Virus record (IMG/VR): IMGVR_UViG_3300023174_000033 | Location: 400,606-464,605 of that record | Length of the DNA stretch: 64,000 nt | Reading direction: 5' to 3' (one strand) | Shown here: in pieces, positions 1-64,000 of the stretch | How positions within the stretch are numbered: the stretch's first letter is position 1 | Layout: each line of letters opens with the position of its first letter | The notes under the pieces: generated by a model | The model's database searches: none | What the model was told of the DNA's origin: nothing | Seen by the model: only the letters and a program-made list of their open reading frames with translations | Translations under genes and position numbers: made by a program

Positions 1-2223
1 ATAAGTACCATCAGTAGAAAGTACCAATTTGAAACTTGTGAAGTCAGAAGATGCGTAAGAACCAGCAGTTTTTACAGTTATACCAGTTAAAAGAGCATTA
101 CCATCAGCAACATCTAATTGAACACTATAAATAGGTTGTGATGTTCCTTGAGCAGCACTTGAAACAGGTGTTGTGAAAGTGTGAGTGATTGTAGGTGTTG
201 GTACATTTACAGGAGCAAATGATACACCTTTAAAAAGAACCTGTGTTGAAGCAGGTGATGTAATGATTGGAGAACCAGAAGCTGTAATGATATCAGAACC
301 TGAACTTGTAATATTAGCAGTTACTGCTGAATTATCAGTAAACTTATAGATTTCATTAGCAGGTGATGTGGTTGATCCAAGACAGATATAGAGAACTCTA
401 TTTCCACCTACAACTTGAACACCAATACCGTGCACAGTTCTACCAGTTGGATTTGGAAGATTTCCTCTTTTTGTCCAAACACCACCAGTATTTGAGAACT
501 TAACAACACCTTGAGTTGCTGTTGCATTAGCATCAGCTACATACATAACATCAGGTGTTCCATTATCATCAACATCAGCGAAAACAAAACCTCTTGGGTC
601 AAGTAGTTCTGTATTTGATGTAGTTCCACTCAAAATTGTGTGTGTATTTCCTGTGGTTGTTGGAAGACCAGCACCAACTGTTGAAATACCAATGTTCACA
701 GATTGAGCACTTGAATAAAGTTGTGAGTTGTAAATAGCAGTTCCCCTAGTATTCACAGTAGTTGTTGAAACTTGGGTAGAAGTAGAAGCACCAAGTGCAA
801 CATATCTTGTACCACCACCAGTTCCAGCACCTCCTGTCCAGAATGCACTACCATCAACAGTAGCAGCTGAACGAATTGAGTTACCATCATAACCATCACT
901 AATACGAGTTGAAGTATTGATTGTACCATTTTGAGTAACCCTAGCAACAATCCTATTTGTTCCAGTAGCAGTACTTGAACTAATACCAATAACACCTGGG
1001 ATGTTATCATACCCACCAAAAGTAAGATATTGACCATCAGGTGAAAGGTTAAGGAAACCTTCGGTTGTAGAAGTACCACTCATAGTGAACTTCCTATTTG
1101 AACCACTTGTTACAAATGGCATTGGTACACTTTGTACTAAAGTACCTGTGGTGGTGTATTCATCAATGAACACAGGTGCTGAATTTGTTGATAAAGTTGT
1201 ACCACCAACTTCACCAACACGAAGAGTTAGGATATTACCAGCAGTGAAAGCAGAACCACCAGAATAAATCTGACCAGTTACAGCCCTTGAAATAGTTGGT
1301 GCTGGTGAAGATACAAAATCAACATTTCCAGTATATGTACCAACGGATGCTGATGTAGTAAGTTTAGCAAAAACTGTGGTTGCTGATACATTACCACCAG
1401 ATTGGTTTAGTGTTAAACTAGATGAAAAAGGACCAGTTGATGAAGTTGAGAATTCATATCCAGAAAGTGTACCCACGGTGATGTTGTTGGTTAGGTTATT
1501 ACCACTTACTGATACCGATTGAACTTCTGAACCAAGACCAGAATTTCCATAAAACTTAGCAAATGTTCCAGTAACAGTGACTGTAGGCACAGGTAAAAAA
1601 CCAGTTAGAGTAATATCATCAAGTCTAGTTGATGCAGTACCAGCTTTTAACCACCTAAGTTTTAGTCCATTGATTTGACCAGCAACTGGGATGGAGATTG
1701 CAGGTGATTGATACCAAGCAACAGCCGCAGTAGCTGTTTGAGAAAAGGTAAATGGAATATTTACCCAAGCAGTACCATTCCAATAATCTACTGTTAGTGT
1801 AGGTAATACTGTTGCACTTTCTTTTCTATATCCAAATTGGAGTGATAGAGAAGTGTAGGCAGATGCGTTTATACCCTCAATTGCAAAACCATACTGACCA
1901 CTAGTGGAAGTTAAGAATACATTACCACCAGCCGAAGCACCAGTGTAACCGGTTGAAGTACTGGTGTTTCTGATATCACCAGGAGTTGTTGCTCCACCAC
2001 TTGTCATAGTAAGAGCAGTGTTTGTGAAACCGTTAGCTGTTTCATGAGCAGCAATTGTAGTAGTTGCAGAAGGTGTACCCATGGTTTCTTGAGTAATAAC
2101 GGGGGATTGCCCAAACACAGTAGGGGCACAAAAAAGTCCTGAGATCAGGACAGCGCAGAAAAGGGACAATACGTTACTAAATCCTGTTCGGAAATTAGTA
2201 CAAAAATTGTAAAGGTGTGACAT
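1..2223 (-). CDS. Large secreted Ser/Thr/Gly-rich surface or adhesin-like protein, partial (3' end off the window edge)
   Basis: ATG at 2223 and an open frame down to position 1 (...KLVLSTDGTY). Signal-peptide-like N-terminus ending TVFG|QSP. Not in the ORF track because there is no stop in the window. Confidence 0.85.
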   Translation of the reverse strand, partial: MSHLYNFCTNFRTGFSNVLSLFCAVLISGLFCAPTVFGQSPVITQETMGTPSATTTIAAHETANGFTNTALTMTSGGATTPGDIRNTSTSTGYTGASAGGNVFLTSTSGQYGFAIEGINASAYTSLSLQFGYRKESATVLPTLTVDYWNGTAWVNIPFTFSQTATAAVAWYQSPAISIPVAGQINGLKLRWLKAGTASTRLDDITLTGFLPVPTVTVTGTFAKFYGNSGLGSEVQSVSVSGNNLTNNITVGTLSGYEFSTSSTGPFSSSLTLNQSGGNVSATTVFAKLTTSASVGTYTGNVDFVSSPAPTISRAVTGQIYSGGSAFTAGNILTLRVGEVGGTTLSTNSAPVFIDEYTTTGTLVQSVPMPFVTSGSNRKFTMSGTSTTEGFLNLSPDGQYLTFGGYDNIPGVIGISSSTATGTNRIVARVTQNGTINTSTRISDGYDGNSIRSAATVDGSAFWTGGAGTGGGTRYVALGASTSTQVSTTTVNTRGTAIYNSQLYSSAQSVNIGISTVGAGLPTTTGNTHTILSGTTSNTELLDPRGFVFADVDDNGTPDVMYVADANATATQGVVKFSNTGGVWTKRGNLPNPTGRTVHGIGVQVVGGNRVLYICLGSTTSPANEIYKFTDNSAVTANITSSGSDIITASGSPIITSPASTQVLFKGVSFAPVNVPTPTITHTFTTPVSSAAQGTSQPIYSVQLDVADGNALLTGITVKTAGSYASSDFTSFKLVLSTDGTY

Positions 2224-2435
2224 AAAGTTTTTTTTGTTTTTGTAAAGTTATTTTTTTTTAAGTTTTGTGATTAATTCGGCAGAACCAAAACTACTAACAT
2301 TTTGCCGAATGAATCTTTACTTTTAACACAAATTAGCACCACCAAAATTTGCGACATGGCTTAGACTCAAAACCAAAATATATATCGCCCAAAAAAGGTT
2401 TAGTTTAGAAAACCTGGATTTATTATCCATACGAA

Positions 2436-2714
2436 TTAAAGGCCTAATAATTTAGACTTTAGAACAGCTTGAAAAACATTTTTCACTTCGTACTTTTCTA
2501 CCGAATCCTTCCGATATTCTTTTTCAGAATTATTGAACTCATTAATCTCACCTATGTAAGCAACTACCATTTCTGAATTGTTATTTTCTACTTGGTTGTG
2601 ATAAGTGTTGTAACTCGACCAAGTTTTAATTCTTGAAATAGTATAACCCTCCTTAATAAGGAAATTTATCATTTCATCGTCTGTAAAATATAAATTAATC
2701 ATACTCATAATCAT
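2436..2714 (-). CDS. Hypothetical protein
   Basis: Track ORF 2436..2792. The start is moved to ATG 2714, which overlaps the upstream stop (ATGA). Confidence 0.65.
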   Translation of the reverse strand: MIMSMINLYFTDDEMINFLIKEGYTISRIKTWSSYNTYHNQVENNNSEMVVAYIGEINEFNNSEKEYRKDSVEKYEVKNVFQAVLKSKLLGL

Positions 2715-2848
2715 AGAAATAAAGATAATATAATGCCCAAAGAAGTTAAAAATACAATAGATATGGCCATTATTCCAATTAGCAATGAACATCCTGTAAC
2801 CGAAATCATTAATAAGTCACCAAGTAAATTTTTCCTCCCATCATTCAT
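2711..2848 (-). CDS. Small membrane protein (45 aa)
   Basis: MNDGRKNLLGDLLMISVTGCSLLIGIMAISIVFLTSLGIIISLFL. ATG lies 4 nt after a TATATTTG promoter element. Confidence 0.6.
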   Translation of the reverse strand: MNDGRKNLLGDLLMISVTGCSLLIGIMAISIVFLTSLGIILSLFL

Positions 2849-2852
2849 AATG

Positions 2853-2860
2853 CAAATATA
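2853..2860 (-). promoter_or_regulatory. Bacteroidetes -7 promoter element (TATATTTG)
   Basis: Matches TAnnTTTG, 4 nt upstream of ATG 2848. Confidence 0.65.
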
Positions 2861-2894
2861 GTTAAAGTTTTTACTCTAAAAAATAAAATAAAAT

Positions 2895-2927
2895 AAAAAA
2901 ACCCAACCGAGCTAAAGTTGGGTTTTT
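2895..2927 (-). terminator. Intrinsic terminator
   Basis: AAAAACCCAAC-N9-GTTGGGTTTTT inverted repeat with A/T tails. Confidence 0.8.
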
Positions 2928-2929
2928 AA

Positions 2930-3236
2930 TTAAAAGTTGAGAGAGATTTAATTAAGATTGCGGTCTCAACACCATCAATCTCTAACTCCGACTTTCCCAA
3001 ATCCGCAAATTTGGTTTGTCTACACCTGGATTTGTGTGTGATGCTTTAGGTGTTTCAGCATCAGACCCTACGGGTGATAGGTTTGGTGACCCACAACATC
3101 TACTAAATGTTGCTCCTTGTTTCATCCATATTAGTAGTTATGGACTTATCTGGACTTGTGTGATCTATATTTGGTTCCTAACATAAATCAAGTTAGATCC
3201 TTTCGGTTAGTCGGCTCTCGCAGCTCCCGTTGGACA
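2930..3236 (-). ncRNA. Candidate large structured non-coding RNA (~300 nt), family not recognised
   Basis: GC-enriched intergenic block between a full promoter and a terminator. At least 7 hairpins, a long-range CCGACT/AGTCGG helix, complementary loops CTACTAA/TTAGTAG and an ACACCT/AGGTGT pseudoknot. Confidence 0.7.
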
Positions 3237-3239
3237 ATA

Positions 3240-3270
3240 CAAAGGTAAGGCGATTTTTTAGGATTCCAAA
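3240..3270 (-). promoter_or_regulatory. Complete Bacteroidetes promoter (-33 TTTG, -7 TACCTTTG)
   Basis: TTTG at 3270-3267, 19-nt spacer, TACCTTTG at 3247-3240. No good ORF follows it. Confidence 0.75.
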
Positions 3271-3575
3271 ATATTTTTCAATTTTTTTTCTCTTAAATAA
3301 TAAATTAATTTTTCCTCAGCCCATAAGAATATCTTAAGTCTTGGAATTAAGTATTCATCACTCCATCTTGTATGTTTTATATAACCTCTCAACTCCTCAA
3401 TAGTTCTTTGAACCGAATCTAAATCATGGAAAAAATTTCCAGAAGAACCATAATACAAAAAAACTACCTTAGTATCATTTTCTAGTATCTTATGTCCATA
3501 AACCTCTGGTTCATATTCATCTATTATGAAATAATCATTCTTACAAAGGTCAGTAAATATTTTAAGCTGAGACAT
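3258..3575 (-). CDS. Hypothetical protein with C-terminal R-x-x-K-L-x-x-I-L tag
   Basis: Ends LREKKLKNILES. Confidence 0.75.
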   Translation of the reverse strand: MSQLKIFTDLCKNDYFIIDEYEPEVYGHKILENDTKVVFLYYGSSGNFFHDLDSVQRTIEELRGYIKHTRWSDEYLIPRLKIFLWAEEKLIYYLREKKLKNILES

Positions 3576-3591
3576 AGTAATATATACTTAT

Positions 3592-4116
3592 GTGAAATTC
3601 ATTAAAAGTTATAAAATTTTTGAGGCAGATGGTACTTTTATGTATGACCCATCAATTGAAAGTATATTACCAGAATATATTAAGATAATTAAGGGGAATC
3701 CAAAAAACCCACTTAGATTAGCTTATAAAAAAGGTATATCAAGACACCTAGGACCAGAAGTTCAAATACCATATGAAACGATGGATAAGAATGGTGGTAG
3801 GGAAAATCCAGACACTTTAGAATTTGACATATATTGGAACTACGATACAAATACTAGTAGTTTAAATATAAATGTCGAAGTAAATTATGGTGATTTAACT
3901 GCTTGTCAATTCTCCATAGAAGCTCCTAATAAAGTTGATGTGATAGTATATACCTCATTACACTCAAAAGATGACCCATCAAATACCGTGTTTGCAATAG
4001 ACGATGAAAGTTTGCAATCATTCTGTAATTACATCAACAAATGGGATCATGGTATCCATATAAATCGCGAAGATTTGAAGTTTATGGACAAGTACGATAA
4101 TTACTTACCTACTTGA
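3592..4116 (+). CDS. Hypothetical protein with MKxIKxF(E)-type N-terminal tag
   Basis: Starts MKFIKSYKIFEA (GTG). AATATATA at 3579-3586. Confidence 0.8.
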   Translation: MKFIKSYKIFEADGTFMYDPSIESILPEYIKIIKGNPKNPLRLAYKKGISRHLGPEVQIPYETMDKNGGRENPDTLEFDIYWNYDTNTSSLNINVEVNYGDLTACQFSIEAPNKVDVIVYTSLHSKDDPSNTVFAIDDESLQSFCNYINKWDHGIHINREDLKFMDKYDNYLPT

Positions 4117-5351
4117 TTTCTATCCCAAGTTTCAATTCCAAGAATGTGATACACTTTATCACTTGGATCCTCTACTAAATCCTTCCTAATGGCCAATTCC
4201 ATAAGTAACAATTCCATTTCGTCGTTCAAATCATGGGATTCCAAATCATAGTTCTCAAGTATCTTTATACCTATAAGTGGGTCTTTTTGAAACTTTGATA
4301 TAATCATATCAAATATTTCAATTTGTTTTGACAGAGACTTACCCCGCAAGTTCCTTGAGGAATTAGGTGCATGGTTTACCAACTTTGACAGTTTCTCTAT
4401 ATTAACGTTTTTTGGGTTTACGTCAAAATATCCATTGAAAGTTAAAGAAGAATCAATTATAGGGTGTAATTTGTACCAAGCTTTTTCATAGTCTTTCTTA
4501 TGAAGAATATTTCTCATATAATAAAGATAATCCTTTGAAAGATGAAGTCCACTTATATCATCTTTCTTGTATTTATCACTATCCACTTTTGATTCTAAAG
4601 ACCAGATATGATCACTTGACCCATAATTTGAGAGTAAGTAAACTTCCAAATCTTTTTCTCTAACCAATTTGAACCTTGATTTTAGGTCAGATTGATATTT
4701 TTTGAACATTTTAGCATATCTGTCTTTGAATCTATACTTATGACTATCGATAAAACACCTACTTCCAATAATAGTAGCAATCAAATCCAATTCTATCTCT
4801 GGTAAAGTAGCTTCCAAATCATACTTTTTCTTTACTAATCTGATAGCAGAGTGTGGTGGTGAACTTAAATTACAAAGACGCAACTCACCAGTTTTCAAAA
4901 ATTCCTCAAAATCTTTTGTCCAAATAAATTGATCAGTTTCAATATCGTATCCAAGTTGACAAGAGTTTATATCAAATGAATCTAGTACTAGAGATTTATC
5001 ATCCGTGGTGGAAAAATATTCAATATTGTTATAAATACCATCTACAGACACTTTCTCAATAGTGTAGTAACCCTTTTGTTGATATCCTATATTAAGACCG
5101 GTGTAATCTTCATAAACCCATTTTTCATTTCTAATAAAATGTTGCTTTGATTTTAACTCTCTATTTGTAAAATCCTTTTTGACACCAATCAGATGATAGA
5201 TATCTAAATCATTCACTGGTGCATTCTTACCAGATATTATATTCCATACCACATTTCCGATTGATCCTCCTGCTAGAAAACCAGATTTTGGAAGTTCCCA
5301 TTTTGATTTGATTTGGTCAAGTGCTTGACGAAAGATTTCTTGATATTTCAT
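4101..5351 (-). CDS. Divergent nucleotidyltransferase (poly(A) polymerase/CCA-enzyme head-like)
   Basis: AGGSI...NDLDIY and SFDINSCQLGYD resemble class II NTase head motifs. The RRD motif is not seen. Confidence 0.55.
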   Translation of the reverse strand: MKYQEIFRQALDQIKSKWELPKSGFLAGGSIGNVVWNIISGKNAPVNDLDIYHLIGVKKDFTNRELKSKQHFIRNEKWVYEDYTGLNIGYQQKGYYTIEKVSVDGIYNNIEYFSTTDDKSLVLDSFDINSCQLGYDIETDQFIWTKDFEEFLKTGELRLCNLSSPPHSAIRLVKKKYDLEATLPEIELDLIATIIGSRCFIDSHKYRFKDRYAKMFKKYQSDLKSRFKLVREKDLEVYLLSNYGSSDHIWSLESKVDSDKYKKDDISGLHLSKDYLYYMRNILHKKDYEKAWYKLHPIIDSSLTFNGYFDVNPKNVNIEKLSKLVNHAPNSSRNLRGKSLSKQIEIFDMIISKFQKDPLIGIKILENYDLESHDLNDEMELLLMELAIRKDLVEDPSDKVYHILGIETWDRNQVGK

Positions 5352-5366
5352 AATAATTTATTAGCA

Positions 5367-5374
5367 CAAAAATA
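5367..5374 (-). promoter_or_regulatory. Bacteroidetes -7 element (TATTTTTG)
   Basis: 15 nt upstream of ATG 5351. Confidence 0.5.
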
Positions 5375-5431
5375 TTAAATTTTTTTCAAAAAACAAAGAT
5401 TTTATATTTTAAATCTTATATATAATTGTAT

Positions 5432-5584
5432 ATGAAAAAGGAAAAAAAGTGGAGTAAGAATTGGAAATATTTAGGCATAGGTTTGTTATTTTTAGCTATA
5501 CCTGGTTCAACTTTTTTACTACCAGCGTTGTTGGCAAAAAAAATTCATGATAATAAGGATACAAACGATATTTTGGGCATATAA
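5432..5584 (+). CDS. Small single-TM protein (50 aa)
   Basis: MKKEKKWSKNWKYLGIGLLFLAIPGSTFLLPALLAKK..., below the track length cut-off. Confidence 0.55.
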   Translation: MKKEKKWSKNWKYLGIGLLFLAIPGSTFLLPALLAKKIHDNKDTNDILGI

Positions 5585-5606
5585 TGTTTAACTAATTATA
5601 CATTAC

Positions 5607-6704
5607 ATGGACAAAACATTTCTATTAACATTTATCATAGGTGGTTCTTTGGTTTATTTCAAACAATTTTTTTTGTTTTTATTTGAAAACATAAAAAATT
5701 TATTTATAACGAGCTTAAAAATTGAAGAATCTTCCTATTTTTTCTACTCATTCCAAAATTTTATACTTAATGAGTATAATAATAAGGTAAACAATTTCTA
5801 CTACAGGAACTTCTTTGATGATTGGATCGGTAAAGAATCAAACTTGAACTTATTTTACTCCTCGGGTTTTATCATAGTAAAATTTGAAGGTACAAAATTC
5901 CTAATTCTGAAAGCACAGAATAACATACAGAATTCTTTCAACCCATTCAAAGACACTAAACAATCTTTTCAAATTTATTGTTTCAATAAGAACAAATTGA
6001 ATAAATTAATTGAATATGTAGATAAATCATATGGCAGTAATTATATCAAATCTTATTATAACTTTAATGGTGAAGTAAAATGTTCAGGTAGAGTCATAAA
6101 TAAAACCTTTGAAAATATCTATCTTGATAATGGTATCGTTGAAGATTTGAAAAAAGATTTAGATCTTTTCGCATCATCAAAATCCATATACGATGAATAT
6201 GGAATTAGATATAAAAGAACTTATCTTTTCTATGGACCTCCTGGAACTGGTAAGTCATCTTTATCTCTGGGAATCTCCAATTATACAAAAAGGGATATAC
6301 TTTCAATCAATATGTCCAAAGATATCACAGATGCTAATTTGATAAGTTTAATTGCTAATAGACCTACAAAATCCATAGTATTATTTGAAGATATTGATTG
6401 CTTATTGGATGATATTAATAGAAATGAAGAGACAAAAGATAAAGAAGTGAAAATTTCACTTTCATGTATACTGAACATACTTGATGGAATATATACTCCT
6501 AACGATGTTATTTTCATAATAACAACGAATAATTTGGATAAAATTGACGATGCTATTAAAAGAAAAGGTAGAACCGATGTTTTATTGGAAGTCAAGAAAC
6601 CAAATAAATACTTTATGGATGAATTGAAAGATAGGTTCAATATAAAAACCGAAAAGGATATTGATAATATTTCTCAACTTTATGAGGAAATAATAAATAA
6701 TTAG
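5607..6704 (+). CDS. BCS1-like AAA+ ATPase with N-terminal TM segment
   Basis: Walker A GPPGTGKS, Walker B IVLFEDID, TTNN sensor, R-x-G-R finger, and the GIRYKRTYLFYGPPG context typical of BCS1. Confidence 0.85.
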   Translation: MDKTFLLTFIIGGSLVYFKQFFLFLFENIKNLFITSLKIEESSYFFYSFQNFILNEYNNKVNNFYYRNFFDDWIGKESNLNLFYSSGFIIVKFEGTKFLILKAQNNIQNSFNPFKDTKQSFQIYCFNKNKLNKLIEYVDKSYGSNYIKSYYNFNGEVKCSGRVINKTFENIYLDNGIVEDLKKDLDLFASSKSIYDEYGIRYKRTYLFYGPPGTGKSSLSLGISNYTKRDILSINMSKDITDANLISLIANRPTKSIVLFEDIDCLLDDINRNEETKDKEVKISLSCILNILDGIYTPNDVIFIITTNNLDKIDDAIKRKGRTDVLLEVKKPNKYFMDELKDRFNIKTEKDIDNISQLYEEIINN

Positions 6705-6708
6705 TGTT

Positions 6709-7215
6709 ATGAAAACTACAAAAGAATGGTTTGAAACCCTAGACAAACAATACAGAGACAAAGCTCTGAAAAACATGACTAGCCCGAATACTAAACATTT
6801 TAGTTTACTAGGAGCAATTTCCAATGGATTTGATTGGAAAAATTCAATCGAAGGCCTTAACTATTGGAAAAAGGTTTTTAGAGAAATCAAAACTGGTGTA
6901 AAACAAGAAGATGATTTTCTTGAAGATGAAATTCAGTCAATTTTACAACCGGTAGAAACAAAGGTAAATTTGATTCAAGAATATAAATCTCAAGTTTCTC
7001 AACAAATTCAATTAGAAGAGAAAATTCAAAAAGTGGAAAAAGTGGAAAAACCACTTGAAAAAGAAGTTGTAAGTGAGGAAAAAGAAACTCCACCAACTAC
7101 ACCGGAAAATTATGTGCCAAGAATTGATAAACATCCCTTGATGGACGCCTACAAAAAACAACAAGAAGTTGGAATTCAAATTGAAAACGCCGAGATCTTA
7201 ACAGAAAAAAATTAA
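6709..7215 (+). CDS. Hypothetical protein (KEWFExL domain plus charged tail)
   Basis: N-terminal ~60 aa is paralogous to 7226..7450. Confidence 0.8.
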   Translation: MKTTKEWFETLDKQYRDKALKNMTSPNTKHFSLLGAISNGFDWKNSIEGLNYWKKVFREIKTGVKQEDDFLEDEIQSILQPVETKVNLIQEYKSQVSQQIQLEEKIQKVEKVEKPLEKEVVSEEKETPPTTPENYVPRIDKHPLMDAYKKQQEVGIQIENAEILTEKN

Positions 7216-7225
7216 GTTTGTTTAT

Positions 7226-7450
7226 ATGAAGAAAATTAGAGAATGGTTTGAATTACTACCAGAAGAGCATAAAGATAAAGCTCTAAAAAGTATGGTAAAT
7301 GGAGAAAGCGAACAAGAATCTATGGTATCCGCACTATCAAATGGACTAATTTGGCAACATACCCCAGAGGGTAAAGAATATTGGTCCAAAGTATTTGATA
7401 AGTATTTACAAAAACTTATCATAAAAGATATAAAGGCAGAAAAAGTTTGA
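7226..7450 (+). CDS. Hypothetical protein (KEWFExL domain)
   Basis: REWFELL...KALKSM...SNGLIW...EGKEYWSKVF aligns with 6709..7215. Confidence 0.8.
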   Translation: MKKIREWFELLPEEHKDKALKSMVNGESEQESMVSALSNGLIWQHTPEGKEYWSKVFDKYLQKLIIKDIKAEKV

Positions 7451-7477
7451 TTTTATCAAACTTTTTTTTTACCTTTG
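7446..7477 (+). promoter_or_regulatory. Complete Bacteroidetes promoter
   Basis: TTTG at 7446-7449, 20-nt spacer, TACCTTTG at 7470-7477. ATG follows 4 nt later. Confidence 0.75.
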
Positions 7478-7481
7478 TATT

Positions 7482-7979
7482 ATGTTCACACAAGATATCA
7501 CAACCGAAAAATCCAAAGTTATACTTTTGGTTGGCCCGCCTTTGAGTGGTAAGGATACTTTCTTGAAATCACAAGATATAACTGACTTTACAGTAATTAG
7601 TAGAGACGATATTCTTATGTCTTTACATGATAATTCCTCTTATTCAGAAGCTTTTGATAAAGTAGATCAAAAAGAAGTAGATAGATTATTGAATAAAAAA
7701 ATTCAAGATTCAATATCCAAGAAAGAGAATGTTATAATCAATATGACAAATCTTTCACCGAAATCAAGAAATAAGCATCTTTGCAAATTCGCAAACACTG
7801 ATTATTACAAAATTGCCATAGTCTTTCCAAAATTAGATTTGACCGATTATATAAATAGAAATGAGGGTAGGTCAATAAGTGAAAATAAGTTTATTCCTCT
7901 GCCTGTTATCAAAAATATGCTTGATAATTGGACTGATATTACAGATAGTGAAGGATTTGACACAATAATAAAACTTTAA
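7482..7979 (+). CDS. P-loop kinase, AAA_33/polynucleotide-kinase-like
   Basis: ILLVGPPLSGKDT, ISRDDI, NMTNLS...R and terminal EGFD, as in PNK kinase domains. Confidence 0.8.
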   Translation: MFTQDITTEKSKVILLVGPPLSGKDTFLKSQDITDFTVISRDDILMSLHDNSSYSEAFDKVDQKEVDRLLNKKIQDSISKKENVIINMTNLSPKSRNKHLCKFANTDYYKIAIVFPKLDLTDYINRNEGRSISENKFIPLPVIKNMLDNWTDITDSEGFDTIIKL

Positions 7980-7984
7980 AATAT

Positions 7985-8470
7985 ATGCCAAACTGGGTTA
8001 AAAACAAATTATTTATTCACGGACCATCTGATAAGGTTAAAAAATGCACACTTGATATCGCAAGTGATAGTGAGCACATTTCCTTTGAGAAAATCCTACC
8101 AAGACCAAAGGATATTGGTGATGGTTGGTACGATTGGAGTGTAGAAAATTGGGGTACTAAATGGGACGCCGCAGATACCTATGAAGATGATGAAGGATAC
8201 ATCTGTTTTGATACTGCTTGGTCCACTCCACATGAATTAATGGGTACACTTTCAGAGAGATATTCAGATTTACTTTTTGAGGTTAAGTTTGCGGACGAAG
8301 ATTTAGGTAATAATTGTGGAATGTATCAATTTAAAGATGGTGATGAAATTGAATTTATGTCCTATGGAATCGAGGAGGCTTGTGATATTTGGGGATATGA
8401 TATTGAGGAAATTTTCCCCGATATCAAACGAGACAGGCAAATCGACAGAATTATAGGTGATGACGAATGA
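7985..8470 (+). CDS. DUF1281/YubB-like ferredoxin-fold phage protein with C-terminal tag
   Basis: MPNW..N, WYDW..ENWGTKWD, FDTAWS.P, ADED.G.NCG. Ends KRDRQIDRII. Confidence 0.75.
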   Translation: MPNWVKNKLFIHGPSDKVKKCTLDIASDSEHISFEKILPRPKDIGDGWYDWSVENWGTKWDAADTYEDDEGYICFDTAWSTPHELMGTLSERYSDLLFEVKFADEDLGNNCGMYQFKDGDEIEFMSYGIEEACDIWGYDIEEIFPDIKRDRQIDRIIGDDE

Positions 8471-8976
8471 AGATTTTTGTCCTAACCCTTTTGTTTCTAT
8501 TATTCAGTACTTTTGGGTTTGGGCAAAGAGTAGGTACAGAAGTGCCAATTTTTGGAGTTGATAAGTTCAACAGTTTATCAAATGATGGAATTTTAACTTT
8601 TGAGATAGATTGTAGAATGGCGGATTGTATATCTTATGTACAAATAATCGATATTGAAAAAATAAAAAAAAAGAAAAGCATTTGGGATAAAATTTACGAT
8701 TGGTGGTGGTTTAAGATTGTCAAAAGATTTGATTTCCAAACTGCTAAAAAATTCAATAAAGAAATCACCCAAGATGAATATTTTCTAAAAGATTTAGATG
8801 ATGGTAAAGAACACATTTATATGAAATGTGAACTTATTACCTTAAAATCTTTATTTGGAAGAAAATCCTTGAAAAAAGGAATAAGAATAAACGTAATTTC
8901 CATGTCGGGAAAGAAAATATACACAAGGGACTTTACACTGGACAAGTCAAAATTGATAGAATCTTTAGAACAATAG
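8467..8976 (+). CDS. Putative secreted protein
   Basis: Signal peptide ending TFGFG|QR. Confidence 0.75.
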   Translation: MKIFVLTLLFLLFSTFGFGQRVGTEVPIFGVDKFNSLSNDGILTFEIDCRMADCISYVQIIDIEKIKKKKSIWDKIYDWWWFKIVKRFDFQTAKKFNKEITQDEYFLKDLDDGKEHIYMKCELITLKSLFGRKSLKKGIRINVISMSGKKIYTRDFTLDKSKLIESLEQ

Positions 8977-8998
8977 TCAAATAAATCATAGAACTACC

Positions 8999-9343
8999 GT
9001 GTATAACAAATTAATAATTGCGCTGATTCTTCTAACAATTGGTCAAATTCTAGCTTATTTCCAACTACAAGGTCAGTTCATGTCAAATTGGTTTAAAAAC
9101 AATCCTTTAATGGTTAGTTTATTGGGATTTCCAATTTCTTACATTTTAATAAAATCAACTCAATATTGTGCTGAAAGTTTCAATGGTCAAGTATGGCCTG
9201 GTAGACTAATTGGGTTTTCAATTGGAGCAATAGTTTTTGCTTTACTTTCTAAATTTCTCATGAATGAGGAATTAAATACAAAAACTGTGGTTTGTTTAGG
9301 ACTCGCATCCCTAATTTTAATTATTCAGTTTTTTTGGAAATGA
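8999..9343 (+). CDS. Small multi-pass membrane protein (DMT/EamA-like)
   Basis: Four hydrophobic segments in 114 aa. Confidence 0.75.
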   Translation: MYNKLIIALILLTIGQILAYFQLQGQFMSNWFKNNPLMVSLLGFPISYILIKSTQYCAESFNGQVWPGRLIGFSIGAIVFALLSKFLMNEELNTKTVVCLGLASLILIIQFFWK

Positions 9344-9571
9344 TTAAATAACTTCCCAAAGTTCCTTTGTGTCCATATTTAATTTGGACATATCATTATT
9401 CAAAAGTTTTAAAAGGTTTTCCATTTTTGATTCAAATAAAGGATATTCTTTATCCTTTACAATTTTTGAGAATCTACCATCATGTTGGATACCATCAAAT
9501 GGAAAATGAAATTCACCTTTCAAAAAAAATATTTGTGTACAAAGCTTCTCGAATTTTTCTATTTGATTCAT
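9344..9571 (-). CDS. Hypothetical protein
   Basis: Start reassigned to MNQIEKF (9571), 4 nt after TATCTTTG at 9583-9576. Confidence 0.7.
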   Translation of the reverse strand: MNQIEKFEKLCTQIFFLKGEFHFPFDGIQHDGRFSKIVKDKEYPLFESKMENLLKLLNNDMSKLNMDTKELWEVI

Positions 9572-9575
9572 AATA

Positions 9576-9583
9576 CAAAGATA
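9576..9583 (-). promoter_or_regulatory. Bacteroidetes -7 element (TATCTTTG)
   Basis: 4 nt upstream of ATG 9571. Confidence 0.65.
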
Positions 9584-9586
9584 CAA

Positions 9587-10417
9587 TTATAAATCTGAAA
9601 TTACAATAGTTTTTACAACTTTTATTCCAACGTCTCCAGGCAGTATTGTAATCACTAAAATTTCATTGTTATTGTTTTTCATAATACCATCTACATCAAT
9701 CACAATAATAATAGAAACATTATACTCTTCAAAATAAAATGAATATCTACCAGATACTAAAATTTCCTTTCCAATCATTGATGGGAATATCTTATCTAAA
9801 AACCTTTTGAATATCCCATTGAAATGTTTTATTGATTGAAATGAACTTCTTTCAGCAATTCTTTTAGTTAAGTCATGTTCTGATGTATTATACCACTTTA
9901 CTTTGAATAATAACTTTTTACCATTCCACCTTTGTTTACAAGTATGCTGACTTACAAGTTTAACATCTGGTTCAGCTGGTGGTGGATTTAATTCTTTTGG
10001 TAGGTCTTTTATTAGATCAGCTAGTCTTGCTTCATTAACTTCAAGTGTGTCACTTAACATTTGTTTAACACCGTCCAACCCATCACACTTATAATAATAA
10101 CTATCAAATGTATTTTGATTGTAATCTTCAATAAAATACCAATCGTCATCATAGTGGAAAATGAAAATGACTTGATCTTTATTTATTGAAGTGTGGTAAT
10201 ATTCACTTGTGTTTGTTTGATAAATTTGTACTTTTGGCCAGTCTGGTGTTTTGTTGGATGGATCAAATATTTTTTTGAACAATCTTTCCAATCTTAATCT
10301 TTCTGATTCATTTACCCCATCATATTTAATTTTTGATGTTATATCACTGAATTTTCCCCTAGTAATTTTCTCATATTCACCACTACCAAATACATCAAAA
10401 CTTTCCAAATATTTCAT
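9587..10417 (-). CDS. MKYL-tag protein: YxCD-family domain plus a second, possibly RNase-fold, domain
   Basis: MKYLESFD start, DWYF...YYKCDGLDGV motif, C-terminal module EHDLTKRIAERS...ILVITIL. AATATATA at 10430-10423. Confidence 0.8.
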   Translation of the reverse strand: MKYLESFDVFGSGEYEKITRGKFSDITSKIKYDGVNESERLRLERLFKKIFDPSNKTPDWPKVQIYQTNTSEYYHTSINKDQVIFIFHYDDDWYFIEDYNQNTFDSYYYKCDGLDGVKQMLSDTLEVNEARLADLIKDLPKELNPPPAEPDVKLVSQHTCKQRWNGKKLLFKVKWYNTSEHDLTKRIAERSSFQSIKHFNGIFKRFLDKIFPSMIGKEILVSGRYSFYFEEYNVSIIIVIDVDGIMKNNNNEILVITILPGDVGIKVVKTIVISDL

Positions 10418-10430
10418 CAGTTTATATATT

Positions 10431-10461
10431 AAAAAAACCCTCTGATTTCTCAGAGGGTTTT
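10431..10461. terminator. Bidirectional intrinsic terminator
   Basis: AAAACCCTCTGA-N4-TCAGAGGGTTTT. Confidence 0.8.
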
Positions 10462-10463
10462 GA

Positions 10464-10976
10464 TTATTTATATCCTATTCCAAAGGCGACGACTTTGTCT
10501 TTTATAGATATTTGTTCTTGTTTGGAAAAATCCCATTCAATAACATAAGTGCCACTCTTACTAGCCAAAAAATCAAAGGTCTTTTTATTCTTGTCACCTT
10601 TGTTTGATAAGAATAGTTTTCCATCGGCATCATATAAATTTATAGTCACAGGATGGGTGAACCCTGTTGATAAATCAACAATTCTGTATGGCTCATTTGA
10701 ATAAAGATCAAATGTAGCTTTTACAATAGCTTTATCCTTAAATTTACTATAGTCCTGTGATACAGAAGATTCATACTTATACTCACCTAACTTTTTTATA
10801 CAATCATATTTTATAGTTCTACCACCATCAATTTGGTAAAAATCCATAAAAGAAGCAGAAATCTGAAATTCCTGATTCACAACATTCTCAAATTTGGGAT
10901 CACTTACCCTAAACTGACTGTAGATGGATGTAACAATTAGAGTCACCAAGGCCATCAAAAACGAATTGTTTTTCAT
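10464..10976 (-). CDS. Putative secreted protein
   Basis: Signal peptide ending SIYS|QF. Confidence 0.8.
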   Translation of the reverse strand: MKNNSFLMALVTLIVTSIYSQFRVSDPKFENVVNQEFQISASFMDFYQIDGGRTIKYDCIKKLGEYKYESSVSQDYSKFKDKAIVKATFDLYSNEPYRIVDLSTGFTHPVTINLYDADGKLFLSNKGDKNKKTFDFLASKSGTYVIEWDFSKQEQISIKDKVVAFGIGYK

Positions 10977-11109
10977 AACTTTAATTTTCTTTTTAGTCCA
11001 ATAAATAATATGGGATATACTATATATTTTAGCTATGCGTCGGTAAAAAATCTACCCTCCACTAATTTTTAAAATTAGCAATATGAGTAAAAAAATAAAT
11101 TAAAATAAA

Positions 11110-11550
11110 CTAAAAATTTTCCTTTAAACACTCCTCAACACCTTCGATAGTATCACAAACCCACATTCTTGAATTTACATTTCTTGAACCAGGTGTCTCT
11201 GGTATAAAACATTCAATCAACCATATATCATCTTCCAGTTTTTGAATAACCAGATCGCATTTAAAAGGTATATCTAAATCAAAAACATATTCCCTTCTGT
11301 AATCAGTTAAACCTTCTCTATGAGTCATTTCATACTTTTGTTTATCTACATGAGCTAATGGAAATCCTTTGGATCTAATATACTCCTCTACAAATCTATC
11401 TAAATTTTTATCTTCTTTTGGTGTTATATCATCTTGGTGACCCCAATATTCTAATTGTTCATAACTATGGGCAGTTAATCTATTATAGATCTTTCCTTCT
11501 AATTTATCATATGCTGATAGATTTTCATTAAATCTTTTTAAGTATTTCAT
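11110..11550 (-). CDS. MKYLK-tag, YxCD-family protein
   Basis: MKYLKRFNE...DIWLIE...WVCDTIEGVEECL. Confidence 0.85.
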   Translation of the reverse strand: MKYLKRFNENLSAYDKLEGKIYNRLTAHSYEQLEYWGHQDDITPKEDKNLDRFVEEYIRSKGFPLAHVDKQKYEMTHREGLTDYRREYVFDLDIPFKCDLVIQKLEDDIWLIECFIPETPGSRNVNSRMWVCDTIEGVEECLKENF

Positions 11551-11984
11551 AACCACTTATCAAGTAATATTTTAAGTGAATCAAATTCATCACATTCATA
11601 GTATTCAGAAAATCCATCAATTGTAGTTTCTTCATCAAAAATATCATCACCTTGAAATATACGAACATAATACCAATCATCCTTATTTTTGTAACAATCA
11701 AAACAAATTAAATTAGCATTTCCACCATTTGAATACATATAAATAACAAAATTATCTGGAAGTTCTTTTTTATCCGAAGTGAATCTGTTGTAGATAAAAC
11801 TAGAACGATTATTATATTCCACATCTTCTATTTTTCTACTCTTATCAAATACAGATTCTAAATATAAAAGTTCTTTTTCAGTAAAATAATCTCTTGTCTT
11901 TTTTTCTGGATAAAAATCTTCATAGGAAATATTTTTAGGTTCAGCAGGTCCAAACATATTTTCAAATAACTTTAGATATTTCAT
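11547..11984 (-). CDS. MKYLK-tag, YxCD-family protein
   Basis: MKYLKLFENMFGPAEPK...DWYYV...YYECDEFDSL. Confidence 0.85.
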   Translation of the reverse strand: MKYLKLFENMFGPAEPKNISYEDFYPEKKTRDYFTEKELLYLESVFDKSRKIEDVEYNNRSSFIYNRFTSDKKELPDNFVIYMYSNGGNANLICFDCYKNKDDWYYVRIFQGDDIFDEETTIDGFSEYYECDEFDSLKILLDKWL

Positions 11985-12430
11985 TTAAGTTTAGCTTCTT
12001 TTTTTAAAAGATTTAATAAACAATCAAACCCATCACATTCATAATATTCTTCATAACCTTCAAAATATCCTTCATCACTATCCCAATTATCTTGATAAAA
12101 ACTTACTAAAAACCATTCATCTTTACATTTTTGGACATGAACTTCAAATGGATATGGATTGCCTTCATCATAAGTTGGTAGATAAAAAGTTAAATAAGTA
12201 AGACCAATTCTGTAATAATCAACTTTTTCACTTAATCCAAGATTATCCCATTCTTCTTCTTCCATATGGCAACGGTCACTATCTTCCATTAAATTAACAA
12301 GGGTTTCCATTTCAGATTTACTGAAAAACTCCTTACCCAAAGATTTTAAAAGTCTTGACCATTCACTATTGGTGATTTTTTTTGGTTCAGCAGCTCCAAA
12401 TATGCTTTCAAATCTTTTTAAGTATTTCAT
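11981..12430 (-). CDS. MKYLK-tag, YxCD-family protein
   Basis: MKYLKRFESIFGAAEPK...EWFLV...YYECDGFDCL. Confidence 0.85.
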   Translation of the reverse strand: MKYLKRFESIFGAAEPKKITNSEWSRLLKSLGKEFFSKSEMETLVNLMEDSDRCHMEEEEWDNLGLSEKVDYYRIGLTYLTFYLPTYDEGNPYPFEVHVQKCKDEWFLVSFYQDNWDSDEGYFEGYEEYYECDGFDCLLNLLKKEAKLK

Positions 12431-12864
12431 AGGTTTAAAAGTTCTTCTAATTTTTCTATTAAGTCTTCAAATGTGCTACATTCGAACTTTCTAACAACCT
12501 CATCACCACCTTTTTCATCAAATTCAGCATAACCCAAATAAAACCAATCAGGATCATCCACCTTATCCCTTTTTGAAATTTCAATTGCTTTTACAATATA
12601 TTTCCCCCTTGGGTAGTTACTGGTTTTCTCTACTTTTCTAAAATCATTAATAGTATAATGGGTCTTATCATAATTTAATTCCAATAACCTATCATATTCT
12701 AAACTCAATTCATACCTTCTTATAAAATCAGACATCTGTTCTATTTCAGAAGTGGTGAATTCTGATAAAGTAACTGACCTTGAATTCACCCTTCTCCACC
12801 AATCATCGAAGTCGAGTTCAGTTGAACCAGAATAAAAGTTTTCAAATCTTTTTAAGTATTTCAT
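12427..12864 (-). CDS. MKYLK-tag, YxCD-family protein
   Basis: MKYLKRFENF...DWFYL...FECSTFEDL. Confidence 0.85.
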   Translation of the reverse strand: MKYLKRFENFYSGSTELDFDDWWRRVNSRSVTLSEFTTSEIEQMSDFIRRYELSLEYDRLLELNYDKTHYTINDFRKVEKTSNYPRGKYIVKAIEISKRDKVDDPDWFYLGYAEFDEKGGDEVVRKFECSTFEDLIEKLEELLNL

Positions 12865-12867
12865 AGT

Positions 12868-13293
12868 TTATTGTATTTTTAATAAGTTCAAAACAGAATC
12901 AAACCCATCACATTCATAATATTCTTCATACTCATAGTAAACTTCCCCTTCTTCATCTTGATACTCATCTTGATAAAAACTAACCATAAACCATTCATCT
13001 GGACACTTTTGTATATGAACCTCTATTGGTAGAGGATTAACATCACCACCTCCAATATAATAAGTTAGATAAGTAAGACCAATAACAAAATTATCTAACT
13101 TTTCACTCCAACCAAGATTATCCCATACTACTTGTTCTCGACCACTACTTTCCATTAAGTCAATCAAAGTTTTATGCTCTGATTTGGTAAAGAAATCTTT
13201 TCCAGATTTAATTTTAATTGACCATTGACGTTCACTTATCTGTTTAGCTTCAGCAGGTCCAAACATAGATTCAAATAATTTCAGATATTTCAT
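12868..13293 (-). CDS. MKYLK-tag, YxCD-family protein (close paralog of 11981..12430)
   Basis: Start reassigned to MKYLKLFES at 13293. AATATATA at 13305-13298. Confidence 0.85.
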   Translation of the reverse strand: MKYLKLFESMFGPAEAKQISERQWSIKIKSGKDFFTKSEHKTLIDLMESSGREQVVWDNLGWSEKLDNFVIGLTYLTYYIGGGDVNPLPIEVHIQKCPDEWFMVSFYQDEYQDEEGEVYYEYEEYYECDGFDSVLNLLKIQ

Positions 13294-13357
13294 TAAGTAT
13301 ATATTAAAATTTTTTATATTTTGCAAAACATTAGAAATAACAAGAATATAAGGTGAT

Positions 13358-13660
13358 ATGTTAAATTTTTATATTTTTTTCGTTTGTTTGATTGTATCGA
13401 GTAGTATCTATTCCCTAAAGGATTGGAGAATATACCATTACGCTTATATCAATTTAAAGTTTTATAAGTTTGAAAATTTATTCAAAATGAAAATTGCCAA
13501 TGATGGTGCAAAAAATGAATTTATAGTTTTTTCCGATTTTAACTATAAAATCAATTATGAAACCTATCTTCAATTTGATATTTGGACTTTATTAGATTTT
13601 CACAAACTCTATTGGATTTTTAAATTCAGATCCAGAGCTAAAGACATGGGATTAGTATGA
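13358..13660 (+). CDS. Hypothetical membrane-anchored protein
   Basis: N-terminal hydrophobic segment. ATGA overlap with the next gene. Confidence 0.65.
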   Translation: MLNFYIFFVCLIVSSSIYSLKDWRIYHYAYINLKFYKFENLFKMKIANDGAKNEFIVFSDFNYKINYETYLQFDIWTLLDFHKLYWIFKFRSRAKDMGLV

Positions 13661-13983
13661 TTAATGCAGTAAGTATAATTAACTTTCTACTATTCATTTG
13701 GTTTAATACAGATGCATTCACTGTATATTTTAAACATCTTGCCTTCTTAAAAATCAAAGAATATAAAGATTACATTAAAATAAACCCAAGGATAAACTAT
13801 CCAAATTGGATTTTTCTACAAACCCCAAACTTTTTGACAAAGCTTCTCAGTTGTAAACCGTGTCTTTGTTTCTTTTTTTGTTTATTCAGTCATATTTATT
13901 TTAATTACGATTTTTTTGGGTTCATTCAAACTTATTTAATCTCATATATAAGTTATAGAACCCTTGATAAATATGTCTATTAG
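13657..13983 (+). CDS. Membrane protein with CxxC (DUF1360-like)
   Basis: KLLSCKPCLCFF flanked by hydrophobic segments. Confidence 0.65.
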   Translation: MINAVSIINFLLFIWFNTDAFTVYFKHLAFLKIKEYKDYIKINPRINYPNWIFLQTPNFLTKLLSCKPCLCFFFCLFSHIYFNYDFFGFIQTYLISYISYRTLDKYVY

Positions 13984-14275
13984 TGCTAAAATAACTAGAA
14001 CTCTGATAATTGATACCCCAAATAAACTTTATCAGATTCTAGACGAACATAAAGATTTGGTTGAAAAATCAATAGAATTGAAAGTTTTCATGGACCAAAT
14101 GAATCTATCAATTCAAGGTTGTGATTGTGATTCATTTGAATATGTAGGTGGTGCGATAAGTATTTATCTTGATTTGGGTAAAATAAAAGAGGAAGATAAA
14201 GTTCTTCTAAAATATAAAATCGGTTGTGATAAAATAATTTTCAAAATGAAAGATCAAATTTTATTTGAATATTAA
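13970..14275 (+). CDS. Hypothetical protein
   Basis: Track ORF 13964..14275, start uncertain. Contains GCDCD. Confidence 0.65.
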   Translation, partial: NMSISAKITRTLIIDTPNKLYQILDEHKDLVEKSIELKVFMDQMNLSIQGCDCDSFEYVGGAISIYLDLGKIKEEDKVLLKYKIGCDKIIFKMKDQILFEY

Positions 14276-14303
14276 AAAAAAAATTATTACCTTTGTGAAA
14301 GAT

Positions 14304-14534
14304 ATGACAAACACGGAATTAGCAAGACACATTTACTTCTACTCAAAGAGTTGTAAATCTGAACTACCATCTGGCCAGACTTGGAGTGATCATGATGATA
14401 AACTGGCAATTAATTACATAGCGAATCTTATGGAACTGCATTTTGAACCACAAAATCATCTCGGTTCAAAAGGGTTTGAGTCCATACCTACTAGAAATAA
14501 TAATAATGAAAATTCTCCTATCTTCGGTTGTTAA
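14304..14534 (+). CDS. Hypothetical protein
   Basis: Start reassigned to MTNTELARH, 8 nt after TACCTTTG at 14288-14295. Confidence 0.6.
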   Translation: MTNTELARHIYFYSKSCKSELPSGQTWSDHDDKLAINYIANLMELHFEPQNHLGSKGFESIPTRNNNNENSPIFGC

Positions 14535-14548
14535 AAAAAAATACTATT

Positions 14549-14761
14549 ATGTCAGATAAACTAAAGTACTCTCTTAATTCTTACGCAGTTTGGTGTCTTG
14601 TTGGTTACCTCCTTATGGCTTTTTTCAATTGGGATTTTAATGCCGGAAATTGGCCAGTTGGTTTTAGGTTCGTTTATATCTTATTTGGACCAGTATTAGG
14701 TGTTTTTATCGGAATTATTATATTCCTCTGGGATAAATTTGAAGAAGAATTCTCTAAATAA
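14549..14761 (+). CDS. Small two-TM membrane protein
   Basis: MSDKLK start, two hydrophobic helices. Confidence 0.65.
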   Translation: MSDKLKYSLNSYAVWCLVGYLLMAFFNWDFNAGNWPVGFRFVYILFGPVLGVFIGIIIFLWDKFEEEFSK

Positions 14762-15469
14762 TAAAACACTCTCCTTTAGTAACTTAACAAATTTGGTTTG
14801 GAAGTCTTTAGCGTCTTGCTTGTATCCTGACTTTGTTTCATCTTTAACATCATCAGTCCACTGATAAGACCAAAATAATTGAGGTGGGGTTTTGAATCCA
14901 AAAAAATTCAAGACCTCTTTTTCATGTTTTACAGCTTCTGCGCCATTCCAGTTGTGTCCAACCGAAATAACTCCACATTCAATGTCCTTTAGTATATTTG
15001 ACTCTCCTAAAGTAGCATGTCTGTTTTCTAACCAAGTCAACCTTTCAATCAATTTGGAGTAAACAGCATTCATTTTGCCCCATCTAATTGACCCGAAGAA
15101 TATAACCGCATCGGATTCTAATAAATCATTGACAACTTTATATAATTCGTCGTCTTTGTGGTTATACGAAGCCCAACATCTATGTACACCGGTTTTATCT
15201 TTACCATTTTTCAGTAAAGCTCCTTTCAAACCACAATTATTCCCATCTTTATGACTTACATTACCCTCACACTCATAAATCTTCAATTTTGAAACGTCTA
15301 TTATAGTGACTTTATTTGGTCCTAACTTTTCTTGTAAAAGATAAGCTAATTGTGAAGATTTTGGAATATCATCACTGTGTCCATCCCACCGGTTTGAGGT
15401 CAATAAGAAAAGACATTTTTCTTTATCCTTTAAGTAATTGAGGGTTTTATTGAATTTTTCTTTAGACAT
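14696..15469 (-). CDS. NAD(P)H-dependent FMN reductase / iron-sulfur flavoprotein-like
   Basis: LTSNR P-loop-like start, CEGNVS...NC...HRCW, DAVIFFGSIRWG, GHNWNG: flavodoxin-like fold motifs. Confidence 0.7.
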   Translation of the reverse strand: MSKEKFNKTLNYLKDKEKCLFLLTSNRWDGHSDDIPKSSQLAYLLQEKLGPNKVTIIDVSKLKIYECEGNVSHKDGNNCGLKGALLKNGKDKTGVHRCWASYNHKDDELYKVVNDLLESDAVIFFGSIRWGKMNAVYSKLIERLTWLENRHATLGESNILKDIECGVISVGHNWNGAEAVKHEKEVLNFFGFKTPPQLFWSYQWTDDVKDETKSGYKQDAKDFQTKFVKLLKESVLLFREFFFKFIPEEYNNSDKNT

Positions 15470-15495
15470 ATATTGTATATATAAAGTATATTTTA

Positions 15496-15503
15496 TATCT
15501 TTG
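15496..15503 (+). promoter_or_regulatory. Bacteroidetes -7 element (TATCTTTG)
   Basis: 8 nt upstream of ATG 15512. Confidence 0.6.
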
Positions 15504-15511
15504 TATTAATT

Positions 15512-15703
15512 ATGGAATTGAGCATAGATCAGAAAATCGCCATCAACAAGTTGCTTCGTAAATACGATGGCACGAACACATTTATACTATCTTTACAAAA
15601 ACAACTAAAGTCAGCAAAAGCTCTTAAAGTTGAAGTAAATGGTAAAATGGTAAAAATTCTTTCAGACAAACAATACTTAACAGCAGAAACAATACTAAAA
15701 TAA
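15512..15703 (+). CDS. Small hypothetical protein
   Basis: YDGTNTFILSL...LSDKQ, with its own promoter. Confidence 0.7.
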   Translation: MELSIDQKIAINKLLRKYDGTNTFILSLQKQLKSAKALKVEVNGKMVKILSDKQYLTAETILK

Positions 15704-15704
15704 T

Positions 15705-16142
15705 ATGAATCAATTCAATCAAGATAATCTAATTTGTATTCACCTCAATATCTTTTCAACTTTTGATTTGATCGCAAGGATGTGTAAGGACAATAATTTG
15801 GAAGTTAATCCCAAGTATCTTTGGGACTTTAAAGTAAGTGGATATCATAAAGTGTGGTTGGATAAAAATTCCTATGAGTTAATTTTTTGGACCGAATCCT
15901 CAAATAAAAGACTCATTTGCTTGAATCAACAATACATTCAATATTTAAGGGATTTGAAATCACTAGTCCACATTAAAACTGAAAAACCACTTGATCAAGA
16001 ATATGAGACTAAACATCCTATGAAGTCTAAAAATGAAGTTAATCAAACAATAATTGATATTATATTGGATAAGATTTCTTCAAGTGGACTGGACTCATTG
16101 AGTGAACGCGAAAGAGAATTTCTAGATAAATATTCTGGTTAA
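15705..16142 (+). CDS. Hypothetical protein with C-terminal DUF6576-like helix pair
   Basis: Ends IDIILDKISSSGLDSLSEREREFL. Confidence 0.7.
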   Translation: MNQFNQDNLICIHLNIFSTFDLIARMCKDNNLEVNPKYLWDFKVSGYHKVWLDKNSYELIFWTESSNKRLICLNQQYIQYLRDLKSLVHIKTEKPLDQEYETKHPMKSKNEVNQTIIDIILDKISSSGLDSLSEREREFLDKYSG

Positions 16143-16342
16143 TTTTCCCTTTTATATTTGTTTTTATATTGCAAACTATTATAATATAAATATCTTTTTT
16201 TATTTTCTTGACCATTTGGTTTAACGACCCTTTTAAATTGGTCAAATTCCGTAGGACTAGGTTTGGATAAAACATCCATATAGTCCTTTTTTGTTTTACA
16301 AGAAATTAAAAATAAAAATAAAAATAAAAATACCCACCCCAT
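16139..16342 (-). CDS. Small lipoprotein
   Basis: MGWVFLFLFLFLISCK lipobox. AATATATA lies just upstream of ATG 16342. Confidence 0.6.
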   Translation of the reverse strand: MGWVFLFLFLFLISCKTKKDYMDVLSKPSPTEFDQFKRVVKPNGQENKKRYLYYNSLQYKNKYKREN

Positions 16343-16365
16343 ATAGGGTATATATTTTATAAAGA

Positions 16366-17064
16366 TCAAATATAATCTTCCTCTCTAGCGACCCTAGAAT
16401 CAATTGATTTTCTCAATGAAGAATAATCCACCCAACCATTATTATTAGAAACAAGAATATCGTGACAGAATAATTGGGGCCATGTTGCAAAGGATTTTCT
16501 TTGCTGCTGAATGTTGGTAACAAAATGTCTATCAATTTCCATAGGGAATGATTCATTATATAAATCCACCATTTCCCGCATCAATGTAGGACTGGGTGAG
16601 TAAGAATAAAGTCCCCATAAGTTTTTAGAACTAATCAAGTTAGGAGCAAAGTGTTGTCCATCAATTACACCATAACTCCACATTGAACAATCGTCAGTCA
16701 ATGGAATCCAACCCAAATAAAGTAAATCATAGTCCTCAGGTATTTGTTGTGAGAACACTGAGAATAGTTCTTGTATATTTTTGTGTGGTTTTACATCATC
16801 TTCTAAAATTAGGATTCTTTTGAAACCTCTTGATAACGCATCATTGTAAATCGAAAGGTGTGAAATTGAACAGGCAACGTAATTTTGTGTGGTGAAGTTA
16901 GAGTTGTCTAATTTTTTCCATAAATGGTTTATGACTTGACCATCACAAGCATCAAAAAATTCAAAATCGATTCCAACTTTACCCAATCTTTCTGTAATTA
17001 AGGACCTTCTATCTGAATTCCTTTTCAAAGAAAGAACGTAAATCTTATCAAAATATTCGTTCAT
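16366..17064 (-). CDS. Glycosyltransferase family 25
   Basis: IYVLSL...DRR, FFDACDG, ACSISH, ILEDD, LLYLG. Confidence 0.85.
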   Translation of the reverse strand: MNEYFDKIYVLSLKRNSDRRSLITERLGKVGIDFEFFDACDGQVINHLWKKLDNSNFTTQNYVACSISHLSIYNDALSRGFKRILILEDDVKPHKNIQELFSVFSQQIPEDYDLLYLGWIPLTDDCSMWSYGVIDGQHFAPNLISSKNLWGLYSYSPSPTLMREMVDLYNESFPMEIDRHFVTNIQQQRKSFATWPQLFCHDILVSNNNGWVDYSSLRKSIDSRVAREEDYI

Positions 17065-17116
17065 ATTATCATTTATATTATTAAACTATAAAATGTTAAG
17101 TGAGTATAACATTATT

Positions 17117-18157
17117 ATGAATATTGAACTACAATACTTAGAACTCCTTAAAGATATATTAGAAAATGGTTGTTCAAAAGGTGATAGAACTGGAACAGGA
17201 ACTATCTCAGTCTTTGGAAGACAAATCAGGCACAAAATGTCAGAAGGATTTCCACTTCTCACAACTAAAAAAATGTATTTCAAAGGGGTTATTACTGAAC
17301 TTCTGTGGTTTTTGCGCGGAGATACAAATATTAAATATCTTTTGGACAATGATTGTCATATCTGGGATGGTGATGCTTGGGCTAACTATTCCAAAAAAGT
17401 GATTGCAAACAATTTACAACTTATTCCTGCAACGGATTTACCCAAAACAAAAGAACAATTCATTGAAAAAATCAAAACTGATCAGGATTTCGCTAATACG
17501 TGGGGTGAATTGGGTAAAGTTTATGGACATGGTTGGCGTAATTGGAATGATAGTATTGACCAAATAGCAAACCTAATCAAAGATCTTAAGACAAATCCAG
17601 ACTCTCGTAGACTTATGGTATCCGCCTGGAATCCCTCAGATTTACCAAATCAAGTTTTACCACCTTGTCATTATGGGTTTCAAGTTTATACAAGGGAATT
17701 AAGCCTTCCTGAAAGAATGGAACTTTGGGAAAAACTTCCTAATAAAGATGTTATGGATTTTCCTATTGGCCAATTAACAGATGAACAATATCATAAAGTT
17801 TTAACAGATATTGGCGTACCTGAAAGATCTATATCTTTAATGTGGTCACAAAGATCGATTGATAGTTTGCTCGGCTTGCCGTTTAATATAGCTTCTTATG
17901 CCACACTATTAGAAATTTTAGCAAAAGAAGTTAATATGGTACCAGATGAACTTATTGGAAATCTTGGTGATTGTCACATTTATAGTAACCACATTGAACA
18001 AGTAAAAGAACAGATTTCAAGAACACCATATAAATTACCAACCCTAAAATTTGAAGTTACAAATCTACTTGAAAATTTAATGGATTGGAAACCATCAGAT
18101 TTTTCAATCTTAAATTATGAATCTCACCCAGCTATAAAAGCTCCTCTGAGTAACTAA
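17117..18157 (+). CDS. thyA: Thymidylate synthase
   Basis: DRTGTGT, FPLLTTKK, ELLWFLRG, DSRR, LPPCH, QRSID..LGLPFNIASY, HIYSNH. Likely start is MNIELQY. Confidence 0.95.
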   Translation: MNIELQYLELLKDILENGCSKGDRTGTGTISVFGRQIRHKMSEGFPLLTTKKMYFKGVITELLWFLRGDTNIKYLLDNDCHIWDGDAWANYSKKVIANNLQLIPATDLPKTKEQFIEKIKTDQDFANTWGELGKVYGHGWRNWNDSIDQIANLIKDLKTNPDSRRLMVSAWNPSDLPNQVLPPCHYGFQVYTRELSLPERMELWEKLPNKDVMDFPIGQLTDEQYHKVLTDIGVPERSISLMWSQRSIDSLLGLPFNIASYATLLEILAKEVNMVPDELIGNLGDCHIYSNHIEQVKEQISRTPYKLPTLKFEVTNLLENLMDWKPSDFSILNYESHPAIKAPLSN

Positions 18158-18159
18158 AA

Positions 18160-18189
18160 TAAAAAACCCACCAAATAGGTGGGTTTTTC
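18160..18189. terminator. Bidirectional intrinsic terminator
   Basis: AAAAACCCACC-AAATA-GGTGGGTTTTT between convergent genes. Confidence 0.8.
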
Positions 18190-18191
18190 CA

Positions 18192-18500
18192 TCATCCTTT
18201 CATTTCTGATATTTTATCATCAACCATTGAGTGAATTTCGTCCTCTTTCTTGTCTCTACAAGAATATTCTAACATATCAAATAGTCTGTCAGATTCGGCT
18301 TGTGTGATTTGACCATCATCAACCTTACTTACTAAATAATCATTTAGTACATCGGCGGTATTTCCGAAAAACTTTCCAATTTTTCTAAATATCTTATCTG
18401 CTGTTTTGGAACCGATTCCACCACCTTCTCCTTTGGAACTGTATCCGTGGAAAAGTTCCTCATTTTTTCCGAATTCTTCAAATCTAGCAATCTTACTCAT
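18192..18500 (-). CDS. Hypothetical protein with tag-like N-terminus
   Basis: MSKIARFEEF...NEE. AATATATA upstream. Confidence 0.75.
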   Translation of the reverse strand: MSKIARFEEFGKNEELFHGYSSKGEGGGIGSKTADKIFRKIGKFFGNTADVLNDYLVSKVDDGQITQAESDRLFDMLEYSCRDKKEDEIHSMVDDKISEMKG

Positions 18501-18553
18501 CTTTAAATACTTTAATTTATGTAATTGTATATATTAAATGTAAAAACTCTTTT

Positions 18554-19000
18554 TTACATTTTCCAATATTCCAATTTGTAAGCAAAAGTTTTTAATATTT
18601 TAGGTAAATATTTCATTCTAACATCTTGCCAAATGAATATTTCATTCCCACCAGTTAAACCATCCATCCTAATAAAGAATTCAATAAATCCACCTTCCCA
18701 TTGTTCCCAAGGATTCATTTTCCAACTCGGGTAGTGGTTTATTTTCATACCACATTTGATTGCAGTTGGTGCTTTGTGTATAACTTCATCAAATTTCAAT
18801 TTTGACTCTCTCCTAGCCATACCACTGAGTTCTTCAACTCTCTCATATTCACAAAGTTTATGACCCAATCTCATAAAATCTTCATTGAACTTTTCATCAA
18901 TCACTTCAATTTGCAGAGGATGATGGACATTCATAGCCTGATGAGCTACTGAATAATCAATAAACTTTTTGAAATCGGTGTCCAAAATAACAGTTTGCAT
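18554..19000 (-). CDS. Hypothetical protein
   Basis: AATATATA at 19012-19005. Confidence 0.75.
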   Translation of the reverse strand: MQTVILDTDFKKFIDYSVAHQAMNVHHPLQIEVIDEKFNEDFMRLGHKLCEYERVEELSGMARRESKLKFDEVIHKAPTAIKCGMKINHYPSWKMNPWEQWEGGFIEFFIRMDGLTGGNEIFIWQDVRMKYLPKILKTFAYKLEYWKM

Positions 19001-19015
19001 ACTTTATATATTAGT

Positions 19016-19495
19016 TTAAACCATTGGATTTAAAATATTTAAAATGTATTCAGCTCTTGGATAAAAACCATCAACTAAATCACCTTTGTACGATTTTGTT
19101 TTGAATCCATTTTGAGTAAAATCACCCCAATACTGATTGTTTGTTGTTTCTACCCAATAATAAAGTGTATCTGAATAGTAAGTATAGTCAAGTAAATATT
19201 CCCTCGCATCAGTAATAAACTGTAAAAATTCTGAATCTGTCAACTGACTTCTCATATAAGATGTAACTACATCTACTTTTTGTTGTCTATTTTCTGGATT
19301 TAGTGGTGGAGTATATTCCATTGATGGGAGTGTATTAACCCACTGAAAATCTGAATTAACACATCCTGAAACTTCTTGGCCTGATATGAACCAATCACCG
19401 TTTATATCTTGTACTGGATTAAAATAAGATGCTGGTGCAAATAATTGACCAACAAGTAAATCCTTTTGTTCTATTGTTAATTTATATAATATCAT
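19016..19495 (-). CDS. Hypothetical protein, probably virion-associated
   Basis: Last gene of the fibre operon. Contains YFNPVQDINGDWFIS. Confidence 0.7.
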   Translation of the reverse strand: MILYKLTIEQKDLLVGQLFAPASYFNPVQDINGDWFISGQEVSGCVNSDFQWVNTLPSMEYTPPLNPENRQQKVDVVTSYMRSQLTDSEFLQFITDAREYLLDYTYYSDTLYYWVETTNNQYWGDFTQNGFKTKSYKGDLVDGFYPRAEYILNILNPMV

Positions 19496-20346
19496 ACTTG
19501 TCTAGCTAATGTTGTTTGAAAATTTTGTACTATTGTATATAGCGTTGCAACTTCTGTATCTGTTAAATCATACCCAATACTACAAAATGCACATTCTTTA
19601 TCAGAAAATTGAGTAGCGGCACCATTTGAATTATTTCTAGCACCTATGTATAGGGGAAAATTTCCAAGAAAAGTTGTTACACTTGTTACATTTTGACCTT
19701 CCCTTACACCATTTTTATAAGCTCTTCTATCAGCAAATGAAACTTTATTACCAACCCAAAATCCTTGACCACCTGAAGTGCTAGTAAATTGAGCTGCTTG
19801 AGCACCCCCACCAGAATAAAACTGAGAAGCTACCATAAGTTGTATGAATGAGGTAGCATTATTGGATCCAACTTCCGATCTAGTAGCATTTAATGTATTG
19901 GTCCTTGAATAGTATGAAATGTGGTGTCTTTCTTGTGGTATGTTATCCAGTGTATTAACATAAGTATTAGCAAAGGTGTTTGTAGCGTTGGGTAAAATAC
20001 CGTTTGAAGAGTGTGTCCAACCCCCAGAAAATGTTAACCTAAAAGCTGTATCAGCATCTCTTGGGTCTTTCAAATTATATTGGTGTGCAGTAGCATTTCC
20101 ACCAACAAAGGGGTAGACAGCTAACATTTTATTCATTAATCCCGTATTAACCAAATCATAAGATAGTTGATTTATAGCAGCTTGTTGATTAGAAACAGTT
20201 ATACCAGTAATTGATATAAAATTTACAGCATAAGTGTTATAGTTACCTAATTGTCCAATTGGCATAGTTGGAAAGCTAGATGGTATGGATACTGTTCCAA
20301 TAGAACCCATTCCAAAATTAAGTCTTTGTGTAAATCCTGCAAACAT
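19492..20346 (-). CDS. Putative virion structural protein (beta-sandwich/LamG-like)
   Basis: Thr/Asn/Gly-rich, with NGILPNATNTFANT and LYIGARN...ECAFCSIG. Adjacent to the collagen fibre gene. Confidence 0.6.
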   Translation of the reverse strand: MFAGFTQRLNFGMGSIGTVSIPSSFPTMPIGQLGNYNTYAVNFISITGITVSNQQAAINQLSYDLVNTGLMNKMLAVYPFVGGNATAHQYNLKDPRDADTAFRLTFSGGWTHSSNGILPNATNTFANTYVNTLDNIPQERHHISYYSRTNTLNATRSEVGSNNATSFIQLMVASQFYSGGGAQAAQFTSTSGGQGFWVGNKVSFADRRAYKNGVREGQNVTSVTTFLGNFPLYIGARNNSNGAATQFSDKECAFCSIGYDLTDTEVATLYTIVQNFQTTLARQV

Positions 20347-20352
20347 AACTTT

Positions 20353-20772
20353 TTAAAAATCTCCTCCTGATGCCCAAACTGTTAATGATTGTGTTGAAGC
20401 ATTTATACTAGAACTCACCCATATAGATTGACCAGGCATTAATTGTAAATCAGTGTATGTATTTATTACCCTTGCAGAAACTGCAGTAGTTGATGGTGTT
20501 GTTGCGGTAAAAAGTAATTCATCATACAATCTAGCACTTGCACTAGAACCAGTTGTATCTGTTACATAAATATAAACCAAACCAGCTGGATTACTATTAG
20601 TATATTTACCACCTATTTGTGTTACTTTTGTTCCAGAAAAACCAGAACCACTTGTACCTGTGATTAAAAGGAAAGAATTAGCTGTGGAGGATGTTCTTGA
20701 ACCACCAGTTGAATTATTTACTGTGACTAACCTATATTGAGGAGTTGATGCGAATTGTGGATTTGCTGCCAT
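20353..20772 (-). CDS. Putative virion structural protein
   Basis: MAANPQFASTP start, Ser/Thr-rich. AATATATA at 20786-20779. Confidence 0.65.
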   Translation of the reverse strand: MAANPQFASTPQYRLVTVNNSTGGSRTSSTANSFLLITGTSGSGFSGTKVTQIGGKYTNSNPAGLVYIYVTDTTGSSASARLYDELLFTATTPSTTAVSARVINTYTDLQLMPGQSIWVSSSINASTQSLTVWASGGDF

Positions 20773-20792
20773 AGAATTTATATATTATTTTT

Positions 20793-23657
20793 TTAATAGT
20801 TGTAGAACAAAAATAAATTTATTGCTGGATTATTTACACCAGTAGCACCTATTGGACCTTGATTTCCTTGTATACCAGTTGGTCCTTGAACTCCTTGTGG
20901 TCCACCAGCAGGACCAGTAGCCCCTTGTGGCCCAATAATACCATCTATTTTAGAAATTGTAATCCTTGAGTTTGGTTCATTTTGTAACCATCCAGAACCG
21001 TTTATTGTAACAGTACCAGCTTGGTCAGAATTTAAATAAGCTCTTATATCAAAGTAATCATTTTGAGCAAGTGTTATGATGAAAGAAAACATCACAGGTT
21101 GTCCATAACTATCACTCAATAAAATACTATTTGACGAATACCTATTATTTGAGTTTGTACTTTGACCATTTTTTACACCATATACCTGTAATGATGTTGC
21201 AAAATCATTAGCACCAAAAGTGGAAATAAAACCAGAAACAGCTACTGTGATAGTAGATGTGTTTATGTTTGTAAATGAATAAGAAGCTCCACTATAAGTT
21301 ACACCCAGAGATCCAATAGTATTTGATGTATCTATGTTTGGCCAAGGTATTATCCCCTCTGTATTGGGTGATATTGATGTGGCATTTGTTTGGTCTCCAA
21401 ATCTACCTATACTTGCAAAACTTGTTCCTGCAGTTGGACCTTGAACACCTATAGCTCCTTGTGGTCCAGTATTTCCTTGTAGACCAGTTACACCTTGTGG
21501 ACCAGTTACACCTTGGACTCCTTGAAAACCTTGAGGACCTTGCAGACCTTGAAATCCTTGTGGACCAGTTGTACCAGTTCCAGCACTAACTATAAATAAT
21601 GCTAAGTTATTATTATTAGAAAAGTTATGGGTTGCACTTAATAAACTAACTTTCACCTCAACATAACCAGTTTGTATAGAAGCATCCGTAGTCACTACCC
21701 ATTTTTGATAATTATTTGAATTTCCTTGGTCCTGTAAGATTAATATATCATTAACTTTTATCAAAGCCAATATAAAATCTATATCTATATTATCATTTGT
21801 TATATGTGATATATTTAGTTGTGTTGCTGATGTCTGTGTAGCATTATCCCATAGAATATATTGACTACCAGGGTTACCACTTGTTAATGTTGTTTTGGCC
21901 TTATATAAGAAAGTATTGGTTGAACCACCAGCTGGACCTTGGTCACCTTGTGGACCTTGGTCTCCTTGAAATCCTTGTGGTCCATCAAAACCCTGAGGTC
22001 CCATATCTCCTTGTGGACCTTGGTCTCCTTGAAATCCTTGTGGTCCATCAAAACCTTGCGGACCATCAAATCCTTGCGGACCATCAAATCCTTGCGGACC
22101 ATCAAATCCTTGCGGACCATCAAATCCTTGCGGACCTGGATCACCCTGTGGACCTGGATCACCCTGTGGACCTGGATCACCCTGTGGACCTGGATCGCCC
22201 TGTGGACCTGGATCGCCCTGTGGACCTGGATCGCCCTGTGGACCTGGATCGCCCTGTGGACCTGGATCACCCTGTGGACCTGTGTTACCTTGAACACCCT
22301 GGAATCCTTGTGGACCAGTATTACCTTGAAAACCCTGAGGTCCAGTAAATCCTTGTGAACCAGTAAGTCCTTGATTCCCCTGTGGACCTTGTAAACCTTG
22401 GAATCCTTGGAATCCTTGTGGACCTGTAAATCCCTGAGGTCCTTCTATACCAATAGACAATGGTACAAAAATCATATCGTGTCCATTAGTAAATGAATAA
22501 CCACCATTAACATAAGTAACTGGTATTGAAACATAACTATTAGGTGTAATACTAGTTGTCCCACTAACTGTCCATTTTTGATAGTTATTTGAGTTATTCT
22601 CATCTTGGAGTATTAAACTATCACCAGTTTTAATCAATGCTAAAAATACATCTATATCTACACCATCTCTTGTTAAGTGAGAAACATATAATATAGTTGA
22701 GCTTATTTGCGTGGCATTATTCCACACAATCTGTGAGTTATTTGGTGGAGGTGATTGTGTATTTGTTCTAGCATTATATTTGTAATAAGATACTGATACA
22801 CCATCAGCACCAGCAGCACCAGTTCCACCTTGAATACCTTGTACACCTTGAAATCCTTGTGGGCCTGTATAACCTTGAAATCCTTGTACACCTTGAAATC
22901 CTTGTGGGCCTGTATAACCTTGAAATCCTTGTGGACCAGTAGTTCCCTGACTACCAGTTGAACCTTGATTTCCAGTAGTTCCCTGACTACCAGTTGAACC
23001 TTGAGGACCAGTATTACCTTGAGCACCAGTACCACCAAAAGCACCCCCTTGAATACCTTGAAATCCTTGAGGACCAGTATTACCTTGGTTTCCAGTACCT
23101 CCACCAAGTGGTCCCTGAGCACCAGTATTTCCCTGAGGACCAGTATTACCTTGATTACCAGTACCACCACCTAAACCACCTTGAACACCCTGTGGTCCAG
23201 TATAACCTTGAAATCCTTGTGGACCTTGGATTCCTTGTACACCAGTAAAACCTTGGGGTCCCTCTGTGCCGGCACCTGTTATGACAAGACCACTGGTGGT
23301 GGTAGCAAAAATCAGTGTATAATCATCAGTACTATTATGTGTTAAAGTATATGTTGTTATTTCTTGGAAACTACCATCCAATACTTGAACTACCGGATAA
23401 TATCCAAAACTATGTGTTATTGTTAATGTATCAGAAGAACTAAAAGTGCTATTTAAAATGGAGGGAACCCCACCAGATCCTTGTGGACCTTGTTGACCTT
23501 GTGATCCAGTCTCACCATTAGCCCCTATAACACCATTTCCCCCAGAAATTTCCAAAAGATTTCCATCACCATCATAAAATTGACCATCGATATATTGGAC
23601 CATCACTGGCAATTTTTCGAAGGTTAATTGAAATATTTTATTTGGTAAATCTGCCAA
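20793..23657 (-). CDS. Collagen-like fibre protein with two repeated globular inserts
   Basis: Long (Gly-X-Y)n blocks separated by two similar domains (WNNATQ...NNYQKW and WDNATQ...NNYQKW). TTG start, AATATATA at 23682-23675. Confidence 0.9.
21930..22290 (-). repeat. 18-nt coding tandem repeats (GPQGDP x ~8, GPQGFD x ~5)
   Basis: Units such as TGTGGACCTGGATC(A/G)CCC at ~22131-22280. Confidence 0.9.
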
Positions 23658-23717
23658 ACTATTTGCTTTATTTTTATATATTAATACCGACAGAACTCAA
23701 AAAAAATTTTAATTATT

Positions 23718-23936
23718 ATGATTGGATTTGTTAGTTACCCAACACCAAATAAAACCTATAAACATTACAAGGGAGGTTTGTATAAAGTTCTTTTTTTATC
23801 CAAACATACCGAAACGGATGAAATATTAGTAAATTACCAATCAATTCTTTTTGGTTCTTATTATTCAAGACCACTAGAATCTTGGAATTCTACAACAGAA
23901 AGAGGTGAACCACGTTTTAAAGAAGTTATACAATGA
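23718..23936 (+). CDS. DUF1653-family protein
   Basis: YKHYKGGLYKV...HTETDEILV.Y...SRPL. Confidence 0.85.
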   Translation: MIGFVSYPTPNKTYKHYKGGLYKVLFLSKHTETDEILVNYQSILFGSYYSRPLESWNSTTERGEPRFKEVIQ

Positions 23937-24367
23937 TTAAGGAAAAAGAATTTATCCTGAATAAAATAAAAATTGAAGGTGATGCAAAAGAATGGAACTA
24001 TACTTGTAAAAATGGTATAGAATTCAAATGTTATATTCGTAGAGTTCCAAGAAGCGGACACCTTTGTGGTTATGTGCACCTAACACCTGATAACGATTAC
24101 TTTGGTTATGAATATGATCATATACCAGTAGATTGCCATGGTGGATTGACCTATAGTTCTGACCATGATGGTGAGTGGGTTATTGGATTTGATTGTGCTC
24201 ACTTTGGTGATAATAAACCATTTTATTCCGATATGGAAATCTATGGGAATGATGGTACTTATAGAGATATGGAATATCTTACTAAAGAATGTGAATCTAT
24301 TTGTGAACAATTATCAACTAAAAGTAAATCACATTATAGAACAAAAAAATTAAATGAAATATTATGA
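23933..24367 (+). CDS. Conserved phage hypothetical protein with C-terminal tag
   Basis: GHLCGYV, CHGGLTY, IGFDCAH. Ends RTKKLNEIL. Confidence 0.8.
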   Translation: MIKEKEFILNKIKIEGDAKEWNYTCKNGIEFKCYIRRVPRSGHLCGYVHLTPDNDYFGYEYDHIPVDCHGGLTYSSDHDGEWVIGFDCAHFGDNKPFYSDMEIYGNDGTYRDMEYLTKECESICEQLSTKSKSHYRTKKLNEIL

Positions 24368-24540
24368 AACAATTTTTTTACGTATTAATGATTTTAAGCC
24401 TTTTAACCACAGCTTTTTTTGTATTTATTGGTCTTAAATTAGCTGAATCCGCAGTTCAAGAAGCATCTGCTGCTGGATTCGCTTGTGTATTTGGAATTAT
24501 AAGTAGAATTCTACAAGCAGAAGCACATAAGTCTGAATAA
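24364..24540 (+). CDS. Small two-TM membrane protein (58 aa)
   Basis: MKQFFYVLMILSLL...AESAVQEASAAGFACVFGIISRIL. ATGA overlap with the upstream gene. Confidence 0.65.
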   Translation: MKQFFYVLMILSLLTTAFFVFIGLKLAESAVQEASAAGFACVFGIISRILQAEAHKSE

Positions 24541-24561
24541 TCAAAATAAATATATACTTCG

Positions 24562-24972
24562 ATGGAGTATATAAAATTATTTGAAAGTTTTTTTAGTGGT
24601 GGAATGCCTGAAGAAATCACCAGTGAACAATGGAATGAATTGCAAATAACAGAAAAAGATGAATATGGAGAAATAATCAAAAACTCTCCAATACCACCTT
24701 ATCTTTTTAGAGAAATTGTTGCAATTGGTGGTGCGGAAAGATACTTACCAACTAGAGAAGGTGGATCTATTCAGATGCACGGCAGAAGACCAAACACTAA
24801 ACATTTATATGTTGTGTATTTTACACCCAAAGATGATGCTCCTTTTTATTTAATAAGATTTTCAACAGATAATAACCCACCAGAAAGAGTACAAAAGGAA
24901 AAGGGTTTTGTCAAGCTTTATGTAGCTGATGATTTTGAACAAGTGAAAAACTTTTGTAAAGAAAATCTATAA
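24562..24972 (+). CDS. MKYL-like-tag, YxCD-family-like protein
   Basis: MEYIKLFESF...LYVADDFEQV. AATATATA at 24549-24556. Confidence 0.8.
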   Translation: MEYIKLFESFFSGGMPEEITSEQWNELQITEKDEYGEIIKNSPIPPYLFREIVAIGGAERYLPTREGGSIQMHGRRPNTKHLYVVYFTPKDDAPFYLIRFSTDNNPPERVQKEKGFVKLYVADDFEQVKNFCKENL

Positions 24973-24979
24973 AAGTTTT

Positions 24980-25324
24980 ATGGAAAAGAAAAATACTATC
25001 TTTTGTGATATAGATGGAACTATATTTGTTTACAGGAAATTTGAAACCTATACACAAACCAAACCTGAAGTTATACCATCAACAGTTAAATATCTCAAAG
25101 AGCAAGCCGATTTAGGGCATATGATTGTCCTTACTACCGCTAGGCCGGAACATTTAGAAACACACACTATTAGAGAGTTACTTGAGACTAGAATACCATA
25201 TCACAAATTAATTATGGGAATAGAAAGAGGTCCAAGATATTTAATTAACGATATGGATCCACAAAATGAAGGATTGAGAGCTTATGCTATCAATCTCGAA
25301 AGAGATAAAGGATTCACAGAATAA
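24980..25324 (+). CDS. HAD-superfamily phosphatase (short, capless)
   Basis: CDIDGTI, LTTARP, YLINDMD. Confidence 0.8.
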   Translation: MEKKNTIFCDIDGTIFVYRKFETYTQTKPEVIPSTVKYLKEQADLGHMIVLTTARPEHLETHTIRELLETRIPYHKLIMGIERGPRYLINDMDPQNEGLRAYAINLERDKGFTE

Positions 25325-25330
25325 TATATA

Positions 25331-25425
25331 AGTTTTTACCGGTGGCTTAAGTGTCACATTTTAGGACCGGTTATAGTTTAGGCTATAAGGAAACCAAGAA
25401 CTCGCTACTCTTGGTTTTCACTTTT
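25331..25425 (+). ncRNA. Candidate small structured RNA or regulatory 3' element ending in a terminator hairpin
   Basis: AATATATA at 25323-25330, then ACCGGT/ACCGGT, GTGGC/GTCAC, TTATAG/CTATAA and GAAACCAAGA/TCTTGGTTTT helices. Confidence 0.4.
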
Positions 25426-25448
25426 TATATGGAAATAAAAAAGGTGTC

Positions 25449-25676
25449 TTAATTGACACCTAATTCATTTGAGAACTTTTCAATCAGTTCGTCAATCACC
25501 AACATCACATCTTTTGAATCAGTTAGGATTTCAATTTGTCCCCTGAGTTCTTCCATCACCTGTGGATGTTCTCCAATTCCTGCGGCATTTGTTAGATAAA
25601 CTTTGATAGTTTCCTCTGCTTCTGCTGCCTTTGCTTCATAGTGAAGTCTTGCTGCTTTTAATCTTGATAATTTCAT
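25449..25676 (-). CDS. Conserved small hypothetical protein
   Basis: YLTNAAGIGEHPQV motif. Confidence 0.75.
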   Translation of the reverse strand: MKLSRLKAARLHYEAKAAEAEETIKVYLTNAAGIGEHPQVMEELRGQIEILTDSKDVMLVIDELIEKFSNELGVN

Positions 25677-25754
25677 TGTTTTATTATAGTTCTTAATATG
25701 TTTTTGTTTTCGGTAAAAAATACAACTTTGCTAATTTAAATATATAATATAATT

Positions 25755-25895
25755 ATGGAAGAAAAGAAATGTGTTTGGTGTAAAAAACCATTCAAAAATG
25801 AAACTCCCGAAACTCACTATTGTCTTGTGAAAAAGAAGGTAGATGATTGGGAAGCTAAACAACGTGAGAAAGGTCAACTCAAACGAGTAAAGTGA
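25755..25895 (+). CDS. Small CxxC protein (46 aa)
   Basis: MEEKKCVWCKKPF...HYC. Confidence 0.5.
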   Translation: MEEKKCVWCKKPFKNETPETHYCLVKKKVDDWEAKQREKGQLKRVK

Positions 25896-26473
25896 TCACA
25901 AAGTTTTGTAAGGTCTTTGTTAATTAATTCCAACTTTGTCTGTTTAGTCTTTTCCAAACGCTTTTCGTTTTCCTCATTAAAGGAATTGATGAAAAATTCA
26001 GCCAATTTATCCTTGATAGTTACTTCATAAAGGTAAGACCTTTGATTATTTATATTAAAAATAGTTAAAAGATAATCAACTTCATTCATACGGTTTAGAC
26101 AAAGTAGAAAATTAGTATTTTCAAGGTGTATGTCTTTCGTAATTAGACTACTTGTGAATTTAGTCTTTGGATCTTTCAATAAAGATGTCCAAAGTTTTTT
26201 TGATTTCCAATGAATTGGAGTTTCTTCATAGTTAGATTTTGTTTGCTTTCTGATAAAAGTAGTAATATCACTTTTGATTGATACATATCTTCTTAACATA
26301 AAAAATTTGAGCCGGTTTGTATTTTTTAATTTTGATTTATACACCACAAAACCCACAATACCCATTGATAGGGTATAAAGATACAAAAACAATTTACTCT
26401 CGTAGATGCCATTCAACAGATTCGGTGCTAAAAATAAAATAGAAGTGAAGAGAAGGTAAGGAATAGTTTTCAT
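25874..26473 (-). CDS. Hypothetical membrane-anchored protein
   Basis: Likely start MKTIPYLL (26473), two TM segments. TATCTTTG at 26511-26504. Confidence 0.7.
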   Translation of the reverse strand: MKTIPYLLFTSILFLAPNLLNGIYESKLFLYLYTLSMGIVGFVVYKSKLKNTNRLKFFMLRRYVSIKSDITTFIRKQTKSNYEETPIHWKSKKLWTSLLKDPKTKFTSSLITKDIHLENTNFLLCLNRMNEVDYLLTIFNINNQRSYLYEVTIKDKLAEFFINSFNEENEKRLEKTKQTKLELINKDLTKLCDHFTRLS

Positions 26474-26569
26474 AGTGATTTGTTGTTGTGAAGTATTATA
26501 TGACAAAGATACTATAATCGTTTGGTAAAAAAAATAAAAAAAATTGTTGGTCTTTTCGATAATTCACCA

Positions 26570-26577
26570 TATATTTG
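26570..26577 (+). promoter_or_regulatory. Bacteroidetes -7 element (TATATTTG) driving the tRNAs
   Basis: 10 nt upstream of the first tRNA. Confidence 0.6.
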
Positions 26578-26587
26578 TAGTAGAAAC

Positions 26588-26661
26588 AGACAGGTGGCGC
26601 AATCGGTGAGCGCAGGACTCTTATACGGTCAAGGTTGTGGGTTCAAGTCCCATCCTGTCAA
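26588..26661 (+). tRNA. tRNA-Ile(UAU)
   Basis: D arm GCGC/GCGC, anticodon loop CT-TAT-AC, T arm GTGGG-TTCAAGT-CCCAT. The 1:72 pair is an A:A mismatch. No encoded CCA. Confidence 0.8.
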
Positions 26662-26718
26662 CAAATAAAATCTGTAAACAAAGAGGGCTAATAATATAAA
26701 ATATTAAGATATATAAAA

Positions 26719-26792
26719 GGGCTCTTAACTCAGTAGGTCAGAGTGTCGGTCTCATAAACCGGAAGTCGTTGGTTCAAACCCAACAGGGCCCA
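26719..26792 (+). tRNA. tRNA with CAU anticodon (Met or lysidine-type Ile2)
   Basis: Acceptor GGGCTCT/AGGGCCC, loop CT-CAT-AA, T arm GTTGG-TTCAAAC-CCAAC. No encoded CCA. Confidence 0.9.
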
Positions 26793-26825
26793 CACTTTTT
26801 TATTAAAAAAAACTAATTAACTAAC

Positions 26826-27068
26826 TTGTTCAAGAGTTCAGACTATTTCAACGTCGTATGTATCGAAAATTGTAAATCTACCAAAGAATTCTGGCCAATA
26901 ACAATTGGTAAGCATTATCAAATCAAAAGTGGTTGGAAAACTTCAAATATTGCCTTCTATAACATAATAGCTGATGATGGAAAAGAATGGATAATACCAT
27001 CTACTTTTTTCAAATATGTAGATGAAGTAAGAGAGATAAAGATAGAGGAAATCCTTACTGTAAATTAA
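26826..27068 (+). CDS. Small VCI-family protein with C-terminal tag
   Basis: VVCIEN...TIGKHY...ADDG...FKYVDEVREIKIEEIL. Confidence 0.8.
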   Translation: MFKSSDYFNVVCIENCKSTKEFWPITIGKHYQIKSGWKTSNIAFYNIIADDGKEWIIPSTFFKYVDEVREIKIEEILTVN

Positions 27069-27796
27069 CCAGCTTTCCTCCTGCCAAGTGAATCTATACT
27101 CCCATCATGCTTGAACTCACTAACCATTCCAGAAAGATAAATAGTTCCAAAATGGTAATCATCTTTCGGGTCAAATAAATAGTAATCATAACCCGTGAAT
27201 ATCTTATTATAGTCACTCATAAGTGTTCTCCACTCATTAGTTCTTCTTCCCACCGCCCATATATTCTTCGAATTTTTATAGTCATTGATGGGTACACTTA
27301 ACAAATCATAATTATTTCCCTGTTTATATGGACTTGACTGTAACCAATCCTCAAATCCATCCCAACCATCAACTAACCACCAGTCTTTGACAAAATAAAT
27401 ATCTTTGGTTCCTTTCAAAGTAAGGTGACTTGCATCTACTGGTAGTTCAGTTTGAATTAAAAAATAATCATCTTGGTATTTAGCTAGACTCATATCTTTC
27501 CTAAATCCATTTGGAATTTCAACTTTCCAATTTACTTGATTGATTTTTCCTGAAGTACCAGTTGCTGGATAGAGTGATCGACTAACAAGTTGTAGACCAG
27601 TTAGTTCTGGTTTTAAATATTTAGTAAATAACTTTTCAATTTGTAATAAATCACTTGAATTTAGTTCTTCTGTGCCCGGACTCTTTTCCATATCGAAGAA
27701 AAGGTCATTGAAAAGGTCTTGACCTAAATTTACATAGGTTGAACTTTTCAAATACTTTTCGTGTCTTGACTCATTGAATTTCCTTAAATATCTCAT
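27065..27796 (-). CDS. MKYL-tag, YxCD-family-like protein
   Basis: MRYLRKFNE...DYFLI...WLVDGWDGF. AATATATA at 27812-27805. Confidence 0.8.
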   Translation of the reverse strand: MRYLRKFNESRHEKYLKSSTYVNLGQDLFNDLFFDMEKSPGTEELNSSDLLQIEKLFTKYLKPELTGLQLVSRSLYPATGTSGKINQVNWKVEIPNGFRKDMSLAKYQDDYFLIQTELPVDASHLTLKGTKDIYFVKDWWLVDGWDGFEDWLQSSPYKQGNNYDLLSVPINDYKNSKNIWAVGRRTNEWRTLMSDYNKIFTGYDYYLFDPKDDYHFGTIYLSGMVSEFKHDGSIDSLGRRKAG

Positions 27797-27814
27797 AGAT
27801 AGTGTATATATTAA

Positions 27815-28036
27815 CTATCCGAGCAATATATTCAATTTATCATTTCTATGTTCATTTAAACGCTTGAACATTTTTATAGGATAGTGTCCCATTCTATCAT
27901 AGTCATTTACAACCCAACACAAATCAATATCATTAGTCAAAGTTAGATCGTATACTTTACCTATTACGAATGGACCTTCAATTATGGAATCCTCCCAATA
28001 GGTATTGTCTATACAGACTGCTTTTATTTTTTCCAT
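27815..28036 (-). CDS. Small VCI-family protein with C-terminal tag
   Basis: AVCIDN...IGKVY...FKRLNEHRNDKLNILL. Confidence 0.8.
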   Translation of the reverse strand: MEKIKAVCIDNTYWEDSIIEGPFVIGKVYDLTLTNDIDLCWVVNDYDRMGHYPIKMFKRLNEHRNDKLNILLG

Positions 28037-28037
28037 A

Positions 28038-28361
28038 TTAAAGAGTTTTAATCCATTCTATAAGTAGTAATGATACTTTATATCCACAGAATGCTCCAAG
28101 TGCGGATGGAATTGGAAATACAATTAATTTACCTAAATCAGTAACATATTTAGGTCTATTAACAATTTTCCCCATAAAAAAGTAATAAGCTAAATAACCA
28201 AGTAAAACAGCAATATCTGTTTTAGTAGCTATAAAAACCACAAGAGTTGCACCAATAAAACCAAAAGTAAAGTTATCTCTTACACCCTCCCATACTTCAT
28301 ATGGTGTTGCTTCATTAATTTCTTTAATTATCTTCTTATGTAGTTCTTTAGTCTTTCTCAT
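28038..28361 (-). CDS. Membrane protein
   Basis: Three hydrophobic segments. Start at the ATGA overlap with the methyltransferase stop. Confidence 0.75.
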   Translation of the reverse strand: MRKTKELHKKIIKEINEATPYEVWEGVRDNFTFGFIGATLVVFIATKTDIAVLLGYLAYYFFMGKIVNRPKYVTDLGKLIVFPIPSALGAFCGYKVSLLLIEWIKTL

Positions 28362-29107
28362 TTTTGTTTTTTCCATTCTTCAAAGTGATCGATTTGTGGT
28401 TGTGATAATTCAGATCCTATATAACTCATTCCCCTTTCAATACAAGCTTTAGCAGTAGTTCCAATTCCCATAAAACTATCATATACAAGTGAGTTGGGTT
28501 TAGCATAAATATCCATTAACTTAGTAATAAGTTCAGTAGAAAAAGTAGCTTTGTTTAGGGGATTAGAACCATCATTATTTCTAGCTTCAATAAAGTTATA
28601 GATATTCTCATAGTTAGCTTGCCCAGTTCTTTCAATTCTACCAGTTATTTTCTTATTAGCATCAAAGGTTTTGAATTCATTTTTCCTAGAAAAGACAAAG
28701 ATATATTCAACTATTCTTGTAAGTTTATTCTTACTCACATTATTTGGAATAGCATTTGATTTTTTCCAAACGATACAATCTGCTGTAATAAAGTTAGTTC
28801 TTCTAATAATATCAGCGATAACTAACCAAATTAAATGTGTTTTCTCACTTGAATAAGACATATTGTAAAGAACACAACCATTTGGTTTTAATATTTTATC
28901 ATAACCATTAAAGACATCACAAGTCCAGTCAATATATTCTTGGTCTGTTTTGAAGTCTTGGAATATGTCATACCTACTGGAATATTTATCTGCTGCGCCA
29001 ACTCTGGATGTATTATATGGTGGTGATGTAATGACCATATCAACCTGTCCTTGAAGTTCAGGTCTATTCATTGTATCAAAGCAGGATTCGTTATAAATTA
29101 TATTCAT
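28358..29107 (-). CDS. DNA amino-methyltransferase (N4-C/N6-A, beta class)
   Basis: ITSPPY motif IV near the N-terminus, DSFMGIGTT motif I near the C-terminus. Confidence 0.9.
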   Translation of the reverse strand: MNIIYNESCFDTMNRPELQGQVDMVITSPPYNTSRVGAADKYSSRYDIFQDFKTDQEYIDWTCDVFNGYDKILKPNGCVLYNMSYSSEKTHLIWLVIADIIRRTNFITADCIVWKKSNAIPNNVSKNKLTRIVEYIFVFSRKNEFKTFDANKKITGRIERTGQANYENIYNFIEARNNDGSNPLNKATFSTELITKLMDIYAKPNSLVYDSFMGIGTTAKACIERGMSYIGSELSQPQIDHFEEWKKQK

Positions 29108-29493
29108 TTTAGTAGTTGTTCTATTCTTTGGTTTCTTTTTTCTTGTGGTTTTAAAACTGGATTATACTTGAAGTATCTATCAAACTTTAGTAACCAATAT
29201 AGTGAATAAGGGTCAAAGTAAGTGATTAAGTTTCTATTCAAATAAACATTTTTTTGTAGCTCATAATGTCCATTTCTCCATCTATAAAACTTTCCTGTTA
29301 TGTATAGGTTTTCATCTTCAGTTATTGTATTTCCATCAACACTTTCCCAAAGGTAAAACTTTTTATTAGGAAGGTCGTCATATACCTTTTTATAGTATTT
29401 CCATTTATTAAAGTTAGTCATAATAGAAGCAAACACAAATGGAATGAAACTAGCAATGACTACAACAAAAATATTAAAATGTAATGTAATCAT
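29104..29493 (-). CDS. Membrane-anchored hypothetical protein with C-terminal tag
   Basis: N-terminal TM. Ends KRNQRIEQLLK. Confidence 0.75.
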   Translation of the reverse strand: MITLHFNIFVVVIASFIPFVFASIMTNFNKWKYYKKVYDDLPNKKFYLWESVDGNTITEDENLYITGKFYRWRNGHYELQKNVYLNRNLITYFDPYSLYWLLKFDRYFKYNPVLKPQEKRNQRIEQLLK

Positions 29494-29496
29494 TTT

Positions 29497-29817
29497 TTAG
29501 ATAAGGTCTTTATCCTTTAGACGTTTTAGATAGGAAGTAGCACCAGTATCGCCAGACATATACCATTCAAGTTCTTTTGCTCTGAATGCGCAGTTGTTTA
29601 GGTCTTTGATTAGTTTATGAACTTCATTTAAGATAAGTTCTCTTTCTTCTGGTGTTGCGTCACCAATTCTATCATACTCTACCATAGGTCTTTTACCAAA
29701 ACCATTGTGGGTATAATCCTCACCTTCATATTTGCCATCATTAACAAACATATTTTCAATTTCATCAGCCAACATTTGGACTTTGAAATAACCATAATCA
29801 AATGAACCTCCCGACAT
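29497..29817 (-). CDS. Conserved phage hypothetical protein
   Basis: MSGGSFDY...LEWYMSGDTG. TATCTTTG at 29843-29836. Confidence 0.8.
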   Translation of the reverse strand: MSGGSFDYGYFKVQMLADEIENMFVNDGKYEGEDYTHNGFGKRPMVEYDRIGDATPEERELILNEVHKLIKDLNNCAFRAKELEWYMSGDTGATSYLKRLKDKDLI

Positions 29818-29854
29818 AACTTTTATATTTTTTTACAAAGATAAGGGATTAAGT

Positions 29855-30070
29855 TTAATTCTCCAAAATCTTTTGTAAAAAGTATTCTCTAATGATTGAC
29901 TTATCCCAAAAATATTTAGCTGGTATATCTACTCGTCTCCCAAGATTATCAATGGTTAAATAAAGAACACCATGTTCCATTTTTACTTCAACCAATTCAT
30001 ATTCATCACCTAACTTTATATTAGCGTGATTTGCTGGTGAATAGTGTTCCTTAATACATTTGATTATCAT
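29855..30070 (-). CDS. Small VCI-family protein with C-terminal tag
   Basis: IKCIKE...LGDEY...IREYFLQKILE. Confidence 0.75.
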   Translation of the reverse strand: MIIKCIKEHYSPANHANIKLGDEYELVEVKMEHGVLYLTIDNLGRRVDIPAKYFWDKSIIREYFLQKILEN

Positions 30071-30390
30071 AGGTTTAATATCTCATCTATATCATCATCC
30101 CGTTTTTGTTCTTTGGATGGTAGTGCCACATCTACTAAATATACTTTGAAGTTAAGGATTTCTTCTTGGATACTACCATCTTTCATATCATAAAACTCTT
30201 TATAAACAAACTTACCTTGGTAATCATTTGGATATTTACTATTATCTGGCACAAAATCAACAAACTCACCCCTTTGTCTTGGTACACCGCAATAATCATC
30301 AAGATATTCTCTGATGTATTTGAGGGTTGGACCAACACAGATTGGTGTACCATCTTGTAATACCACATGGGAAAATTTTACTACTTTCAT
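30067..30390 (-). CDS. Hypothetical protein with C-terminal tag
   Basis: Ends KRDDDIDEILNL. ATG 4 nt after TATCTTTG at 30402-30395. Confidence 0.75.
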   Translation of the reverse strand: MKVVKFSHVVLQDGTPICVGPTLKYIREYLDDYCGVPRQRGEFVDFVPDNSKYPNDYQGKFVYKEFYDMKDGSIQEEILNFKVYLVDVALPSKEQKRDDDIDEILNL

Positions 30391-30391
30391 T

Positions 30392-30667
30392 TTACAAAGA
30401 TAATATATTTTCTATTTTTTCCTCTCTAATTTCTTCAATTGTTTTGAACTCTGAAATAGGGTAGTAGTATTTGGTTGTTCCCTTATCAGATTTTTCAATC
30501 AAATAATATCTTTTATCATCGTTTATTTTGGATGAAATATGACTACCAAACCAAACATAAGGATTTGTGTAAGGAGCCAAGGTATCTTCTCTTGGTAAGG
30601 CATTATACACTTTACCATCAGTTAATTCATCCCACTCAACATCAGTTTTGATTTTAATAACTTTCAT
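30392..30667 (-). CDS. Small VCI-family protein with C-terminal tag
   Basis: LTDGKVY...FKTIEEIREEKIENIL. Confidence 0.8.
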   Translation of the reverse strand: MKVIKIKTDVEWDELTDGKVYNALPREDTLAPYTNPYVWFGSHISSKINDDKRYYLIEKSDKGTTKYYYPISEFKTIEEIREEKIENILSL

Positions 30668-30903
30668 TCTAATATTTTTTCTATTTGTTTTTCTCTGAAT
30701 TCTATTATATCAATAAAGTATTCGTCAAATGTTATTTTACCAATAGAAAATCTATGTCTGCCAGTATTCACATCATATAGTTCAACTTTTACAGGTGGTC
30801 CAAATCCTTCATTACCATCATAGTTTAGGAAATAAGTAAAAGTATCTCCCTTTTCTACTGGTGTTTCTTTCATTGGTGATTTAATGCAAATACATTTATT
30901 CAT
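30664..30903 (-). CDS. Small VCI-family protein with C-terminal tag
   Basis: CICIKS...FIDIIEFREKQIEKILE. Confidence 0.8.
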   Translation of the reverse strand: MNKCICIKSPMKETPVEKGDTFTYFLNYDGNEGFGPPVKVELYDVNTGRHRFSIGKITFDEYFIDIIEFREKQIEKILE

Positions 30904-31130
30904 TTTAATATTTCATCTAATTGTTGTTGTCTCCATTTAGTTACTTCTACCATCTTAAACCTATCAGTATTAAGCATCCATTCACTAAATTGTTTTACTT
31001 TTAATTTATCATTTTTGGAAAAATAATTACCACTAACAAAAAGAACATTATATATTTTACCAGGTGTGAAATAGTGACACCTTGAATATTCATATGGGTC
31101 GTTTTTAATACAGATATATTTTAGGTTCAT
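30900..31130 (-). CDS. Small VCI-family protein with C-terminal tag
   Basis: YICIKN...FTPGKIY...WRQQQLDEILK. Confidence 0.8.
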   Translation of the reverse strand: MNLKYICIKNDPYEYSRCHYFTPGKIYNVLFVSGNYFSKNDKLKVKQFSEWMLNTDRFKMVEVTKWRQQQLDEILK

Positions 31131-31372
31131 TTTAATAGTTCATCTATTTGTTTTTCTCTGTATTCTTCTATAAAATCAAAATCTTCTATTGGCCAATAGG
31201 AAAACTGGTCTCTATCATCTTCAACAATATAAGACATAATAACTTTATCTTTACCCGCTAAATAAATGTATTGACCTGAACCATATAAAGGTAGTGCTTC
31301 ATATATTTTTCCATAAGTCAATCTTTCCCAGAAAGGTTCATTACCTGGTTTTCTTTTATACCTCAACTTCAT
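31127..31372 (-). CDS. Small VCI-family protein with C-terminal tag
   Basis: LTYGKIY...EEYREKQIDELLK. Confidence 0.8.
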   Translation of the reverse strand: MKLRYKRKPGNEPFWERLTYGKIYEALPLYGSGQYIYLAGKDKVIMSYIVEDDRDQFSYWPIEDFDFIEEYREKQIDELLK

Positions 31373-31620
31373 TTTAATAGTTCATCTATTTGTTTTTGTC
31401 TAAAATCTTGTATATCCTCAAAATGACTTTTGAAATGTTTTTCTATTAGACCAAAGTCATACATACCATCTTTAACATCATAAAGATGAAAAGTTATTTG
31501 GCGATTTCCAAGTGTATCACCAATTTTATCTACTTCATACCAGAACTTATCACCCTTTCTAACAGGTGTTCTTTTTCCTAAAAATTTCCTATCTTTTATA
31601 CACACACAATAATTTCTCAT
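31369..31620 (-). CDS. Small VCI-family protein with C-terminal tag
   Basis: CVCIKD...QDFRQKQIDELLK. Confidence 0.8.
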   Translation of the reverse strand: MRNYCVCIKDRKFLGKRTPVRKGDKFWYEVDKIGDTLGNRQITFHLYDVKDGMYDFGLIEKHFKSHFEDIQDFRQKQIDELLK

Positions 31621-31973
31621 TCTAAAATCTTTTTTATTTTTATTTCTCTAATTGTTTCTTTACTGGCATACCTTTCTATAATAGATTTTTTTGGGTTGAA
31701 AGTCATAGGAGTAACTTGAAAACAAGATGGTTCAGATAGTAATTGGTCTATGGTTTCTTGTCTATATTCGTCAAGTGGTTTGAAATGTTCCAAAAAAATA
31801 TCTGATGGAAGTCCAAGTATATAACGCAACCCACTCACATGGTGGTCTGATTTTTGATAAAGGTTCCATTGTAGTTCTTTTTTCATAGGTGGTAAAACCA
31901 AAAAAACATCACCTATTTTTGGTTTATGTTGAGTATAATACTGCCTATTTTTTATACAAATGTATTGTGTCAT
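31617..31973 (-). CDS. Small VCI-family protein carrying two copies of the C-terminal tag
   Basis: FKPLDEYRQETIDQLL, then IREIKIKKILE. Confidence 0.8.
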   Translation of the reverse strand: MTQYICIKNRQYYTQHKPKIGDVFLVLPPMKKELQWNLYQKSDHHVSGLRYILGLPSDIFLEHFKPLDEYRQETIDQLLSEPSCFQVTPMTFNPKKSIIERYASKETIREIKIKKILE

Positions 31974-32200
31974 TCTAAAAACTTTTCTATTTGTTCTTGT
32001 CTAAATTCATCAATCAATTTGAAATAATATTCTGGTACTACAATTGGGTGTCCTGTATCCGCAGTGACACCATATTGACTATCAAAATGAAAACTCCCAT
32101 AATGTTTAACTTCATAAACCTTTCCAATAGTTAGTATTGCATTTCTACCATTTTTTTGTGGAGTATCCCAGTTTTTATTTCTTATACAAATTGCTTTCAT
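31970..32200 (-). CDS. Small VCI-family protein with C-terminal tag
   Basis: AICIRN...LTIGKVY...DEFRQEQIEKFLE. Confidence 0.8.
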   Translation of the reverse strand: MKAICIRNKNWDTPQKNGRNAILTIGKVYEVKHYGSFHFDSQYGVTADTGHPIVVPEYYFKLIDEFRQEQIEKFLE

Positions 32201-32400
32201 TTAAGTAACTCTTCTAATCTTATATTTCTCAATTCTGTAAGTGGTGTGAACATTTTTTCAATATAATGTTCTTTGGCTCCACCATCATCAACAATATAAA
32301 TCCATACTACACTATTCCTATGGACTTCATAAATCTTACCTGGTGTGATATTAAATTGGATACCATTGGGTGTGATATTGGTTTTACAAACTACTTTCAT
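32197..32400 (-). CDS. Small VCI-family protein with C-terminal tag
   Basis: VVCKTN...ITPGKIY...VDDGG...ELRNIRLEELLK. Confidence 0.8.
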   Translation of the reverse strand: MKVVCKTNITPNGIQFNITPGKIYEVHRNSVVWIYIVDDGGAKEHYIEKMFTPLTELRNIRLEELLK

Positions 32401-32612
32401 TTTCCTAAAATATCATCAATGTTTTTATCCCTTTTATCAGCCTCATAGTTTTCCATAAAGTATTTTATCTGCTCTACTATATTCTTATCATTTTTTTCAT
32501 TATTTTTAATCCTATCTTGTAGAGCAAAAAGTAAGGAATGTATTTGCTCCTTGAAATCTTCTTTTACAAAGAGTTTTTCCAACTTTTCTCTGAATTCTGG
32601 GTCCAAGTTCAT
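32397..32612 (-). CDS. Small helical protein with C-terminal tag
   Basis: Ends KRDKNIDDILGK. Confidence 0.75.
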   Translation of the reverse strand: MNLDPEFREKLEKLFVKEDFKEQIHSLLFALQDRIKNNEKNDKNIVEQIKYFMENYEADKRDKNIDDILGK

Positions 32613-32839
32613 TTTAGTAGTTCTTCTAGTTTTTCTAATCTAACTTCATCAAGGGGTTTAAACCTACCTCTTCTTAAAGCAACCTCAATCCCATCATTAC
32701 CTATTATATAATATACACCATTATCATTAAATGTTGAATTCAGCCTATCTGTAACTTGGTAGATTTTACCAGAAGTCACAAAATCCATACCCAATGCCTC
32801 ATTAGTAACACCAGTATCATCTATACACACAACTTTCAT
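32609..32839 (-). CDS. Small VCI-family protein with C-terminal tag
   Basis: VVCIDD...VTSGKIY...FKPLDEVRLEKLEELLK. Confidence 0.8.
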   Translation of the reverse strand: MKVVCIDDTGVTNEALGMDFVTSGKIYQVTDRLNSTFNDNGVYYIIGNDGIEVALRRGRFKPLDEVRLEKLEELLK

Positions 32840-33045
32840 TTTATTAATTGATTTATCTTATCTTGTCTTATTGATTGGAGTGGTTTAAACATATATTCTG
32901 TATATTCACTATATTTGATTTTATATCCTTTATCATCTATGATATATTTAGCAAAGAAATAGTCATGAGGTGCTGTTATTACTTCATAGATTTTACCTTC
33001 AGTAAAATTAAATATTTTGGTATTTATATTACAAACTATTTTCAT
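32836..33045 (-). CDS. Small VCI-family protein with C-terminal tag
   Basis: IVCNIN...FTEGKIY...IDDKG...SIRQDKINQLIK. Confidence 0.8.
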   Translation of the reverse strand: MKIVCNINTKIFNFTEGKIYEVITAPHDYFFAKYIIDDKGYKIKYSEYTEYMFKPLQSIRQDKINQLIK

Positions 33046-33269
33046 TTTAATAATTCGTCTAACTTTTCTTGTCTATATTGTTCTAACTCAATAAATCTCC
33101 TTTTTGATAAAATCACTATTTTTCCACTATCATCATACAACTTATATGATTGTTCAGAACCATCATCAATTAACTCATATACTCTACCCAAAGTTAAAAA
33201 GATTTCTATTTTATCTGGGTTTTTACCCATCTTAGGAAAGGGATAATCATCTATACATACTACTTTCAT
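33042..33269 (-). CDS. Small VCI-family protein with C-terminal tag
   Basis: Start MKVVCIDD (33269, ATGA overlap). Ends QYRQEKLDELLK. Confidence 0.8.
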   Translation of the reverse strand: MKVVCIDDYPFPKMGKNPDKIEIFLTLGRVYELIDDGSEQSYKLYDDSGKIVILSKRRFIELEQYRQEKLDELLK

Positions 33270-33481
33270 AACAAAGTTTTTTCTAATTGCATTTCTCTCC
33301 ATTCATCCAAAGATACAAATGATTTTGGACTTGTATAAATTGTTTCTCCAATATCATTTGTTATTTTCATAGCCAGTTTATCCTTGTTGGATTTCCAAAT
33401 AGGGTTCCAAGAGTCAAGTGCTTCATATTGTTTCCCATATGTAAGATTGGGACAATTTTCTTTGATAAAAATAACTTTCAT
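33266..33481 (-). CDS. Small VCI-family protein with C-terminal tag
   Basis: LTYGKQY...TNDIG...DEWREMQLEKTLL. Confidence 0.8.
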   Translation of the reverse strand: MKVIFIKENCPNLTYGKQYEALDSWNPIWKSNKDKLAMKITNDIGETIYTSPKSFVSLDEWREMQLEKTLL

Positions 33482-33720
33482 TTTAATAATTCGTCTAACT
33501 TTTCTAATCTAACTTCATCAAGTGGTTTGAACCTGTCCATCCTTAGTGATACTTCTTTACCATTATCACTGATAATATTTACCATATGAATACCTGATGG
33601 TTTATGTATACCACCTTTATTTGGATGGGAAATCATTTCATATACTTTTCCCTCTGTAATATGTTCATGTGGGGAAACCCCACCTTCTCTGATTTTATTG
33701 TTTATACAAACTAGTTTCAT
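33478..33720 (-). CDS. Small VCI-family protein with C-terminal tag
   Basis: LVCINN...ITEGKVY...FKPLDEVRLEKLDELLK. Confidence 0.8.
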   Translation of the reverse strand: MKLVCINNKIREGGVSPHEHITEGKVYEMISHPNKGGIHKPSGIHMVNIISDNGKEVSLRMDRFKPLDEVRLEKLDELLK

Positions 33721-34043
33721 AGGATTTCTTCTATTTTTTTATTCCTAACTTCTTGGATGTTTTCACTATCAACCCATTTATTAAAATCTTCAACTGCGTT
33801 TTCTGAAGCATGTTGGTGGTAATACTCTTGATGTTTCACAAGTGATGGGTCAAGAGTTCCACCTTTCCCATCTGAATATGGAATAGGAACTGGACTTACT
33901 TTATCTTGGATAAGACCAGGATAATGTTTTGTATATCCACAAGGTTTGCAAATAAAACGAATGCATCTATCATAAGAATCGTCTTTGATTTTTCCACCAC
34001 ATTTTGGGCAAGGTTTTAAGTATTGTTCGCTATAACTTCCCAT
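33717..34043 (-). CDS. Zn-ribbon protein (Lar-like CPKCGG...CKPC) with C-terminal tag
   Basis: LKPCPKCGG, CKPCG. Ends VRNKKIEEIL. ATG 4 nt after TATTTTTG at 34055-34048. Confidence 0.8.
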   Translation of the reverse strand: MGSYSEQYLKPCPKCGGKIKDDSYDRCIRFICKPCGYTKHYPGLIQDKVSPVPIPYSDGKGGTLDPSLVKHQEYYHQHASENAVEDFNKWVDSENIQEVRNKKIEEIL

Positions 34044-34047
34044 ACCA

Positions 34048-34062
34048 CAAAAATAATATATA
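34048..34062. promoter_or_regulatory. Back-to-back promoters: TATTTTTG (minus) and AATATATA (plus)
   Basis: The motifs occupy 34055-34048 and 34055-34062 in a 23-nt divergent gap. Confidence 0.6.
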
Positions 34063-34066
34063 ATCT

Positions 34067-34438
34067 ATGAAATACCTAAAAATATTTGAAAGTTTTAATC
34101 AAGGGAAATATTATTGGCCAATAACTGCAACTGAGTTCAATAAGTATGTAGAAACATTTGAATTTACAGAACAAGAAATTGAAGCAATAAAAAGTATCTG
34201 TGATAAAAGATTTACTGAAATGGATTTTGAATTTTATACAAGCTGGGATATACCACCAACTGGTTCAATAAATTTGGAGACAAATACAGGTGGTCAAAAC
34301 TTATATACTATAAGAACAAGAATAGACAAAGAAAATGACGAATATTTCGCAGTCGCATATAATATTGATAGGACACCAGAATATTACAAAGCAGACCAAT
34401 TGGAGGGTCTAATAAAACTTTTGGAAGATATCTTATGA
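34067..34438 (+). CDS. MKYLK-tag, YxCD-family protein
   Basis: MKYLKIFESF...EYFAV...YYKADQLEGLIKLL. Confidence 0.85.
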   Translation: MKYLKIFESFNQGKYYWPITATEFNKYVETFEFTEQEIEAIKSICDKRFTEMDFEFYTSWDIPPTGSINLETNTGGQNLYTIRTRIDKENDEYFAVAYNIDRTPEYYKADQLEGLIKLLEDIL

Positions 34439-34881
34439 AATACCTAAAAATATTTGAAGAGTTTTCTGATTTCTATAAAAAAATACGAAATGACGATATC
34501 AATCCTAAAAAAATCATTGATATTGATTTAGGTATACAGAATATGATAGAATCAAGATTAAAGCACAAATCTACTTTTTCATATTCCATATACCAACCAT
34601 ACATGGGTAGTATGTTGAGAGGAAATCAAAGGAAATTAAAGATTGAAACAGATATAATCGTTACACATGGTTCTCCAGATAAAATGGTAAAACCCTTAAT
34701 CAAAAAACACAATACTATGATTGTTGAGATGGAAGATGAGTGGTTTATAGTTTCTAACCAGACAAGATTTGATGGTGGTGGTTCTTGGGCTACTCCAAAG
34801 TCATTGGATATTGAATTATATGAATGTGACCAAGAAGAAGGACTTTTGGAGTTATTAAAGAAATTAGATATAATAAAATGA
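34435..34881 (+). CDS. MKYLK-tag, YxCD-family protein
   Basis: MKYLKIFEEF...EWFIV...LYECDQEEGLLELL. Confidence 0.85.
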   Translation: MKYLKIFEEFSDFYKKIRNDDINPKKIIDIDLGIQNMIESRLKHKSTFSYSIYQPYMGSMLRGNQRKLKIETDIIVTHGSPDKMVKPLIKKHNTMIVEMEDEWFIVSNQTRFDGGGSWATPKSLDIELYECDQEEGLLELLKKLDIIK

Positions 34882-35312
34882 AATACCTAAAAATATTTGA
34901 AGGTAGTGAAAGTTTTTTTGGAACCTCCAACTATGGTGATTTTGAAATAAATAAACCCGCCCATAAAGTCATATTCAATATGTTCATATGTGATTATGAA
35001 TCACCAAATTGGAAAGAAAATGTTGAAATCCTAAAAGGTATAAACTTCCCAACAAGTATAGAAAAATCAAAAGGTTATCATAAAGGTTTATCTATTCAAG
35101 TTTTACTTGATATGGACATCCAATCAGCAAAAGAGTTCTCTGATGAAATCGTCAATATGTTTTTAGATAAACCACTTATCGTTATTGCTGAGGTAGATGT
35201 AATAATGAAAAAACAACCAATAGGTTATTACTTTGATAAAGACCTATGGGAACCTGGTAGATATTTTGATAAACTAATTGAAAGTGGTGAAAAAGGAGTA
35301 TTTATACATTAA
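34878..35312 (+). CDS. MKYLK-tag protein with an unrelated body
   Basis: MKYLKIFEG start, no YxCD motif. Confidence 0.8.
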   Translation: MKYLKIFEGSESFFGTSNYGDFEINKPAHKVIFNMFICDYESPNWKENVEILKGINFPTSIEKSKGYHKGLSIQVLLDMDIQSAKEFSDEIVNMFLDKPLIVIAEVDVIMKKQPIGYYFDKDLWEPGRYFDKLIESGEKGVFIH

Positions 35313-35754
35313 TTCTATCAATAATTTTTGGTCTTAGAAATGTTTTGATGCTTTTTTCATTTTGTTCTAATATATTTGGTATTGCTGCCATTGAATTATG
35401 ATGTAATCCACGAGCAGGATTTGGATTTATCATTTCAAATGGTCCAATATATCTTTCAAAGTTTTCTAACATTTTAGAAAATATTAAACGATGATCTGAT
35501 GCAAGATACATAATCTGTGGGTAAACATCCCCAAAATGACCCCATTTTACAGTATACATCCTTATATGATTTTTATCCATTGAATTTGGTTCAAAGTGCC
35601 TTCTTGGTCTGAATCCAATAAATCTATTCCATTTTTCTTTGATATAGTTTGGGTCATTAACAAAGACAAGGTTGTCAGTCCACTTTTACATGAGGAAAGT
35701 TATTAAATATAAATTGACTATTCTATTATAGTCAGGATCATTTTTATAAATCAT
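35302..35754 (-). pseudogene. Possible interrupted gene (single in-frame TAA at 35688-35686)
   Basis: ATG 35754 is in frame with track ORF 35302..35580 apart from one stop codon. Confidence 0.45.
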
Positions 35755-35917
35755 CTTCTTTTAGTATTTCATCAATTTTAATTTCTCTATTAACCCACTT
35801 TGGTCTTTTCATATAATCTGGCAAATGTTCCCAATTTTTCTGATGATGTTTAATCATCCACTCATGATATTCCTGGGCGACTTTATCTGGTTTTGTTCCA
35901 ATTTGTTTTTCATTCAT
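35744..35917 (-). CDS. Small protein (57 aa) with C-terminal tag
   Basis: MNEKQIG...VNREIKIDEILKEDDL. ATGA overlap with the upstream gene. Below the track cut-off. Confidence 0.75.
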   Translation of the reverse strand: MNEKQIGTKPDKVAQEYHEWMIKHHQKNWEHLPDYMKRPKWVNREIKIDEILKEDDL

Positions 35918-36114
35918 GATATAATTCTGTCTATTTTTTGATTTCTAAATTCTTCCAATGTAACAAAAAATCTTTTATCCCAGTTAAAAATATCTACCAT
36001 TTTATCACTTTCTCTCTGAACCATATAAAACCCTTTGAAGTCACTTAAAACATTATAAACATTTCCATATTGTAAATAAATGTGATTATCAACTATACAA
36101 ACTACTTGTTTCAT
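35914..36114 (-). CDS. Small VCI-family protein with C-terminal tag
   Basis: VVCIVD...LQYGNVY...EEFRNQKIDRII. Confidence 0.8.
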   Translation of the reverse strand: MKQVVCIVDNHIYLQYGNVYNVLSDFKGFYMVQRESDKMVDIFNWDKRFFVTLEEFRNQKIDRIIS

Positions 36115-36368
36115 TTTAATATTTGCTCTATTTGTTCGTCTCTATATTCTTCTATTGGTTTGAAAAAGTCAAAATGTATATGGATATTTTTCCCATGATC
36201 ATCAATTACTCTACACTTCTTAGGAAGTATCTTTGGTGCAAATTCATAGAGTTCATAGATTTCGTAAACTTTACCAATAGTCAAGTCGTGTTTTCTAAAC
36301 TTCTTCTCACCATTGAAAGATGTGGCTGGATGAATTGTTTGGGTATTTTCTATACAGATAGCTTTCAT
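36111..36368 (-). CDS. Small VCI-family protein with C-terminal tag
   Basis: AICIEN...LTIGKVY...IDDHG...EEYRDEQIEQILK. Confidence 0.8.
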   Translation of the reverse strand: MKAICIENTQTIHPATSFNGEKKFRKHDLTIGKVYEIYELYEFAPKILPKKCRVIDDHGKNIHIHFDFFKPIEEYRDEQIEQILK

Positions 36369-36371
36369 TTT

Positions 36372-36710
36372 TCAAATAGATAATTCTTTTAACTTTTCTT
36401 CTCTAATAGTTCTAGTTCTGAAAGACTCATAACTTTCTTCTTTATTTATGGTAAGTTTTGGTGAATAAATCGCATCCCAATCATCATCAAAGTAATCATC
36501 TAACATCTTAAATAAATCTTTTGCTTTTATTCTTTTCAATGAAAAGGTCCACTCTCTATTATTGGTATGAAAAATCTCACCATCATTTCTTGTAACGACA
36601 ATTCTAAGTCCTGCGTAATTAAAAACCACCCTAAAGTTAGGTGCGATTAATTTACCTGTTTTAACAAAACCCAAGTATTCGAGTATTTCAGTTAATTGGT
36701 CTATTGTCAT
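36372..36710 (-). CDS. Hypothetical protein with C-terminal tag
   Basis: Ends TIREEKLKELSI. Confidence 0.75.
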   Translation of the reverse strand: MTIDQLTEILEYLGFVKTGKLIAPNFRVVFNYAGLRIVVTRNDGEIFHTNNREWTFSLKRIKAKDLFKMLDDYFDDDWDAIYSPKLTINKEESYESFRTRTIREEKLKELSI

Positions 36711-36907
36711 TTTACTATTTCTTCTATTTTATCATTTCTATTATCTTCAATGGATTCGAATATTTCTTTTGGATACCAACCACCTTGATTTAGATCATCT
36801 TTGTAAACCCAATGTCCATCATCTCTACTGGTAGAAGGCACCAATCTATAGTATTTTCCTTCAGTCAAATATCTTATACTTTTGATACATTTGAGTTTTA
36901 TATCCAT
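36707..36907 (-). CDS. Small VCI-family protein with C-terminal tag
   Basis: Start MDIKLKCIK (36907), 4 nt after TATATTTG at 36919-36912. Ends NRNDKIEEIVK. Confidence 0.8.
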   Translation of the reverse strand: MDIKLKCIKSIRYLTEGKYYRLVPSTSRDDGHWVYKDDLNQGGWYPKEIFESIEDNRNDKIEEIVK

Positions 36908-36977
36908 GTTACAAATATAGAAAATAATATTTAAAAAGTAAAAAATTATATATACAAATATAAATATTAATTGGCAA

Positions 36978-37877
36978 ATGAAGAAATTAAAGACTTTCGA
37001 ACAATTCAAAGAAAAAAATGTCCAAGAAGGCATAAAGGATTATTTATTAGGTGGTTTAGCCACAATAGGTAGTATGGTTACTACACCAGAAACCTCTTAT
37101 GGACAACAAAAAACCCCAAAAGAAGTTACTTCGCAACAAGTCAGTGATAAAAAGGACATACTGGGTAGACCATTAACAGCAGCACCCCCCACAAAAACTG
37201 AGAATCTTGGAAAGCGTAAGTATTTAGTAACCACTAAACAAATAAACCCAAGTCCACAAAAGGATGCTGAATTAAAAGCTAAGGGGTATAAACCAGTTTG
37301 GACTGAGACTGTAAAGTCTACACCAAAATGGGGAGTTGAGAGTTCTGAAAGAAAAAAGCCAGTTGTAATGAAATCGGATAATGATAAGTTCTTTGAACTC
37401 GGTGGATATACTTTAACACAACAAGTAAAAGATACAATACAAGCAAGGATTAATAAATTGGGTGGTGTTGATAGTGTGAAAGTTGAAGCTTCTACTGATA
37501 AAACTCCATTGACTAAGAAACTAAAAGCTGATTTAGAATCAAAAGGTTATTCGGGTGATAACACTGGACTTTCAAAAGCTAGGTCAAATGCTATTAAAAA
37601 CTTTTTGATTAGTATTGGTGTAAATCCATCAAATATCGTTGAAGTTAATTTGGCCGACCAAGGTAAAGAGGGTGGTTATGACCCAAGTGCTAGATATGTA
37701 AAACTTACTCTAATTGAAAAAGGTAGTGGTACTGGTAGTGGTGAAGAATATTTCCAAGAAAAGGAAGAAATAGTTGTTTACTATCAAAGAGTAAATGATA
37801 TGATGCAGAAAATGGTCAAACAAAGATATGGTACACCTATCGATTGTGAAGGTGGTAACTGTGCCACTTATGATTGA
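36978..37877 (+). CDS. OmpA-like peptidoglycan-binding-domain protein with N-terminal tag
   Basis: FFELGGYTL...VKVEASTD...NTGLSKARSNAIKNFL...ARYV. Starts MKKLKTFEQF. Confidence 0.75.
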   Translation: MKKLKTFEQFKEKNVQEGIKDYLLGGLATIGSMVTTPETSYGQQKTPKEVTSQQVSDKKDILGRPLTAAPPTKTENLGKRKYLVTTKQINPSPQKDAELKAKGYKPVWTETVKSTPKWGVESSERKKPVVMKSDNDKFFELGGYTLTQQVKDTIQARINKLGGVDSVKVEASTDKTPLTKKLKADLESKGYSGDNTGLSKARSNAIKNFLISIGVNPSNIVEVNLADQGKEGGYDPSARYVKLTLIEKGSGTGSGEEYFQEKEEIVVYYQRVNDMMQKMVKQRYGTPIDCEGGNCATYD

Positions 37878-37882
37878 GGAAT

Positions 37883-37912
37883 AAAAAAACCCTCTTTTTA
37901 AGAGGGTTTTTC
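37883..37912. terminator. Bidirectional intrinsic terminator
   Basis: AAAAAACCCTCTT-TT-TAAGAGGGTTTTT. Confidence 0.8.
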
Positions 37913-37928
37913 ATTTGAGTAATGTCTA

Positions 37929-38903
37929 TTAAGGAGCGGCAAAAGTAGTTCTTCCACCACCAGTAGCAAACGTAGCTAACATTCTTGATTTCTGACCAGC
38001 AGAGAACATATACATACAAGCATCATCAGTATAATCCATATAGTTCATAGTCATTTCAATAGGTGTTCCAGTACAAGTGGATCTATGACCAGCAGCTGGA
38101 CAACCATAGTTTGCAGTATTATGAGTTGGAGTATCTGTAACTAGATCAGAACCACAAGTTGCATCTCCCCAAATGTGACGAAGGTTTAACCAGTGTCCAA
38201 CTTCATGTGTAGCGGTTCTGCCTTTGTTGAATGGAGCTGCGGCAGTTCCAGTTCTTCCAAATGCAGTGTTTAAGATAACAACACCATCAGTCGCAGAAGA
38301 ACCACCTGGGAATTGAGCATATCCTAAGATACCATTTCCAAGAGTACAAGCCCATAAATTAAGATAGATAGTTGGTGAAGTTGGGTTTAATCCACCAGAA
38401 GCAGTTTTCTTAACAGCATCATTTGTAGACCAAGAAGTCTTTGTTGTGGCCTTACGAGTTACACCTTGTAAAACAAAACGGATATTAGTGGCACCAGCTT
38501 TAACACCTGTAAAAGTAGAAGGGACTAAAGATACATCAGTATTTGTGCCACCAAAATCTTCATTTAAAACATCAATTTGTGATTGGATTTGAGTTTGTGA
38601 AATGTTTTCAGCAGTTGTTCTATACAATACATTAACCCAAACAGGAATTTCATAAACACCGTTTACTAACCTACCCATTCTCATAAGGTTTTGATTGGTC
38701 TCAAGGTTTCTTTCAATTTCATCCATTCTTGATTGAAGCTGAGGGTCTTCTTGGAGTTTCTGTTGTAAAACTTCCATAGAAGCACATTGTCTACCAGCAA
38801 ATTGTGGTTCAGATGTCTTGATAGAAGAAATATCCTCTGACTTTTGACAAGCGGTAAATCCTAGTATGGCTAGAACAAAACCGAATAATTTTAGTTTTTT
38901 CAT
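37929..38903 (-). CDS. M43 (pappalysin-like) zinc metalloprotease lipoprotein
   Basis: Lipobox GFTA|C, RQCAS switch-like Cys, HEVGHWLNLRH zinc motif, NYMDY Met-turn. Confidence 0.9.
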   Translation of the reverse strand: MKKLKLFGFVLAILGFTACQKSEDISSIKTSEPQFAGRQCASMEVLQQKLQEDPQLQSRMDEIERNLETNQNLMRMGRLVNGVYEIPVWVNVLYRTTAENISQTQIQSQIDVLNEDFGGTNTDVSLVPSTFTGVKAGATNIRFVLQGVTRKATTKTSWSTNDAVKKTASGGLNPTSPTIYLNLWACTLGNGILGYAQFPGGSSATDGVVILNTAFGRTGTAAAPFNKGRTATHEVGHWLNLRHIWGDATCGSDLVTDTPTHNTANYGCPAAGHRSTCTGTPIEMTMNYMDYTDDACMYMFSAGQKSRMLATFATGGGRTTFAAP

Positions 38904-38950
38904 TTAAGATTATTTTATTTTTTAGTTATATATAAAAACAATATTTGGGT

Positions 38951-39184
38951 TTATTCCAAAATCTTGTGGATTTTATATTGTCGGATTTCTTCTAAATTTC
39001 TTTCCATGAAAGTTTCATAAACTATTTTTTTCGCTTCTGAATTATCTGGTAACACATTTGCACAGCAAGTAAAGTCAGGACAACACTCATCATCTATTTG
39101 ATTATGTTTTGATACTCCACCCATCCAATCAAGAAGTTGCTCGTAACTTCTTATACTGTATCCTGTTTTTTTATTTCTATACAT
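38951..39184 (-). CDS. Small Cys-cluster protein with C-terminal tag
   Basis: ECCPDFTCC. Ends IRQYKIHKILE. Confidence 0.75.
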   Translation of the reverse strand: MYRNKKTGYSIRSYEQLLDWMGGVSKHNQIDDECCPDFTCCANVLPDNSEAKKIVYETFMERNLEEIRQYKIHKILE

Positions 39185-39437
39185 TGTCTATTATACCCTC
39201 AATAATTTTATTTCTCTTATTTTGAAACTCTATTTGTTTATATTCTTCTTCAAAAAATATTCTATTAGCTAACTCAACAATTTGGTCATGAGCTTGGTCT
39301 GGACTTATCATACCACCCCATCTTTTTCTTTTTATCTGTTCACTATCAATTGATGTTAATATAGATATAGCTGCTAGTAGTAACTTACCCTCGTCTATAT
39401 TAGTGTCAATTTGTCTAAATTCTTCTACCTTTATCAT
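39177..39437 (-). CDS. Hypothetical protein with C-terminal tag
   Basis: Ends KRNKIIEGII. Confidence 0.75.
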   Translation of the reverse strand: MIKVEEFRQIDTNIDEGKLLLAAISILTSIDSEQIKRKRWGGMISPDQAHDQIVELANRIFFEEEYKQIEFQNKRNKIIEGIIDNV

Positions 39438-39441
39438 ACAT

Positions 39442-39476
39442 AAAAAAACCCCACACTTTGGGTGTGGGGTTTTTAT
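39442..39476. terminator. Intrinsic terminator
   Basis: AAAAAACCCCACAC-TTTGG-GTGTGGGGTTTTT. Confidence 0.85.
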
Positions 39477-39490
39477 TAAAAAAATCTCAA

Positions 39491-41083
39491 TTAGTTTTTA
39501 ATAAACTTAACTGTTTCTTTAGTACTGTTTGATGTGAGGGTAAGGAAATAAACACCATTAGCAAGATTGTTAATAGAAACTTCTTGTGTAGGAGTGTCAT
39601 AAAGTTCCCCATCCATAGAACCTTCGGTCATTAATTTACCTTGGGAATTTCTAATAGAATAGTTATATACACCCTCCTCAGCGATAGTAGCAATAAATTC
39701 AATTTTATCACTTACAATGTTTCCATTTACAATTTCAAGTGGGAACATTTCCTCAGGTACACCACCGTCCATGAAAGTTGATTCACCTTCAACGATTGCT
39801 CTACGAACATTAACAGATCCCTCACAAGAAAATCCGATAGGAGTTGAACCTGGAGGAGGTGGAGGAAGTTGAGAAATAATGATGTTGTCCATATCATATC
39901 CATCTGCACCACTACCGAAATCAGCAGGGTTTGAAGCATCTTGGAATTTTATGAAATTAACGATTGAGAACTCAGGTCCGAAAGAAGATAGGTCAATAGC
40001 AGCTGATGTTCCAGCGATGCCAAGAGCATCTTTACAGATAAGTACAGTACTAGACCAATTTACACCATCAGCAGACACACTTACGTTTGCTTTCTCAGGG
40101 TAACTTGGACAAGGTTGGTTGTTCCAAGTTGTTTCAAAAGAAAAGAATTCAGCACCAGGACCATTAAAAACGGTATAAGGAAGTTGTAGACAAGCCCAAC
40201 CACCGAATCCAAGTGACCAGAAGTTGTAAGAACCACTAGCTGGTCCAGAATCACGAAGACCTGGGTTAGATAAAGCAGCTGATGGGAATCCAATTTCATT
40301 GATATTAGCGTTAGCGAAATTCTTACGAACACCAACAATACCACGGCCAGGGAAATTACCAGCAGCTCCAACAAATTGTGAAGCAACTCCTTGTTGATAT
40401 TCACAAATTGGTGAGGTTGGGGTATTGCCAGCAGTAGGCATTTCATAATTCACTGTGATACCATCAACATCATAACCATCAACACCATCACCTTGAACAT
40501 TCCAAGCTGGATTTGTTCTATCAGTAATACGTACATATTGAGCTTTCATAAGAGGGAAAATATCAAAAGAACCATTGTAACAAGTATTGTAAGCACCACC
40601 TGGTCCCAAAGTAATTGTACCAGGAGTAATCCAATTAACACCATCTTCGGAAACTTCTACAAGAGCTTGTTCTGAATTTGTTGGACGACACGTAGGATTT
40701 CCCCAAGTAGTTTCGTGGATAGTGATGTCATTACCAACTCCATTAGAAATCCATTCAGATGAACGAAGTACCATTTCACCACCGAATCCAAGAGATACGA
40801 AGTTCATAGCACCAGTGATATCAGATTGTTCAGCCACTAAAGCTTTACTCGGAATAGAACGAGCACCTACGGGATAACCCAAAGTATTACCAGGATTTCC
40901 AGCACCTGGACTCAGCACCCGTGAAGATTTTGCGGTGTTTCCGGATCTGAGTGAACTAGCAACGTGACCACGGGCAGGTCCTTGCTTCACACACATAACT
41001 TCCCAAGTCATAGCTTGAGAATTCTGAAGGGTTGTGAAAATTCCACCAACCACAGCAGTTAACATTAGAAAAAGGTTTTTCAT
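39491..41083 (-). CDS. Secreted protein with two SLGFGG repeat domains and a T9SS type A C-terminal domain
   Basis: Likely start MKNLFLML (41083). Two copies of SLGFGG...ETTW...E.A.VSVS.DG.NW. Ends INNLANGVYFLTL...ETVKFIKN. Confidence 0.85.
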   Translation of the reverse strand: MKNLFLMLTAVVGGIFTTLQNSQAMTWEVMCVKQGPARGHVASSLRSGNTAKSSRVLSPGAGNPGNTLGYPVGARSIPSKALVAEQSDITGAMNFVSLGFGGEMVLRSSEWISNGVGNDITIHETTWGNPTCRPTNSEQALVEVSEDGVNWITPGTITLGPGGAYNTCYNGSFDIFPLMKAQYVRITDRTNPAWNVQGDGVDGYDVDGITVNYEMPTAGNTPTSPICEYQQGVASQFVGAAGNFPGRGIVGVRKNFANANINEIGFPSAALSNPGLRDSGPASGSYNFWSLGFGGWACLQLPYTVFNGPGAEFFSFETTWNNQPCPSYPEKANVSVSADGVNWSSTVLICKDALGIAGTSAAIDLSSFGPEFSIVNFIKFQDASNPADFGSGADGYDMDNIIISQLPPPPPGSTPIGFSCEGSVNVRRAIVEGESTFMDGGVPEEMFPLEIVNGNIVSDKIEFIATIAEEGVYNYSIRNSQGKLMTEGSMDGELYDTPTQEVSINNLANGVYFLTLTSNSTKETVKFIKN

Positions 41084-41117
41084 AAAATTTTTATAGTTTT
41101 TTCTTTTATATATCATG

Positions 41118-41153
41118 AAAAATGGGTGAAGTTTAAGATTTCACCCATTTTTT
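41118..41153. terminator. Intrinsic terminator
   Basis: AAAATGGGTGAA-N7-TTTCACCCATTTT. Confidence 0.75.
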
Positions 41154-41182
41154 CTTTGTACTTTTCCAAGATCCTTAAAAAA

Positions 41183-41350
41183 CTAACTGGTTTTTTTATC
41201 TTTCTCCTCTAAATATTTAAGAGCTTCTTTATATCCTTTTACGAATCCGGTAATTTCCGCTGATCTATGTCCGGTAAAAAATGTTTCGTTAAAAGGGTTG
41301 TAGGGTATTAACTTTTCAGCTAATTCTCTAATTTCTTGATCAGATTTCAT
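41183..41350 (-). CDS. Small hypothetical protein (55 aa)
   Basis: MKSDQEIRELAEKL..., follows 41354..41737 directly. Confidence 0.55.
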   Translation of the reverse strand: MKSDQEIRELAEKLIPYNPFNETFFTGHRSAEITGFVKGYKEALKYLEEKDKKTS

Positions 41351-41353
41351 AAC

Positions 41354-41737
41354 TTATTTATTAAATAAATCGTTTAATTTTCTATCTCTTATTTCTTGTT
41401 TGAAAAATTGAAATTGATAATCCATATATTGACAATTAAAATTGTAATCAGTTGGGACTGTTTCATAAGGTTGGTGACGAGTTCCGAATTTACCACTTAA
41501 TTCAAAATGTATCCCACCTGCAACATAAATATTGACTTTCATTATGTATCTTTCCGAACCTCTGAAAGTTATTGTATGTGCTCCTAATTCTGGTACTAAT
41601 ATCACACAGGTGTCTAAATTCCAAATTTGTGGTAATTCTTTTTTAACTTTGAACCCAATAGACACAAGGAAATCTCTAGCTTCTTTTACTTTTTCGAAAC
41701 CTTCGTAGTTTTCCTCTATGTAAATGTTTTCATCCAT
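41354..41737 (-). CDS. Hypothetical protein with C-terminal tag
   Basis: Ends EIRDRKLNDLF. Confidence 0.75.
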   Translation of the reverse strand: MDENIYIEENYEGFEKVKEARDFLVSIGFKVKKELPQIWNLDTCVILVPELGAHTITFRGSERYIMKVNIYVAGGIHFELSGKFGTRHQPYETVPTDYNFNCQYMDYQFQFFKQEIRDRKLNDLFNK

Positions 41738-41739
41738 AA

Positions 41740-41772
41740 TAAAAAAAACCCTCCTTTTTAGGGAGGGCTTTG
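41740..41772. terminator. Intrinsic terminator
   Basis: AAAACCCTCC-TTTTTAG-GGAGGGCTTT. Confidence 0.75.
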
Positions 41773-41775
41773 ACT

Positions 41776-43089
41776 TTACTTAACAAAATTTGTAACTACC
41801 ACTTTGTCACCACTCCTAACCATCGCCCGATAAACTCCACTTGGTTTAGTTCGGATTTTATCAAGGTCTTGATTCACATTATTATTATTTGTTTTAATAA
41901 CAAGTTGTCCAAATGAATTGTAAATATAAACTTCTCCGGCAAAATTACTTGGAAAGTTTGTTCTTAAAGTTCCATTTTGATAGTAGAAATAAGAACGAAC
42001 ATCATTTAGTTTTTTAGCTGACAAAATTCCAGGAATTACAATAGTGCAAATTGAATCAGCTCCCAAGTTGTAATTGTCGGAAGTCTTTTTCAATTTGAGA
42101 TAAAATTTCTCATAACCTTCAGATTGATCGTCGTTATTAATCGTAATTCCGAAACTAGTAGTTGTGGTTCCAATCGGAAAAGTCGCAAGTGCCGGTTGTT
42201 GTAAGATAAAATCAGCAGAATCAGTGTCTACATTCTGTACAGAAATCAAACAAGCAATCTGTTGATTTACTGGTACCGTAGAATTTAGTGGCATACTGAG
42301 AACAGTACCTTCCTCAATAACATAATTCGTATCAGCAAAACTGATTACAGGAATTTCAAGGGGGGCGGATGGTGTGATATCAGCAGAAGACCTTGGGAGA
42401 AGTTGGTACCTTGAATCTCTTGGAATAGAGGAATCAAACTGACCACCCATACCTACAACATCAACTTTACCAGTTGGAACAGGTGCTCCGAAAAGGTCAC
42501 AATCATTATCAATACGAACATCAAACTCTTGATAATCAGTTGTGCCAGCAACTCCTCTGAAAGCTTTAGCGGTAAATCCAGAACCACTTGGCACAGCTGG
42601 CCAGCTATTTGGTAGAAATTCTAAATTCTGCATTTTAACCAAGTAGGATTCAGAAACCTCACTCAAATCGGTAACGACTCTTGGTTGTGTTAATTGACAA
42701 TTGGTTTTTAGAATTTTAATTGTATCAATTACAATTTGTGATAGTCCGTTGAAACAGTTTACCATTCCGATAACTTTAACACTATCACCTTCGTTCAAAG
42801 TAACTCCGATATCAAGTGTAGCTTTAAAAAGCCCAATTCCACATCGGTTGCTTAACAAAGTATCAGCTCGTTTCTCAACGAGACTTAGTTGGATTCGCCC
42901 GTTAGCTAATCCAAAATTCTTTCCATAAACGACTCCTTGTGTCCTAACAAACACCGAGTCATAATCCGAACAACCACCTTGGGTTGTGTCCAAACCTCTG
43001 ATTTCATCCACATTCAAACTTAGAATTTGAGGCTGTGAAAACAGAGACATACTAATTAGTAGAAAAATTGTTGTAAAAATGTATCTCAT
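41776..43089 (-). CDS. Secreted protein: OB-fold-like repeats, Calx-beta domain, T9SS type A C-terminal domain
   Basis: Signal peptide SLFS|QP. ISFADTNYVIEEG...ITINNDDQSEGYEKF (Calx-beta). Ends IYNSFGQLV...PSGVYRAMV...TNFVK. Confidence 0.85.
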   Translation of the reverse strand: MRYIFTTIFLLISMSLFSQPQILSLNVDEIRGLDTTQGGCSDYDSVFVRTQGVVYGKNFGLANGRIQLSLVEKRADTLLSNRCGIGLFKATLDIGVTLNEGDSVKVIGMVNCFNGLSQIVIDTIKILKTNCQLTQPRVVTDLSEVSESYLVKMQNLEFLPNSWPAVPSGSGFTAKAFRGVAGTTDYQEFDVRIDNDCDLFGAPVPTGKVDVVGMGGQFDSSIPRDSRYQLLPRSSADITPSAPLEIPVISFADTNYVIEEGTVLSMPLNSTVPVNQQIACLISVQNVDTDSADFILQQPALATFPIGTTTTSFGITINNDDQSEGYEKFYLKLKKTSDNYNLGADSICTIVIPGILSAKKLNDVRSYFYYQNGTLRTNFPSNFAGEVYIYNSFGQLVIKTNNNNVNQDLDKIRTKPSGVYRAMVRSGDKVVVTNFVK

Positions 43090-43215
43090 AAAATTTTATA
43101 GTTTGTTTATTTTATCCGAAAAATTAGATAAGTTTTTTTCCAAACAACAATTCATTTTTTCCCAAAAAAGTACAATTTTCGGAATTTTTGGATTTTTTAT
43201 GGAAATATATAATAT

Positions 43216-43593
43216 ATGGAGGAAAGGAATAAAATAATGATAGTTGACGAGTCGGAAACTATTTCATTAATCACTAGCAAACTATTTGAATTTCAACACT
43301 GGAATGTAACAAAAGCAATCAGTGGTGAAATGGCTCTAGAATTTATACAAAATGAAGATTTTGATGTGATTCTTATGGATATAAATCTACCAGGAATGAC
43401 TGGAATAGAGTGTTGTCATCTAATAAGAAAAATGGAAGATAAAAGAAAATCTAAAACCCCCATCTTTGCGGTTACTGGAAATGATTTAAATTTAACAGAA
43501 AAGGAATATAAAGATAGGGGATTTAGTGAATTTTTTGAAAAACCAACTAACTTTCAACTACTAATAGATAAACTTAAAAAGATTCTGGACTAA
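43216..43593 (+). CDS. Stand-alone response-regulator receiver domain
   Basis: IMIVDE, DVILMDINLPGMTG, AVTG, EKP: all receiver landmarks. AATATATA at 43204-43211. Confidence 0.9.
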   Translation: MEERNKIMIVDESETISLITSKLFEFQHWNVTKAISGEMALEFIQNEDFDVILMDINLPGMTGIECCHLIRKMEDKRKSKTPIFAVTGNDLNLTEKEYKDRGFSEFFEKPTNFQLLIDKLKKILD

Positions 43594-43600
43594 AAAATTC

Positions 43601-44005
43601 ATGTTAAATGAATTACAAAAGGCCAATCAAAATAAAATAGTAGTTAAAGAACAAGACCTACATAAACCAATAGCAAAAGGTTTATTCACTTTGGAAGGTC
43701 AAATTGAATTAGGTGCAAACAACATATTAGAACAATATAAAGTTTTAAAAAAACAAGCTCTTGCAATCCAAGAGAAAAAAAGAATTTCGACTAGGATTTA
43801 CGAAGCAGAAATCAAGTTTGAACCAATTATACTCGGCATTTATAACCTTTACAGAACCGAAACCAATACATTTATCTCAATGGTTGGGCCAACTGAATGG
43901 GGTAGGTCCATGAAAAGGAAAATTGAATTTATCGCAAAGATAAAATTAGATTATGACCACACTTGGCAGATTTTAGAATTAAACGATTCAGACTTCTTTA
44001 TCTAA
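43601..44005 (+). CDS. DUF2452-like protein
   Basis: IYEAEIKFEPI.G.Y.LY...ISMVGP.EW...LDYDHTW. Confidence 0.7.
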   Translation: MLNELQKANQNKIVVKEQDLHKPIAKGLFTLEGQIELGANNILEQYKVLKKQALAIQEKKRISTRIYEAEIKFEPIILGIYNLYRTETNTFISMVGPTEWGRSMKRKIEFIAKIKLDYDHTWQILELNDSDFFI

Positions 44006-44561
44006 ACTCAGGATTTTGCTCACTTTTTACAATGGGGACCTTGGTTTTCCTAGGTCGGAACCATAAAAATCTCCTTGAGGTGGGCATTTCTTTATATTTA
44101 GTACTGTCTTTTTCGGATTTCTCTCTTAATTTACTAACCACTTGATTCAAACTATCAATCTCTCTTTCTAATTTATTGTTATAGATTTTAAGTTCTGCGT
44201 TTTCAAAAGATTCTTGACTAGGGCCATATACCATGGGATTTGGATTTACCTCAGTAATAATCTTATCAACATATTTTATTTCAGTTTTTGGAACTATCAA
44301 AACTTTTGGTTTCTTTTTCAATTCACGAAGGATACTATCCCTAACCAATTCTGAATTATGAACTTTTATTTCCGACTGAGTGAAAATCAATTTTTTCCAT
44401 GTTTCGAGTAGGGATATTGTTGAATCCACCCTTGACTTATAATTGAATTTATGTGGTTTTGGATCATGTCCACAACCAAAGAAATAACAATAAATCAAAT
44501 ATAGCCAAATAAGAACGAATATTGAAATTGTGATATTTCTGTATTTTTCTGGAAAAATCAT
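43998..44561 (-). CDS. Membrane-anchored coiled-coil protein (possibly lysis-associated)
   Basis: N-terminal TM, C-terminal coiled coil. Confidence 0.65.
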   Translation of the reverse strand: MIFPEKYRNITISIFVLIWLYLIYCYFFGCGHDPKPHKFNYKSRVDSTISLLETWKKLIFTQSEIKVHNSELVRDSILRELKKKPKVLIVPKTEIKYVDKIITEVNPNPMVYGPSQESFENAELKIYNNKLEREIDSLNQVVSKLREKSEKDSTKYKEMPTSRRFLWFRPRKTKVPIVKSEQNPEFR

Positions 44562-44563
44562 AG

Positions 44564-44785
44564 TTATTTATTTTCTTTTTTAAACATTTGAATAATTTTA
44601 TCATTCAGTAGTTTGTTTTCATCCTTCAAAGCCTTATTCTCCTCACGGATTTCAGCTATTTGTTTTAGGAATTGATTTCTACTATCCACATATAAATATC
44701 CAATTGCTGTCAAGCAAATAAATAGCATACCAGAAATCGGATTACTCAGAAATTTGGTATAGGTATCCATTTTATTCAAAGTCAT
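44564..44785 (-). CDS. Small TM plus coiled-coil protein (holin-like candidate)
   Basis: ISGMLFICLTAIGYLYVD followed by heptads. AATATATA upstream. Confidence 0.6.
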   Translation of the reverse strand: MTLNKMDTYTKFLSNPISGMLFICLTAIGYLYVDSRNQFLKQIAEIREENKALKDENKLLNDKIIQMFKKENK

Positions 44786-44828
44786 AACAATAGATATAGA
44801 TTTATATCTATATATTATGTTTTGAAGT

Positions 44829-45296
44829 TTAGTTCAAGTCTGACCAATCTGGATCTTTGAAATTAATTCCTTTTAGAACTTTAGCATCAACAGTTCGTTT
44901 GATTATGTACTTACCATCGGATAGCTTTTCATAATATGTAGATAAATCTCTTTCCGTATATAAAAGTACCGATTTATGAGCTTCCTCCTCATTTTCACAA
45001 AGTTTACTCATATTTGATTCATAGACTCTTTCTACAATTTTCTCAACATCTAATCCATGAATTGCAGCAGCTTGATAAACAACAAAAAACAAATCAGCAA
45101 CAGCATCCGCAACCTCGTCTAACCTTGGATCGTATTGTCTATCACTATTCCATAGAGCGGATTTTAGTTCCCTCAATTCCTCTTCGATCAATCGGAAAGC
45201 AAGTTCACTTTCTTTTTCATTTGTGATTTTGGGAGTGGTACGGTTTGGTAGACCAAATGTCTCTCTCCAGTGTTTGATTTTTTCAAGTGCGTTCAT
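44829..45296 (-). CDS. MazG-like / PRA-PH nucleoside-triphosphate pyrophosphohydrolase
   Basis: Start MNALEKI (45296). LIEEELREL, EVADAVADL, VYESNMSK, KVLKG. Confidence 0.85.
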   Translation of the reverse strand: MNALEKIKHWRETFGLPNRTTPKITNEKESELAFRLIEEELRELKSALWNSDRQYDPRLDEVADAVADLFFVVYQAAAIHGLDVEKIVERVYESNMSKLCENEEEAHKSVLLYTERDLSTYYEKLSDGKYIIKRTVDAKVLKGINFKDPDWSDLN

Positions 45297-45384
45297 AAGA
45301 TTTGTGAAATATTTTAAGTTATATACTATTAGATTAAAAGTTTTTTGGGTGGACAAAGTTATTAAAAATTTTAATATATATGTC

Positions 45385-47325
45385 ATGCTTACAAATTTTG
45401 ACGATTACATCTATGAGGAATATCTCAAATTAGACCTACCACTTTATTATACCAAAGAATTAAAATCTACACTCGGAGCAATTGCATCTAAAGGAGATTC
45501 AGTAGCTAGTTTTCTTTATTATGGAGAATCCACAGATGCTGTGAAATCAGATATTACTTTTGTAGGTTTAGGCGAAGGTAATGATAAGGTAAGTTTTATT
45601 CAAGTCAATCGTGTCCTTAGAATGATCGATAAAGAACTAGGCGATCCAGAATCTAAAAATCAAGGAACTCTCAAGGGGCAATTAGAGGAAGATTATATTA
45701 ATAAAATATGGAGAATCAAACAAAATTTTGACCACCCAGCTTGGAAAGAACAAAGAACTGAATTGGGTGTGGGTAGATTTGCAACTAAGATTTCACAAAA
45801 AGCTGGTAAAAACTTCACACCACCACAAATAAATGCATTCGTTGATAAGTTTAAAGCTTACAGAGATTTCCAAACCACAAAGAAAGATAAGTTTGAATTA
45901 GTATCAGGTGAGGATATCAGAAAATGGTATGATGAAGATACTTACGAAGATGCAGAATATCACCTATCAAACTCTTGTATGAGGTATGCTAGATGTCAAA
46001 GGTATTTAGACATATATGTTGAAAATCCAAATCAAGTTTCAATGGTTATCCTAAAAGGAACTGATCCTAATAAAATCATTGGTAGAGCTCTTATTTGGAA
46101 ATTAGAAAATGGGAATTATTACTTAGATAGACCTTATGCTAATAATGATGAAGATATAAATTTATTCAAAGAGTGGGGTAGAAGTAAAGGTTATACTGTC
46201 TATGGGGCTAGCTATGACCACAAAGAAGTAGTATTGGATAAGGCTAATTTTTCCTACTACCCATATATGGATACTTTCAAATATCTAAATAGAGATGATA
46301 AAACACTAAGCACTGATGCAAACGAATATGATAATGGTAATCAAGATTGGATTAAATTAGAAAGTACTGGAGGTGATTTTGAAGAAGTAGAAAGAGGTGT
46401 TTATTCTGAATATTATGGTGAATATATTGATGAAGATAGTGCTGTTTTTGCGGAAGATATACAAAGTTATATACATTCAGATGATGCTTATTATTTAGAA
46501 TATAAAGACACATATGTTCACAATGATGCTGACGTGGTATATTCTGAATTTGATGGTCAATACTATTTAAGTGAAGATGCCATTAAGTCTGAATATTTAG
46601 ATACTTATATCTATTCAGATGATGCACTAAATGTATTTACCTCACCAGATGAGGAAGATTATGTGCCAGACTCATTCAGAGAGAAAGGATTAGTTAAAGA
46701 ATATTATTTAGATGGTTCACCAAAATGGTGTATATCTGCAAATGTATTTAAAAGCCCATTCTCCAATGAGTATTTCTTTAGAACTGGGACTGTCAAAGTA
46801 TTCACTGTGCAAGATGGTGGACTGATGACACAAAATGAGGCAGATACTAAAGACATAGATACCAAAGGTCTTGAATCTGACTATATGGAAATTGATGATT
46901 ATCTATCAAAAAGAATTAAACCTTTAACCAAAGATCAATTTACAGAAAAGGTCAAGAGTTTAGAATTTACTGAAAATCAAATAAATGATTTCAAAAGGGA
47001 TAGTAGTTCACAATTATATACTCTCAATTCATTTTTTAGGGATGTTACACTTGATGAAATAGAAAGAATGATGAAACTTCTAATATGGCTTTCTTATAGT
47101 GCTAGTGAAAGAGATCAGTATGGTAAACCGAAAAGTAAAAATAGAAGGAATTTGATTGAATCAATGAAAAGTAAATGCCAAGAATTTATCACAAATGAAA
47201 GGTTCTATGGGTTACAAAGTATGAGCATAGAAAGTCTATTCCGAACAATGGATGCCAACCTTAGTGATTATATAAGAAACGAAGAATTATTAGCTCAAAT
47301 TATTCTTTATAAGAATAGTATTTAA
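45385..47325 (+). CDS. Large conserved phage protein with acidic internal repeats and tag-like N-terminus
   Basis: Start reassigned to MLTNFDDYIYEE (AATATATA at 45373-45380). NSCM...GRALIW...YLDRPY domain, YSEY/SEF...DA repeats. Confidence 0.8.
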   Translation: MLTNFDDYIYEEYLKLDLPLYYTKELKSTLGAIASKGDSVASFLYYGESTDAVKSDITFVGLGEGNDKVSFIQVNRVLRMIDKELGDPESKNQGTLKGQLEEDYINKIWRIKQNFDHPAWKEQRTELGVGRFATKISQKAGKNFTPPQINAFVDKFKAYRDFQTTKKDKFELVSGEDIRKWYDEDTYEDAEYHLSNSCMRYARCQRYLDIYVENPNQVSMVILKGTDPNKIIGRALIWKLENGNYYLDRPYANNDEDINLFKEWGRSKGYTVYGASYDHKEVVLDKANFSYYPYMDTFKYLNRDDKTLSTDANEYDNGNQDWIKLESTGGDFEEVERGVYSEYYGEYIDEDSAVFAEDIQSYIHSDDAYYLEYKDTYVHNDADVVYSEFDGQYYLSEDAIKSEYLDTYIYSDDALNVFTSPDEEDYVPDSFREKGLVKEYYLDGSPKWCISANVFKSPFSNEYFFRTGTVKVFTVQDGGLMTQNEADTKDIDTKGLESDYMEIDDYLSKRIKPLTKDQFTEKVKSLEFTENQINDFKRDSSSQLYTLNSFFRDVTLDEIERMMKLLIWLSYSASERDQYGKPKSKNRRNLIESMKSKCQEFITNERFYGLQSMSIESLFRTMDANLSDYIRNEELLAQIILYKNSI

Positions 47326-47369
47326 AAAAAATATACCAAACTCTAGTATTTATTTTTCATATAAAATAA

Positions 47370-48110
47370 ATGGACCCGTTTAGTGAGTCATTTGGTTTTG
47401 GTGAATATAAATCACAAGCAATAGATTTATTAAAAACTACCATCGAAATTTTAAATGAATTCGAAATACCAAACATGCTAATATCCGGCACTTTACTTGG
47501 ATATATCAGACACAATGATTTTATACCTTGGGATGATGACATAGACTTACTTGTTGATTCTTCAATCCTAAGAAAACTAGGTAAGATTGCTGAAAAATAT
47601 GATAACATTAATATTTTTTACAAAAATAAATATGATGCTATTAAATTCTGTTTTGATTTTGGAAAACCCATAAGTGATAAATCTTGGGAAATGTCAATAA
47701 TAGATGGTAAAATTCAAAGAAAATCAAAACTTAATTTTCCATTTGTAGATTTATTTATCTATGAATCTGGTTACGGGACTCATATTTGTGGACAAGAACA
47801 ACATATCGAAATTGATGGTGAAATTAGAAAAATGTTTATGCCCTTTTCTGGTCCTTGTGATAGGTGTTTTAGATTCATAAAATCGGATGAATTAGTTTTT
47901 TTTCACAACGATTGGAAGAAAAAGAACTTTTTCCCTCTACAAGAAGTAGATTTTTTAGGAATAAAATGTAATATACCTAAAAATCCCCACCATTTTTTAA
48001 AAAAAAATTACGATGGGGATTATATGAAAGTAATTGAGTCAAGAAACTACGACCATAAAAACAACTTAAAAGTAGAAAATATAACTAAAAAACCTTATGT
48101 TAGAAATTGA
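47370..48110 (+). CDS. licD: LicD-family (fukutin-like) phosphotransferase
   Basis: ISGTLLGYIRHNDFIPWDDDIDL, VDLF, NIPKNP..FL...Y. Confidence 0.85.
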   Translation: MDPFSESFGFGEYKSQAIDLLKTTIEILNEFEIPNMLISGTLLGYIRHNDFIPWDDDIDLLVDSSILRKLGKIAEKYDNINIFYKNKYDAIKFCFDFGKPISDKSWEMSIIDGKIQRKSKLNFPFVDLFIYESGYGTHICGQEQHIEIDGEIRKMFMPFSGPCDRCFRFIKSDELVFFHNDWKKKNFFPLQEVDFLGIKCNIPKNPHHFLKKNYDGDYMKVIESRNYDHKNNLKVENITKKPYVRN

Positions 48111-49869
48111 AGAATTAAAAACACATTTGCCGACTGGTGTAGATGCAAAGATTATGCAGTATGAGGAAAATGCTACAAACATCTCCGATGATAAAATTGA
48201 TTTTCCTAAATTATTGGATGGCACACAAACTACCATACTCATAAATATGGAAAGACATACTGAGAGATATCATGTAAGTTTGGAACAATTAAAAAAACTA
48301 TCAATACAAAATTTTGTACACCTTAAAGGAACTGATGGTAAAATTAAATCTCAGTTGGAACAGGATCTAACTTACATCTTGGGGTTTATCAAACAATTCA
48401 ATGATAAGGTAGTTAGTAATCAAATAGAAATAAATGATTTCTCAGAAGTAAATAATCAAGGTGTAAATCTACAAGATGGACCACTTGGCTGTTATTGTTC
48501 ACATCTTAGAGCAATGATTTATGGTTACTTATCTGGTAGTGATTACACTATAATTTGTGAAGATGATATTTCTATTACAAACACAAAAAATATTGAGGAG
48601 TATATACCAAAAATTCCAAATGATTGGGATGTTATTTTCTTGAACTCAAGACCCAAAAATGTTTTACATGACGAACCTTATTATAAATTCATTGATGAAT
48701 TCCATTCTGGTCACTTTTATATTATCAAAAACAAAGCTCTACCTACCATATTTAGTGGTATGTACCCGATGAACGACCAAGTAGATGTTCTACTTTCTTT
48801 CTTACACAAGAAATTGAATATGTATAACATACCAGATACTGTTTATCAAAAGAACTTAGAAACCAATACCCAAAACAATCTTGATATTATTTTTAGTTCA
48901 CCTAACTATATTCCAGTAACAGATGCTTTAAACAAATCAGAAGAAATATTAAATCACTATGCTAATAAAATTCTTCCTGATAACACAGACCAAAATAGAT
49001 TGATTGTAAAGCATTTGATGTATGATATGATTTACAATTTTATACTAACTAAAGGCATTAATAACGAACCAGATCCCAACATAGAAGACTATGTTTTTGA
49101 TAATCCCCATATTGGAAAATGGAGATATACTAAGTTGGAAAAATTTGTTGGATTTTTCTTACAATGTACGAAAAAAGGAATTAACCCAAAGTTAGCTGGT
49201 CAAGGTTTAACAAATGCACTGTTATTTACTTTAAATAAGTTCACTGAATTACATGATACTGATGGAGATATTAAAGCTTATGGATTTGGATCGACTGCTC
49301 ATACCTACAAAGTTGGTAATGATTTGTTAATCAAAAGATATAATAAAAAATTGAGGTGGGCTACTGAAGGTCATGATGACCCCAAAAAAATTATGAATAA
49401 GGAAATAGAACTTTTGGAAAAATTAAAAAATGTAAAATCGGTTCCGAAAATAGTTGACTATGACAATAGAGATATCATTATGGAATATAGGGGGGAATCT
49501 ATCTATAATGATTTTAACTTACCTACTGATTGGAAGGATCAAATAACAAATATATTTTCTGAACTTACTAATAATGGTGTATTTTATCCAGAGTTTAGGT
49601 TGCAGAATATCCTTGTATTAGATGGTAAGATTAGTTTTGTTGATTTTGGTATGGCTGAGTTTAGGGATAAATGTGATAACGCTATCAATCTCGAAAAGTT
49701 TATTAAGTATTTGAGTTTACTTGAGGATAAGTTTAAGATTGTAATTGATTTAGATGCTAGACAAAGGTTGATTTCAACTTTTCTAAAAAATGTTAATATG
49801 CCAACGCCGACCATAGACCAGAAGTTTTCGGAAGGTATTGAACCATTGTTTGGTAATGACTTTTTTTAG
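48097..49869 (+). CDS. GT25 glycosyltransferase fused to a C-terminal kinase-like domain
   Basis: LINMERHTER, GCYCSH, ICEDD. Then GFGSTAH, LIKRY, IIMEYRG, YPEFRLQN, FVDFG. Confidence 0.8.
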   Translation: MLEIEELKTHLPTGVDAKIMQYEENATNISDDKIDFPKLLDGTQTTILINMERHTERYHVSLEQLKKLSIQNFVHLKGTDGKIKSQLEQDLTYILGFIKQFNDKVVSNQIEINDFSEVNNQGVNLQDGPLGCYCSHLRAMIYGYLSGSDYTIICEDDISITNTKNIEEYIPKIPNDWDVIFLNSRPKNVLHDEPYYKFIDEFHSGHFYIIKNKALPTIFSGMYPMNDQVDVLLSFLHKKLNMYNIPDTVYQKNLETNTQNNLDIIFSSPNYIPVTDALNKSEEILNHYANKILPDNTDQNRLIVKHLMYDMIYNFILTKGINNEPDPNIEDYVFDNPHIGKWRYTKLEKFVGFFLQCTKKGINPKLAGQGLTNALLFTLNKFTELHDTDGDIKAYGFGSTAHTYKVGNDLLIKRYNKKLRWATEGHDDPKKIMNKEIELLEKLKNVKSVPKIVDYDNRDIIMEYRGESIYNDFNLPTDWKDQITNIFSELTNNGVFYPEFRLQNILVLDGKISFVDFGMAEFRDKCDNAINLEKFIKYLSLLEDKFKIVIDLDARQRLISTFLKNVNMPTPTIDQKFSEGIEPLFGNDFF

Positions 49870-49892
49870 AAAAGTTAAAAATTTTCTATGAT

Positions 49893-50435
49893 ATGAACAA
49901 TTGTTTCAAACAAATTGATGTTAAAATTAAATTCAATGGGTCATTATCAGATATAAAATCTGACTTACACATGACTCATGACAAGTGGCAAAAATATGGA
50001 CTCACTCTAAAGAAAAAAGAAAATTATGAGGCTTCAATTGCAACTACATACGAGGTAACAGATCAAGTAAAATCATATGTACTCTCAAAAATCCCAACTG
50101 AATTACTTCAATTAGAAACACCAAAAGTTTGGTATCTTGAAGTTACTGGAACAAATAAAAGTACAACAATGGTTCCACCACACATTGACACTTTTAGGAT
50201 ATGTACAATAAATTTTTATATCAATACCAATGGCGAGACAACTAAATTTTACGAATATAAATCCGGAACTATTATAGATGAAATTGGTGAGTTTTGTGCA
50301 AAAGACAATGAATGTTTTATCCTAAACACCACCGTACCACATTCGGTAAAACTTATGTCAGAAAAAAAAAGATCGGTAATTGGAGCTTCGTTCATAAAGA
50401 CCCCATATGAAAAAGTAATAACTTATTTCTCTTAA
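49893..50435 (-). CDS. 2OG-Fe(II) dioxygenase-like protein
   Basis: PPHIDT...INFY...VPHSV...R...ASF facial-triad pattern. Confidence 0.7.
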
Positions 50436-51040
50436 AAAATATCTTCCAAGGTAGTTATCTTCCTCAAGTATCTATAATGTCCACCTATCAATTCATATTT
50501 CATATCAAACCTACTAACAACAGGTAAAATTTCACACTCCTCACCTGTTTGAATATAGGTGTTAAAAATGTGTTTGAATAAATCAAAGTTAGTTATTTGT
50601 GGAGAACAAAGCTCAATGAAATCATTTCGGTTTGGTATAACGTATCCAACATCTTTCAATTGAGCTAGGCCGTTTAGCATCGGTAAATAAAATTGAGAGT
50701 GTAGATTTTTATTTGAACTTTCTAAAAGCCTTTCCACCATTGACTCTGTGATATAAGGTCTAGCAGCATCATGAATTAGAATGTTTGAACACTTGTCAAT
50801 GTTGGATAGTGCAACTTTTATAGATTCCAATCTTGAATCGTTATCTGTTAGCAAAACGTCACCATATATTTTTAAGTAACAATCTGAATTAGCAACGATA
50901 ATCACATCGTCAAGATATTTGGAAAATAGATCAATTGAATGTTGAACCATAGGTTTATCACCTATAGGATATAATTGTTTTGGAATTTCCGAATTAAATC
51001 GAGTTGATTTACCAGCGGCTAATATAACACCTATGTTCAT
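50432..51040 (-). CDS. IspD/TarI-like cytidylyltransferase
   Basis: ILAAGKSTRF...PKQL, SRLESI, LIHDAARP, KITTLED. Confidence 0.8.
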   Translation of the reverse strand: MNIGVILAAGKSTRFNSEIPKQLYPIGDKPMVQHSIDLFSKYLDDVIIVANSDCYLKIYGDVLLTDNDSRLESIKVALSNIDKCSNILIHDAARPYITESMVERLLESSNKNLHSQFYLPMLNGLAQLKDVGYVIPNRNDFIELCSPQITNFDLFKHIFNTYIQTGEECEILPVVSRFDMKYELIGGHYRYLRKITTLEDIF

Positions 51041-51528
51041 TAAAATTTATATAGTTTTACTGACCAATCCTTCCAATCATTTTTAGAAGTCAATTGGGCT
51101 CTATCGTATTTATCCCACTTTTTCAAGTCAATATCCAACCAATCAGTAATTTCTCTATTTGCTTTATCAAGATTCAAATTCCGATTGAATGCTTTAGCAA
51201 AACAATAAGTAATATAACCTTTAGCTCTGTGCTCATAATCTTTTGCATCAAAGCCAAGTTTTTTAGCTTTATTGATTACAGTGATTTCACAATCATATTC
51301 ATATTCATATACTTTCATACCTTTATGAACCTCTGCCCGAGCAATGTGGGTTATTTCGTGAAGGCAAATAAGGAATCTATTTAGAGTTGTTGGATCGGGT
51401 ATTTCTACGAGTTTTTCTTTAATGAAAGCAACTCCACAATCACCCTTTCTCCATTTCCTAACTTGGATACCATAGAAACGAAGTTCATCATCAACGTATT
51501 TTTTTGCCCACTCTGAATTGAATTCCAT
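51040..51528 (-). CDS. HExxH zinc-metallopeptidase-like protein
   Basis: CLHEITH...YEYE. Start MEFNS (51528), 4 nt after TATCTTTG at 51540-51533. Confidence 0.7.
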   Translation of the reverse strand: MEFNSEWAKKYVDDELRFYGIQVRKWRKGDCGVAFIKEKLVEIPDPTTLNRFLICLHEITHIARAEVHKGMKVYEYEYDCEITVINKAKKLGFDAKDYEHRAKGYITYCFAKAFNRNLNLDKANREITDWLDIDLKKWDKYDRAQLTSKNDWKDWSVKLYKF

Positions 51529-51591
51529 AACACAAAGATACAACTTTTTTTTGATTTGTCAATACAATAAGAACAAAAAAAAATTAGTTAT

Positions 51592-51945
51592 ATGGAAAAA
51601 TTATTAACATGGAAAAATCTTGGTTGGGTTCTAACCGCACTTATCACACTTTTAATTGGATTTTCAGCTTTTAATAAAGTTATTGGATCCGAGGAAATGG
51701 TGAAAGGATTTGAGTCAATGAAACTTCTACCTTATATGAAACTGATTGGACTTGGTGAATTAGTAGGACTTGGCCTTTTGATTTACCCAAGAACAAGTAT
51801 GTATGGAGCACTTTTACTCTCTTCATTTATGTCTGGAGCTGTCGCTATACACTTATCTTACATGGGAGCTAACACAATTGTTGGTCCAATTTTGTTCGGT
51901 ATCATTGGTTGGACTGCACATTGTTTAAGGACTTACTTCAAGTAA
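51592..51945 (+). CDS. DoxX-family membrane protein
   Basis: SAFNK, IGLGELVG..LLIYPRT..YGALLL...GAVAIHL. Confidence 0.85.
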   Translation: MEKLLTWKNLGWVLTALITLLIGFSAFNKVIGSEEMVKGFESMKLLPYMKLIGLGELVGLGLLIYPRTSMYGALLLSSFMSGAVAIHLSYMGANTIVGPILFGIIGWTAHCLRTYFK

Positions 51946-51963
51946 TAGTCCTCTAGTTATTTG

Positions 51964-51993
51964 AAAAAACCCAACCATTTTGGTTGGGTTTTT
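51964..51993 (+). terminator. Intrinsic terminator
   Basis: AAAAAACCCAACCA-TTT-TGGTTGGGTTTTT. Confidence 0.85.
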
Positions 51994-52021
51994 ATATTTA
52001 CATTTGGAAAATACATAAAAT

Positions 52022-52273
52022 ATGGAGGAGTATTACTTAAGATTTGATAAATATTTTTGGGCCAGACGTGGTAGGAAAACTCTGTACCCATCTAGTACGA
52101 AAGTTTTAATAGAAATAGAAAAAATGTCAAGTGTTGATGGTGGAGAAGTTAAATACTATTACGCTTATATAAAAGATGGAGCTCCACTTGGTCAATTTGA
52201 TGAAGAGGAATTCAAGGAAACTTTTATGGATATAAATGAAATGAGGGATAGGAAAATTGACGATATAATTTAA
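52022..52273 (+). CDS. Small protein with C-terminal tag
   Basis: Ends FMDINEMRDRKIDDII. TACATTTG at 51999-52006. Confidence 0.75.
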   Translation: MEEYYLRFDKYFWARRGRKTLYPSSTKVLIEIEKMSSVDGGEVKYYYAYIKDGAPLGQFDEEEFKETFMDINEMRDRKIDDII

Positions 52274-52413
52274 TATGAAAGCTCATCGGAGTTATTTTTC
52301 CTTGAGTAAATCTTTTTGGAGGGCACTACCTTTGAAGTGAACCTGGCATCAAATCCAGTATCTCTCTTAATCAAATCCCTTTTTATTTTCTTATAGTTTA
52401 TTTTAGATTTCAT
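52270..52413 (-). CDS. Basic 47-aa peptide (ArfA-like motif candidate)
   Basis: MKSKINYKKIKRDLIKRDTGFDARFTSKVVPSKKIYSRKNNSDELSY. ATG 4 nt after TACTTTTG at 52425-52418. Confidence 0.6.
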   Translation of the reverse strand: MKSKINYKKIKRDLIKRDTGFDARFTSKVVPSKKIYSRKNNSDELSY

Positions 52414-52430
52414 ATTACAAAAGTAATATT

Positions 52431-52916
52431 TTAATTCGGTCTTTCCAAAACCTCTTCAAATTTCCATTCAATTTTCTGTACTTTCTTGAAAGCTCTTTTT
52501 GTTTCCCTTTTCAAAATCAACAAACCAAGACAACCTTTTTGTACCTCTTTGGTGGGAGGAATTTTTATTAACAAAAAATAGTTCTCACTTTTTTTGAATG
52601 GATCACACCTTAAAATACAATCACCATTCTTGACTATTTTCCTTGATAGAACTTTCCAATTTAAAGTGATGAGAGTCACATCAATAGAATCAGCAATCCC
52701 ATGAGTTTGAATCAAAAATGCCAACTTGGTTTTAAATTGAACATCGGAAATTTTAACAGTATAAGTTTTTCCACTTTCCACATCATAAACTCTCTTATCC
52801 ACAAGTGAATAAGGAATTACTTCCAAATTATCCAACTTTGTAGATAGAATATCGAAACATTGACCACAAACCAAGTTAGATATTAGAAAAAGTAAAGAAA
52901 ATAAACAAAATTTCAT
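52431..52916 (-). CDS. Putative secreted protein
   Basis: Signal peptide ending LVCG|QC. Confidence 0.75.
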   Translation of the reverse strand: MKFCLFSLLFLISNLVCGQCFDILSTKLDNLEVIPYSLVDKRVYDVESGKTYTVKISDVQFKTKLAFLIQTHGIADSIDVTLITLNWKVLSRKIVKNGDCILRCDPFKKSENYFLLIKIPPTKEVQKGCLGLLILKRETKRAFKKVQKIEWKFEEVLERPN

Positions 52917-53044
52917 AGTTATATCTATATATAAACCTATAAATTAAGTAATGTGTAAAATAAGTTCACAAACTTTATTCATAAAAATAGACTTGTGATT
53001 TTTGTTATATTCCAAGAAAAATATATAAAAGAAAATTTTATACT

Positions 53045-53221
53045 ATGAAAATTACAAAAGAACAATTTTTAGGTATAGTTAGACATGGTTTAACTTTCGT
53101 TGGTGCTATCCTAGTAGCAAAAGGTCAAGTTGATGATGGACAGTGGTACGAAATCAGTGGAGCCGCAGTTTCTCTCGTAGCTGTTGTTTGGTCTGTTTTA
53201 GATAAAAAACAAACAGTTTAA
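53045..53221 (+). CDS. Small two-TM protein, holin-like (58 aa)
   Basis: MKITKEQFLGIVRHGLTFVGAILVAKG...VVWSVLDKK. AATATATA upstream. Confidence 0.7.
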   Translation: MKITKEQFLGIVRHGLTFVGAILVAKGQVDDGQWYEISGAAVSLVAVVWSVLDKKQTV

Positions 53222-53227
53222 AAAAAT

Positions 53228-53257
53228 TAAAGGGAGTCAAAAAAACTCCTTTTTTTG
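53228..53257 (+). terminator. Intrinsic terminator
   Basis: AAAGGGAG-N9-CTCCTTTTTTT. Confidence 0.6.
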
Positions 53258-53300
53258 TTGAAAAAATTTTATATATAAGTCAATAATATAAAATAACTAA

Positions 53301-53810
53301 ATGAATATGGCAAATATTAAAAGATTCAATAACTTCATAAACGAAGAATGGTTTTGGGATAAAAAAACGAAAAAAGAAGAAGAGGAGGAAGCTCAAGCTC
53401 AAAGGCAAGCTGATGCTGAATTAATTGATGTGGAAGAAAAACCACTTGCAGGTGGTGGAAAATTAATAGAAGTTGAGCAAGATTTCTACAAAGATTGGTT
53501 TAATATAATTCCAAAACATGATGAATTTTTACAAGTAACGTTTGTAGCAGATGAAAATACAAACCTAACAATCTACAAACCAGATGTTAGATTCTTATCT
53601 AAAGATCCAAAAAAACCTAATCCAGAAGAAGATGGGGATGAAAATATATTCATCAGATATGATAAAAAAGATAATCCACAACTAAATCAAGCTGTTCTAA
53701 AGAAAATGGAACAGGAAAAAATTATCGCAACAAAACATTATATGTCTTTGATTAAACCAGAAGGTATAATGATGCATTGTGGTAATTTAATGTCAATTGT
53801 GGTAAAATAA
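53301..53810 (+). CDS. Hypothetical protein with N-terminal tag
   Basis: MANIKRFNNFINEE. Confidence 0.8.
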   Translation: MNMANIKRFNNFINEEWFWDKKTKKEEEEEAQAQRQADAELIDVEEKPLAGGGKLIEVEQDFYKDWFNIIPKHDEFLQVTFVADENTNLTIYKPDVRFLSKDPKKPNPEEDGDENIFIRYDKKDNPQLNQAVLKKMEQEKIIATKHYMSLIKPEGIMMHCGNLMSIVVK

Positions 53811-53827
53811 AAAATATTTACGAATAA

Positions 53828-53854
53828 ATAACCCTCTTAAATGAGGGTTTTTTT
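53828..53854. terminator. Intrinsic terminator
   Basis: ACCCTC-TTAAAT-GAGGGTTTTTTT. Confidence 0.75.
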
Positions 53855-53863
53855 TGATATATT

Positions 53864-54127
53864 TTAGTTTCTTCTACCGCCTCTCGGTCCGTGATGGTGT
53901 TTTCTTGGTGTATTTAGGTTAATTCTTACAGTCGGTCTGTAAAAATTGTTATAGTTATATCTATTATTTACCCACCAATAATTACGATAGGCTAAACTAT
54001 TTGGTAGATAAACAACACTTGTAGCTACGGGCAATGGTTGAACAGATACTCCAACACCGGTGTTTGGACTAACTATTGTACAAGAATTTAACAGAATTAG
54101 TAGAAATATAATTAAAATGTTTTTCAT
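53864..54127 (-). CDS. Small lipoprotein
   Basis: MKNILIIFLLILLNS|C. Basic His/Arg tail. AATATATA upstream. Confidence 0.7.
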   Translation of the reverse strand: MKNILIIFLLILLNSCTIVSPNTGVGVSVQPLPVATSVVYLPNSLAYRNYWWVNNRYNYNNFYRPTVRINLNTPRKHHHGPRGGRRN

Positions 54128-54215
54128 ATTCACTGTTATTTTTGATTATATATTAATTCTACTTGTAAGTTAATATTAAATTTTTTAAATATATTTTTAT
54201 ATATATGATCTACTT

Positions 54216-54521
54216 ATGCGAATATTTGGTAAATTCTTTGAATTCAAAAGGCAACTAATCGTGACTGATGAAAATGTGCAACAAGTTTTGGACAGTTACG
54301 AAAACGAAATTGTACAACTTGAGGAGGCCAACCTAAACCTTATGAGAAATGTAAGGAAATTGGAAAGTCAAATTAAATTTTATCAAGAAAGATTAAAAAT
54401 TGTTGAAACAATAAAAATTGATGAAAAATCAAAAGTAAACCTTTGGAAAATCATCGCAATAATATCCATATTATTCGGAATTCTCTCATGGATGTCATCA
54501 TTCAAAAATTTGACTTTTTAA
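54216..54521 (+). CDS. Coiled-coil protein with C-terminal TM
   Basis: Heptads followed by LWKIIAIISILFGILSW. Confidence 0.7.
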   Translation: MRIFGKFFEFKRQLIVTDENVQQVLDSYENEIVQLEEANLNLMRNVRKLESQIKFYQERLKIVETIKIDEKSKVNLWKIIAIISILFGILSWMSSFKNLTF

Positions 54522-54547
54522 ATGTTGGTTAAAATTTTTCTAAAAGA

Positions 54548-54745
54548 TCAATAACCAAAAATACCTTTGTAACTTGATCTAGAATTTGGGTTACCGTTAT
54601 CAGTAAGACTAACTTTATTTCCCATATTTCCAATTGGATCAGATGCATTACCTGTTTTGGATCTTTTATCCATTTTCAACCCGTATTTTTTTAATTGTCC
54701 GGAGATGTCTGGTGTTGGTTCCTGTGGATTAACTGGATTGAACAT
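54548..54745 (-). CDS. Small hypothetical protein
   Basis: AATATATA at 54774-54767. Confidence 0.6.
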   Translation of the reverse strand: MFNPVNPQEPTPDISGQLKKYGLKMDKRSKTGNASDPIGNMGNKVSLTDNGNPNSRSSYKGIFGY

Positions 54746-54810
54746 AATGAATAATTTATTTAATTCTATATATTAAAAACAAAATGTGGTATAAATTAAT
54801 ATAATTTTTT

Positions 54811-56574
54811 ATGAAATTACTCGATGGAAAAAAGGCTTCTAAAATAATACTTTCTGAATTAAAATATAAAATAAAAAAAATTACTGAAAGAAATAATGAA
54901 ATAAAAATACCAAAAATTGCGATAGTTCTGGTCGGTGATAATCCTAGCAGTATGTCTTATATGAGGTCAAAACTAAAGATATCATCGGAAAATAATTTCA
55001 ATGCTCAATTGTTTTTTTATTCTGACTTTATAAAAGAAGATGAATTGCTAAACGAAATTGATAAGTTAAACAATTCATCAGATATTGATGGGGTCATAGT
55101 TGAACTACCCCTACCAAATCAAATATCCCAAGAAAAAATAATTAACCGAATTGATCCACAAAAAGATATTGATGGCTTCAATCCGATTAACTTTGGCAAA
55201 ATGTCTCTTGGCCAAAAAGCACACAGACCCGCTACAGCTTATGGTATTCTAAAACTTCTGGAATTTTACAAAATTTATACAACGAGCAAACACATTGTTG
55301 TTATTGGAAGATCAAATATAGTTGGAAAACCTATATCTATAATGTTAGGAAATGACTTTGATATTGGTAGAGCGACAGTAACTTCATGTGATATAAACAC
55401 ACCAATTGAACTATTAAGAGAAGAATCAAGAAGAGCTGATATTATAATCGTAGCAGTTGGTAAAGTAAATCTTTTAAAAGAAGATATGGTAAAGGATGGT
55501 GCCATAGTTATTGACGTTGGCATAAATATGGTTGGTGATACAATCGTAGGAGATTGTGATTTTGAAAACGTATCTCCGAAATGTGAATGGATCACACCTG
55601 TTCCAGGTGGTGTTGGCCCAATGACAATTTGTGCACTTCTTTTGAACACATTTGCAACTTGGTATGAAAAAAATAAAATACTTGAAGAAAAGATAAATTC
55701 AATTGACTACACAGTTAAACTGATTGAGAGTCTAGACCAAAGTTTCTCACCCACCACGGATGGAAAAAAACTAATCGGAACCTACGATCATAATAGAATT
55801 CCAGGTGATAATGAAGTAATTCATGTCATAGGTGATTATCCAGTCGGAAAGCATTCACTAATAACAGAAAATCCAAGTTTCAGACATTATAAATGGGCAA
55901 TGAAGTTCAGCTATGATTCATTTGAGGGTAATACCTGTTGGGATGGAATTGATGATATTTGGATCATCAACGATACCGTTAGACAAGATAGACTTTATGA
56001 TACCCTGAAAGAATTCAAGAAAATTGGGATACCGCTCAATAAAGTAAAAATACAACCAGCCGAATTCAATAGTTCAACCGGTAATAATTACGCAAATAAA
56101 CTAATTGGATGTTTCAAATCACACCTTAAAATATTTGAACAATATCAAGATAAAGATTTTAAACATTTATTAATTTTTGAAGATGATTTTACTTTTTCCG
56201 ATCCGATTGAAGAGTCACAAAGACAAATTAGAGAATTTGTCTCAAGAGACTATGAATATGATGTGATGTTATTCTCAACAAGTTGTATCGGTCAAATAAT
56301 TCCAATTGATGATTTGATAAGTGAATCAAAACAACCTTGTACAACAACTGCTGGTTATATGGTCTCAAAGAAGGGACTTGAAAAAATTATACCACTTTGG
56401 CACGAAGGAATAAACGGTCTACTTGGATGGTGTGATTTCAATCAATTTGCTTGTGATAAATATTGGACAAAAATTCAGAAAGATGGACAAATGTTTTCTT
56501 TTAACGCAAAAATTGGATACCAAAGACCAAGCTATAGTACAACTCTTGGCAATTTGAGTTACAATTTAGATTAA
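54811..56574 (+). CDS. folD: FolD (methylene-THF dehydrogenase/cyclohydrolase) fused to a GT25 domain
   Basis: LLDGK, KDIDGF, VIGRSNIVGKP, IDVGIN, TPVPGGVGPMT in the first ~290 aa. IGCFKSH, IFEDD, TTAGYMVS, QRPSYS after. One uninterrupted frame. Confidence 0.85.
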   Translation: MKLLDGKKASKIILSELKYKIKKITERNNEIKIPKIAIVLVGDNPSSMSYMRSKLKISSENNFNAQLFFYSDFIKEDELLNEIDKLNNSSDIDGVIVELPLPNQISQEKIINRIDPQKDIDGFNPINFGKMSLGQKAHRPATAYGILKLLEFYKIYTTSKHIVVIGRSNIVGKPISIMLGNDFDIGRATVTSCDINTPIELLREESRRADIIIVAVGKVNLLKEDMVKDGAIVIDVGINMVGDTIVGDCDFENVSPKCEWITPVPGGVGPMTICALLLNTFATWYEKNKILEEKINSIDYTVKLIESLDQSFSPTTDGKKLIGTYDHNRIPGDNEVIHVIGDYPVGKHSLITENPSFRHYKWAMKFSYDSFEGNTCWDGIDDIWIINDTVRQDRLYDTLKEFKKIGIPLNKVKIQPAEFNSSTGNNYANKLIGCFKSHLKIFEQYQDKDFKHLLIFEDDFTFSDPIEESQRQIREFVSRDYEYDVMLFSTSCIGQIIPIDDLISESKQPCTTTAGYMVSKKGLEKIIPLWHEGINGLLGWCDFNQFACDKYWTKIQKDGQMFSFNAKIGYQRPSYSTTLGNLSYNLD

Positions 56575-56615
56575 TTTCATCTTTTGGGTGAAATATATAA
56601 TCTAAAGGGTATTTT

Positions 56616-57002
56616 TTGAAGGTGAAAATTAAAATATTACTTTTATTTTTAGTTCAAATACTTTGCACAATAGCAGTAGTAACTAATCCAGATATTGATG
56701 TTCACAAAGAATTTGCTCGTGTAGAATTCCTAAAAGAGTATAATAAGCCAAGTGGGTATATAGAGAAATTGGTAAACATTGTAGTTGATGAAAAGGTTTA
56801 TTCTGACTCTTATTTTTTCTTCTCACTAACTAAATTTGAAGATTTAGGAACTTTAAAAACCATTGGAGTTGGTATATTTGGCCAAATAATTCCTTATTAT
56901 TGTATCCAAGAAAATAAATCTCAAATAATTTTTGCTTTAATTGCAATTCTTTTAACTGTTAAATTTTTATTTGATTTTATATCAGATCAAGTTAAAAAGT
57001 AA
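56616..57002 (+). CDS. DUF4359-like membrane protein
   Basis: VTNPD..H, YFFFSLTK, IGVGIFGQI. Confidence 0.65.
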   Translation: MKVKIKILLLFLVQILCTIAVVTNPDIDVHKEFARVEFLKEYNKPSGYIEKLVNIVVDEKVYSDSYFFFSLTKFEDLGTLKTIGVGIFGQIIPYYCIQENKSQIIFALIAILLTVKFLFDFISDQVKK

Positions 57003-57031
57003 ACTTTTTAATTTCCTATCATACCATATTT

Positions 57032-57682
57032 ATGATTGATTTTGATGTTAAAACACCAACTCTTCTTTGCGAATTAATGCAAAAATATGGAAGTGATAAA
57101 GGTGGTGAGAATTTAGAAAAAACTTGGCATAATTACACACCCGTTTACAATTCCCTTTTTGAGAATATCAGGTTTGATAAATTAAAAGTATTTGAGCTTG
57201 GCCTTGGAACTAATAATACTCAGGTACCATCAAATATGGGTAAAGATGGTAAACCAGGAGCTTCTTTATACGCTTGGGCAGACTTTTTTCCAAACTCCCA
57301 AATCTTCGGAGCAGATATTGATAAGGAAATTCTATTCAACACTGAAAGAATCAAAACTTATTTTTGTGACCAAACTAACCCATTTGAAATTAAAAAAATG
57401 TGGAACGATGCTGACCTCTATGGACAATTTGATATCATACTTGAGGACGGTTTACATGAATTTGCGGCTAACGTCACATTCTTTGAAAACAGTATTCACA
57501 AACTATCAAAGAATGGATATTTTATAATTGAGGACATAGCAAACAAGGAAATTCCTCTTTTCAAAATTAAAATTGAGGAGTGGAAAAGTAAATATAATAA
57601 TATCAGTTTTGATCTCCTAATTCTCCCGACTTCAGTAAATTGGATTGATAATAATTTACTTATTTGTAAAAAATTGTTCTAG
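57032..57682 (+). CDS. Class I SAM-dependent methyltransferase (sugar O-methyltransferase-like)
   Basis: YGSDKG, HNYT..Y, VFELGLG, GADID, CDQT, IILEDGLH, IIED. Confidence 0.8.
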   Translation: MIDFDVKTPTLLCELMQKYGSDKGGENLEKTWHNYTPVYNSLFENIRFDKLKVFELGLGTNNTQVPSNMGKDGKPGASLYAWADFFPNSQIFGADIDKEILFNTERIKTYFCDQTNPFEIKKMWNDADLYGQFDIILEDGLHEFAANVTFFENSIHKLSKNGYFIIEDIANKEIPLFKIKIEEWKSKYNNISFDLLILPTSVNWIDNNLLICKKLF

Positions 57683-57873
57683 ATTTTTTCTCTAGCAATT
57701 TCAACTACACCATCATTTGAAATTACTACTTCAATTTCCTGACCATCGGTGTAACTTTTATCCAAGGTTATAAATGGAATTCTTTTTGGAATTAAATCTT
57801 TACCTACCTTTTCATAGGTTTTAAAAATCCAAGAATTATTTAATTTGTGAATATTGTGTATTGTGCCTTTCAT
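57679..57873 (-). CDS. Small hypothetical protein
   Basis: Track ORF. Its ATG follows the restored stop of the upstream gene. Confidence 0.65.
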   Translation of the reverse strand: MKGTIHNIHKLNNSWIFKTYEKVGKDLIPKRIPFITLDKSYTDGQEIEVVISNDGVVEIAREKI

Positions 57874-57875
57874 AA

Positions 57876-58290
57876 TTAATTGTTTAAAGATACAACCCTA
57901 TACATTAGTTCCAAGTTAGAAAATTGGAAAATAACATAACTCCCGTTATCACTTGTGTGATACCAAATCATTTTACACTTTGTTCCATTTTCATCCACAC
58001 ACATTACAGAACATTACAGAATAAATAGGATTACTTTTCTCATCATATGATTTAGTAACACCTTCAATCATATCATAAGTCTGTGGTGTAGAAGAATAAA
58101 CATTAACTCTTTCATTTTGAGATACTATTAGAACTCCAGATGTAGACCACTCACTCCATAAACCCCAAGACTCACCATTATTATATGATAACCTGGATGA
58201 ATAATCAGAAGCTCTCCACTTATACACTTGTTGAGAAAAGCAAATGGTAATTGAGAAGAAAAGAAGAAGGGTTGTAATAATTTTTTTCAT
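57876..58290 (-). pseudogene. Secreted protein frameshifted by a 10-bp tandem duplication
   Basis: ACATTACAGA x2 at 58001-58020. Removing one copy gives a 134-aa ORF ending at 57876, 2 nt before the next ATG. Confidence 0.75.
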
Positions 58291-58367
58291 GGTTATAATT
58301 ATATATTTCCTTATATCAAAGTTTCATATTTATAACTATTTGTATATTTAATTATATAATTAATAAA

Positions 58368-59096
58368 ATGGCAAAGAAATTTGAAATATCAGATACCATT
58401 GACCTCTATTTCAAAGAAATTGAGAAGGTATCATCACCTCTTACTAAAAAAGAGGAACACGCACTTGCTGTAAAAATACAAGCAGGTGATACAAATGCTT
58501 TGAACGAATTGGTTTTACACAACCTAAAATTCGTTGTATTACTCGCAAACAAATTTATTGGAATGGGTGTTAATATTGATGATTTAATCCAAGAAGGTAA
58601 TGCTGGTTTGATTGAAGCCGCTAAAAGATTCACATCCGATAAAGACACAAGATTTATAACATATGCTCAATTTTGGATAAGAAAATATCTTAATGAATCA
58701 ATTGTGGAATATGGCAGAACAGTAAAACTACCACACAATAAAGAGTATGATATTTATAAACAAAAAGTTGCTGGAGAATGGGAGGGAAATTTACACAATG
58801 TGGAATTGGACAAAACCATGGGTGATGAAAATGAAGATACTTTAGGCGACCACATATTATCTGAAGAATTTTCAGATCCATTTCAAAACGAAGAACAAAA
58901 TAATCAACTAATTTTTTTCTTAAACAAATTAACACCCGAGGAGATAAAAATAACAAAACTATTTTATGGAATTGAACAAACTTCATCATTATCAACAAGA
59001 GAGGTTGGAAATATAGTTGGAATAGAAGAGTCAAAGGTTAATAGAATTCTAAAAATTGCAAGAAGCAAAATGAGAAAAGCAATTACAAAAAAATGA
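58368..59096 (+). CDS. RNA polymerase sigma-70-family factor (regions 1.2, 2 and 4)
   Basis: IDLYFKEI...LT.KEE..LA, ELVLHNLKFVV, DDLIQEG..GL.EAA.RF, RFITYA.FWIR, C-terminal HTH. Confidence 0.9.
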   Translation: MAKKFEISDTIDLYFKEIEKVSSPLTKKEEHALAVKIQAGDTNALNELVLHNLKFVVLLANKFIGMGVNIDDLIQEGNAGLIEAAKRFTSDKDTRFITYAQFWIRKYLNESIVEYGRTVKLPHNKEYDIYKQKVAGEWEGNLHNVELDKTMGDENEDTLGDHILSEEFSDPFQNEEQNNQLIFFLNKLTPEEIKITKLFYGIEQTSSLSTREVGNIVGIEESKVNRILKIARSKMRKAITKK

Positions 59097-59329
59097 AAAA
59101 ACACCATCAAGTTTTACTTGAACTCTTACAATTGAGAGATAAAGACTACGACTTATTTGTAGATAAGTTATATGATGCTATAACAAATGAATTCTCAAAA
59201 TATTTCAAAGAAGAGTTAATTAAAGATAAAGACCATCAACAGACATTAAAGATTATGATTGATCATTACGAAAAAAAGGAAGAATACGAAAAGTGTGATG
59301 TGTTACTACATTTGTTGAAAATCGGTTAA
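59093..59329 (+). CDS. Small helical protein (UVR-like C-terminus)
   Basis: MIDHYEKKEEYEKCDVL. Confidence 0.7.
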   Translation: MKKHHQVLLELLQLRDKDYDLFVDKLYDAITNEFSKYFKEELIKDKDHQQTLKIMIDHYEKKEEYEKCDVLLHLLKIG

Positions 59330-59339
59330 TCTAATAGTT

Positions 59340-59783
59340 ATGAGAATAATCATCATTATATTATTTTCACTATTTCCAATTAATGCTTTTGGTCAATATT
59401 TACAAACTCTAAATACATCAAGTGAAAAAGATGATTATTCTGAATTTGAAATTAAAATATTGATGCAAATCAATTTCAAAAGAACCTTAAATAAATTAAG
59501 ACCGCTAAAAACCAATCCCACATTAAATAATTTTTCAAAATTAATCTGCAATAGATTACAAGAAAAAAATATTGACACCTCAATAAAAAATACTCTAATT
59601 ATTTATTATAGTGATTCACTAAAATTAGACCACCCAATGCTGAAAGATACTTTTCATTTAATAGGCATTCATAAAGTTCCTCATAAATTTAATTGTGAAG
59701 TTTTGGTAATAACTTTGGACAAAAAAATGGAGCAAATCAAATGGAAGGATTTAGATTGTCCTAAATTTATGAGTAAAAAATAA
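59340..59783 (+). CDS. Secreted protein, possibly degenerate CAP/SCP domain
   Basis: Signal peptide NAFG|QY. INFKRT..KL.PL...TL. Confidence 0.6.
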   Translation: MRIIIIILFSLFPINAFGQYLQTLNTSSEKDDYSEFEIKILMQINFKRTLNKLRPLKTNPTLNNFSKLICNRLQEKNIDTSIKNTLIIYYSDSLKLDHPMLKDTFHLIGIHKVPHKFNCEVLVITLDKKMEQIKWKDLDCPKFMSKK

Positions 59784-59817
59784 TTCATCGGACAGTATTA
59801 ATATATACTGTTTTGTC

Positions 59818-60258
59818 ATGGAACAATTAGTCTCTTATTTTACCATATTTATATTGTGGATAGTATATTCATCACTTTTTGGATATTGTGATGCCTACTA
59901 TTGGTATAGTGCTAATGTTGGCAAATACTGTTTAAAGGACTTTAAATTCAAAGATTTGCATCCACAATATTTTTGGATGCGATCTATAGTTGGGTCTGTG
60001 TTTGCTTACTCAATGTCAGATGGGACAGTAATTAACTGGTTACTTACAACTATTTGTTTGGGTATGATATTACCTTTTTTTCATAATGGATTTTATTATA
60101 AAACAAGAAACAAAATTGACCAAACAGTTTATCCACACGGATTTAGAGATATGTCTAAAACAAGTATAGCCAATGTTAATTTCACATTTCTTGGCAGGAC
60201 TTTATTACTTATTTTGGGAGTTATTGGAACGTCTATTCTCTTCACTTTAAAAAAGTGA
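59818..60258 (+). CDS. Multi-pass membrane protein
   Basis: Four hydrophobic segments, FFHNGFYY. AATATATA at 59800-59807. Confidence 0.75.
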   Translation: MEQLVSYFTIFILWIVYSSLFGYCDAYYWYSANVGKYCLKDFKFKDLHPQYFWMRSIVGSVFAYSMSDGTVINWLLTTICLGMILPFFHNGFYYKTRNKIDQTVYPHGFRDMSKTSIANVNFTFLGRTLLLILGVIGTSILFTLKK

Positions 60259-60300
60259 AAAAATTTTGTGTTCTTAATAAAAATTAATATATTTGTATTA

Positions 60301-60420
60301 ATGTTCAAAGTAATAATTTTTCTCGGTCTACTTTATATAGCTTGGAAATTGGCTAGAAAAATTTTCAATGTTTTATTTTTTATATTCATAATCTATTTAA
60401 TTTTAAATTTACTTTCATGA
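60301..60420 (+). CDS. Small membrane peptide (39 aa)
   Basis: ATG 5 nt after TATATTTG at 60288-60295. ATGA overlap with the next gene. Confidence 0.55.
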   Translation: MFKVIIFLGLLYIAWKLARKIFNVLFFIFIIYLILNLLS

Positions 60421-60707
60421 AAAAACTAATTCCATTCCTAACCTTATTTTTGAGTTCGTGTTATTATTACACGCAACCGTCTCCAAGACCAGTATATACC
60501 TATGGTACATACTACCAAAGTCCACCACAAAGAAATTGTCAGTGTGGTTATGTCCTTGATAAGGGAGTAGACGATTGGGGATATTATTTCCTTGATGTGC
60601 AAAACCAATGCTCTGGAAATGTAAAAAGATTCACTTTCAGTAAAAGTGATTGGATGCAATATAAAATTTCCGATGGAATATGTCTTGAAAGAAATTCCTC
60701 TTGGTAA
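60417..60707 (+). CDS. Small Cys-rich lipoprotein
   Basis: MKKLIPFLTLFLSS|C, CQCG...NQCSGN...ICL. Confidence 0.75.
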   Translation: MKKLIPFLTLFLSSCYYYTQPSPRPVYTYGTYYQSPPQRNCQCGYVLDKGVDDWGYYFLDVQNQCSGNVKRFTFSKSDWMQYKISDGICLERNSSW

Positions 60708-60725
60708 TAAAAATATAAAAAACTA

Positions 60726-60757
60726 TTTGGAATCTGAGTAATATATTACTACCTTTG
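60726..60757 (+). promoter_or_regulatory. Complete Bacteroidetes promoter
   Basis: TTTG at 60726-60729, 20-nt spacer, TACCTTTG at 60750-60757. ATG follows 4 nt later. Confidence 0.75.
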
Positions 60758-60761
60758 TATT

Positions 60762-60992
60762 ATGAAAACGAAACAACAATCGGCTTACTTTATAACCAAG
60801 AGAGTATTCTCAAGAAATTCGTTTGGCCCTATACCACAAGAGAAAATCTTCTACTTCACCCACTATCGTAGAGAGTTTCAAACCCTTTCAAAGAAACAAC
60901 AGGACCGTTTTGTTAAGGATCTGAAAAAGTTCTTTGGAGGAGACTACTTTATGGTAGAGCACTGGGAAAGAAAATTAAATATAAAGCTCTAA
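60762..60992 (+). CDS. Small basic hypothetical protein
   Basis: Has its own promoter. Confidence 0.7.
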   Translation: MKTKQQSAYFITKRVFSRNSFGPIPQEKIFYFTHYRREFQTLSKKQQDRFVKDLKKFFGGDYFMVEHWERKLNIKL

Positions 60993-61196
60993 CGTGTAGG
61001 TTTGATAAACCCACAAGCGTCTCACAAAGTTGTCTTTGTATGTGAGGACAAAGGTTAGAGAAAAAGAATATTTGGGTGTTGTGAATTAACATCAAAAAAG
61101 GATACAACTCCGACTTATCATCGGATTGTGGAAACTCCTTCATAAACCATCCAGAGGGTTCTCAATAACTTATTTATTTTTGATAATATAATTTTT

Positions 61197-62168
61197 ATGA
61201 TAGTAGTCACTGGCGCTTTGGGTTTTATAGCCTCTTGCCTTATTTCAAAACTAAACACTGATGGGTTCAACGAAATTGTAGCAGTTGATGATTTTTCACC
61301 ATCAACCCTTTTCAGAAAAAAAAATCTTAATGATAAACAAATTTCAAAGTATATCAATAGAGAAGAATTCCCCAAATGGTTAGAAGATAATCAAATAAAT
61401 GTTGATTTTATTTTTCATTTGGGAGCTAGAACAGACACTATGGAGAAATCCAAAGATATTTTTGATAAGTTTAATTTTAACTACTCTAAAGAACTATACA
61501 GTATCTGCACAAAATATCAAATTCCAATTCTATATGCTTCATCAGCAGCGACTTATGGTTCGGGAGAACTTGGATATGTAGATTATGAACCACTTATTTC
61601 AGAATTAAAACCACTGAATCCTTATGGTGAGTCAAAACAAAATTTTGACATTTGGATACTTGAACAAGAAAATAAACCTTATTTTTGGACCGGTCTTAAA
61701 TTCTTCAACGTTTATGGTCCTAATGAGTACCACAAAGGTAAAATGGCTTCGGTTATTTACCACTCATATAAACAAATAAAGGAAAACCAAAAACTTTGCC
61801 TATTTCAATCTCACAAAGAGGGTATTGAGAACGGACACCAAAAAAGAGATTTTATCTATGTTAAAGACGTGGTTGATGTTATGATTTGGTTTTTCAACAA
61901 GAGGATAAATTCAGGTATTTATAATCTTGGAAGCGGACAGGCAAGAACTTTTTTAGATGTAGCTAAAAGTGTTTTCAACTCTTTAGATATAGAAGAGAAT
62001 ATTGAATTCACACCAACACCTATTGAAATCCGAGATTCTTATCAATATTTCACACAAGCTAATATGGATAAAATCAGGTCTGCCGGATATGACAGACCCT
62101 TTACTAGTTTAGAGGATGGCATTGAAGATTACGTTAAGAATTATTTAAATTTAGAAAAAATTCTATAA
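61197..62168 (+). CDS. rfaD: ADP-L-glycero-D-manno-heptose 6-epimerase
   Basis: VTGALGFIAS, FHLGARTDT, YASSAATYG, YGESK, KFFNVYGPNEYHKGKMASV, RDFIYVKD. Confidence 0.9.
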   Translation: MIVVTGALGFIASCLISKLNTDGFNEIVAVDDFSPSTLFRKKNLNDKQISKYINREEFPKWLEDNQINVDFIFHLGARTDTMEKSKDIFDKFNFNYSKELYSICTKYQIPILYASSAATYGSGELGYVDYEPLISELKPLNPYGESKQNFDIWILEQENKPYFWTGLKFFNVYGPNEYHKGKMASVIYHSYKQIKENQKLCLFQSHKEGIENGHQKRDFIYVKDVVDVMIWFFNKRINSGIYNLGSGQARTFLDVAKSVFNSLDIEENIEFTPTPIEIRDSYQYFTQANMDKIRSAGYDRPFTSLEDGIEDYVKNYLNLEKIL

Positions 62169-64000
62169 TCTTACATACTCAACTGCATTTGTAGTAGCAT
62201 TTAAATAAAGATATGTACTACCAACTGGATAACCATTTAATTGTGTTATTGCTATAAGTGCTGCCGACCTATTAGAAAATTCTCGAATAGATTGATTTGA
62301 TATAGCAAAAACATTATCATTTCCGGTATACCCAGTCATACTAAAAGTTTGATATCCAGCATTTGGTCCTATAAAAACACCCCCATCTTTTGTATTATTT
62401 TTACCAGCATCTTGCCCGAGTTGTAAAACATCATCACCAGTATTATTAAAACCAGCGTTTTTTCCAAGTTGTAAAACATTGTTTCCGCTATTTTGAGACC
62501 CAGCATAGTAACCTATTTGAACCACATCATTACCACCCCCACCAGCACCAACGCCTATCTGAACTGAATTGTCGCCTGTGAAAACACCCCCACCAGCACC
62601 AGCGCCTATCTGAATAGCAGATTGCCCAACATTAAAGCCTCCAGCAGAATCACCAATTTGAACTACACCACCAGCACTATTATTCTGACCAGCACCATAA
62701 CCCAGTTGAATTGAATTTCCTCCGGTATTATTGTACCCAGCATTGTAACCTATTTGAACAACATAATTACCAGTATTACCAGTAAACCCCATGCCCGAGC
62801 CAGCACCAAATCCCAATTGAATAGAATAGCTGCCCATATTACGTTGTCCAGCACTTTCACCTATCTGAATCACCCCATTACCCATATTAAGATATCCAGC
62901 AGATTCAGCTATCTGAACTACACCATTACCACTATTAGCCAGACCAGCACCATTACCTAATTGAACTGCTTGATTACCGGCATTACTTGAACCAGCAGCA
63001 TAACCCAGTTGAACTGAATTGTCACCGGTATTATTTGAACCAGCAGCATAACCCAGTTGAACTGAATTGTCACCGGTATTATAAAAACCAGCTTGATATC
63101 CTATTTGAACAACATTATAACCAGTATTACCACTAAGCCCCATGCCCGATCCAGCACCAAATCCCAATTGAATAGAATAGCTGCCCGTATTATTTTGACC
63201 AGCAGATTCACCTATCTGAATCACTCCATTACCAGTTTGATTACCACCAGCGCCATTCCCAATACACACAACTCCAGTTCCAGTAGCGGTATTTAAATAT
63301 TCTGTGATTGAAATAAATGATTTACTAATATCCATTTGTAAAACAAATCCATTAATAGTATTTCCACCATCATAACCAGCTTGCAAACTAGCAGGACCTA
63401 TCGGACCTTGATATCCTTGATCACCTTGGAAACCCTGTGGGCCGTCAGGACCTTGATCACCCTGGAAACCTTGTGGGCCATCTGGGCCTTGATCACCTTG
63501 GAAACCTTGTGGGCCATCTGGGCCTTGGTCGCCTTGGAAACCTTGTGGGCCGTCAGGACCTTGGTCGCCTTGGAAACCTTGTGGGCCATCTGGACCTTGG
63601 TCACCCTGGAAACCTTGTGGGCCATCTGGACCTTGGTCACCCTGGAAACCTTGTGGGCCATCTGGACCTTGGTCACCCTGGAAACCTTGTGGGCCATCTG
63701 GGCCTTGGTCGCCTTGGAAACCTTGTGGGCCATCTGGACCTTGATCACCTTGGAAACCTTGTGGGCCATCTGGACCTTGATCACCTTGGAAACCTTGTGG
63801 GCCATCTGGACCTTGGTCGCCTTGGAAACCTTGTGGGCCATCTGGGCCTTGGTCGCCCTGGAAACCTTGTGGGCCGTCAGGTCCTTGGTCACCCTGGAAA
63901 CCTTGTGGGCCATCTGGGCCTTGGTCGCCTTGGAAACCTTGTGGGCCATCTGGACCTTGGTCACCCTGGAAACCTTGTGGGCCGTCAGGGCCTTGGTCAC
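62163..64000 (-). CDS. Collagen-like fibre with C-terminal YadA-head-like repeats, partial (5' end off the window edge)
   Basis: The [12 protein letters not shown] frame runs without a stop from 64000 into track ORF 62163..63386, which carries ~14-aa VQ(I/L)GxxAGxxNxG repeats. Confidence 0.9.
63420..64000 (-). repeat. 36-nt coding tandem repeat ([12 protein letters not shown] x ~16)
   Basis: Head-to-tail units with synonymous variation and no spacers. Confidence 0.9.

What the first reader, a model, noticed from the sequence alone, without database searches (positions are those of the whole stretch)
47370..51040. LicD + GT25-kinase + IspD/TarI-like cluster: a fukutin-like polyol-phosphate glycan decoration module
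Seen: LicD and GT25-kinase overlap as an operon, converging on an IspD-like cytidylyltransferase and an oxygenase. Established: IspD/TarI enzymes make CDP-polyols, LicD/fukutin enzymes transfer phosphocholine or ribitol-phosphate from CDP donors onto glycans, and LicA-type or chain-terminating kinases act in such pathways. Inference: a near-complete pathway to build a glycan and cap it with polyol-phosphate on host LPS or on the virion.
Basis: partly seen in the sequence, partly recalled or inferred. Interest (0 to 1): 0.6.

Follow-up and report, generated by a model that had tools for sequence, protein, structure and literature searches.

The report
Viral LicD–GT25/kinase–IspD glycan cassette
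A 465-kb uncultured jumbo phage carries a three-gene cassette, also found in other huge phages and in a giant virus of eukaryotes, that probably makes a CDP-activated polyol-phosphate and attaches it to a sugar chain, but the target molecule and the exact polyol are still unknown.

Summary
In order they are LicD (47370-48110,+), a GT25 glycosyltransferase fused to a small RIO/Bud32-like kinase (48097-49869,+), a 180-aa protein with a 2OG-oxygenase-type HxD...H...RxS motif (49893-50435,+), and a convergent IspD/TarI-family cytidylyltransferase (50432-51040,-).

The genome is a 464.6-kb tailed phage with a T4-type capsid and a sigma-70-like factor, not a giant virus.

Main new result: LicD, GT25-kinase and the IspD-like gene form a conserved cassette.
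- Among 18 IMG/VR loci with a close LicD, the IspD-like gene is adjacent and convergent in 16 of 17 evaluable loci. GT25-kinase lies between them in 15 of 18.
- LicD is fused to GT25-kinase in some viruses.
- The flanks are otherwise unrelated. They include T4-like phages and one contig with XRN1, FEN1 and SNF2 genes, which are typical of giant viruses.
- No cultured phage and no prokaryote genome searched carries the fusion.

Catalytic motifs are intact in all three enzymes. The IspD-like protein keeps five of the six E. coli IspD residues that I recall as MEP contacts.

This supports a CDP-polyol to LicD phosphodiester decoration of a glycan. It does not show which polyol, what the kinase does, or whether the target is virion, host envelope or DNA. 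The genome has no polyol-phosphate-forming reductase, so "near-complete pathway" overstates the case.

The parts
47370..48110 (+). LicD-family phosphotransferase (nucleotidyltransferase fold), 246 aa. Predicted to move an alcohol-phosphate from a CDP-donor onto a glycan hydroxyl.
   Evidence: PF04991, 66.6 bits. The motifs LISGTLLG..RH.DFIPWDDD.DL and PF.DLF are invariant in 11 homologues. The only solved relative is FKRP.
48097..49869 (+). Bifunctional GT25 glycosyltransferase and minimal protein-kinase-like domain, 590 aa. Overlaps the LicD stop by 14 nt.
   Evidence: 469 metagenomic homologues with the same architecture were found.
48229..48891 (+). GT25 (GT-A) domain, about aa 45-265, with an invariant E155-D156-D157 (DxD) motif.
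   Evidence: PF01755, 40.1 bits. PHROG 2835 'glucosyltransferase', E=6e-17. Invariant columns in alignment A1.
49270..49806 (+). RIO/Bud32-like kinase domain, about aa 392-570. It has a GFGSTA loop, K413, E436, YPE499-F-x-L-x-N504 and D516-F-G. The usual catalytic Asp is an invariant Glu.
   Evidence: Alignments A1 and A3. AF2 model pLDDT 73, core 85-95. Foldseek and VIA matches. Best viral match is a Bodo saltans virus kinase-domain protein, 39% identity, TM-score by the target 0.82.
49893..50435 (+). 180-aa putative 2OG-Fe(II) oxygenase or hydroxylase. Lineage-specific add-on directly behind GT25-kinase.
   Evidence: H97xD99...H150...R160 are invariant in A2, with S161 in the phage-lineage rows. 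It holds the same position in relatives L036-L038 at 62-63% identity. It is absent from the more distant cassette loci. Pfam gives only E=0.05. Atlas look-alikes are 2OG-FeII_Oxy_3 and Asp/Asn/Pro hydroxylase clusters.
50432..51040 (-). Divergent IspD/TarI/ISPD-family cytidylyltransferase, 202 aa. Predicted to make the CDP-alcohol donor.
   Evidence: PF01128, 67.9 bits. Below the IspD and TarI model cut-offs. The profile hits both IspD and TarI structures. E. coli IspD R20, K27, R85, S88, D106, R109, R157, T165 (Ser or Thr here) and K213 are conserved; D139 and T140 are replaced.
51040..51543 (-). 167-aa ORF immediately upstream of the IspD-like gene on the same strand (1-nt overlap). It has an HExxH motif and matches no family. 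It is not part of the conserved cassette.
   Evidence: No homologue in the other cassette loci.
45385..47325 (+). 646-aa ORF heading the plus-strand run. It is preceded at 45373 by the genome's over-represented upstream motif. It has two paralogues in the genome and is not conserved with the cassette.

Best explanation
This is a portable viral glycan-decoration cassette.

Proposed steps:
1. The IspD-family enzyme condenses CTP with a small polyol-phosphate taken from host metabolism and makes a CDP-polyol. Ribitol-5-P is the best guess by analogy; methylerythritol-4-P is the alternative.
2. The GT25 domain adds a hexose to an acceptor.
3. LicD transfers the polyol-phosphate from the CDP-donor onto that glycan as a phosphodiester.
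4. The kinase domain fused to GT25 phosphorylates the same glycan or acceptor. It does not supply the small-molecule precursor.

In this phage lineage a small 2OG-oxygenase-like protein was added behind GT25-kinase. Close relatives add further glycosyltransferases.

The cassette occurs both in huge phages and in a giant virus of eukaryotes. I therefore favour a virus-encoded target, namely virion surface proteins such as the collagen-like or adhesin-like proteins encoded nearby, over host LPS.

Shown: gene families, intact motifs, conserved synteny and fusions. Inferred: donor identity, order of steps, role of the kinase, and target.

My sub-estimates: CDP-alcohol to LicD coupling about 0.75; the donor is a polyol-phosphate about 0.55; the target is the virion about 0.4.
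For: - LicD and the IspD-like gene are adjacent and convergent in 16 of 17 evaluable viral loci. GT25-kinase lies between them in 15 of 18. The flanks are otherwise unrelated.
- LicD-GT25-kinase fusions exist: L009/L057, P0206 and P0217.
- The kinase domain is nearly always C-terminal in 570-950-aa glycosyltransferase proteins.
- Pairwise divergence of the three proteins is correlated, Mantel r 0.61-0.85.
- Catalytic motifs are intact in LicD, GT25 and the IspD-like protein.
- Of the E. coli IspD residues that I recall as MEP contacts, D106, R109, R157, T165 and K213 are conserved.
- The LicC-type phosphocholine enzyme scores far lower than IspD and TarI structures (34 bits against 54-96).
- A full CTP synthase lies on the same strand, 1.7 kb upstream of the IspD-like gene, in L045, L047 and L061.
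- Established chemistry: ISPD makes CDP-ribitol, which the LicD-family enzymes FKTN and FKRP use (PMC4873967). The LicD family uses CDP-conjugates, including CDP-glycerol (PMC11666461).
- For a virion target: the cassette sits in a contig with XRN1, FEN1 and SNF2 as well as in T4-like phages. In L003 it is next to a baseplate gene. In L009 it is next to a homologue of this phage's concanavalin/LamG-like protein. Here it lies within about 20 kb of collagen-like, F5/8-type-C and Calx-beta proteins.
Against: - No biochemical data exist.
- The IspD-like protein fails both the IspD (87 bits against 181) and TarI (51 against 166) cut-offs. The D139/T140 positions are replaced, so the substrate may be neither MEP nor ribitol-5-P.
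- No reductase that would make ribitol-5-P was found in the genome.
- The kinase has Glu in place of the catalytic Asp, and its substrate is unknown.
- Every characterised prokaryotic LicD and GT25 enzyme acts on envelope glycans. The window also carries an LPS-type ADP-heptose epimerase. Both points favour a host-envelope target.
- The collagen repeats have no Lys at the Y position, so the collagen hydroxylysine-galactose route known for GT25 does not apply.
- Only one cassette locus was verified as giant-virus-like.
Confidence: 0.4

Rival explanations
1. The chemistry is the same, but the target is the host cell envelope. The enzymes act on LPS core, O-antigen or capsule precursors at the cytoplasmic face of the inner membrane. 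This changes the surface, for example to block superinfection or to stop progeny sticking to debris.
For: - The bacterial relatives of all three domain types work on LPS/LOS or teichoic acid. From general knowledge these include LicD (phosphocholine on LOS), the GT25 enzymes Lic2A, LpsA and LgtB, and the WaaP and KdkA kinases.
- Atlas look-alikes of the kinase include Kdo/WaaP-family clusters.
- An orphan ADP-heptose 6-epimerase lies 10 kb away (367 bits, above the equivalog cut-off).
- The host is a bacterium: the phage has a sigma-70-like factor and a T4-type capsid.
- Benler et al. proposed envelope modification for phage licD (PMC8008677).
Against: - The cassette also occurs in a giant-virus-type contig whose host has no LPS.
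- The genome has no heptosyltransferase and no GmhA.
- The benefit to a lytic jumbo phage is unclear.
Confidence: 0.3
2. This is a lic-like small-molecule route. The kinase domain phosphorylates a free alcohol (a polyol, choline or similar), the cytidylyltransferase activates it, and LicD transfers it. The kinase would then play the role of LicA rather than act on the glycan.
For: - The pathway would be self-contained without a reductase, which is indeed missing.
- Kinase, cytidylyltransferase and LicD together follow the logic of the lic operon (general knowledge).
- A phage APH-like kinase plus a cytidylyltransferase are needed for a nucleotide-sugar in another system (bioRxiv 10.1101/2023.12.21.572611).
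Against: - The kinase is always fused to glycosyltransferases and never to the cytidylyltransferase.
- Three loci keep LicD and the IspD-like gene with no kinase at all: L049, L051 and L052.
- The fold is a minimal RIO/Bud32 type. No specific choline-kinase match stands out: APH(2'') ranks 39th by Foldseek, and the best Z scores go to protein kinases and RNA kinases.
- The cytidylyltransferase is IspD-type, not LicC-type.
Confidence: 0.12
3. This is DNA hypermodification. The oxygenase-like protein makes a hydroxylated base in phage DNA. GT25, LicD and the kinase then build a glycan or phospho-adduct on it, which protects the genome from host nucleases.
For: - Phage gene clusters with GT-A or GT-B glycosyltransferases, a kinase-like enzyme, a cytidylyltransferase and 2OG dioxygenases have been shown to glycosylate 5hmC, including with heptose. 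Those enzymes resemble LPS and teichoic-acid enzymes (bioRxiv 10.1101/2023.12.21.572611).
- The neighbourhood here holds MazG, a FolD-GT25 fusion, a methyltransferase-like gene and a heptose epimerase.
- The relative L038 has an AlkB-like oxygenase inside the cluster.
Against: - The 180-aa protein shows no Tet_JBP match, and none is found in the genome.
- The thymidylate-synthase homologue passes the true ThyA equivalog cut-offs and lies 30 kb away.
- The conserved core of LicD, GT25-kinase and IspD-like gene exists without any oxygenase in most loci.
- No LicD enzyme is known to act on DNA.
- The cassette also occurs in a giant-virus-type contig.
Confidence: 0.08
4. The genes are unrelated auxiliary genes. 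The IspD-like enzyme boosts host MEP/isoprenoid synthesis and LicD separately modifies teichoic acid, as first suggested for Flandersviridae.
For: - The best structural and sequence matches of the IspD-like protein are true IspD enzymes (T. maritima IspD, 95.6 bits).
- This is the published interpretation in PMC8008677.
Against: - The tight convergent pairing with LicD recurs across unrelated viral genomes, including a eukaryotic-virus context.
- No other MEP-pathway gene is seen beside it.
- Its score is far below the IspD equivalog cut-off.
Confidence: 0.05

Closest known systems
Mammalian ribitol-phosphate pathway on alpha-dystroglycan (ISPD/CRPPA, FKTN, FKRP, with POMK and RXYLT1)
   Same: - An IspD-family cytidylyltransferase is paired with a LicD-family phosphotransferase (PMC4873967).
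- A glycan-directed kinase belongs to the same pathway.
- Close relatives of this phage add a glycosyltransferase with sub-threshold likeness to RXYLT1_C and GT47.
   Different: - Sequence likeness to FKRP is limited to the N-terminal catalytic motif. Human ISPD scores only 46 bits.
- The kinase is a RIO/Bud32-like minimal domain with no detected POMK likeness.
- The GT25 fusion has no counterpart in the mammalian pathway.
- Donor and acceptor are unknown here.
Bacterial CDP-polyol and phosphocholine decoration systems (TarI/TarJ with ribitol-phosphate transferases; LicA/LicC/LicD; H. influenzae LOS with GT25 Lic2A/LpsA plus LicD; LicD-family CpsC/Cps7C, PMC11666461)
   Same: - The enzyme families are the same: LicD, an IspD/TarI-type cytidylyltransferase, and GT25.
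- The logic is the same: a CDP-activated alcohol-phosphate is transferred to a glycan.
   Different: - There is no TarJ-like reductase and no LicC-type or LicA-type enzyme.
- GT25 is fused to a kinase, sometimes also to LicD. That architecture was not found in 185,579 prokaryote species genomes.
- The genes are virus-encoded.
licD + ispD insertion in 'Flandersviridae' gut phages (Benler et al. 2021, PMC8008677)
   Same: Adjacent LicD-family and IspD-family genes in a phage genome, noted there as new for phages.
   Different: - That report has only two genes and no GT25-kinase.
- It interpreted them as separate functions, isoprenoid synthesis and teichoic-acid phosphocholine.
- Here the pair is part of a wider cassette shared by jumbo phages and a giant-virus-type contig.
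- No sequence relation to those phage genes was detectable by tblastn in the cultured-phage set.
Glycan-directed protein-kinase-like kinases (WbdD, WaaP, KdkA, POMK)
   Same: - The fold is protein-kinase-like, physically coupled to glycan-building enzymes.
- WbdD appears among the Foldseek matches at rank 41.
- Kdo/WaaP-family clusters appear among the atlas look-alikes.
   Different: - The best matches are RIO, Bud32 and Ark1-type minimal kinases and generic protein kinases.
- The catalytic Asp is replaced by an invariant Glu.
- No family threshold is reached.
Phage DNA glycan-hypermodification gene clusters (bioRxiv 10.1101/2023.12.21.572611)
   Same: A glycosyltransferase, a kinase-like enzyme, a cytidylyltransferase and a 2OG-oxygenase-like gene are clustered in a phage, and the enzymes resemble LPS and teichoic-acid enzymes.
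   Different: - No TET/JBP-type dioxygenase or hydroxymethylase is detected here.
- LicD is not part of those clusters ('licd', 'gt25' and 'kinase' occur zero times in that text).

Membership tests
LicD family (PF04991) | Profile match above the curated cut-off | tested here: met
   66.6 bits against 22.6, E=4.5e-18. The genome-wide search finds the same ORF.
LicD family (PF04991) | Nucleotidyltransferase-fold catalytic motif: G-[ST] loop, DxD, and a third acidic residue | tested here: met
   LISGTLLG, DDD.D (D55-D59) and PF.D127LF are invariant in 11 homologues. They align with the FKRP catalytic segment.
LicD family (PF04991) | Uses a CDP-alcohol donor to form a phosphodiester on a glycan | not testable with these tools
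   Needs an enzyme assay. Supported only by the conserved pairing with a cytidylyltransferase.
IspD/TarI/ISPD cytidylyltransferases (PF01128) | Profile match above the cut-off and catalytic residues present (P-loop Arg, Lys27, Lys213 in E. coli numbering) | tested here: met
   67.9 bits against 27. R20, K27, R85, S88, D106, R109 and K213 are invariant in the alignment with E. coli IspD.
IspD proper (MEP cytidylyltransferase, TIGR00453) | Score above the equivalog cut-off; complete MEP-binding residue set | tested here: not met
   87.4 bits against a cut-off of 181.3. D139 and T140 are replaced by Gly and Leu in all cassette proteins. There is no ispF or other MEP gene nearby.
TarI (ribitol-5-phosphate cytidylyltransferase, NF001183) | Score above the subfamily cut-off; partner reductase (TarJ-like) | tested here: not met
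   51.3 bits against 166. No ADH_N-type reductase in the genome. TarI structures score 49-64 bits with the family profile, below T. maritima IspD at 95.6.
Glycosyltransferase family 25 (PF01755) | Profile match above the cut-off and a GT-A DxD motif | tested here: met
   40.1 bits against 24. E155-D156-D157 are invariant.
RIO/Bud32 kinases | Family profile above the cut-off | tested here: not met
   RIO1 16.3 bits against 22. Bud32 32.5 bits against 125.
Protein-kinase-like fold, active kinase | Two-lobed kinase fold with the ATP-binding Lys and Glu, a catalytic-loop Asp and Asn, and a DFG Asp | tested here: inconclusive
   The fold is met: Foldseek probability 1.0 and VIA Z 12-14 over about 135-175 residues. 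K413, E436, N504 and D516 are conserved, but the catalytic-loop Asp is an invariant Glu (E499).
2OG-Fe(II) oxygenases | HxD...H iron triad plus a basic residue that binds 2OG, on a double-stranded beta-helix | tested here: inconclusive
   The motif is invariant. The Pfam match is only E=0.05. There is no PDB sequence match. The AF2 model is too poor to search (pLDDT 44). hhalign against the phage's other oxygenase-like families is negative.
Phage DNA-hypermodification clusters | A TET/JBP-type dioxygenase or a hydroxymethylase close to the glycosyltransferase | tested here: not met
   No Tet_JBP match in the genome, though the control genomes cannot validate that search. The thymidylate-synthase homologue passes the ThyA equivalog cut-offs and lies 30 kb away.

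The most novel reading that the evidence does not exclude
Huge phages and giant viruses of eukaryotes share a horizontally mobile cassette that puts a polyol-phosphate cap on virion surface glycans. The polyol could be ribitol-phosphate or, more exotically, methylerythritol-phosphate taken from the host MEP pathway. This would be a viral counterpart of the fukutin/ISPD pathway and the first phosphodiester-linked polyol found on a virus particle. The GT25-kinase fusion would be a new kind of glycan-building enzyme.
Probability: 0.2. Interest if true: 0.8.

Novelty: new variant of a known kind. Interest (0 to 1): 0.55.

Why it matters
CDP-polyol/LicD chemistry is known from bacterial cell walls and from the human dystroglycan pathway. 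It has not been shown for any virus.

This cassette is compact, with three or four genes. It is abundant in metagenomes: 469 GT25-kinase homologues were found, on contigs up to 392 kb. It occurs in both bacterial and eukaryotic large viruses, so it looks like a general viral tool.

It can be tested by heterologous expression even though no host is in culture. The result would reassign a phage 'isoprenoid' auxiliary gene to glycan chemistry. It would also define the function of a virus-specific GT25-kinase fusion and could reveal a new virion, envelope or DNA modification relevant to adsorption, immunity or defence evasion.

Tried and rejected
Hypotheses tested and rejected:
- Giant-virus origin of this genome. 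There is no NCLDV capsid or A32 match. There is a T4 Gp23 capsid match, E=1.9e-25, and a sigma-70-like factor.
- Collagen hydroxylysine galactosylation as the job of GT25 plus the oxygenase. The two collagen-like proteins have Gln, Thr or Asp at the Y position and no Lys. Glycosylation of the GxT triplets is not excluded.
- A complete heptose or LPS-core pathway. Only HldD is present; there is no GmhA and no GT9.
- A hydroxymethylase. The thymidylate-synthase homologue passes the ThyA cut-offs.

Steps that gave nothing useful:
- Folding the 180-aa protein gave pLDDT 44, so no fold search was run.
- Profile and hhalign tests of that protein against PDB sequences and against the phage's other oxygenase-like proteins were negative.
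- The sigma-70 promoter and terminator scan found no more than chance.
- No megablast match in cultured phages. tblastn found no LicD there, and only the GT25 domain in cyanophages at about 24% identity.

Tools that failed:
- The atlas fold library was unavailable.
- The records behind the IMG/VR loci are not held, so whole-contig typing of those viruses was impossible.

Not attempted:
- No phylogeny of the IspD-like protein with characterised TarI and ISPD sequences. Only E. coli IspD could be fetched by reference.

Full report
**What is there.** The window is the last 64 kb of a single 464,605-bp IMG/VR virus contig that CheckV rates 98% complete. GC content is about 30%. In the flagged stretch the ORFs are:
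- LicD, 47370-48110 (+), 246 aa.
- A 590-aa protein, 48097-49869 (+), that overlaps the LicD stop by 14 nt.
- A 180-aa ORF, 49893-50435 (+).
- A 202-aa ORF, 50432-51040 (-).
- A 167-aa ORF, 51040-51543 (-), upstream of the 202-aa ORF.

Pfam gives LicD at 66.6 bits, Glyco_transf_25 at 40.1 bits over aa 45-180 of the 590-aa protein, and IspD at 67.9 bits. All three are above their curated cut-offs. The C-terminus of the 590-aa protein weakly matches RIO1 and Bud32. The only layout correction is that the oxygenase-like gene follows GT25-kinase on the plus strand, and only the IspD-like gene converges on the run.

**What kind of virus.** There is no NCLDV capsid or A32 match. There is a T4 Gp23 major-capsid match at E=1.9e-25. 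The genome also encodes a T4-type topoisomerase II subunit, an SbcC-like protein, ribonucleotide reductase and Hsp70. The window holds a sigma-70-like factor and a receiver domain. This is therefore a jumbo tailed phage of a bacterium. A sub-threshold type-IX-secretion sorting domain hints at a Bacteroidota host. The contig begins and ends inside the same collagen repeat, so the assembly is probably circular or permuted and broken in a collagen-like gene.

**The central finding: a conserved cassette.**
- A first scan of IMG/VR with LicD returned nine loci. BLAST showed that GT25-kinase (39-52% identity) and the IspD-like protein (29-47%) lie beside LicD in the same order and orientation. Almost no flanking gene is shared with this phage.
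- A profile scan returned 25 loci. Of the 18 with a close LicD, the IspD-like gene is adjacent and convergent in 16 of 17 evaluable loci. GT25-kinase lies between them in 15 of 18. Three loci have only LicD facing the IspD-like gene.
- The seven distant LicD loci have neither partner.
- Several loci are near-duplicates (for example L045 and L061), so the number of independent lineages is smaller than 18.
- Pairwise divergence of the three proteins is correlated, Mantel r 0.61-0.85. This fits inheritance as a unit, although relatedness of the genomes alone could contribute.
- LicD is fused to GT25-kinase in L009/L057. In the 1.84-billion-protein library, P0206 carries LicD, GT25 and kinase matches, and P0217 carries a LicD match with the kinase domain at its C-terminus.
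- The kinase domain is almost always the C-terminal part of 570-950-aa proteins. Where Pfam sees a second domain in them, it is a glycosyltransferase or LicD.

**Distribution.**
- The GT25-kinase architecture has 469 metagenomic homologues, on contigs up to 392 kb.
- It was not found in 185,579 prokaryote species genomes, where only 26-31% identical GT25 domains turned up. That scan has limited sensitivity.
- It was not found in 50,697 cultured-phage records.
- Flanks show both phage and giant-virus contexts. L003/L045 carries a T4 baseplate protein. L005/L048, at GC 21%, carries XRN1, XPG/FEN1 and SNF2 genes, which are typical of giant viruses of eukaryotes.
- The best viral structural match of the kinase model is a Bodo saltans virus protein, 39% identical.

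**The enzymes.**
- LicD keeps the invariant LISGTLLG..RH.DFIPWDDD.DL and PF.DLF motifs. Its only solved relative is FKRP, and the match covers the catalytic segment only.
- The GT25 domain keeps its EDD motif.
- The kinase model (pLDDT 73) has a protein-kinase-like fold. It is nearest to RIO, Bud32 and Ark1 minimal kinases and to generic protein kinases (Z 12-14); WbdD and APH also appear in the list. It keeps the Lys, Glu, Asn and DFG residues, but an invariant Glu replaces the catalytic Asp.
- The IspD-like protein belongs to the IspD/TarI/ISPD family. It reaches neither the IspD nor the TarI model cut-off. Its profile hits IspD and TarI structures alike and scores LicC much lower.
- Aligned with E. 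coli IspD, it keeps R20, K27, R85, S88, D106, R109, R157, T165 (Ser or Thr here) and K213. It replaces D139 and T140.
- That D106, R109, R157, T165 and K213 contact MEP, and that K27 and K213 are essential, is from my memory of the E. coli structure work. It is a lead, not a test. It suggests a small polyol-phosphate substrate but does not name it.
- The 180-aa protein has invariant H97xD99...H150...R160, with Ser at 161 in the phage-lineage homologues. The spacing fits prolyl-hydroxylase-type 2OG oxygenases. All profile and fold evidence is sub-threshold or unusable.
- The 180-aa gene is conserved directly behind GT25-kinase only in the close lineage (L036-L038) and is absent from the wider cassette.

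**Context that bears on function.**
- Close relatives (GT25-kinase 73-78% identical) insert further genes between the oxygenase-like gene and the IspD-like gene. These are a glycosyltransferase with RXYLT1_C (25.3 bits) and GT47 (24.7 bits) likeness, both just under their cut-offs, and a GT34.
- One relative (L036) has UDP-glucose dehydrogenase, an SDR, PRPP synthase, a methyltransferase and FolD upstream. Another (L038) has an AlkB-like oxygenase inside the cluster.
- L045, L047 and L061 carry a full CTP synthase on the same strand, 1.7 kb upstream of the IspD-like gene. This fits a CTP-consuming pathway.
- In this genome no TarJ-like reductase, heptosyltransferase, GmhA or TET/JBP enzyme was found.
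- The thymidylate-synthase homologue and the ADP-heptose 6-epimerase both pass their equivalog cut-offs.

**Interpretation.** The conserved pairing and the fusions make it very likely that the IspD-like enzyme supplies the CDP-donor for LicD. They also suggest that GT25, the kinase and LicD act on one acceptor. This follows established chemistry: ISPD makes CDP-ribitol for the LicD-family enzymes FKTN and FKRP (PMC4873967), and LicD-family enzymes use CDP-conjugates including CDP-glycerol (PMC11666461).

Three things remain inference: the donor, the kinase's role and the target.
- Donor. Ribitol-5-P is favoured by analogy. MEP is available in bacterial hosts and is the novel alternative.
- Kinase role. 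I favour a glycan-directed kinase, because it is always fused to glycosyltransferases and is dispensable in three LicD/IspD-only loci.
- Target. I weakly favour a virion target because the cassette spans phage and giant-virus contexts and sits near structural or adhesin-like genes. A host-envelope target is nearly as likely. All bacterial relatives of these domains work on LPS/LOS or teichoic acids, and an LPS-type heptose epimerase lies nearby.
- DNA hypermodification is a real but weaker rival, given recent evidence that phages repurpose such enzymes for DNA (bioRxiv 10.1101/2023.12.21.572611).

**Novelty and verdict.** The enzyme families and the chemistry are known, and a licD + ispD pair has been seen in phages before. 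New here are three things: the conserved three-gene cassette, the virus-specific GT25-kinase (and LicD-GT25-kinase) fusion, and its presence in both jumbo phages and a giant-virus-type contig. My four literature searches on LicD, fukutin or ribitol cytidylyltransferases in giant viruses or jumbo phages turned up no description of this. I rate it a new variant of a known kind, with interest 0.55. No read-based tool could be used.

Noticed in passing
whole genome G000; e.g. window 45373-45380 and upstream of the capsid gene at G000 247787 (-): The 8-mer AATATATA (extended TAATATATA) lies within 60 nt upstream of 106 of 427 ORFs, against about 4 expected. Its distance to the start codon is bimodal: 0-9 nt or 20-29 nt. 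It precedes both the major capsid gene and the 646-aa ORF that heads the LicD run. It is probably the phage's own promoter motif.
   Followed up: partly
window 54811-56574 (+): FolD (methylene-THF dehydrogenase/cyclohydrolase) is fused to a second GT25 domain (aa 413-527). In the relative L036, FolD is unfused (297 aa). I found no explanation for a folate enzyme fused to a glycosyltransferase.
   Followed up: partly
window 61197-62168 (+): An ADP-L-glycero-D-manno-heptose 6-epimerase (HldD) scores 367 bits, above the equivalog cut-off. The genome has no GmhA and no heptosyltransferase. The gene abuts the collagen-like gene.
   Followed up: partly
window 62163-63998 (-) and 20793-23657 (-); L043 1-345 (-): There are two collagen-like proteins with GPQ, GFQ, GDQ and GxT repeats and no Lys at the Y position. 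One runs off the window end, and its N-terminus is at the contig start. The contig is therefore broken inside the repeat and the genome is probably circular or permuted.
   Followed up: yes
window 58368-59096 (+), 43216-43593 (+), 26588-26793 (+): A phage-encoded sigma-70-like factor, a stand-alone response-regulator receiver domain, and tRNA-Ile(TAT) plus tRNA-Met.
   Followed up: no
window 51040-51543 (-): The 167-aa ORF just upstream of the IspD-like gene carries an HExxH (HEITH) motif but matches no family. It is absent from the other cassette loci.
   Followed up: partly
L036 10265-11769 and 1-2765; L038 10241-10813: Close relatives enlarge the cluster with an RXYLT1_C/GT47-like glycosyltransferase (sub-threshold) and a GT34. 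L036 also has UDP-glucose dehydrogenase, an SDR and PRPP synthase upstream, and L038 has an AlkB-like 2OG oxygenase. In this genome the homologues of the 271-aa and AlkB-like genes lie elsewhere (G000 5723-6538 and 18019-18591).
   Followed up: partly
L045 12479-14104 (-): A full-length phage-encoded CTP synthase (469 bits to solved CTP synthases) and a class-II amidotransferase-like gene lie on the same strand, upstream of the IspD-like gene, in a T4-like phage contig.
   Followed up: yes
window 37929-43089 (-): A run of surface-protein-like genes: an M43 metallopeptidase, an F5/8 type C protein with a sub-threshold type-IX-secretion sorting domain, and a Calx-beta protein. They are possible virion or host-interaction proteins and a hint of a Bacteroidota host.
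   Followed up: no
window 45385-47325 (+): A 646-aa protein with no family match has two paralogues elsewhere in the genome (G000 72528-73826 and 181578-182561, about 34% identity).
   Followed up: no

Follow-up and report, generated by a model that had tools for sequence, protein, structure and literature searches.

A conserved single-chain fusion of FolD with a GT25-type glycosyltransferase module in a small clade of freshwater megaphages

In the present study, we describe a gene from a 465-kb freshwater megaphage (98% complete, 30% GC) in which FolD continues in one open frame into a GT25-type glycosyltransferase (GT) module. Coordinates refer to the window, the whole 64,000-nucleotide stretch of this genome that was analysed. 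The reading we favour, which we consider to have a somewhat better than even chance of being correct, is that of a genuine, selected single-chain fusion with halves that work as separate catalysts, FolD serving the phage ThyA and GT25 serving phage glycans. The fusion comprises the following features.

54811 to 56574, + strand: whole fusion ORF, FolD followed by the GT25-type module (587 aa, ATG start, TAA stop)
54811 to 55689, + strand: FolD half, residues 1-293 (PF00763 and PF02882; best PDB match FolD 8wfc, E 3.6e-71)
55102 to 55104, + strand: GAA codon of Glu98, by which the VQLPLP motif reads VELPLP (aligned to Q100 of human MTHFD1)
55687 to 55692, + strand: fusion junction, at which the FolD C-terminus ...EKNKI meets the module N-terminus LEEKIN... 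(alignment; independent bridging contigs)
55690 to 55947, + strand: conserved N-terminal subdomain of the module, residues 294-379 (motifs GTYD, IGDYPV and NP..R.Y.WAL)
55948 to 56571, + strand: GT25 GT-A catalytic core, residues 380-587 (PF01755; fold matches; giant-virus GT25 models)
56179 to 56187, + strand: DXD-type metal/nucleotide-sugar motif E457-D458-D459 (FEDD), unchanged across 33 homologues and matching the FEDD of COLGALT1 in the alignment

The single open frame contains no internal stop under table 11, and coding density gave no clear sign of recoding to an alternative genetic code. An earlier note, made from the letters of the sequence, had reported FolD and GT25 in one frame and advised that the support across about 55680-55950 be verified; the Pfam domains, the bridging contigs and three fused relatives bear the observation out. 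The junction near nt 55690 is spanned by contigs X2 (54864-55992) and X3 (55150-56140), which come from independent public runs of a different study and each show 0 differences and no indels, and contig X17 (55522-55784), from a metatranscriptome library, likewise crosses it. When aligned with the stand-alone form of the module, the junction has no linker, spacer or remnant start codon. The end of another contig, X4, at 55628 was considered as a gene break and rejected; it translates to ..GLILNTYEA, resembling the FolD proteins P0006 and P0009, and represents the FolD of another co-occurring phage. Co-folding of residues 1-293 against residues 294-587 gave a score of 0.00, which counts neither for nor against an association of the halves.

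Regarding the relatives of the gene, full-length fusions were found in three other protein clusters (P0002-P0004) at 93, 67 and 65% identity with conserved synteny. A stand-alone module of approximately 300 aa in related megaphages is 52-59% identical to the C-terminal half of the fusion, 95% of which is covered, and the fusion clade (support 100/99) is nested in the clade of these stand-alone proteins (100/100). We conclude from these sequence comparisons that the fusion arose once, from a stand-alone megaphage module gene. Selection was measured on natural variants from aligned public contigs, which revealed 22 synonymous and 6 non-synonymous changes in the fusion gene (synonymous changes were expected at ~20%), the ratios being 6:2 for the FolD half and 16:4 for the GT half. 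Both halves are under purifying selection. When 50,697 phage records were searched by tblastn, the C-terminal half had zero matches, LR745206 and Lak phages matched the FolD half only, and peptide patterns derived from the fusion yielded no confirmed relative among IMG/VR viral contigs. In the searches made here, the fusion appears to be limited to freshwater megaphages of a single small, uncultivated clade. The earlier statement that no FolD-GT fusion has been characterised agrees with these searches, which were not exhaustive, and two huge-phage papers that deal with glycosyltransferases name neither folate genes nor a FolD-GT fusion; the domain combination appears to be undescribed and its component families are well known.

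In sister megaphages, the stand-alone module is not beside FolD, its neighbours being DUF6011, RlaP and NUDIX genes, and the unfused FolD sits among nucleotide-metabolism genes (PRPP synthetase, MazG-like and Dam). Another FolD fusion, P0006, of independent origin and likewise from a megaphage, consists of an N-terminal extension, a FolD 61% identical to the present one and Methyltransf_24; it lies on a megaphage-like contig and is followed by GT4 and FkbM-type methyltransferase genes.

The FolD half was described previously as intact, and this holds for its domains and most of its motifs: THF_DHG_CYH (PF00763) is matched at residues 4-121 (E 5.5e-30, profile positions 1-115 of 115) and THF_DHG_CYH_C (PF02882) at residues 124-284 (E 2.5e-56, profile positions 1-156 of 160), and YxxxK (Y50/K54), KDIDG (118-122), GRSNIVGKP (166-174) and PVPGGVGP (263-270) are kept. 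It does not hold for the Gln of VQLPLP, which is replaced by Glu98. Among the 118 FolD homologues collected, 115 carry Gln and 3 carry Glu at this position, and all three with Glu are fusions; counted by architecture, Glu occurs in 3 of 4 fusions and in 0 of 115 other FolDs, fusion P0003 having kept Gln. Glu98 stands at the position of the residue on which the cyclohydrolase reaction, and with it the production of 10-formyl-THF, presumably depends; the VQLPLP Gln (human Q100) was reportedly tied to the cyclohydrolase step by Sundararajan and MacKenzie in 2002. The cyclohydrolase site of the FolD half is thus probably altered. The limitation of Glu98 to the fusion clade hints at a shift in FolD chemistry after fusion and at what is perhaps no ordinary FolD. 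The change is dated after the fusion because the tree places the Gln-bearing P0003 basal, at a weak node (83/47). All 25 NCBIfam FolD equivalog models listed scored below their cut-offs, the best being NF010781 at 297 bits against 438. This FolD is the only one in a genome that encodes ThyA, and its degree of conservation is approximately that of the GT half.

The C-terminal half is a module of approximately 300 aa, composed of a conserved N-terminal subdomain of ~85 aa and a DXD-containing GT-A core. Pfam Glyco_transf_25 (PF01755) is matched at residues 413-527 (E 3.5e-10, 40.5 bits against a cut-off of 24), the predicted model has a pLDDT of 88.9 and a pTM of 0.86, and its fold matches are COLGALT1 (9evj, E 1.9e-11), mimivirus R655 (9crz, 3e-9) and beta-1,4-GalT (8xkd, 2.5e-8). 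The IINDxxRxDR and GCFxSH motifs of the core align to COLGALT1. The ~90-aa linker proposed between the domains was not found, because the stand-alone megaphage proteins contain residues 294-379 and the FolD C-terminus abuts the module N-terminus. These residues form near-invariant alignment columns, from module residue 11 onwards their predicted pLDDT is about 80-95, and the subdomain is also matched in two-domain proteins of giant viruses from about profile position 10-25.

A survey of module homologues covered the best 150 of 11,136 matches. Within these, the module on giant-virus-like contigs follows another GT-A glycosyltransferase in proteins of about 560-640 aa, and its fusion partners other than FolD are all glycosyltransferases, presumably of the same pathway. 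Among the matches listed, the partner belongs to GT-A family A4 in 42 of 52 long module proteins, GT11 and GT2 also being found. GT11 was rejected as the general partner of the module, since it is matched by 1 of 25 N-terminal domains. The N-terminal GT-A partner is glycogenin/A64R-like and of a family unknown to Pfam; its profile retrieved nothing significant from PDB sequences, and it is absent from this phage genome. FolD is placed where the giant-virus relatives carry this first GT-A domain and is of about equal size. The best BFVD matches of the module were GT25 or multi-GT proteins of Bodo saltans virus, ChoanoV1, Klosneuvirus and Tupanvirus.

The surroundings of the fusion and the ThyA gene of the window are as follows.

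17093 to 18157, + strand: canonical ThyA of 354 aa, including an inserted stretch of some 40 aa (NF002496, 350 bits against a cut-off of 325)
47370 to 51040, no single strand: variable sugar-gene island upstream of the fusion, with gene content that differs between strains
47370 to 48110, + strand: LicD, in the island
48097 to 49869, + strand: 590-aa protein with an N-terminal GT25 domain, in the island
50432 to 51040, - strand: IspD/TarI-like cytidylyltransferase, in the island
56616 to 57002, + strand: 128-aa ORF immediately 3' of the fusion (an ORF of 110-122 aa is found here in all fusion-bearing relatives)
57032 to 57682, + strand: TylF/MycF-like SAM-dependent sugar O-methyltransferase, 216 aa (TylF 8ia9, E 1.5e-12; MycF 3ssm, E 2e-11)
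58368 to 59096, + strand: sigma-70-type factor, 242 aa, a conserved marker of synteny downstream of the fusion gene
61197 to 62168, + strand: ADP-glyceromanno-heptose 6-epimerase (TIGR02197, 367.5 bits against a cut-off of 274.6)

The TylF and MycF matches agree with the previous description of a sugar-methyltransferase-like gene two ORFs downstream. In relative L012 its position is taken by a 216-aa ORF, a candidate counterpart, and the gene is absent there in L006 and the P0002 contig. The 93% relative carries another cassette, epimerase-DegT-dehydratase, about 4.5 kb upstream of the fusion. As for folate metabolism, ThyA has bacterial thymidylate synthases (TS) as its best PDB matches (E 6e-79), retains both its catalytic Cys and the Asn motif specific for dUMP, and is the sole consumer of 5,10-methylene-THF that was found among the phage genes; it is also the one TS-family gene of the genome, which has no second homologue. 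A search of the 98%-complete genome found no ThyX, DHFR or SHMT, and none of the formyltransferase fold (PF00551), DegT sugar aminotransferase (PF01041) or MTHFR (PF02219). A GT25 paralogue lies 28 bp from the ThyA gene in divergent orientation. Collagen-like sequence is present at no fewer than 5 loci of the genome, for instance at 20793-23657 of the window, the longest ORF reaching 2,851 aa, and 3 of the 4 GT25 genes are found at most 6 kb from such a locus (P about 0.025). In the collagen repeats, position Y is occupied by Gln (49-73%), Thr (up to 25%) and also Ser, with essentially no Lys, which is never among the six commonest residues there; no 2OG-oxygenase (PF13640, PF03171) was found in the genome. 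The tRNAs of the 64-kb window are tRNA-Ile and tRNA-Met only.

From these data we infer an arrangement in which the FolD half would act as an NADP-dependent 5,10-methylene-THF dehydrogenase that interconverts the one-carbon folates of the host, which is possibly a member of Bacteroidota. It would thereby keep 5,10-methylene-THF supplied to phage ThyA, and hence dTMP for a large genome of low GC content. The GT25 half would use a nucleotide sugar as the donor of a hexose in a glycan pathway directed by the phage, other genes of which may reside in the strain-variable island and around the fusion (LicD, IspD-like, further GT25s, the sugar O-methyltransferase and the heptose epimerase); candidate acceptors are virion or collagen-like fibre proteins, through Thr/Ser, or envelope glycans of the host. 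Since solved structures show FolD as an obligate dimer, the fusion may also dimerise or co-express the transferase. An alternative in the earlier note, that FolD supports ThyA and that the fusion is incidental, fits better than the channelling of one-carbon units that the note also proposed. Its first part is consistent with the presence of ThyA in a genome where ThyX, DHFR and SHMT were not found, and with the proximity of sister FolDs to nucleotide genes. The word incidental may be too strong because the fusion is conserved and selected, FolD holds the GT-A position and P0006 is an independent fusion. Gene fusions usually join functionally linked proteins, and mere coincidence is not secure because P0006 again couples FolD with glycan-type enzymes. 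The previous observation was therefore confirmed in part, and its interpretation was likewise partly supported.

Several other explanations were weighed against that of two separate catalysts. The possibility of an artefact, in which two genes became one frame through a recently lost stop, as the earlier note had allowed for, or through an error in sequencing or assembly, is close to negligible: supporting evidence was looked for and none was found, independent contigs cross a junction that retains neither a start codon nor a spacer, and four lineages keep one frame down to 65% identity with both halves under purifying selection. The strongest of the remaining alternatives, unlikely as we consider it, is that FolD serves a regulatory or otherwise non-metabolic role at the front of a GT with two domains, namely, as a dimer scaffold or an NADP(H)/folate sensor, with its own chemistry reduced or lost. 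The match in size and position to the GT-A domain in giant-virus proteins of ~580 aa, the fusion-specific replacement of the active-site Gln, apparently later than the fusion at the weak node above, and the uniformly low equivalog scores are consistent with this proposal; however, the remaining catalytic and cofactor motifs are kept, the half is about as constrained as its partner and is the sole FolD of a genome that encodes ThyA, P0003 retains Gln, and the human Q100A mutant is still active as a dehydrogenase (PMC10132981).

Metabolic channelling, in which a one-carbon unit from FolD (e.g., 10-formyl-THF) is used to formylate or methylate a sugar handled by GT25 or its neighbours, is improbable. 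Although sugar genes surround the fusion, including the TylF/MycF-like methyltransferase, the 93% relative has an amino-sugar cassette, and an independent FolD-methyltransferase fusion adjoins GT4 and FkbM genes, the genome has no formyltransferase fold, DegT or MTHFR, and the methyltransferases belong to SAM-dependent rather than folate-dependent families. Furthermore, the neighbouring methyltransferase is missing from its position in 2 of 3 fusion-bearing relatives, Glu replaces the residue presumably required for formyl-THF formation, and neither folate genes nor sugar-modifying genes adjoin the stand-alone module of sister megaphages, and so this suggestion of the earlier note was left without support. 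A role in DNA hypermodification, by which FolD feeds a pyrimidine hydroxymethylase and GT25s glycosylate hydroxymethylated bases in a T4-like manner, may be suggested by the GT25 paralogue next to the sole TS-family gene and by the phage glycosyltransferases known to glycosylate DNA, as cited in PMC12619734; it is very improbable because that TS-family protein is a canonical ThyA above its equivalog cut-off and has no second homologue, and among the best 150 of 11,136 matches the closest relatives of the module are giant-virus multi-GT proteins. The notion that the enzyme is a COLGALT1-like hydroxylysine galactosyltransferase acting on phage collagen-like proteins is extremely improbable. The top fold matches, COLGALT1 and R655, and the closeness of GT25 genes to collagen-like loci speak for it, but the composition of the collagen repeats excludes the hydroxylysine route, neither PF13640 nor PF03171 was matched, and the loci of the relatives show no proximity to collagen genes. 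Glycosylation of collagen-like fibres at Thr/Ser is possible.

The reading of two separate catalysts leaves some room for a closer connection between them. It is conceivable, but doubtful, that FolD has taken over the place of the giant-virus GT-A domain at the front of a viral GT with two domains, and that its folate/NADP(H) site, bearing Glu instead of Gln98, is coupled to glycosylation; nothing in the present data demonstrates chemical cooperation of the halves. If it were true, FolD could sense the one-carbon and nucleotide state of the host and tie virion or envelope glycosylation to it, or could be the one-carbon source for an undescribed folate-derived glycan decoration, and the P0006-type fusion beside GT4 and FkbM genes would be a second megaphage example of a folate-glycan link. 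Coupled halves would for the first time connect folate metabolism with glycosylation by viruses, and uncoupled halves would be one more bifunctional auxiliary gene in a huge phage. The fusion-specific change from Gln to Glu provides a simple handle on whether the FolD half has changed function. Virion glycosylation by virus-encoded enzymes is best known in giant viruses, and the module connects megaphages of bacteria with these viruses of eukaryotes; its occurrence alone, behind a GT-A domain on giant-virus-like contigs or behind FolD amounts to a natural domain-replacement experiment.

In comparison with known systems, the FolD half resembles bacterial FolD, human MTHFD2 and the DC domain of MTHFD1 in its full-length Pfam domains, the Lys of YxxxK, the Asp of DxDG, GRSxxVG and the PVPGG loop; unlike them, it is followed by a 294-aa glycosyltransferase and has Glu for the VQLPLP Gln in 3 of 4 fusions, and it falls under every NCBIfam FolD equivalog cut-off. 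MTHFD1 is the eukaryotic trifunctional C1-THF synthase, in which the partner of FolD is formyl-THF synthetase. The present protein shares with MTHFD1 and P0006 the use of FolD as one domain of a longer chain, whereas its partner is a glycosyltransferase instead of a folate enzyme or a methyltransferase. The module is similar, N-terminal subdomain included, to the stand-alone GT25-like proteins of 430-634-kb megaphage contigs (e.g., P0122, P0125 and P0132), which are encoded by separate genes away from FolD, whereas the fusion is one chain.

COLGALT1 is a solved GT25 of similar size that shares the core fold and the FEDD motif, and it itself carries a first GT-A domain; in the fusion the first domain is FolD, and the hydroxylysine acceptor is not available in this phage. 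The GT-A fold of GT25 is also shared with mimivirus R655 (PDB 9crz, E 3e-9), a putative collagen glycosyltransferase with an unproven function (PMC9546862), and giant-virus GT25 proteins including R655 have no FolD and are about 17-29% identical. The closest parallel in layout is found in giant-virus proteins that place a GT-A domain before the GT25 module (e.g., P0169 and P0192), in which the module lies at about residues 290-590 and overall length is equal; the first domain is glycogenin/A64R-like GT-A in those proteins and FolD in the megaphage fusion.

The ORF at 54811-56574 (+ strand) encodes P0001, a protein of 587 residues without an internal stop, in which Pfam placed FolD domains at residues 4-121 and 124-284 and Glyco_transf_25, exceeding the gathering score, at residues 413-527; the PHROGs assignment was concordant. 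The junction was bridged by independent contigs of two public runs belonging to a different study from the probable source; these contigs covered 54864-55992 and 55150-56140 with 0 differences, and no insertions or deletions in the ORF were found among the contigs of any run. It was also spanned by a metatranscriptome-library contig, which is not proof of transcription. Among 5.8 billion proteins, a word search identified three more clusters that are full-length and combine the three Pfam domains:

P0002, 93% identity
P0003, 67% identity, 595 aa
P0004, 65% identity, 592 aa

The fusion loci share a gene order of small ORFs, the fusion, a 110-128-aa ORF, and a sigma-70-type factor. The 28 natural variants within the ORF comprised 22 synonymous versus 6 non-synonymous changes (6:2 in the FolD half and 16:4 in the GT half), the synonymous share expected for random change being approximately 20%. 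Taken together, the bridging contigs, full-length relatives, synteny, and purifying variant ratio exclude an assembly join or two genes merged by a lost stop codon, which the earlier note had named as its refutation; the single-frame fusion that it described is real, conserved, and selected.

The linker of approximately 90 aa proposed between the two enzymes does not exist. In alignments, unfused megaphage FolDs end at ...EKNKI of P0001, and its continuation, LEEKIN..., coincides with the start of stand-alone module proteins; residues 294-379 contain near-invariant motifs and, in the predicted model, fold confidently together with the remaining module (pLDDT 88.9, pTM 0.86), the GT25 core of which starts near residue 380. 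The C-terminal 303 residues match approximately 40 stand-alone proteins of approximately 300 aa (52-59% identity across 95% of the length), many of them on contigs of 430-634 kb. In sister megaphages, this module gene is not adjacent to FolD and has DUF6011, RlaP, and NUDIX neighbours, and unfused FolD sits with PRPP synthetase, MazG-like, and Dam genes. In the maximum-likelihood tree of the module, all four fusions formed one clade (100/99), sister to the stand-alone protein P0122 (99/97) and nested inside the megaphage stand-alone clade (100/100), a topology that points to a single fusion with rearrangement rather than to read-through from one gene into the next. No second copy of the FolD half or the module was found in this genome.

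The FolD half is nearest to that of the 634.8-kb uncultured phage LR745206 (60%), followed by Lak megaphages (42-47%). It retains every standard motif except that Gln of VQLPLP is replaced by Glu98. Gln occupies this site in 115 of 118 collected FolD homologues, and Glu occurs only in P0001, P0002, and P0004; since P0003 retains Gln and branches first among the fusions, at a weakly supported node, the replacement is most simply explained by one event after the fusion. Older work reportedly found Q100 of human MTHFD1 to be required for the cyclohydrolase step. The Q100A variant of that enzyme retains dehydrogenase activity (PMC10132981). A different megaphage FolD fusion, P0006 (757 aa; L013 878-3151, on a megaphage-like contig), consists of an N-terminal extension, FolD, and Methyltransf_24; next downstream come a GT4 (554 aa) and an FkbM-type methyltransferase (505 aa). 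On a second contig, PRPP synthetase and a MazG-like gene lie upstream of it. The match of one public-run contig (X4) ends at 55628 and reads on as a P0006/P0009-like FolD of a different co-occurring phage, so that several related megaphage FolDs coexist in the sampled lakes.

Features of the window other than the fusion are as follows:

16366-17064, - strand, GT25 paralogue of 232 aa, 28 bp from and divergent to ThyA
17093-18157, + strand, ThyA
20793-23657, - strand, collagen-repeat locus
26588-26793, tRNA-Ile(TAT) and tRNA-Met
28358-29107, N6/N4 DNA methylase
36978-41116, envelope-directed OmpA-like protein, M43 metallopeptidase, and discoidin-domain protein with a type IX secretion (T9SS) sorting signal
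44829-45386, MazG-like PRA-PH protein
47370-51040, LicD-family transferase, 590-aa protein, and IspD/TarI-like cytidylyltransferase
58368-59096, sigma-70-type factor, conserved after the fusion gene in every relative
61197-62168, + strand, ADP-glyceromanno-heptose 6-epimerase, with a score exceeding the curated equivalog cut-off
62163-63998, - strand, collagen-repeat locus

The window, the final 64 kb (400606-464605) of a 464,605-bp record judged 98% complete, has a GC content of approximately 30%. Table 11 was used throughout; no sign of another genetic code was noted within the window, and the fusion ORF stops with TAA. The last collagen-like ORF (62163-64000) exits the record end, and a collagen frame that matches it is open over positions 1-369 of the record; the "linear" record thus has the appearance of a complete or circularly permuted genome whose ends lie within this gene. 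The stretch occurs in public runs of several studies that sequenced lake and freshwater metagenomes. The envelope-directed proteins at 36978-41116, including the one ORF with a C-terminal T9SS sorting domain, weakly hint at a Bacteroidota host.

Four GT25-family genes are present in the genome. The paralogue beside ThyA represents a second physical association of GT25 with a folate enzyme, and the 590-aa protein carries an N-terminal GT25 domain and a C-terminal part of approximately 340 aa without assignment. The gene set at 47370-51040 resembles CDP-alcohol or phospho-sugar decoration (teichoic-acid/LOS-like). LicD, the cytidylyltransferase, a TylF/MycF-like sugar O-methyltransferase, and the heptose epimerase lie close to the fusion. 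In the relatives, different cassettes hold these places: one relative has an epimerase, DegT, and a dehydratase, and two have FkbM-type methyltransferases. The O-methyltransferase is the neighbour on which the earlier note had remarked; of the three relatives, two lack it at this site.

Collagen-triple-helix-repeat proteins occupy at least five loci, with 77 Pfam repeat matches and open frames of up to 2,851 aa; besides those in the window, record positions are 98650-107202, 194247-198125, 369801-378071, and 462771-464605 plus 1-369. These repeats explain the GC bumps at 22-24 and 62-64 kb of the window. At approximately 376482 of the record, a single in-frame TGA separates frames of 2,227 and 529 aa (a 2,757-aa frame with 1 TGA), which could reflect read-through, recoding, or simply two genes. 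The epimerase gene and the collagen-like gene convergent to it overlap by 6 bp, at the 3' end of the latter. For three of the four GT25 genes, a collagen locus is no more than 6 kb away (P ~0.025, ignoring gene clustering), a proximity not seen at the loci of relatives. The repeats are rich in G-P-Q, and their Y position holds Gln, Thr, or Ser and almost never Lys; since no 2OG-oxygenase was found in the genome either, COLGALT1-type hydroxylysine glycosylation is excluded, and glycosylation of Thr/Ser in collagen-like fibres by GT25 is only a possibility.

The most parsimonious mechanism is a single chain bearing two enzymes: FolD would serve the phage ThyA, and the GT25 module would act in a phage glycan pathway that varies among strains. 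The only thymidylate-synthase-family gene is a canonical ThyA, which exceeds the curated cut-off, finds bacterial TS as its best PDB matches (E 6e-79), and keeps the Cys and Asn motifs. An insertion of approximately 40 aa, absent from solved TS, spans its residues ~205-244. ThyX, DHFR, SHMT, MTHFR, and a formyltransferase-fold enzyme were not found in the 98% complete genome, nor was DegT. The proposed channelling of one-carbon units from FolD to sugar formylation or methylation thus fails on the missing formyltransferase and DegT, and DNA base glycosylation was also rejected on a defining test. Support of ThyA by FolD, the other proposal, fits better, although to call a conserved, selected fusion incidental may go too far. 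Functional coupling of the two halves appears unlikely, although the fusion-specific Glu98 and the second, independent megaphage FolD fusion, with its GT4 and FkbM neighbours, speak for it.

An exhaustive profile search with the module was performed because novelty depends on relatives being absent; it returned 11,136 matches. The best 150 included dozens of proteins of 560-640 aa with the entire module as the C-terminal half, none of which contained FolD; the domain architecture of P0001 appears to be new. One N-terminal family, without a Pfam model, was present in 42 of 52 long proteins and is predicted to adopt a GT-A glycosyltransferase fold (pLDDT 94.9); other N-terminal partners were GT11 or GT2 domains. 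FolD therefore occupies the site of the first glycosyltransferase domain of these relatives, whose length P0001 shares; as a first domain replacing the usual GT-A domain, it possibly also mediates dimerisation. Two module contexts encode a 1,242-aa PolB, PCNA, Rpb5, TBP-like proteins, RING fingers, and RNR, and look like giant viruses of eukaryotes. The module is common to megaphages and such giant-virus-like contigs (P0162-P0246; loci L026 and L027), the latter carrying it in [GT-A]-[GT25] proteins of approximately 580 aa. The invariant FEDD motif (457-459) of the module aligned to FEDD of human COLGALT1, which was among its best fold matches in solved structures (E 1.9e-11), together with mimivirus R655 and a beta-1,4-galactosyltransferase; among viral models, the best matches were GT25 and multi-GT proteins of giant viruses. 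In its predicted fold, the N-terminal GT-A family resembles glycogenin, Skp1 galactosyltransferase, and the capsid-glycosylating enzyme A64R of chlorovirus.
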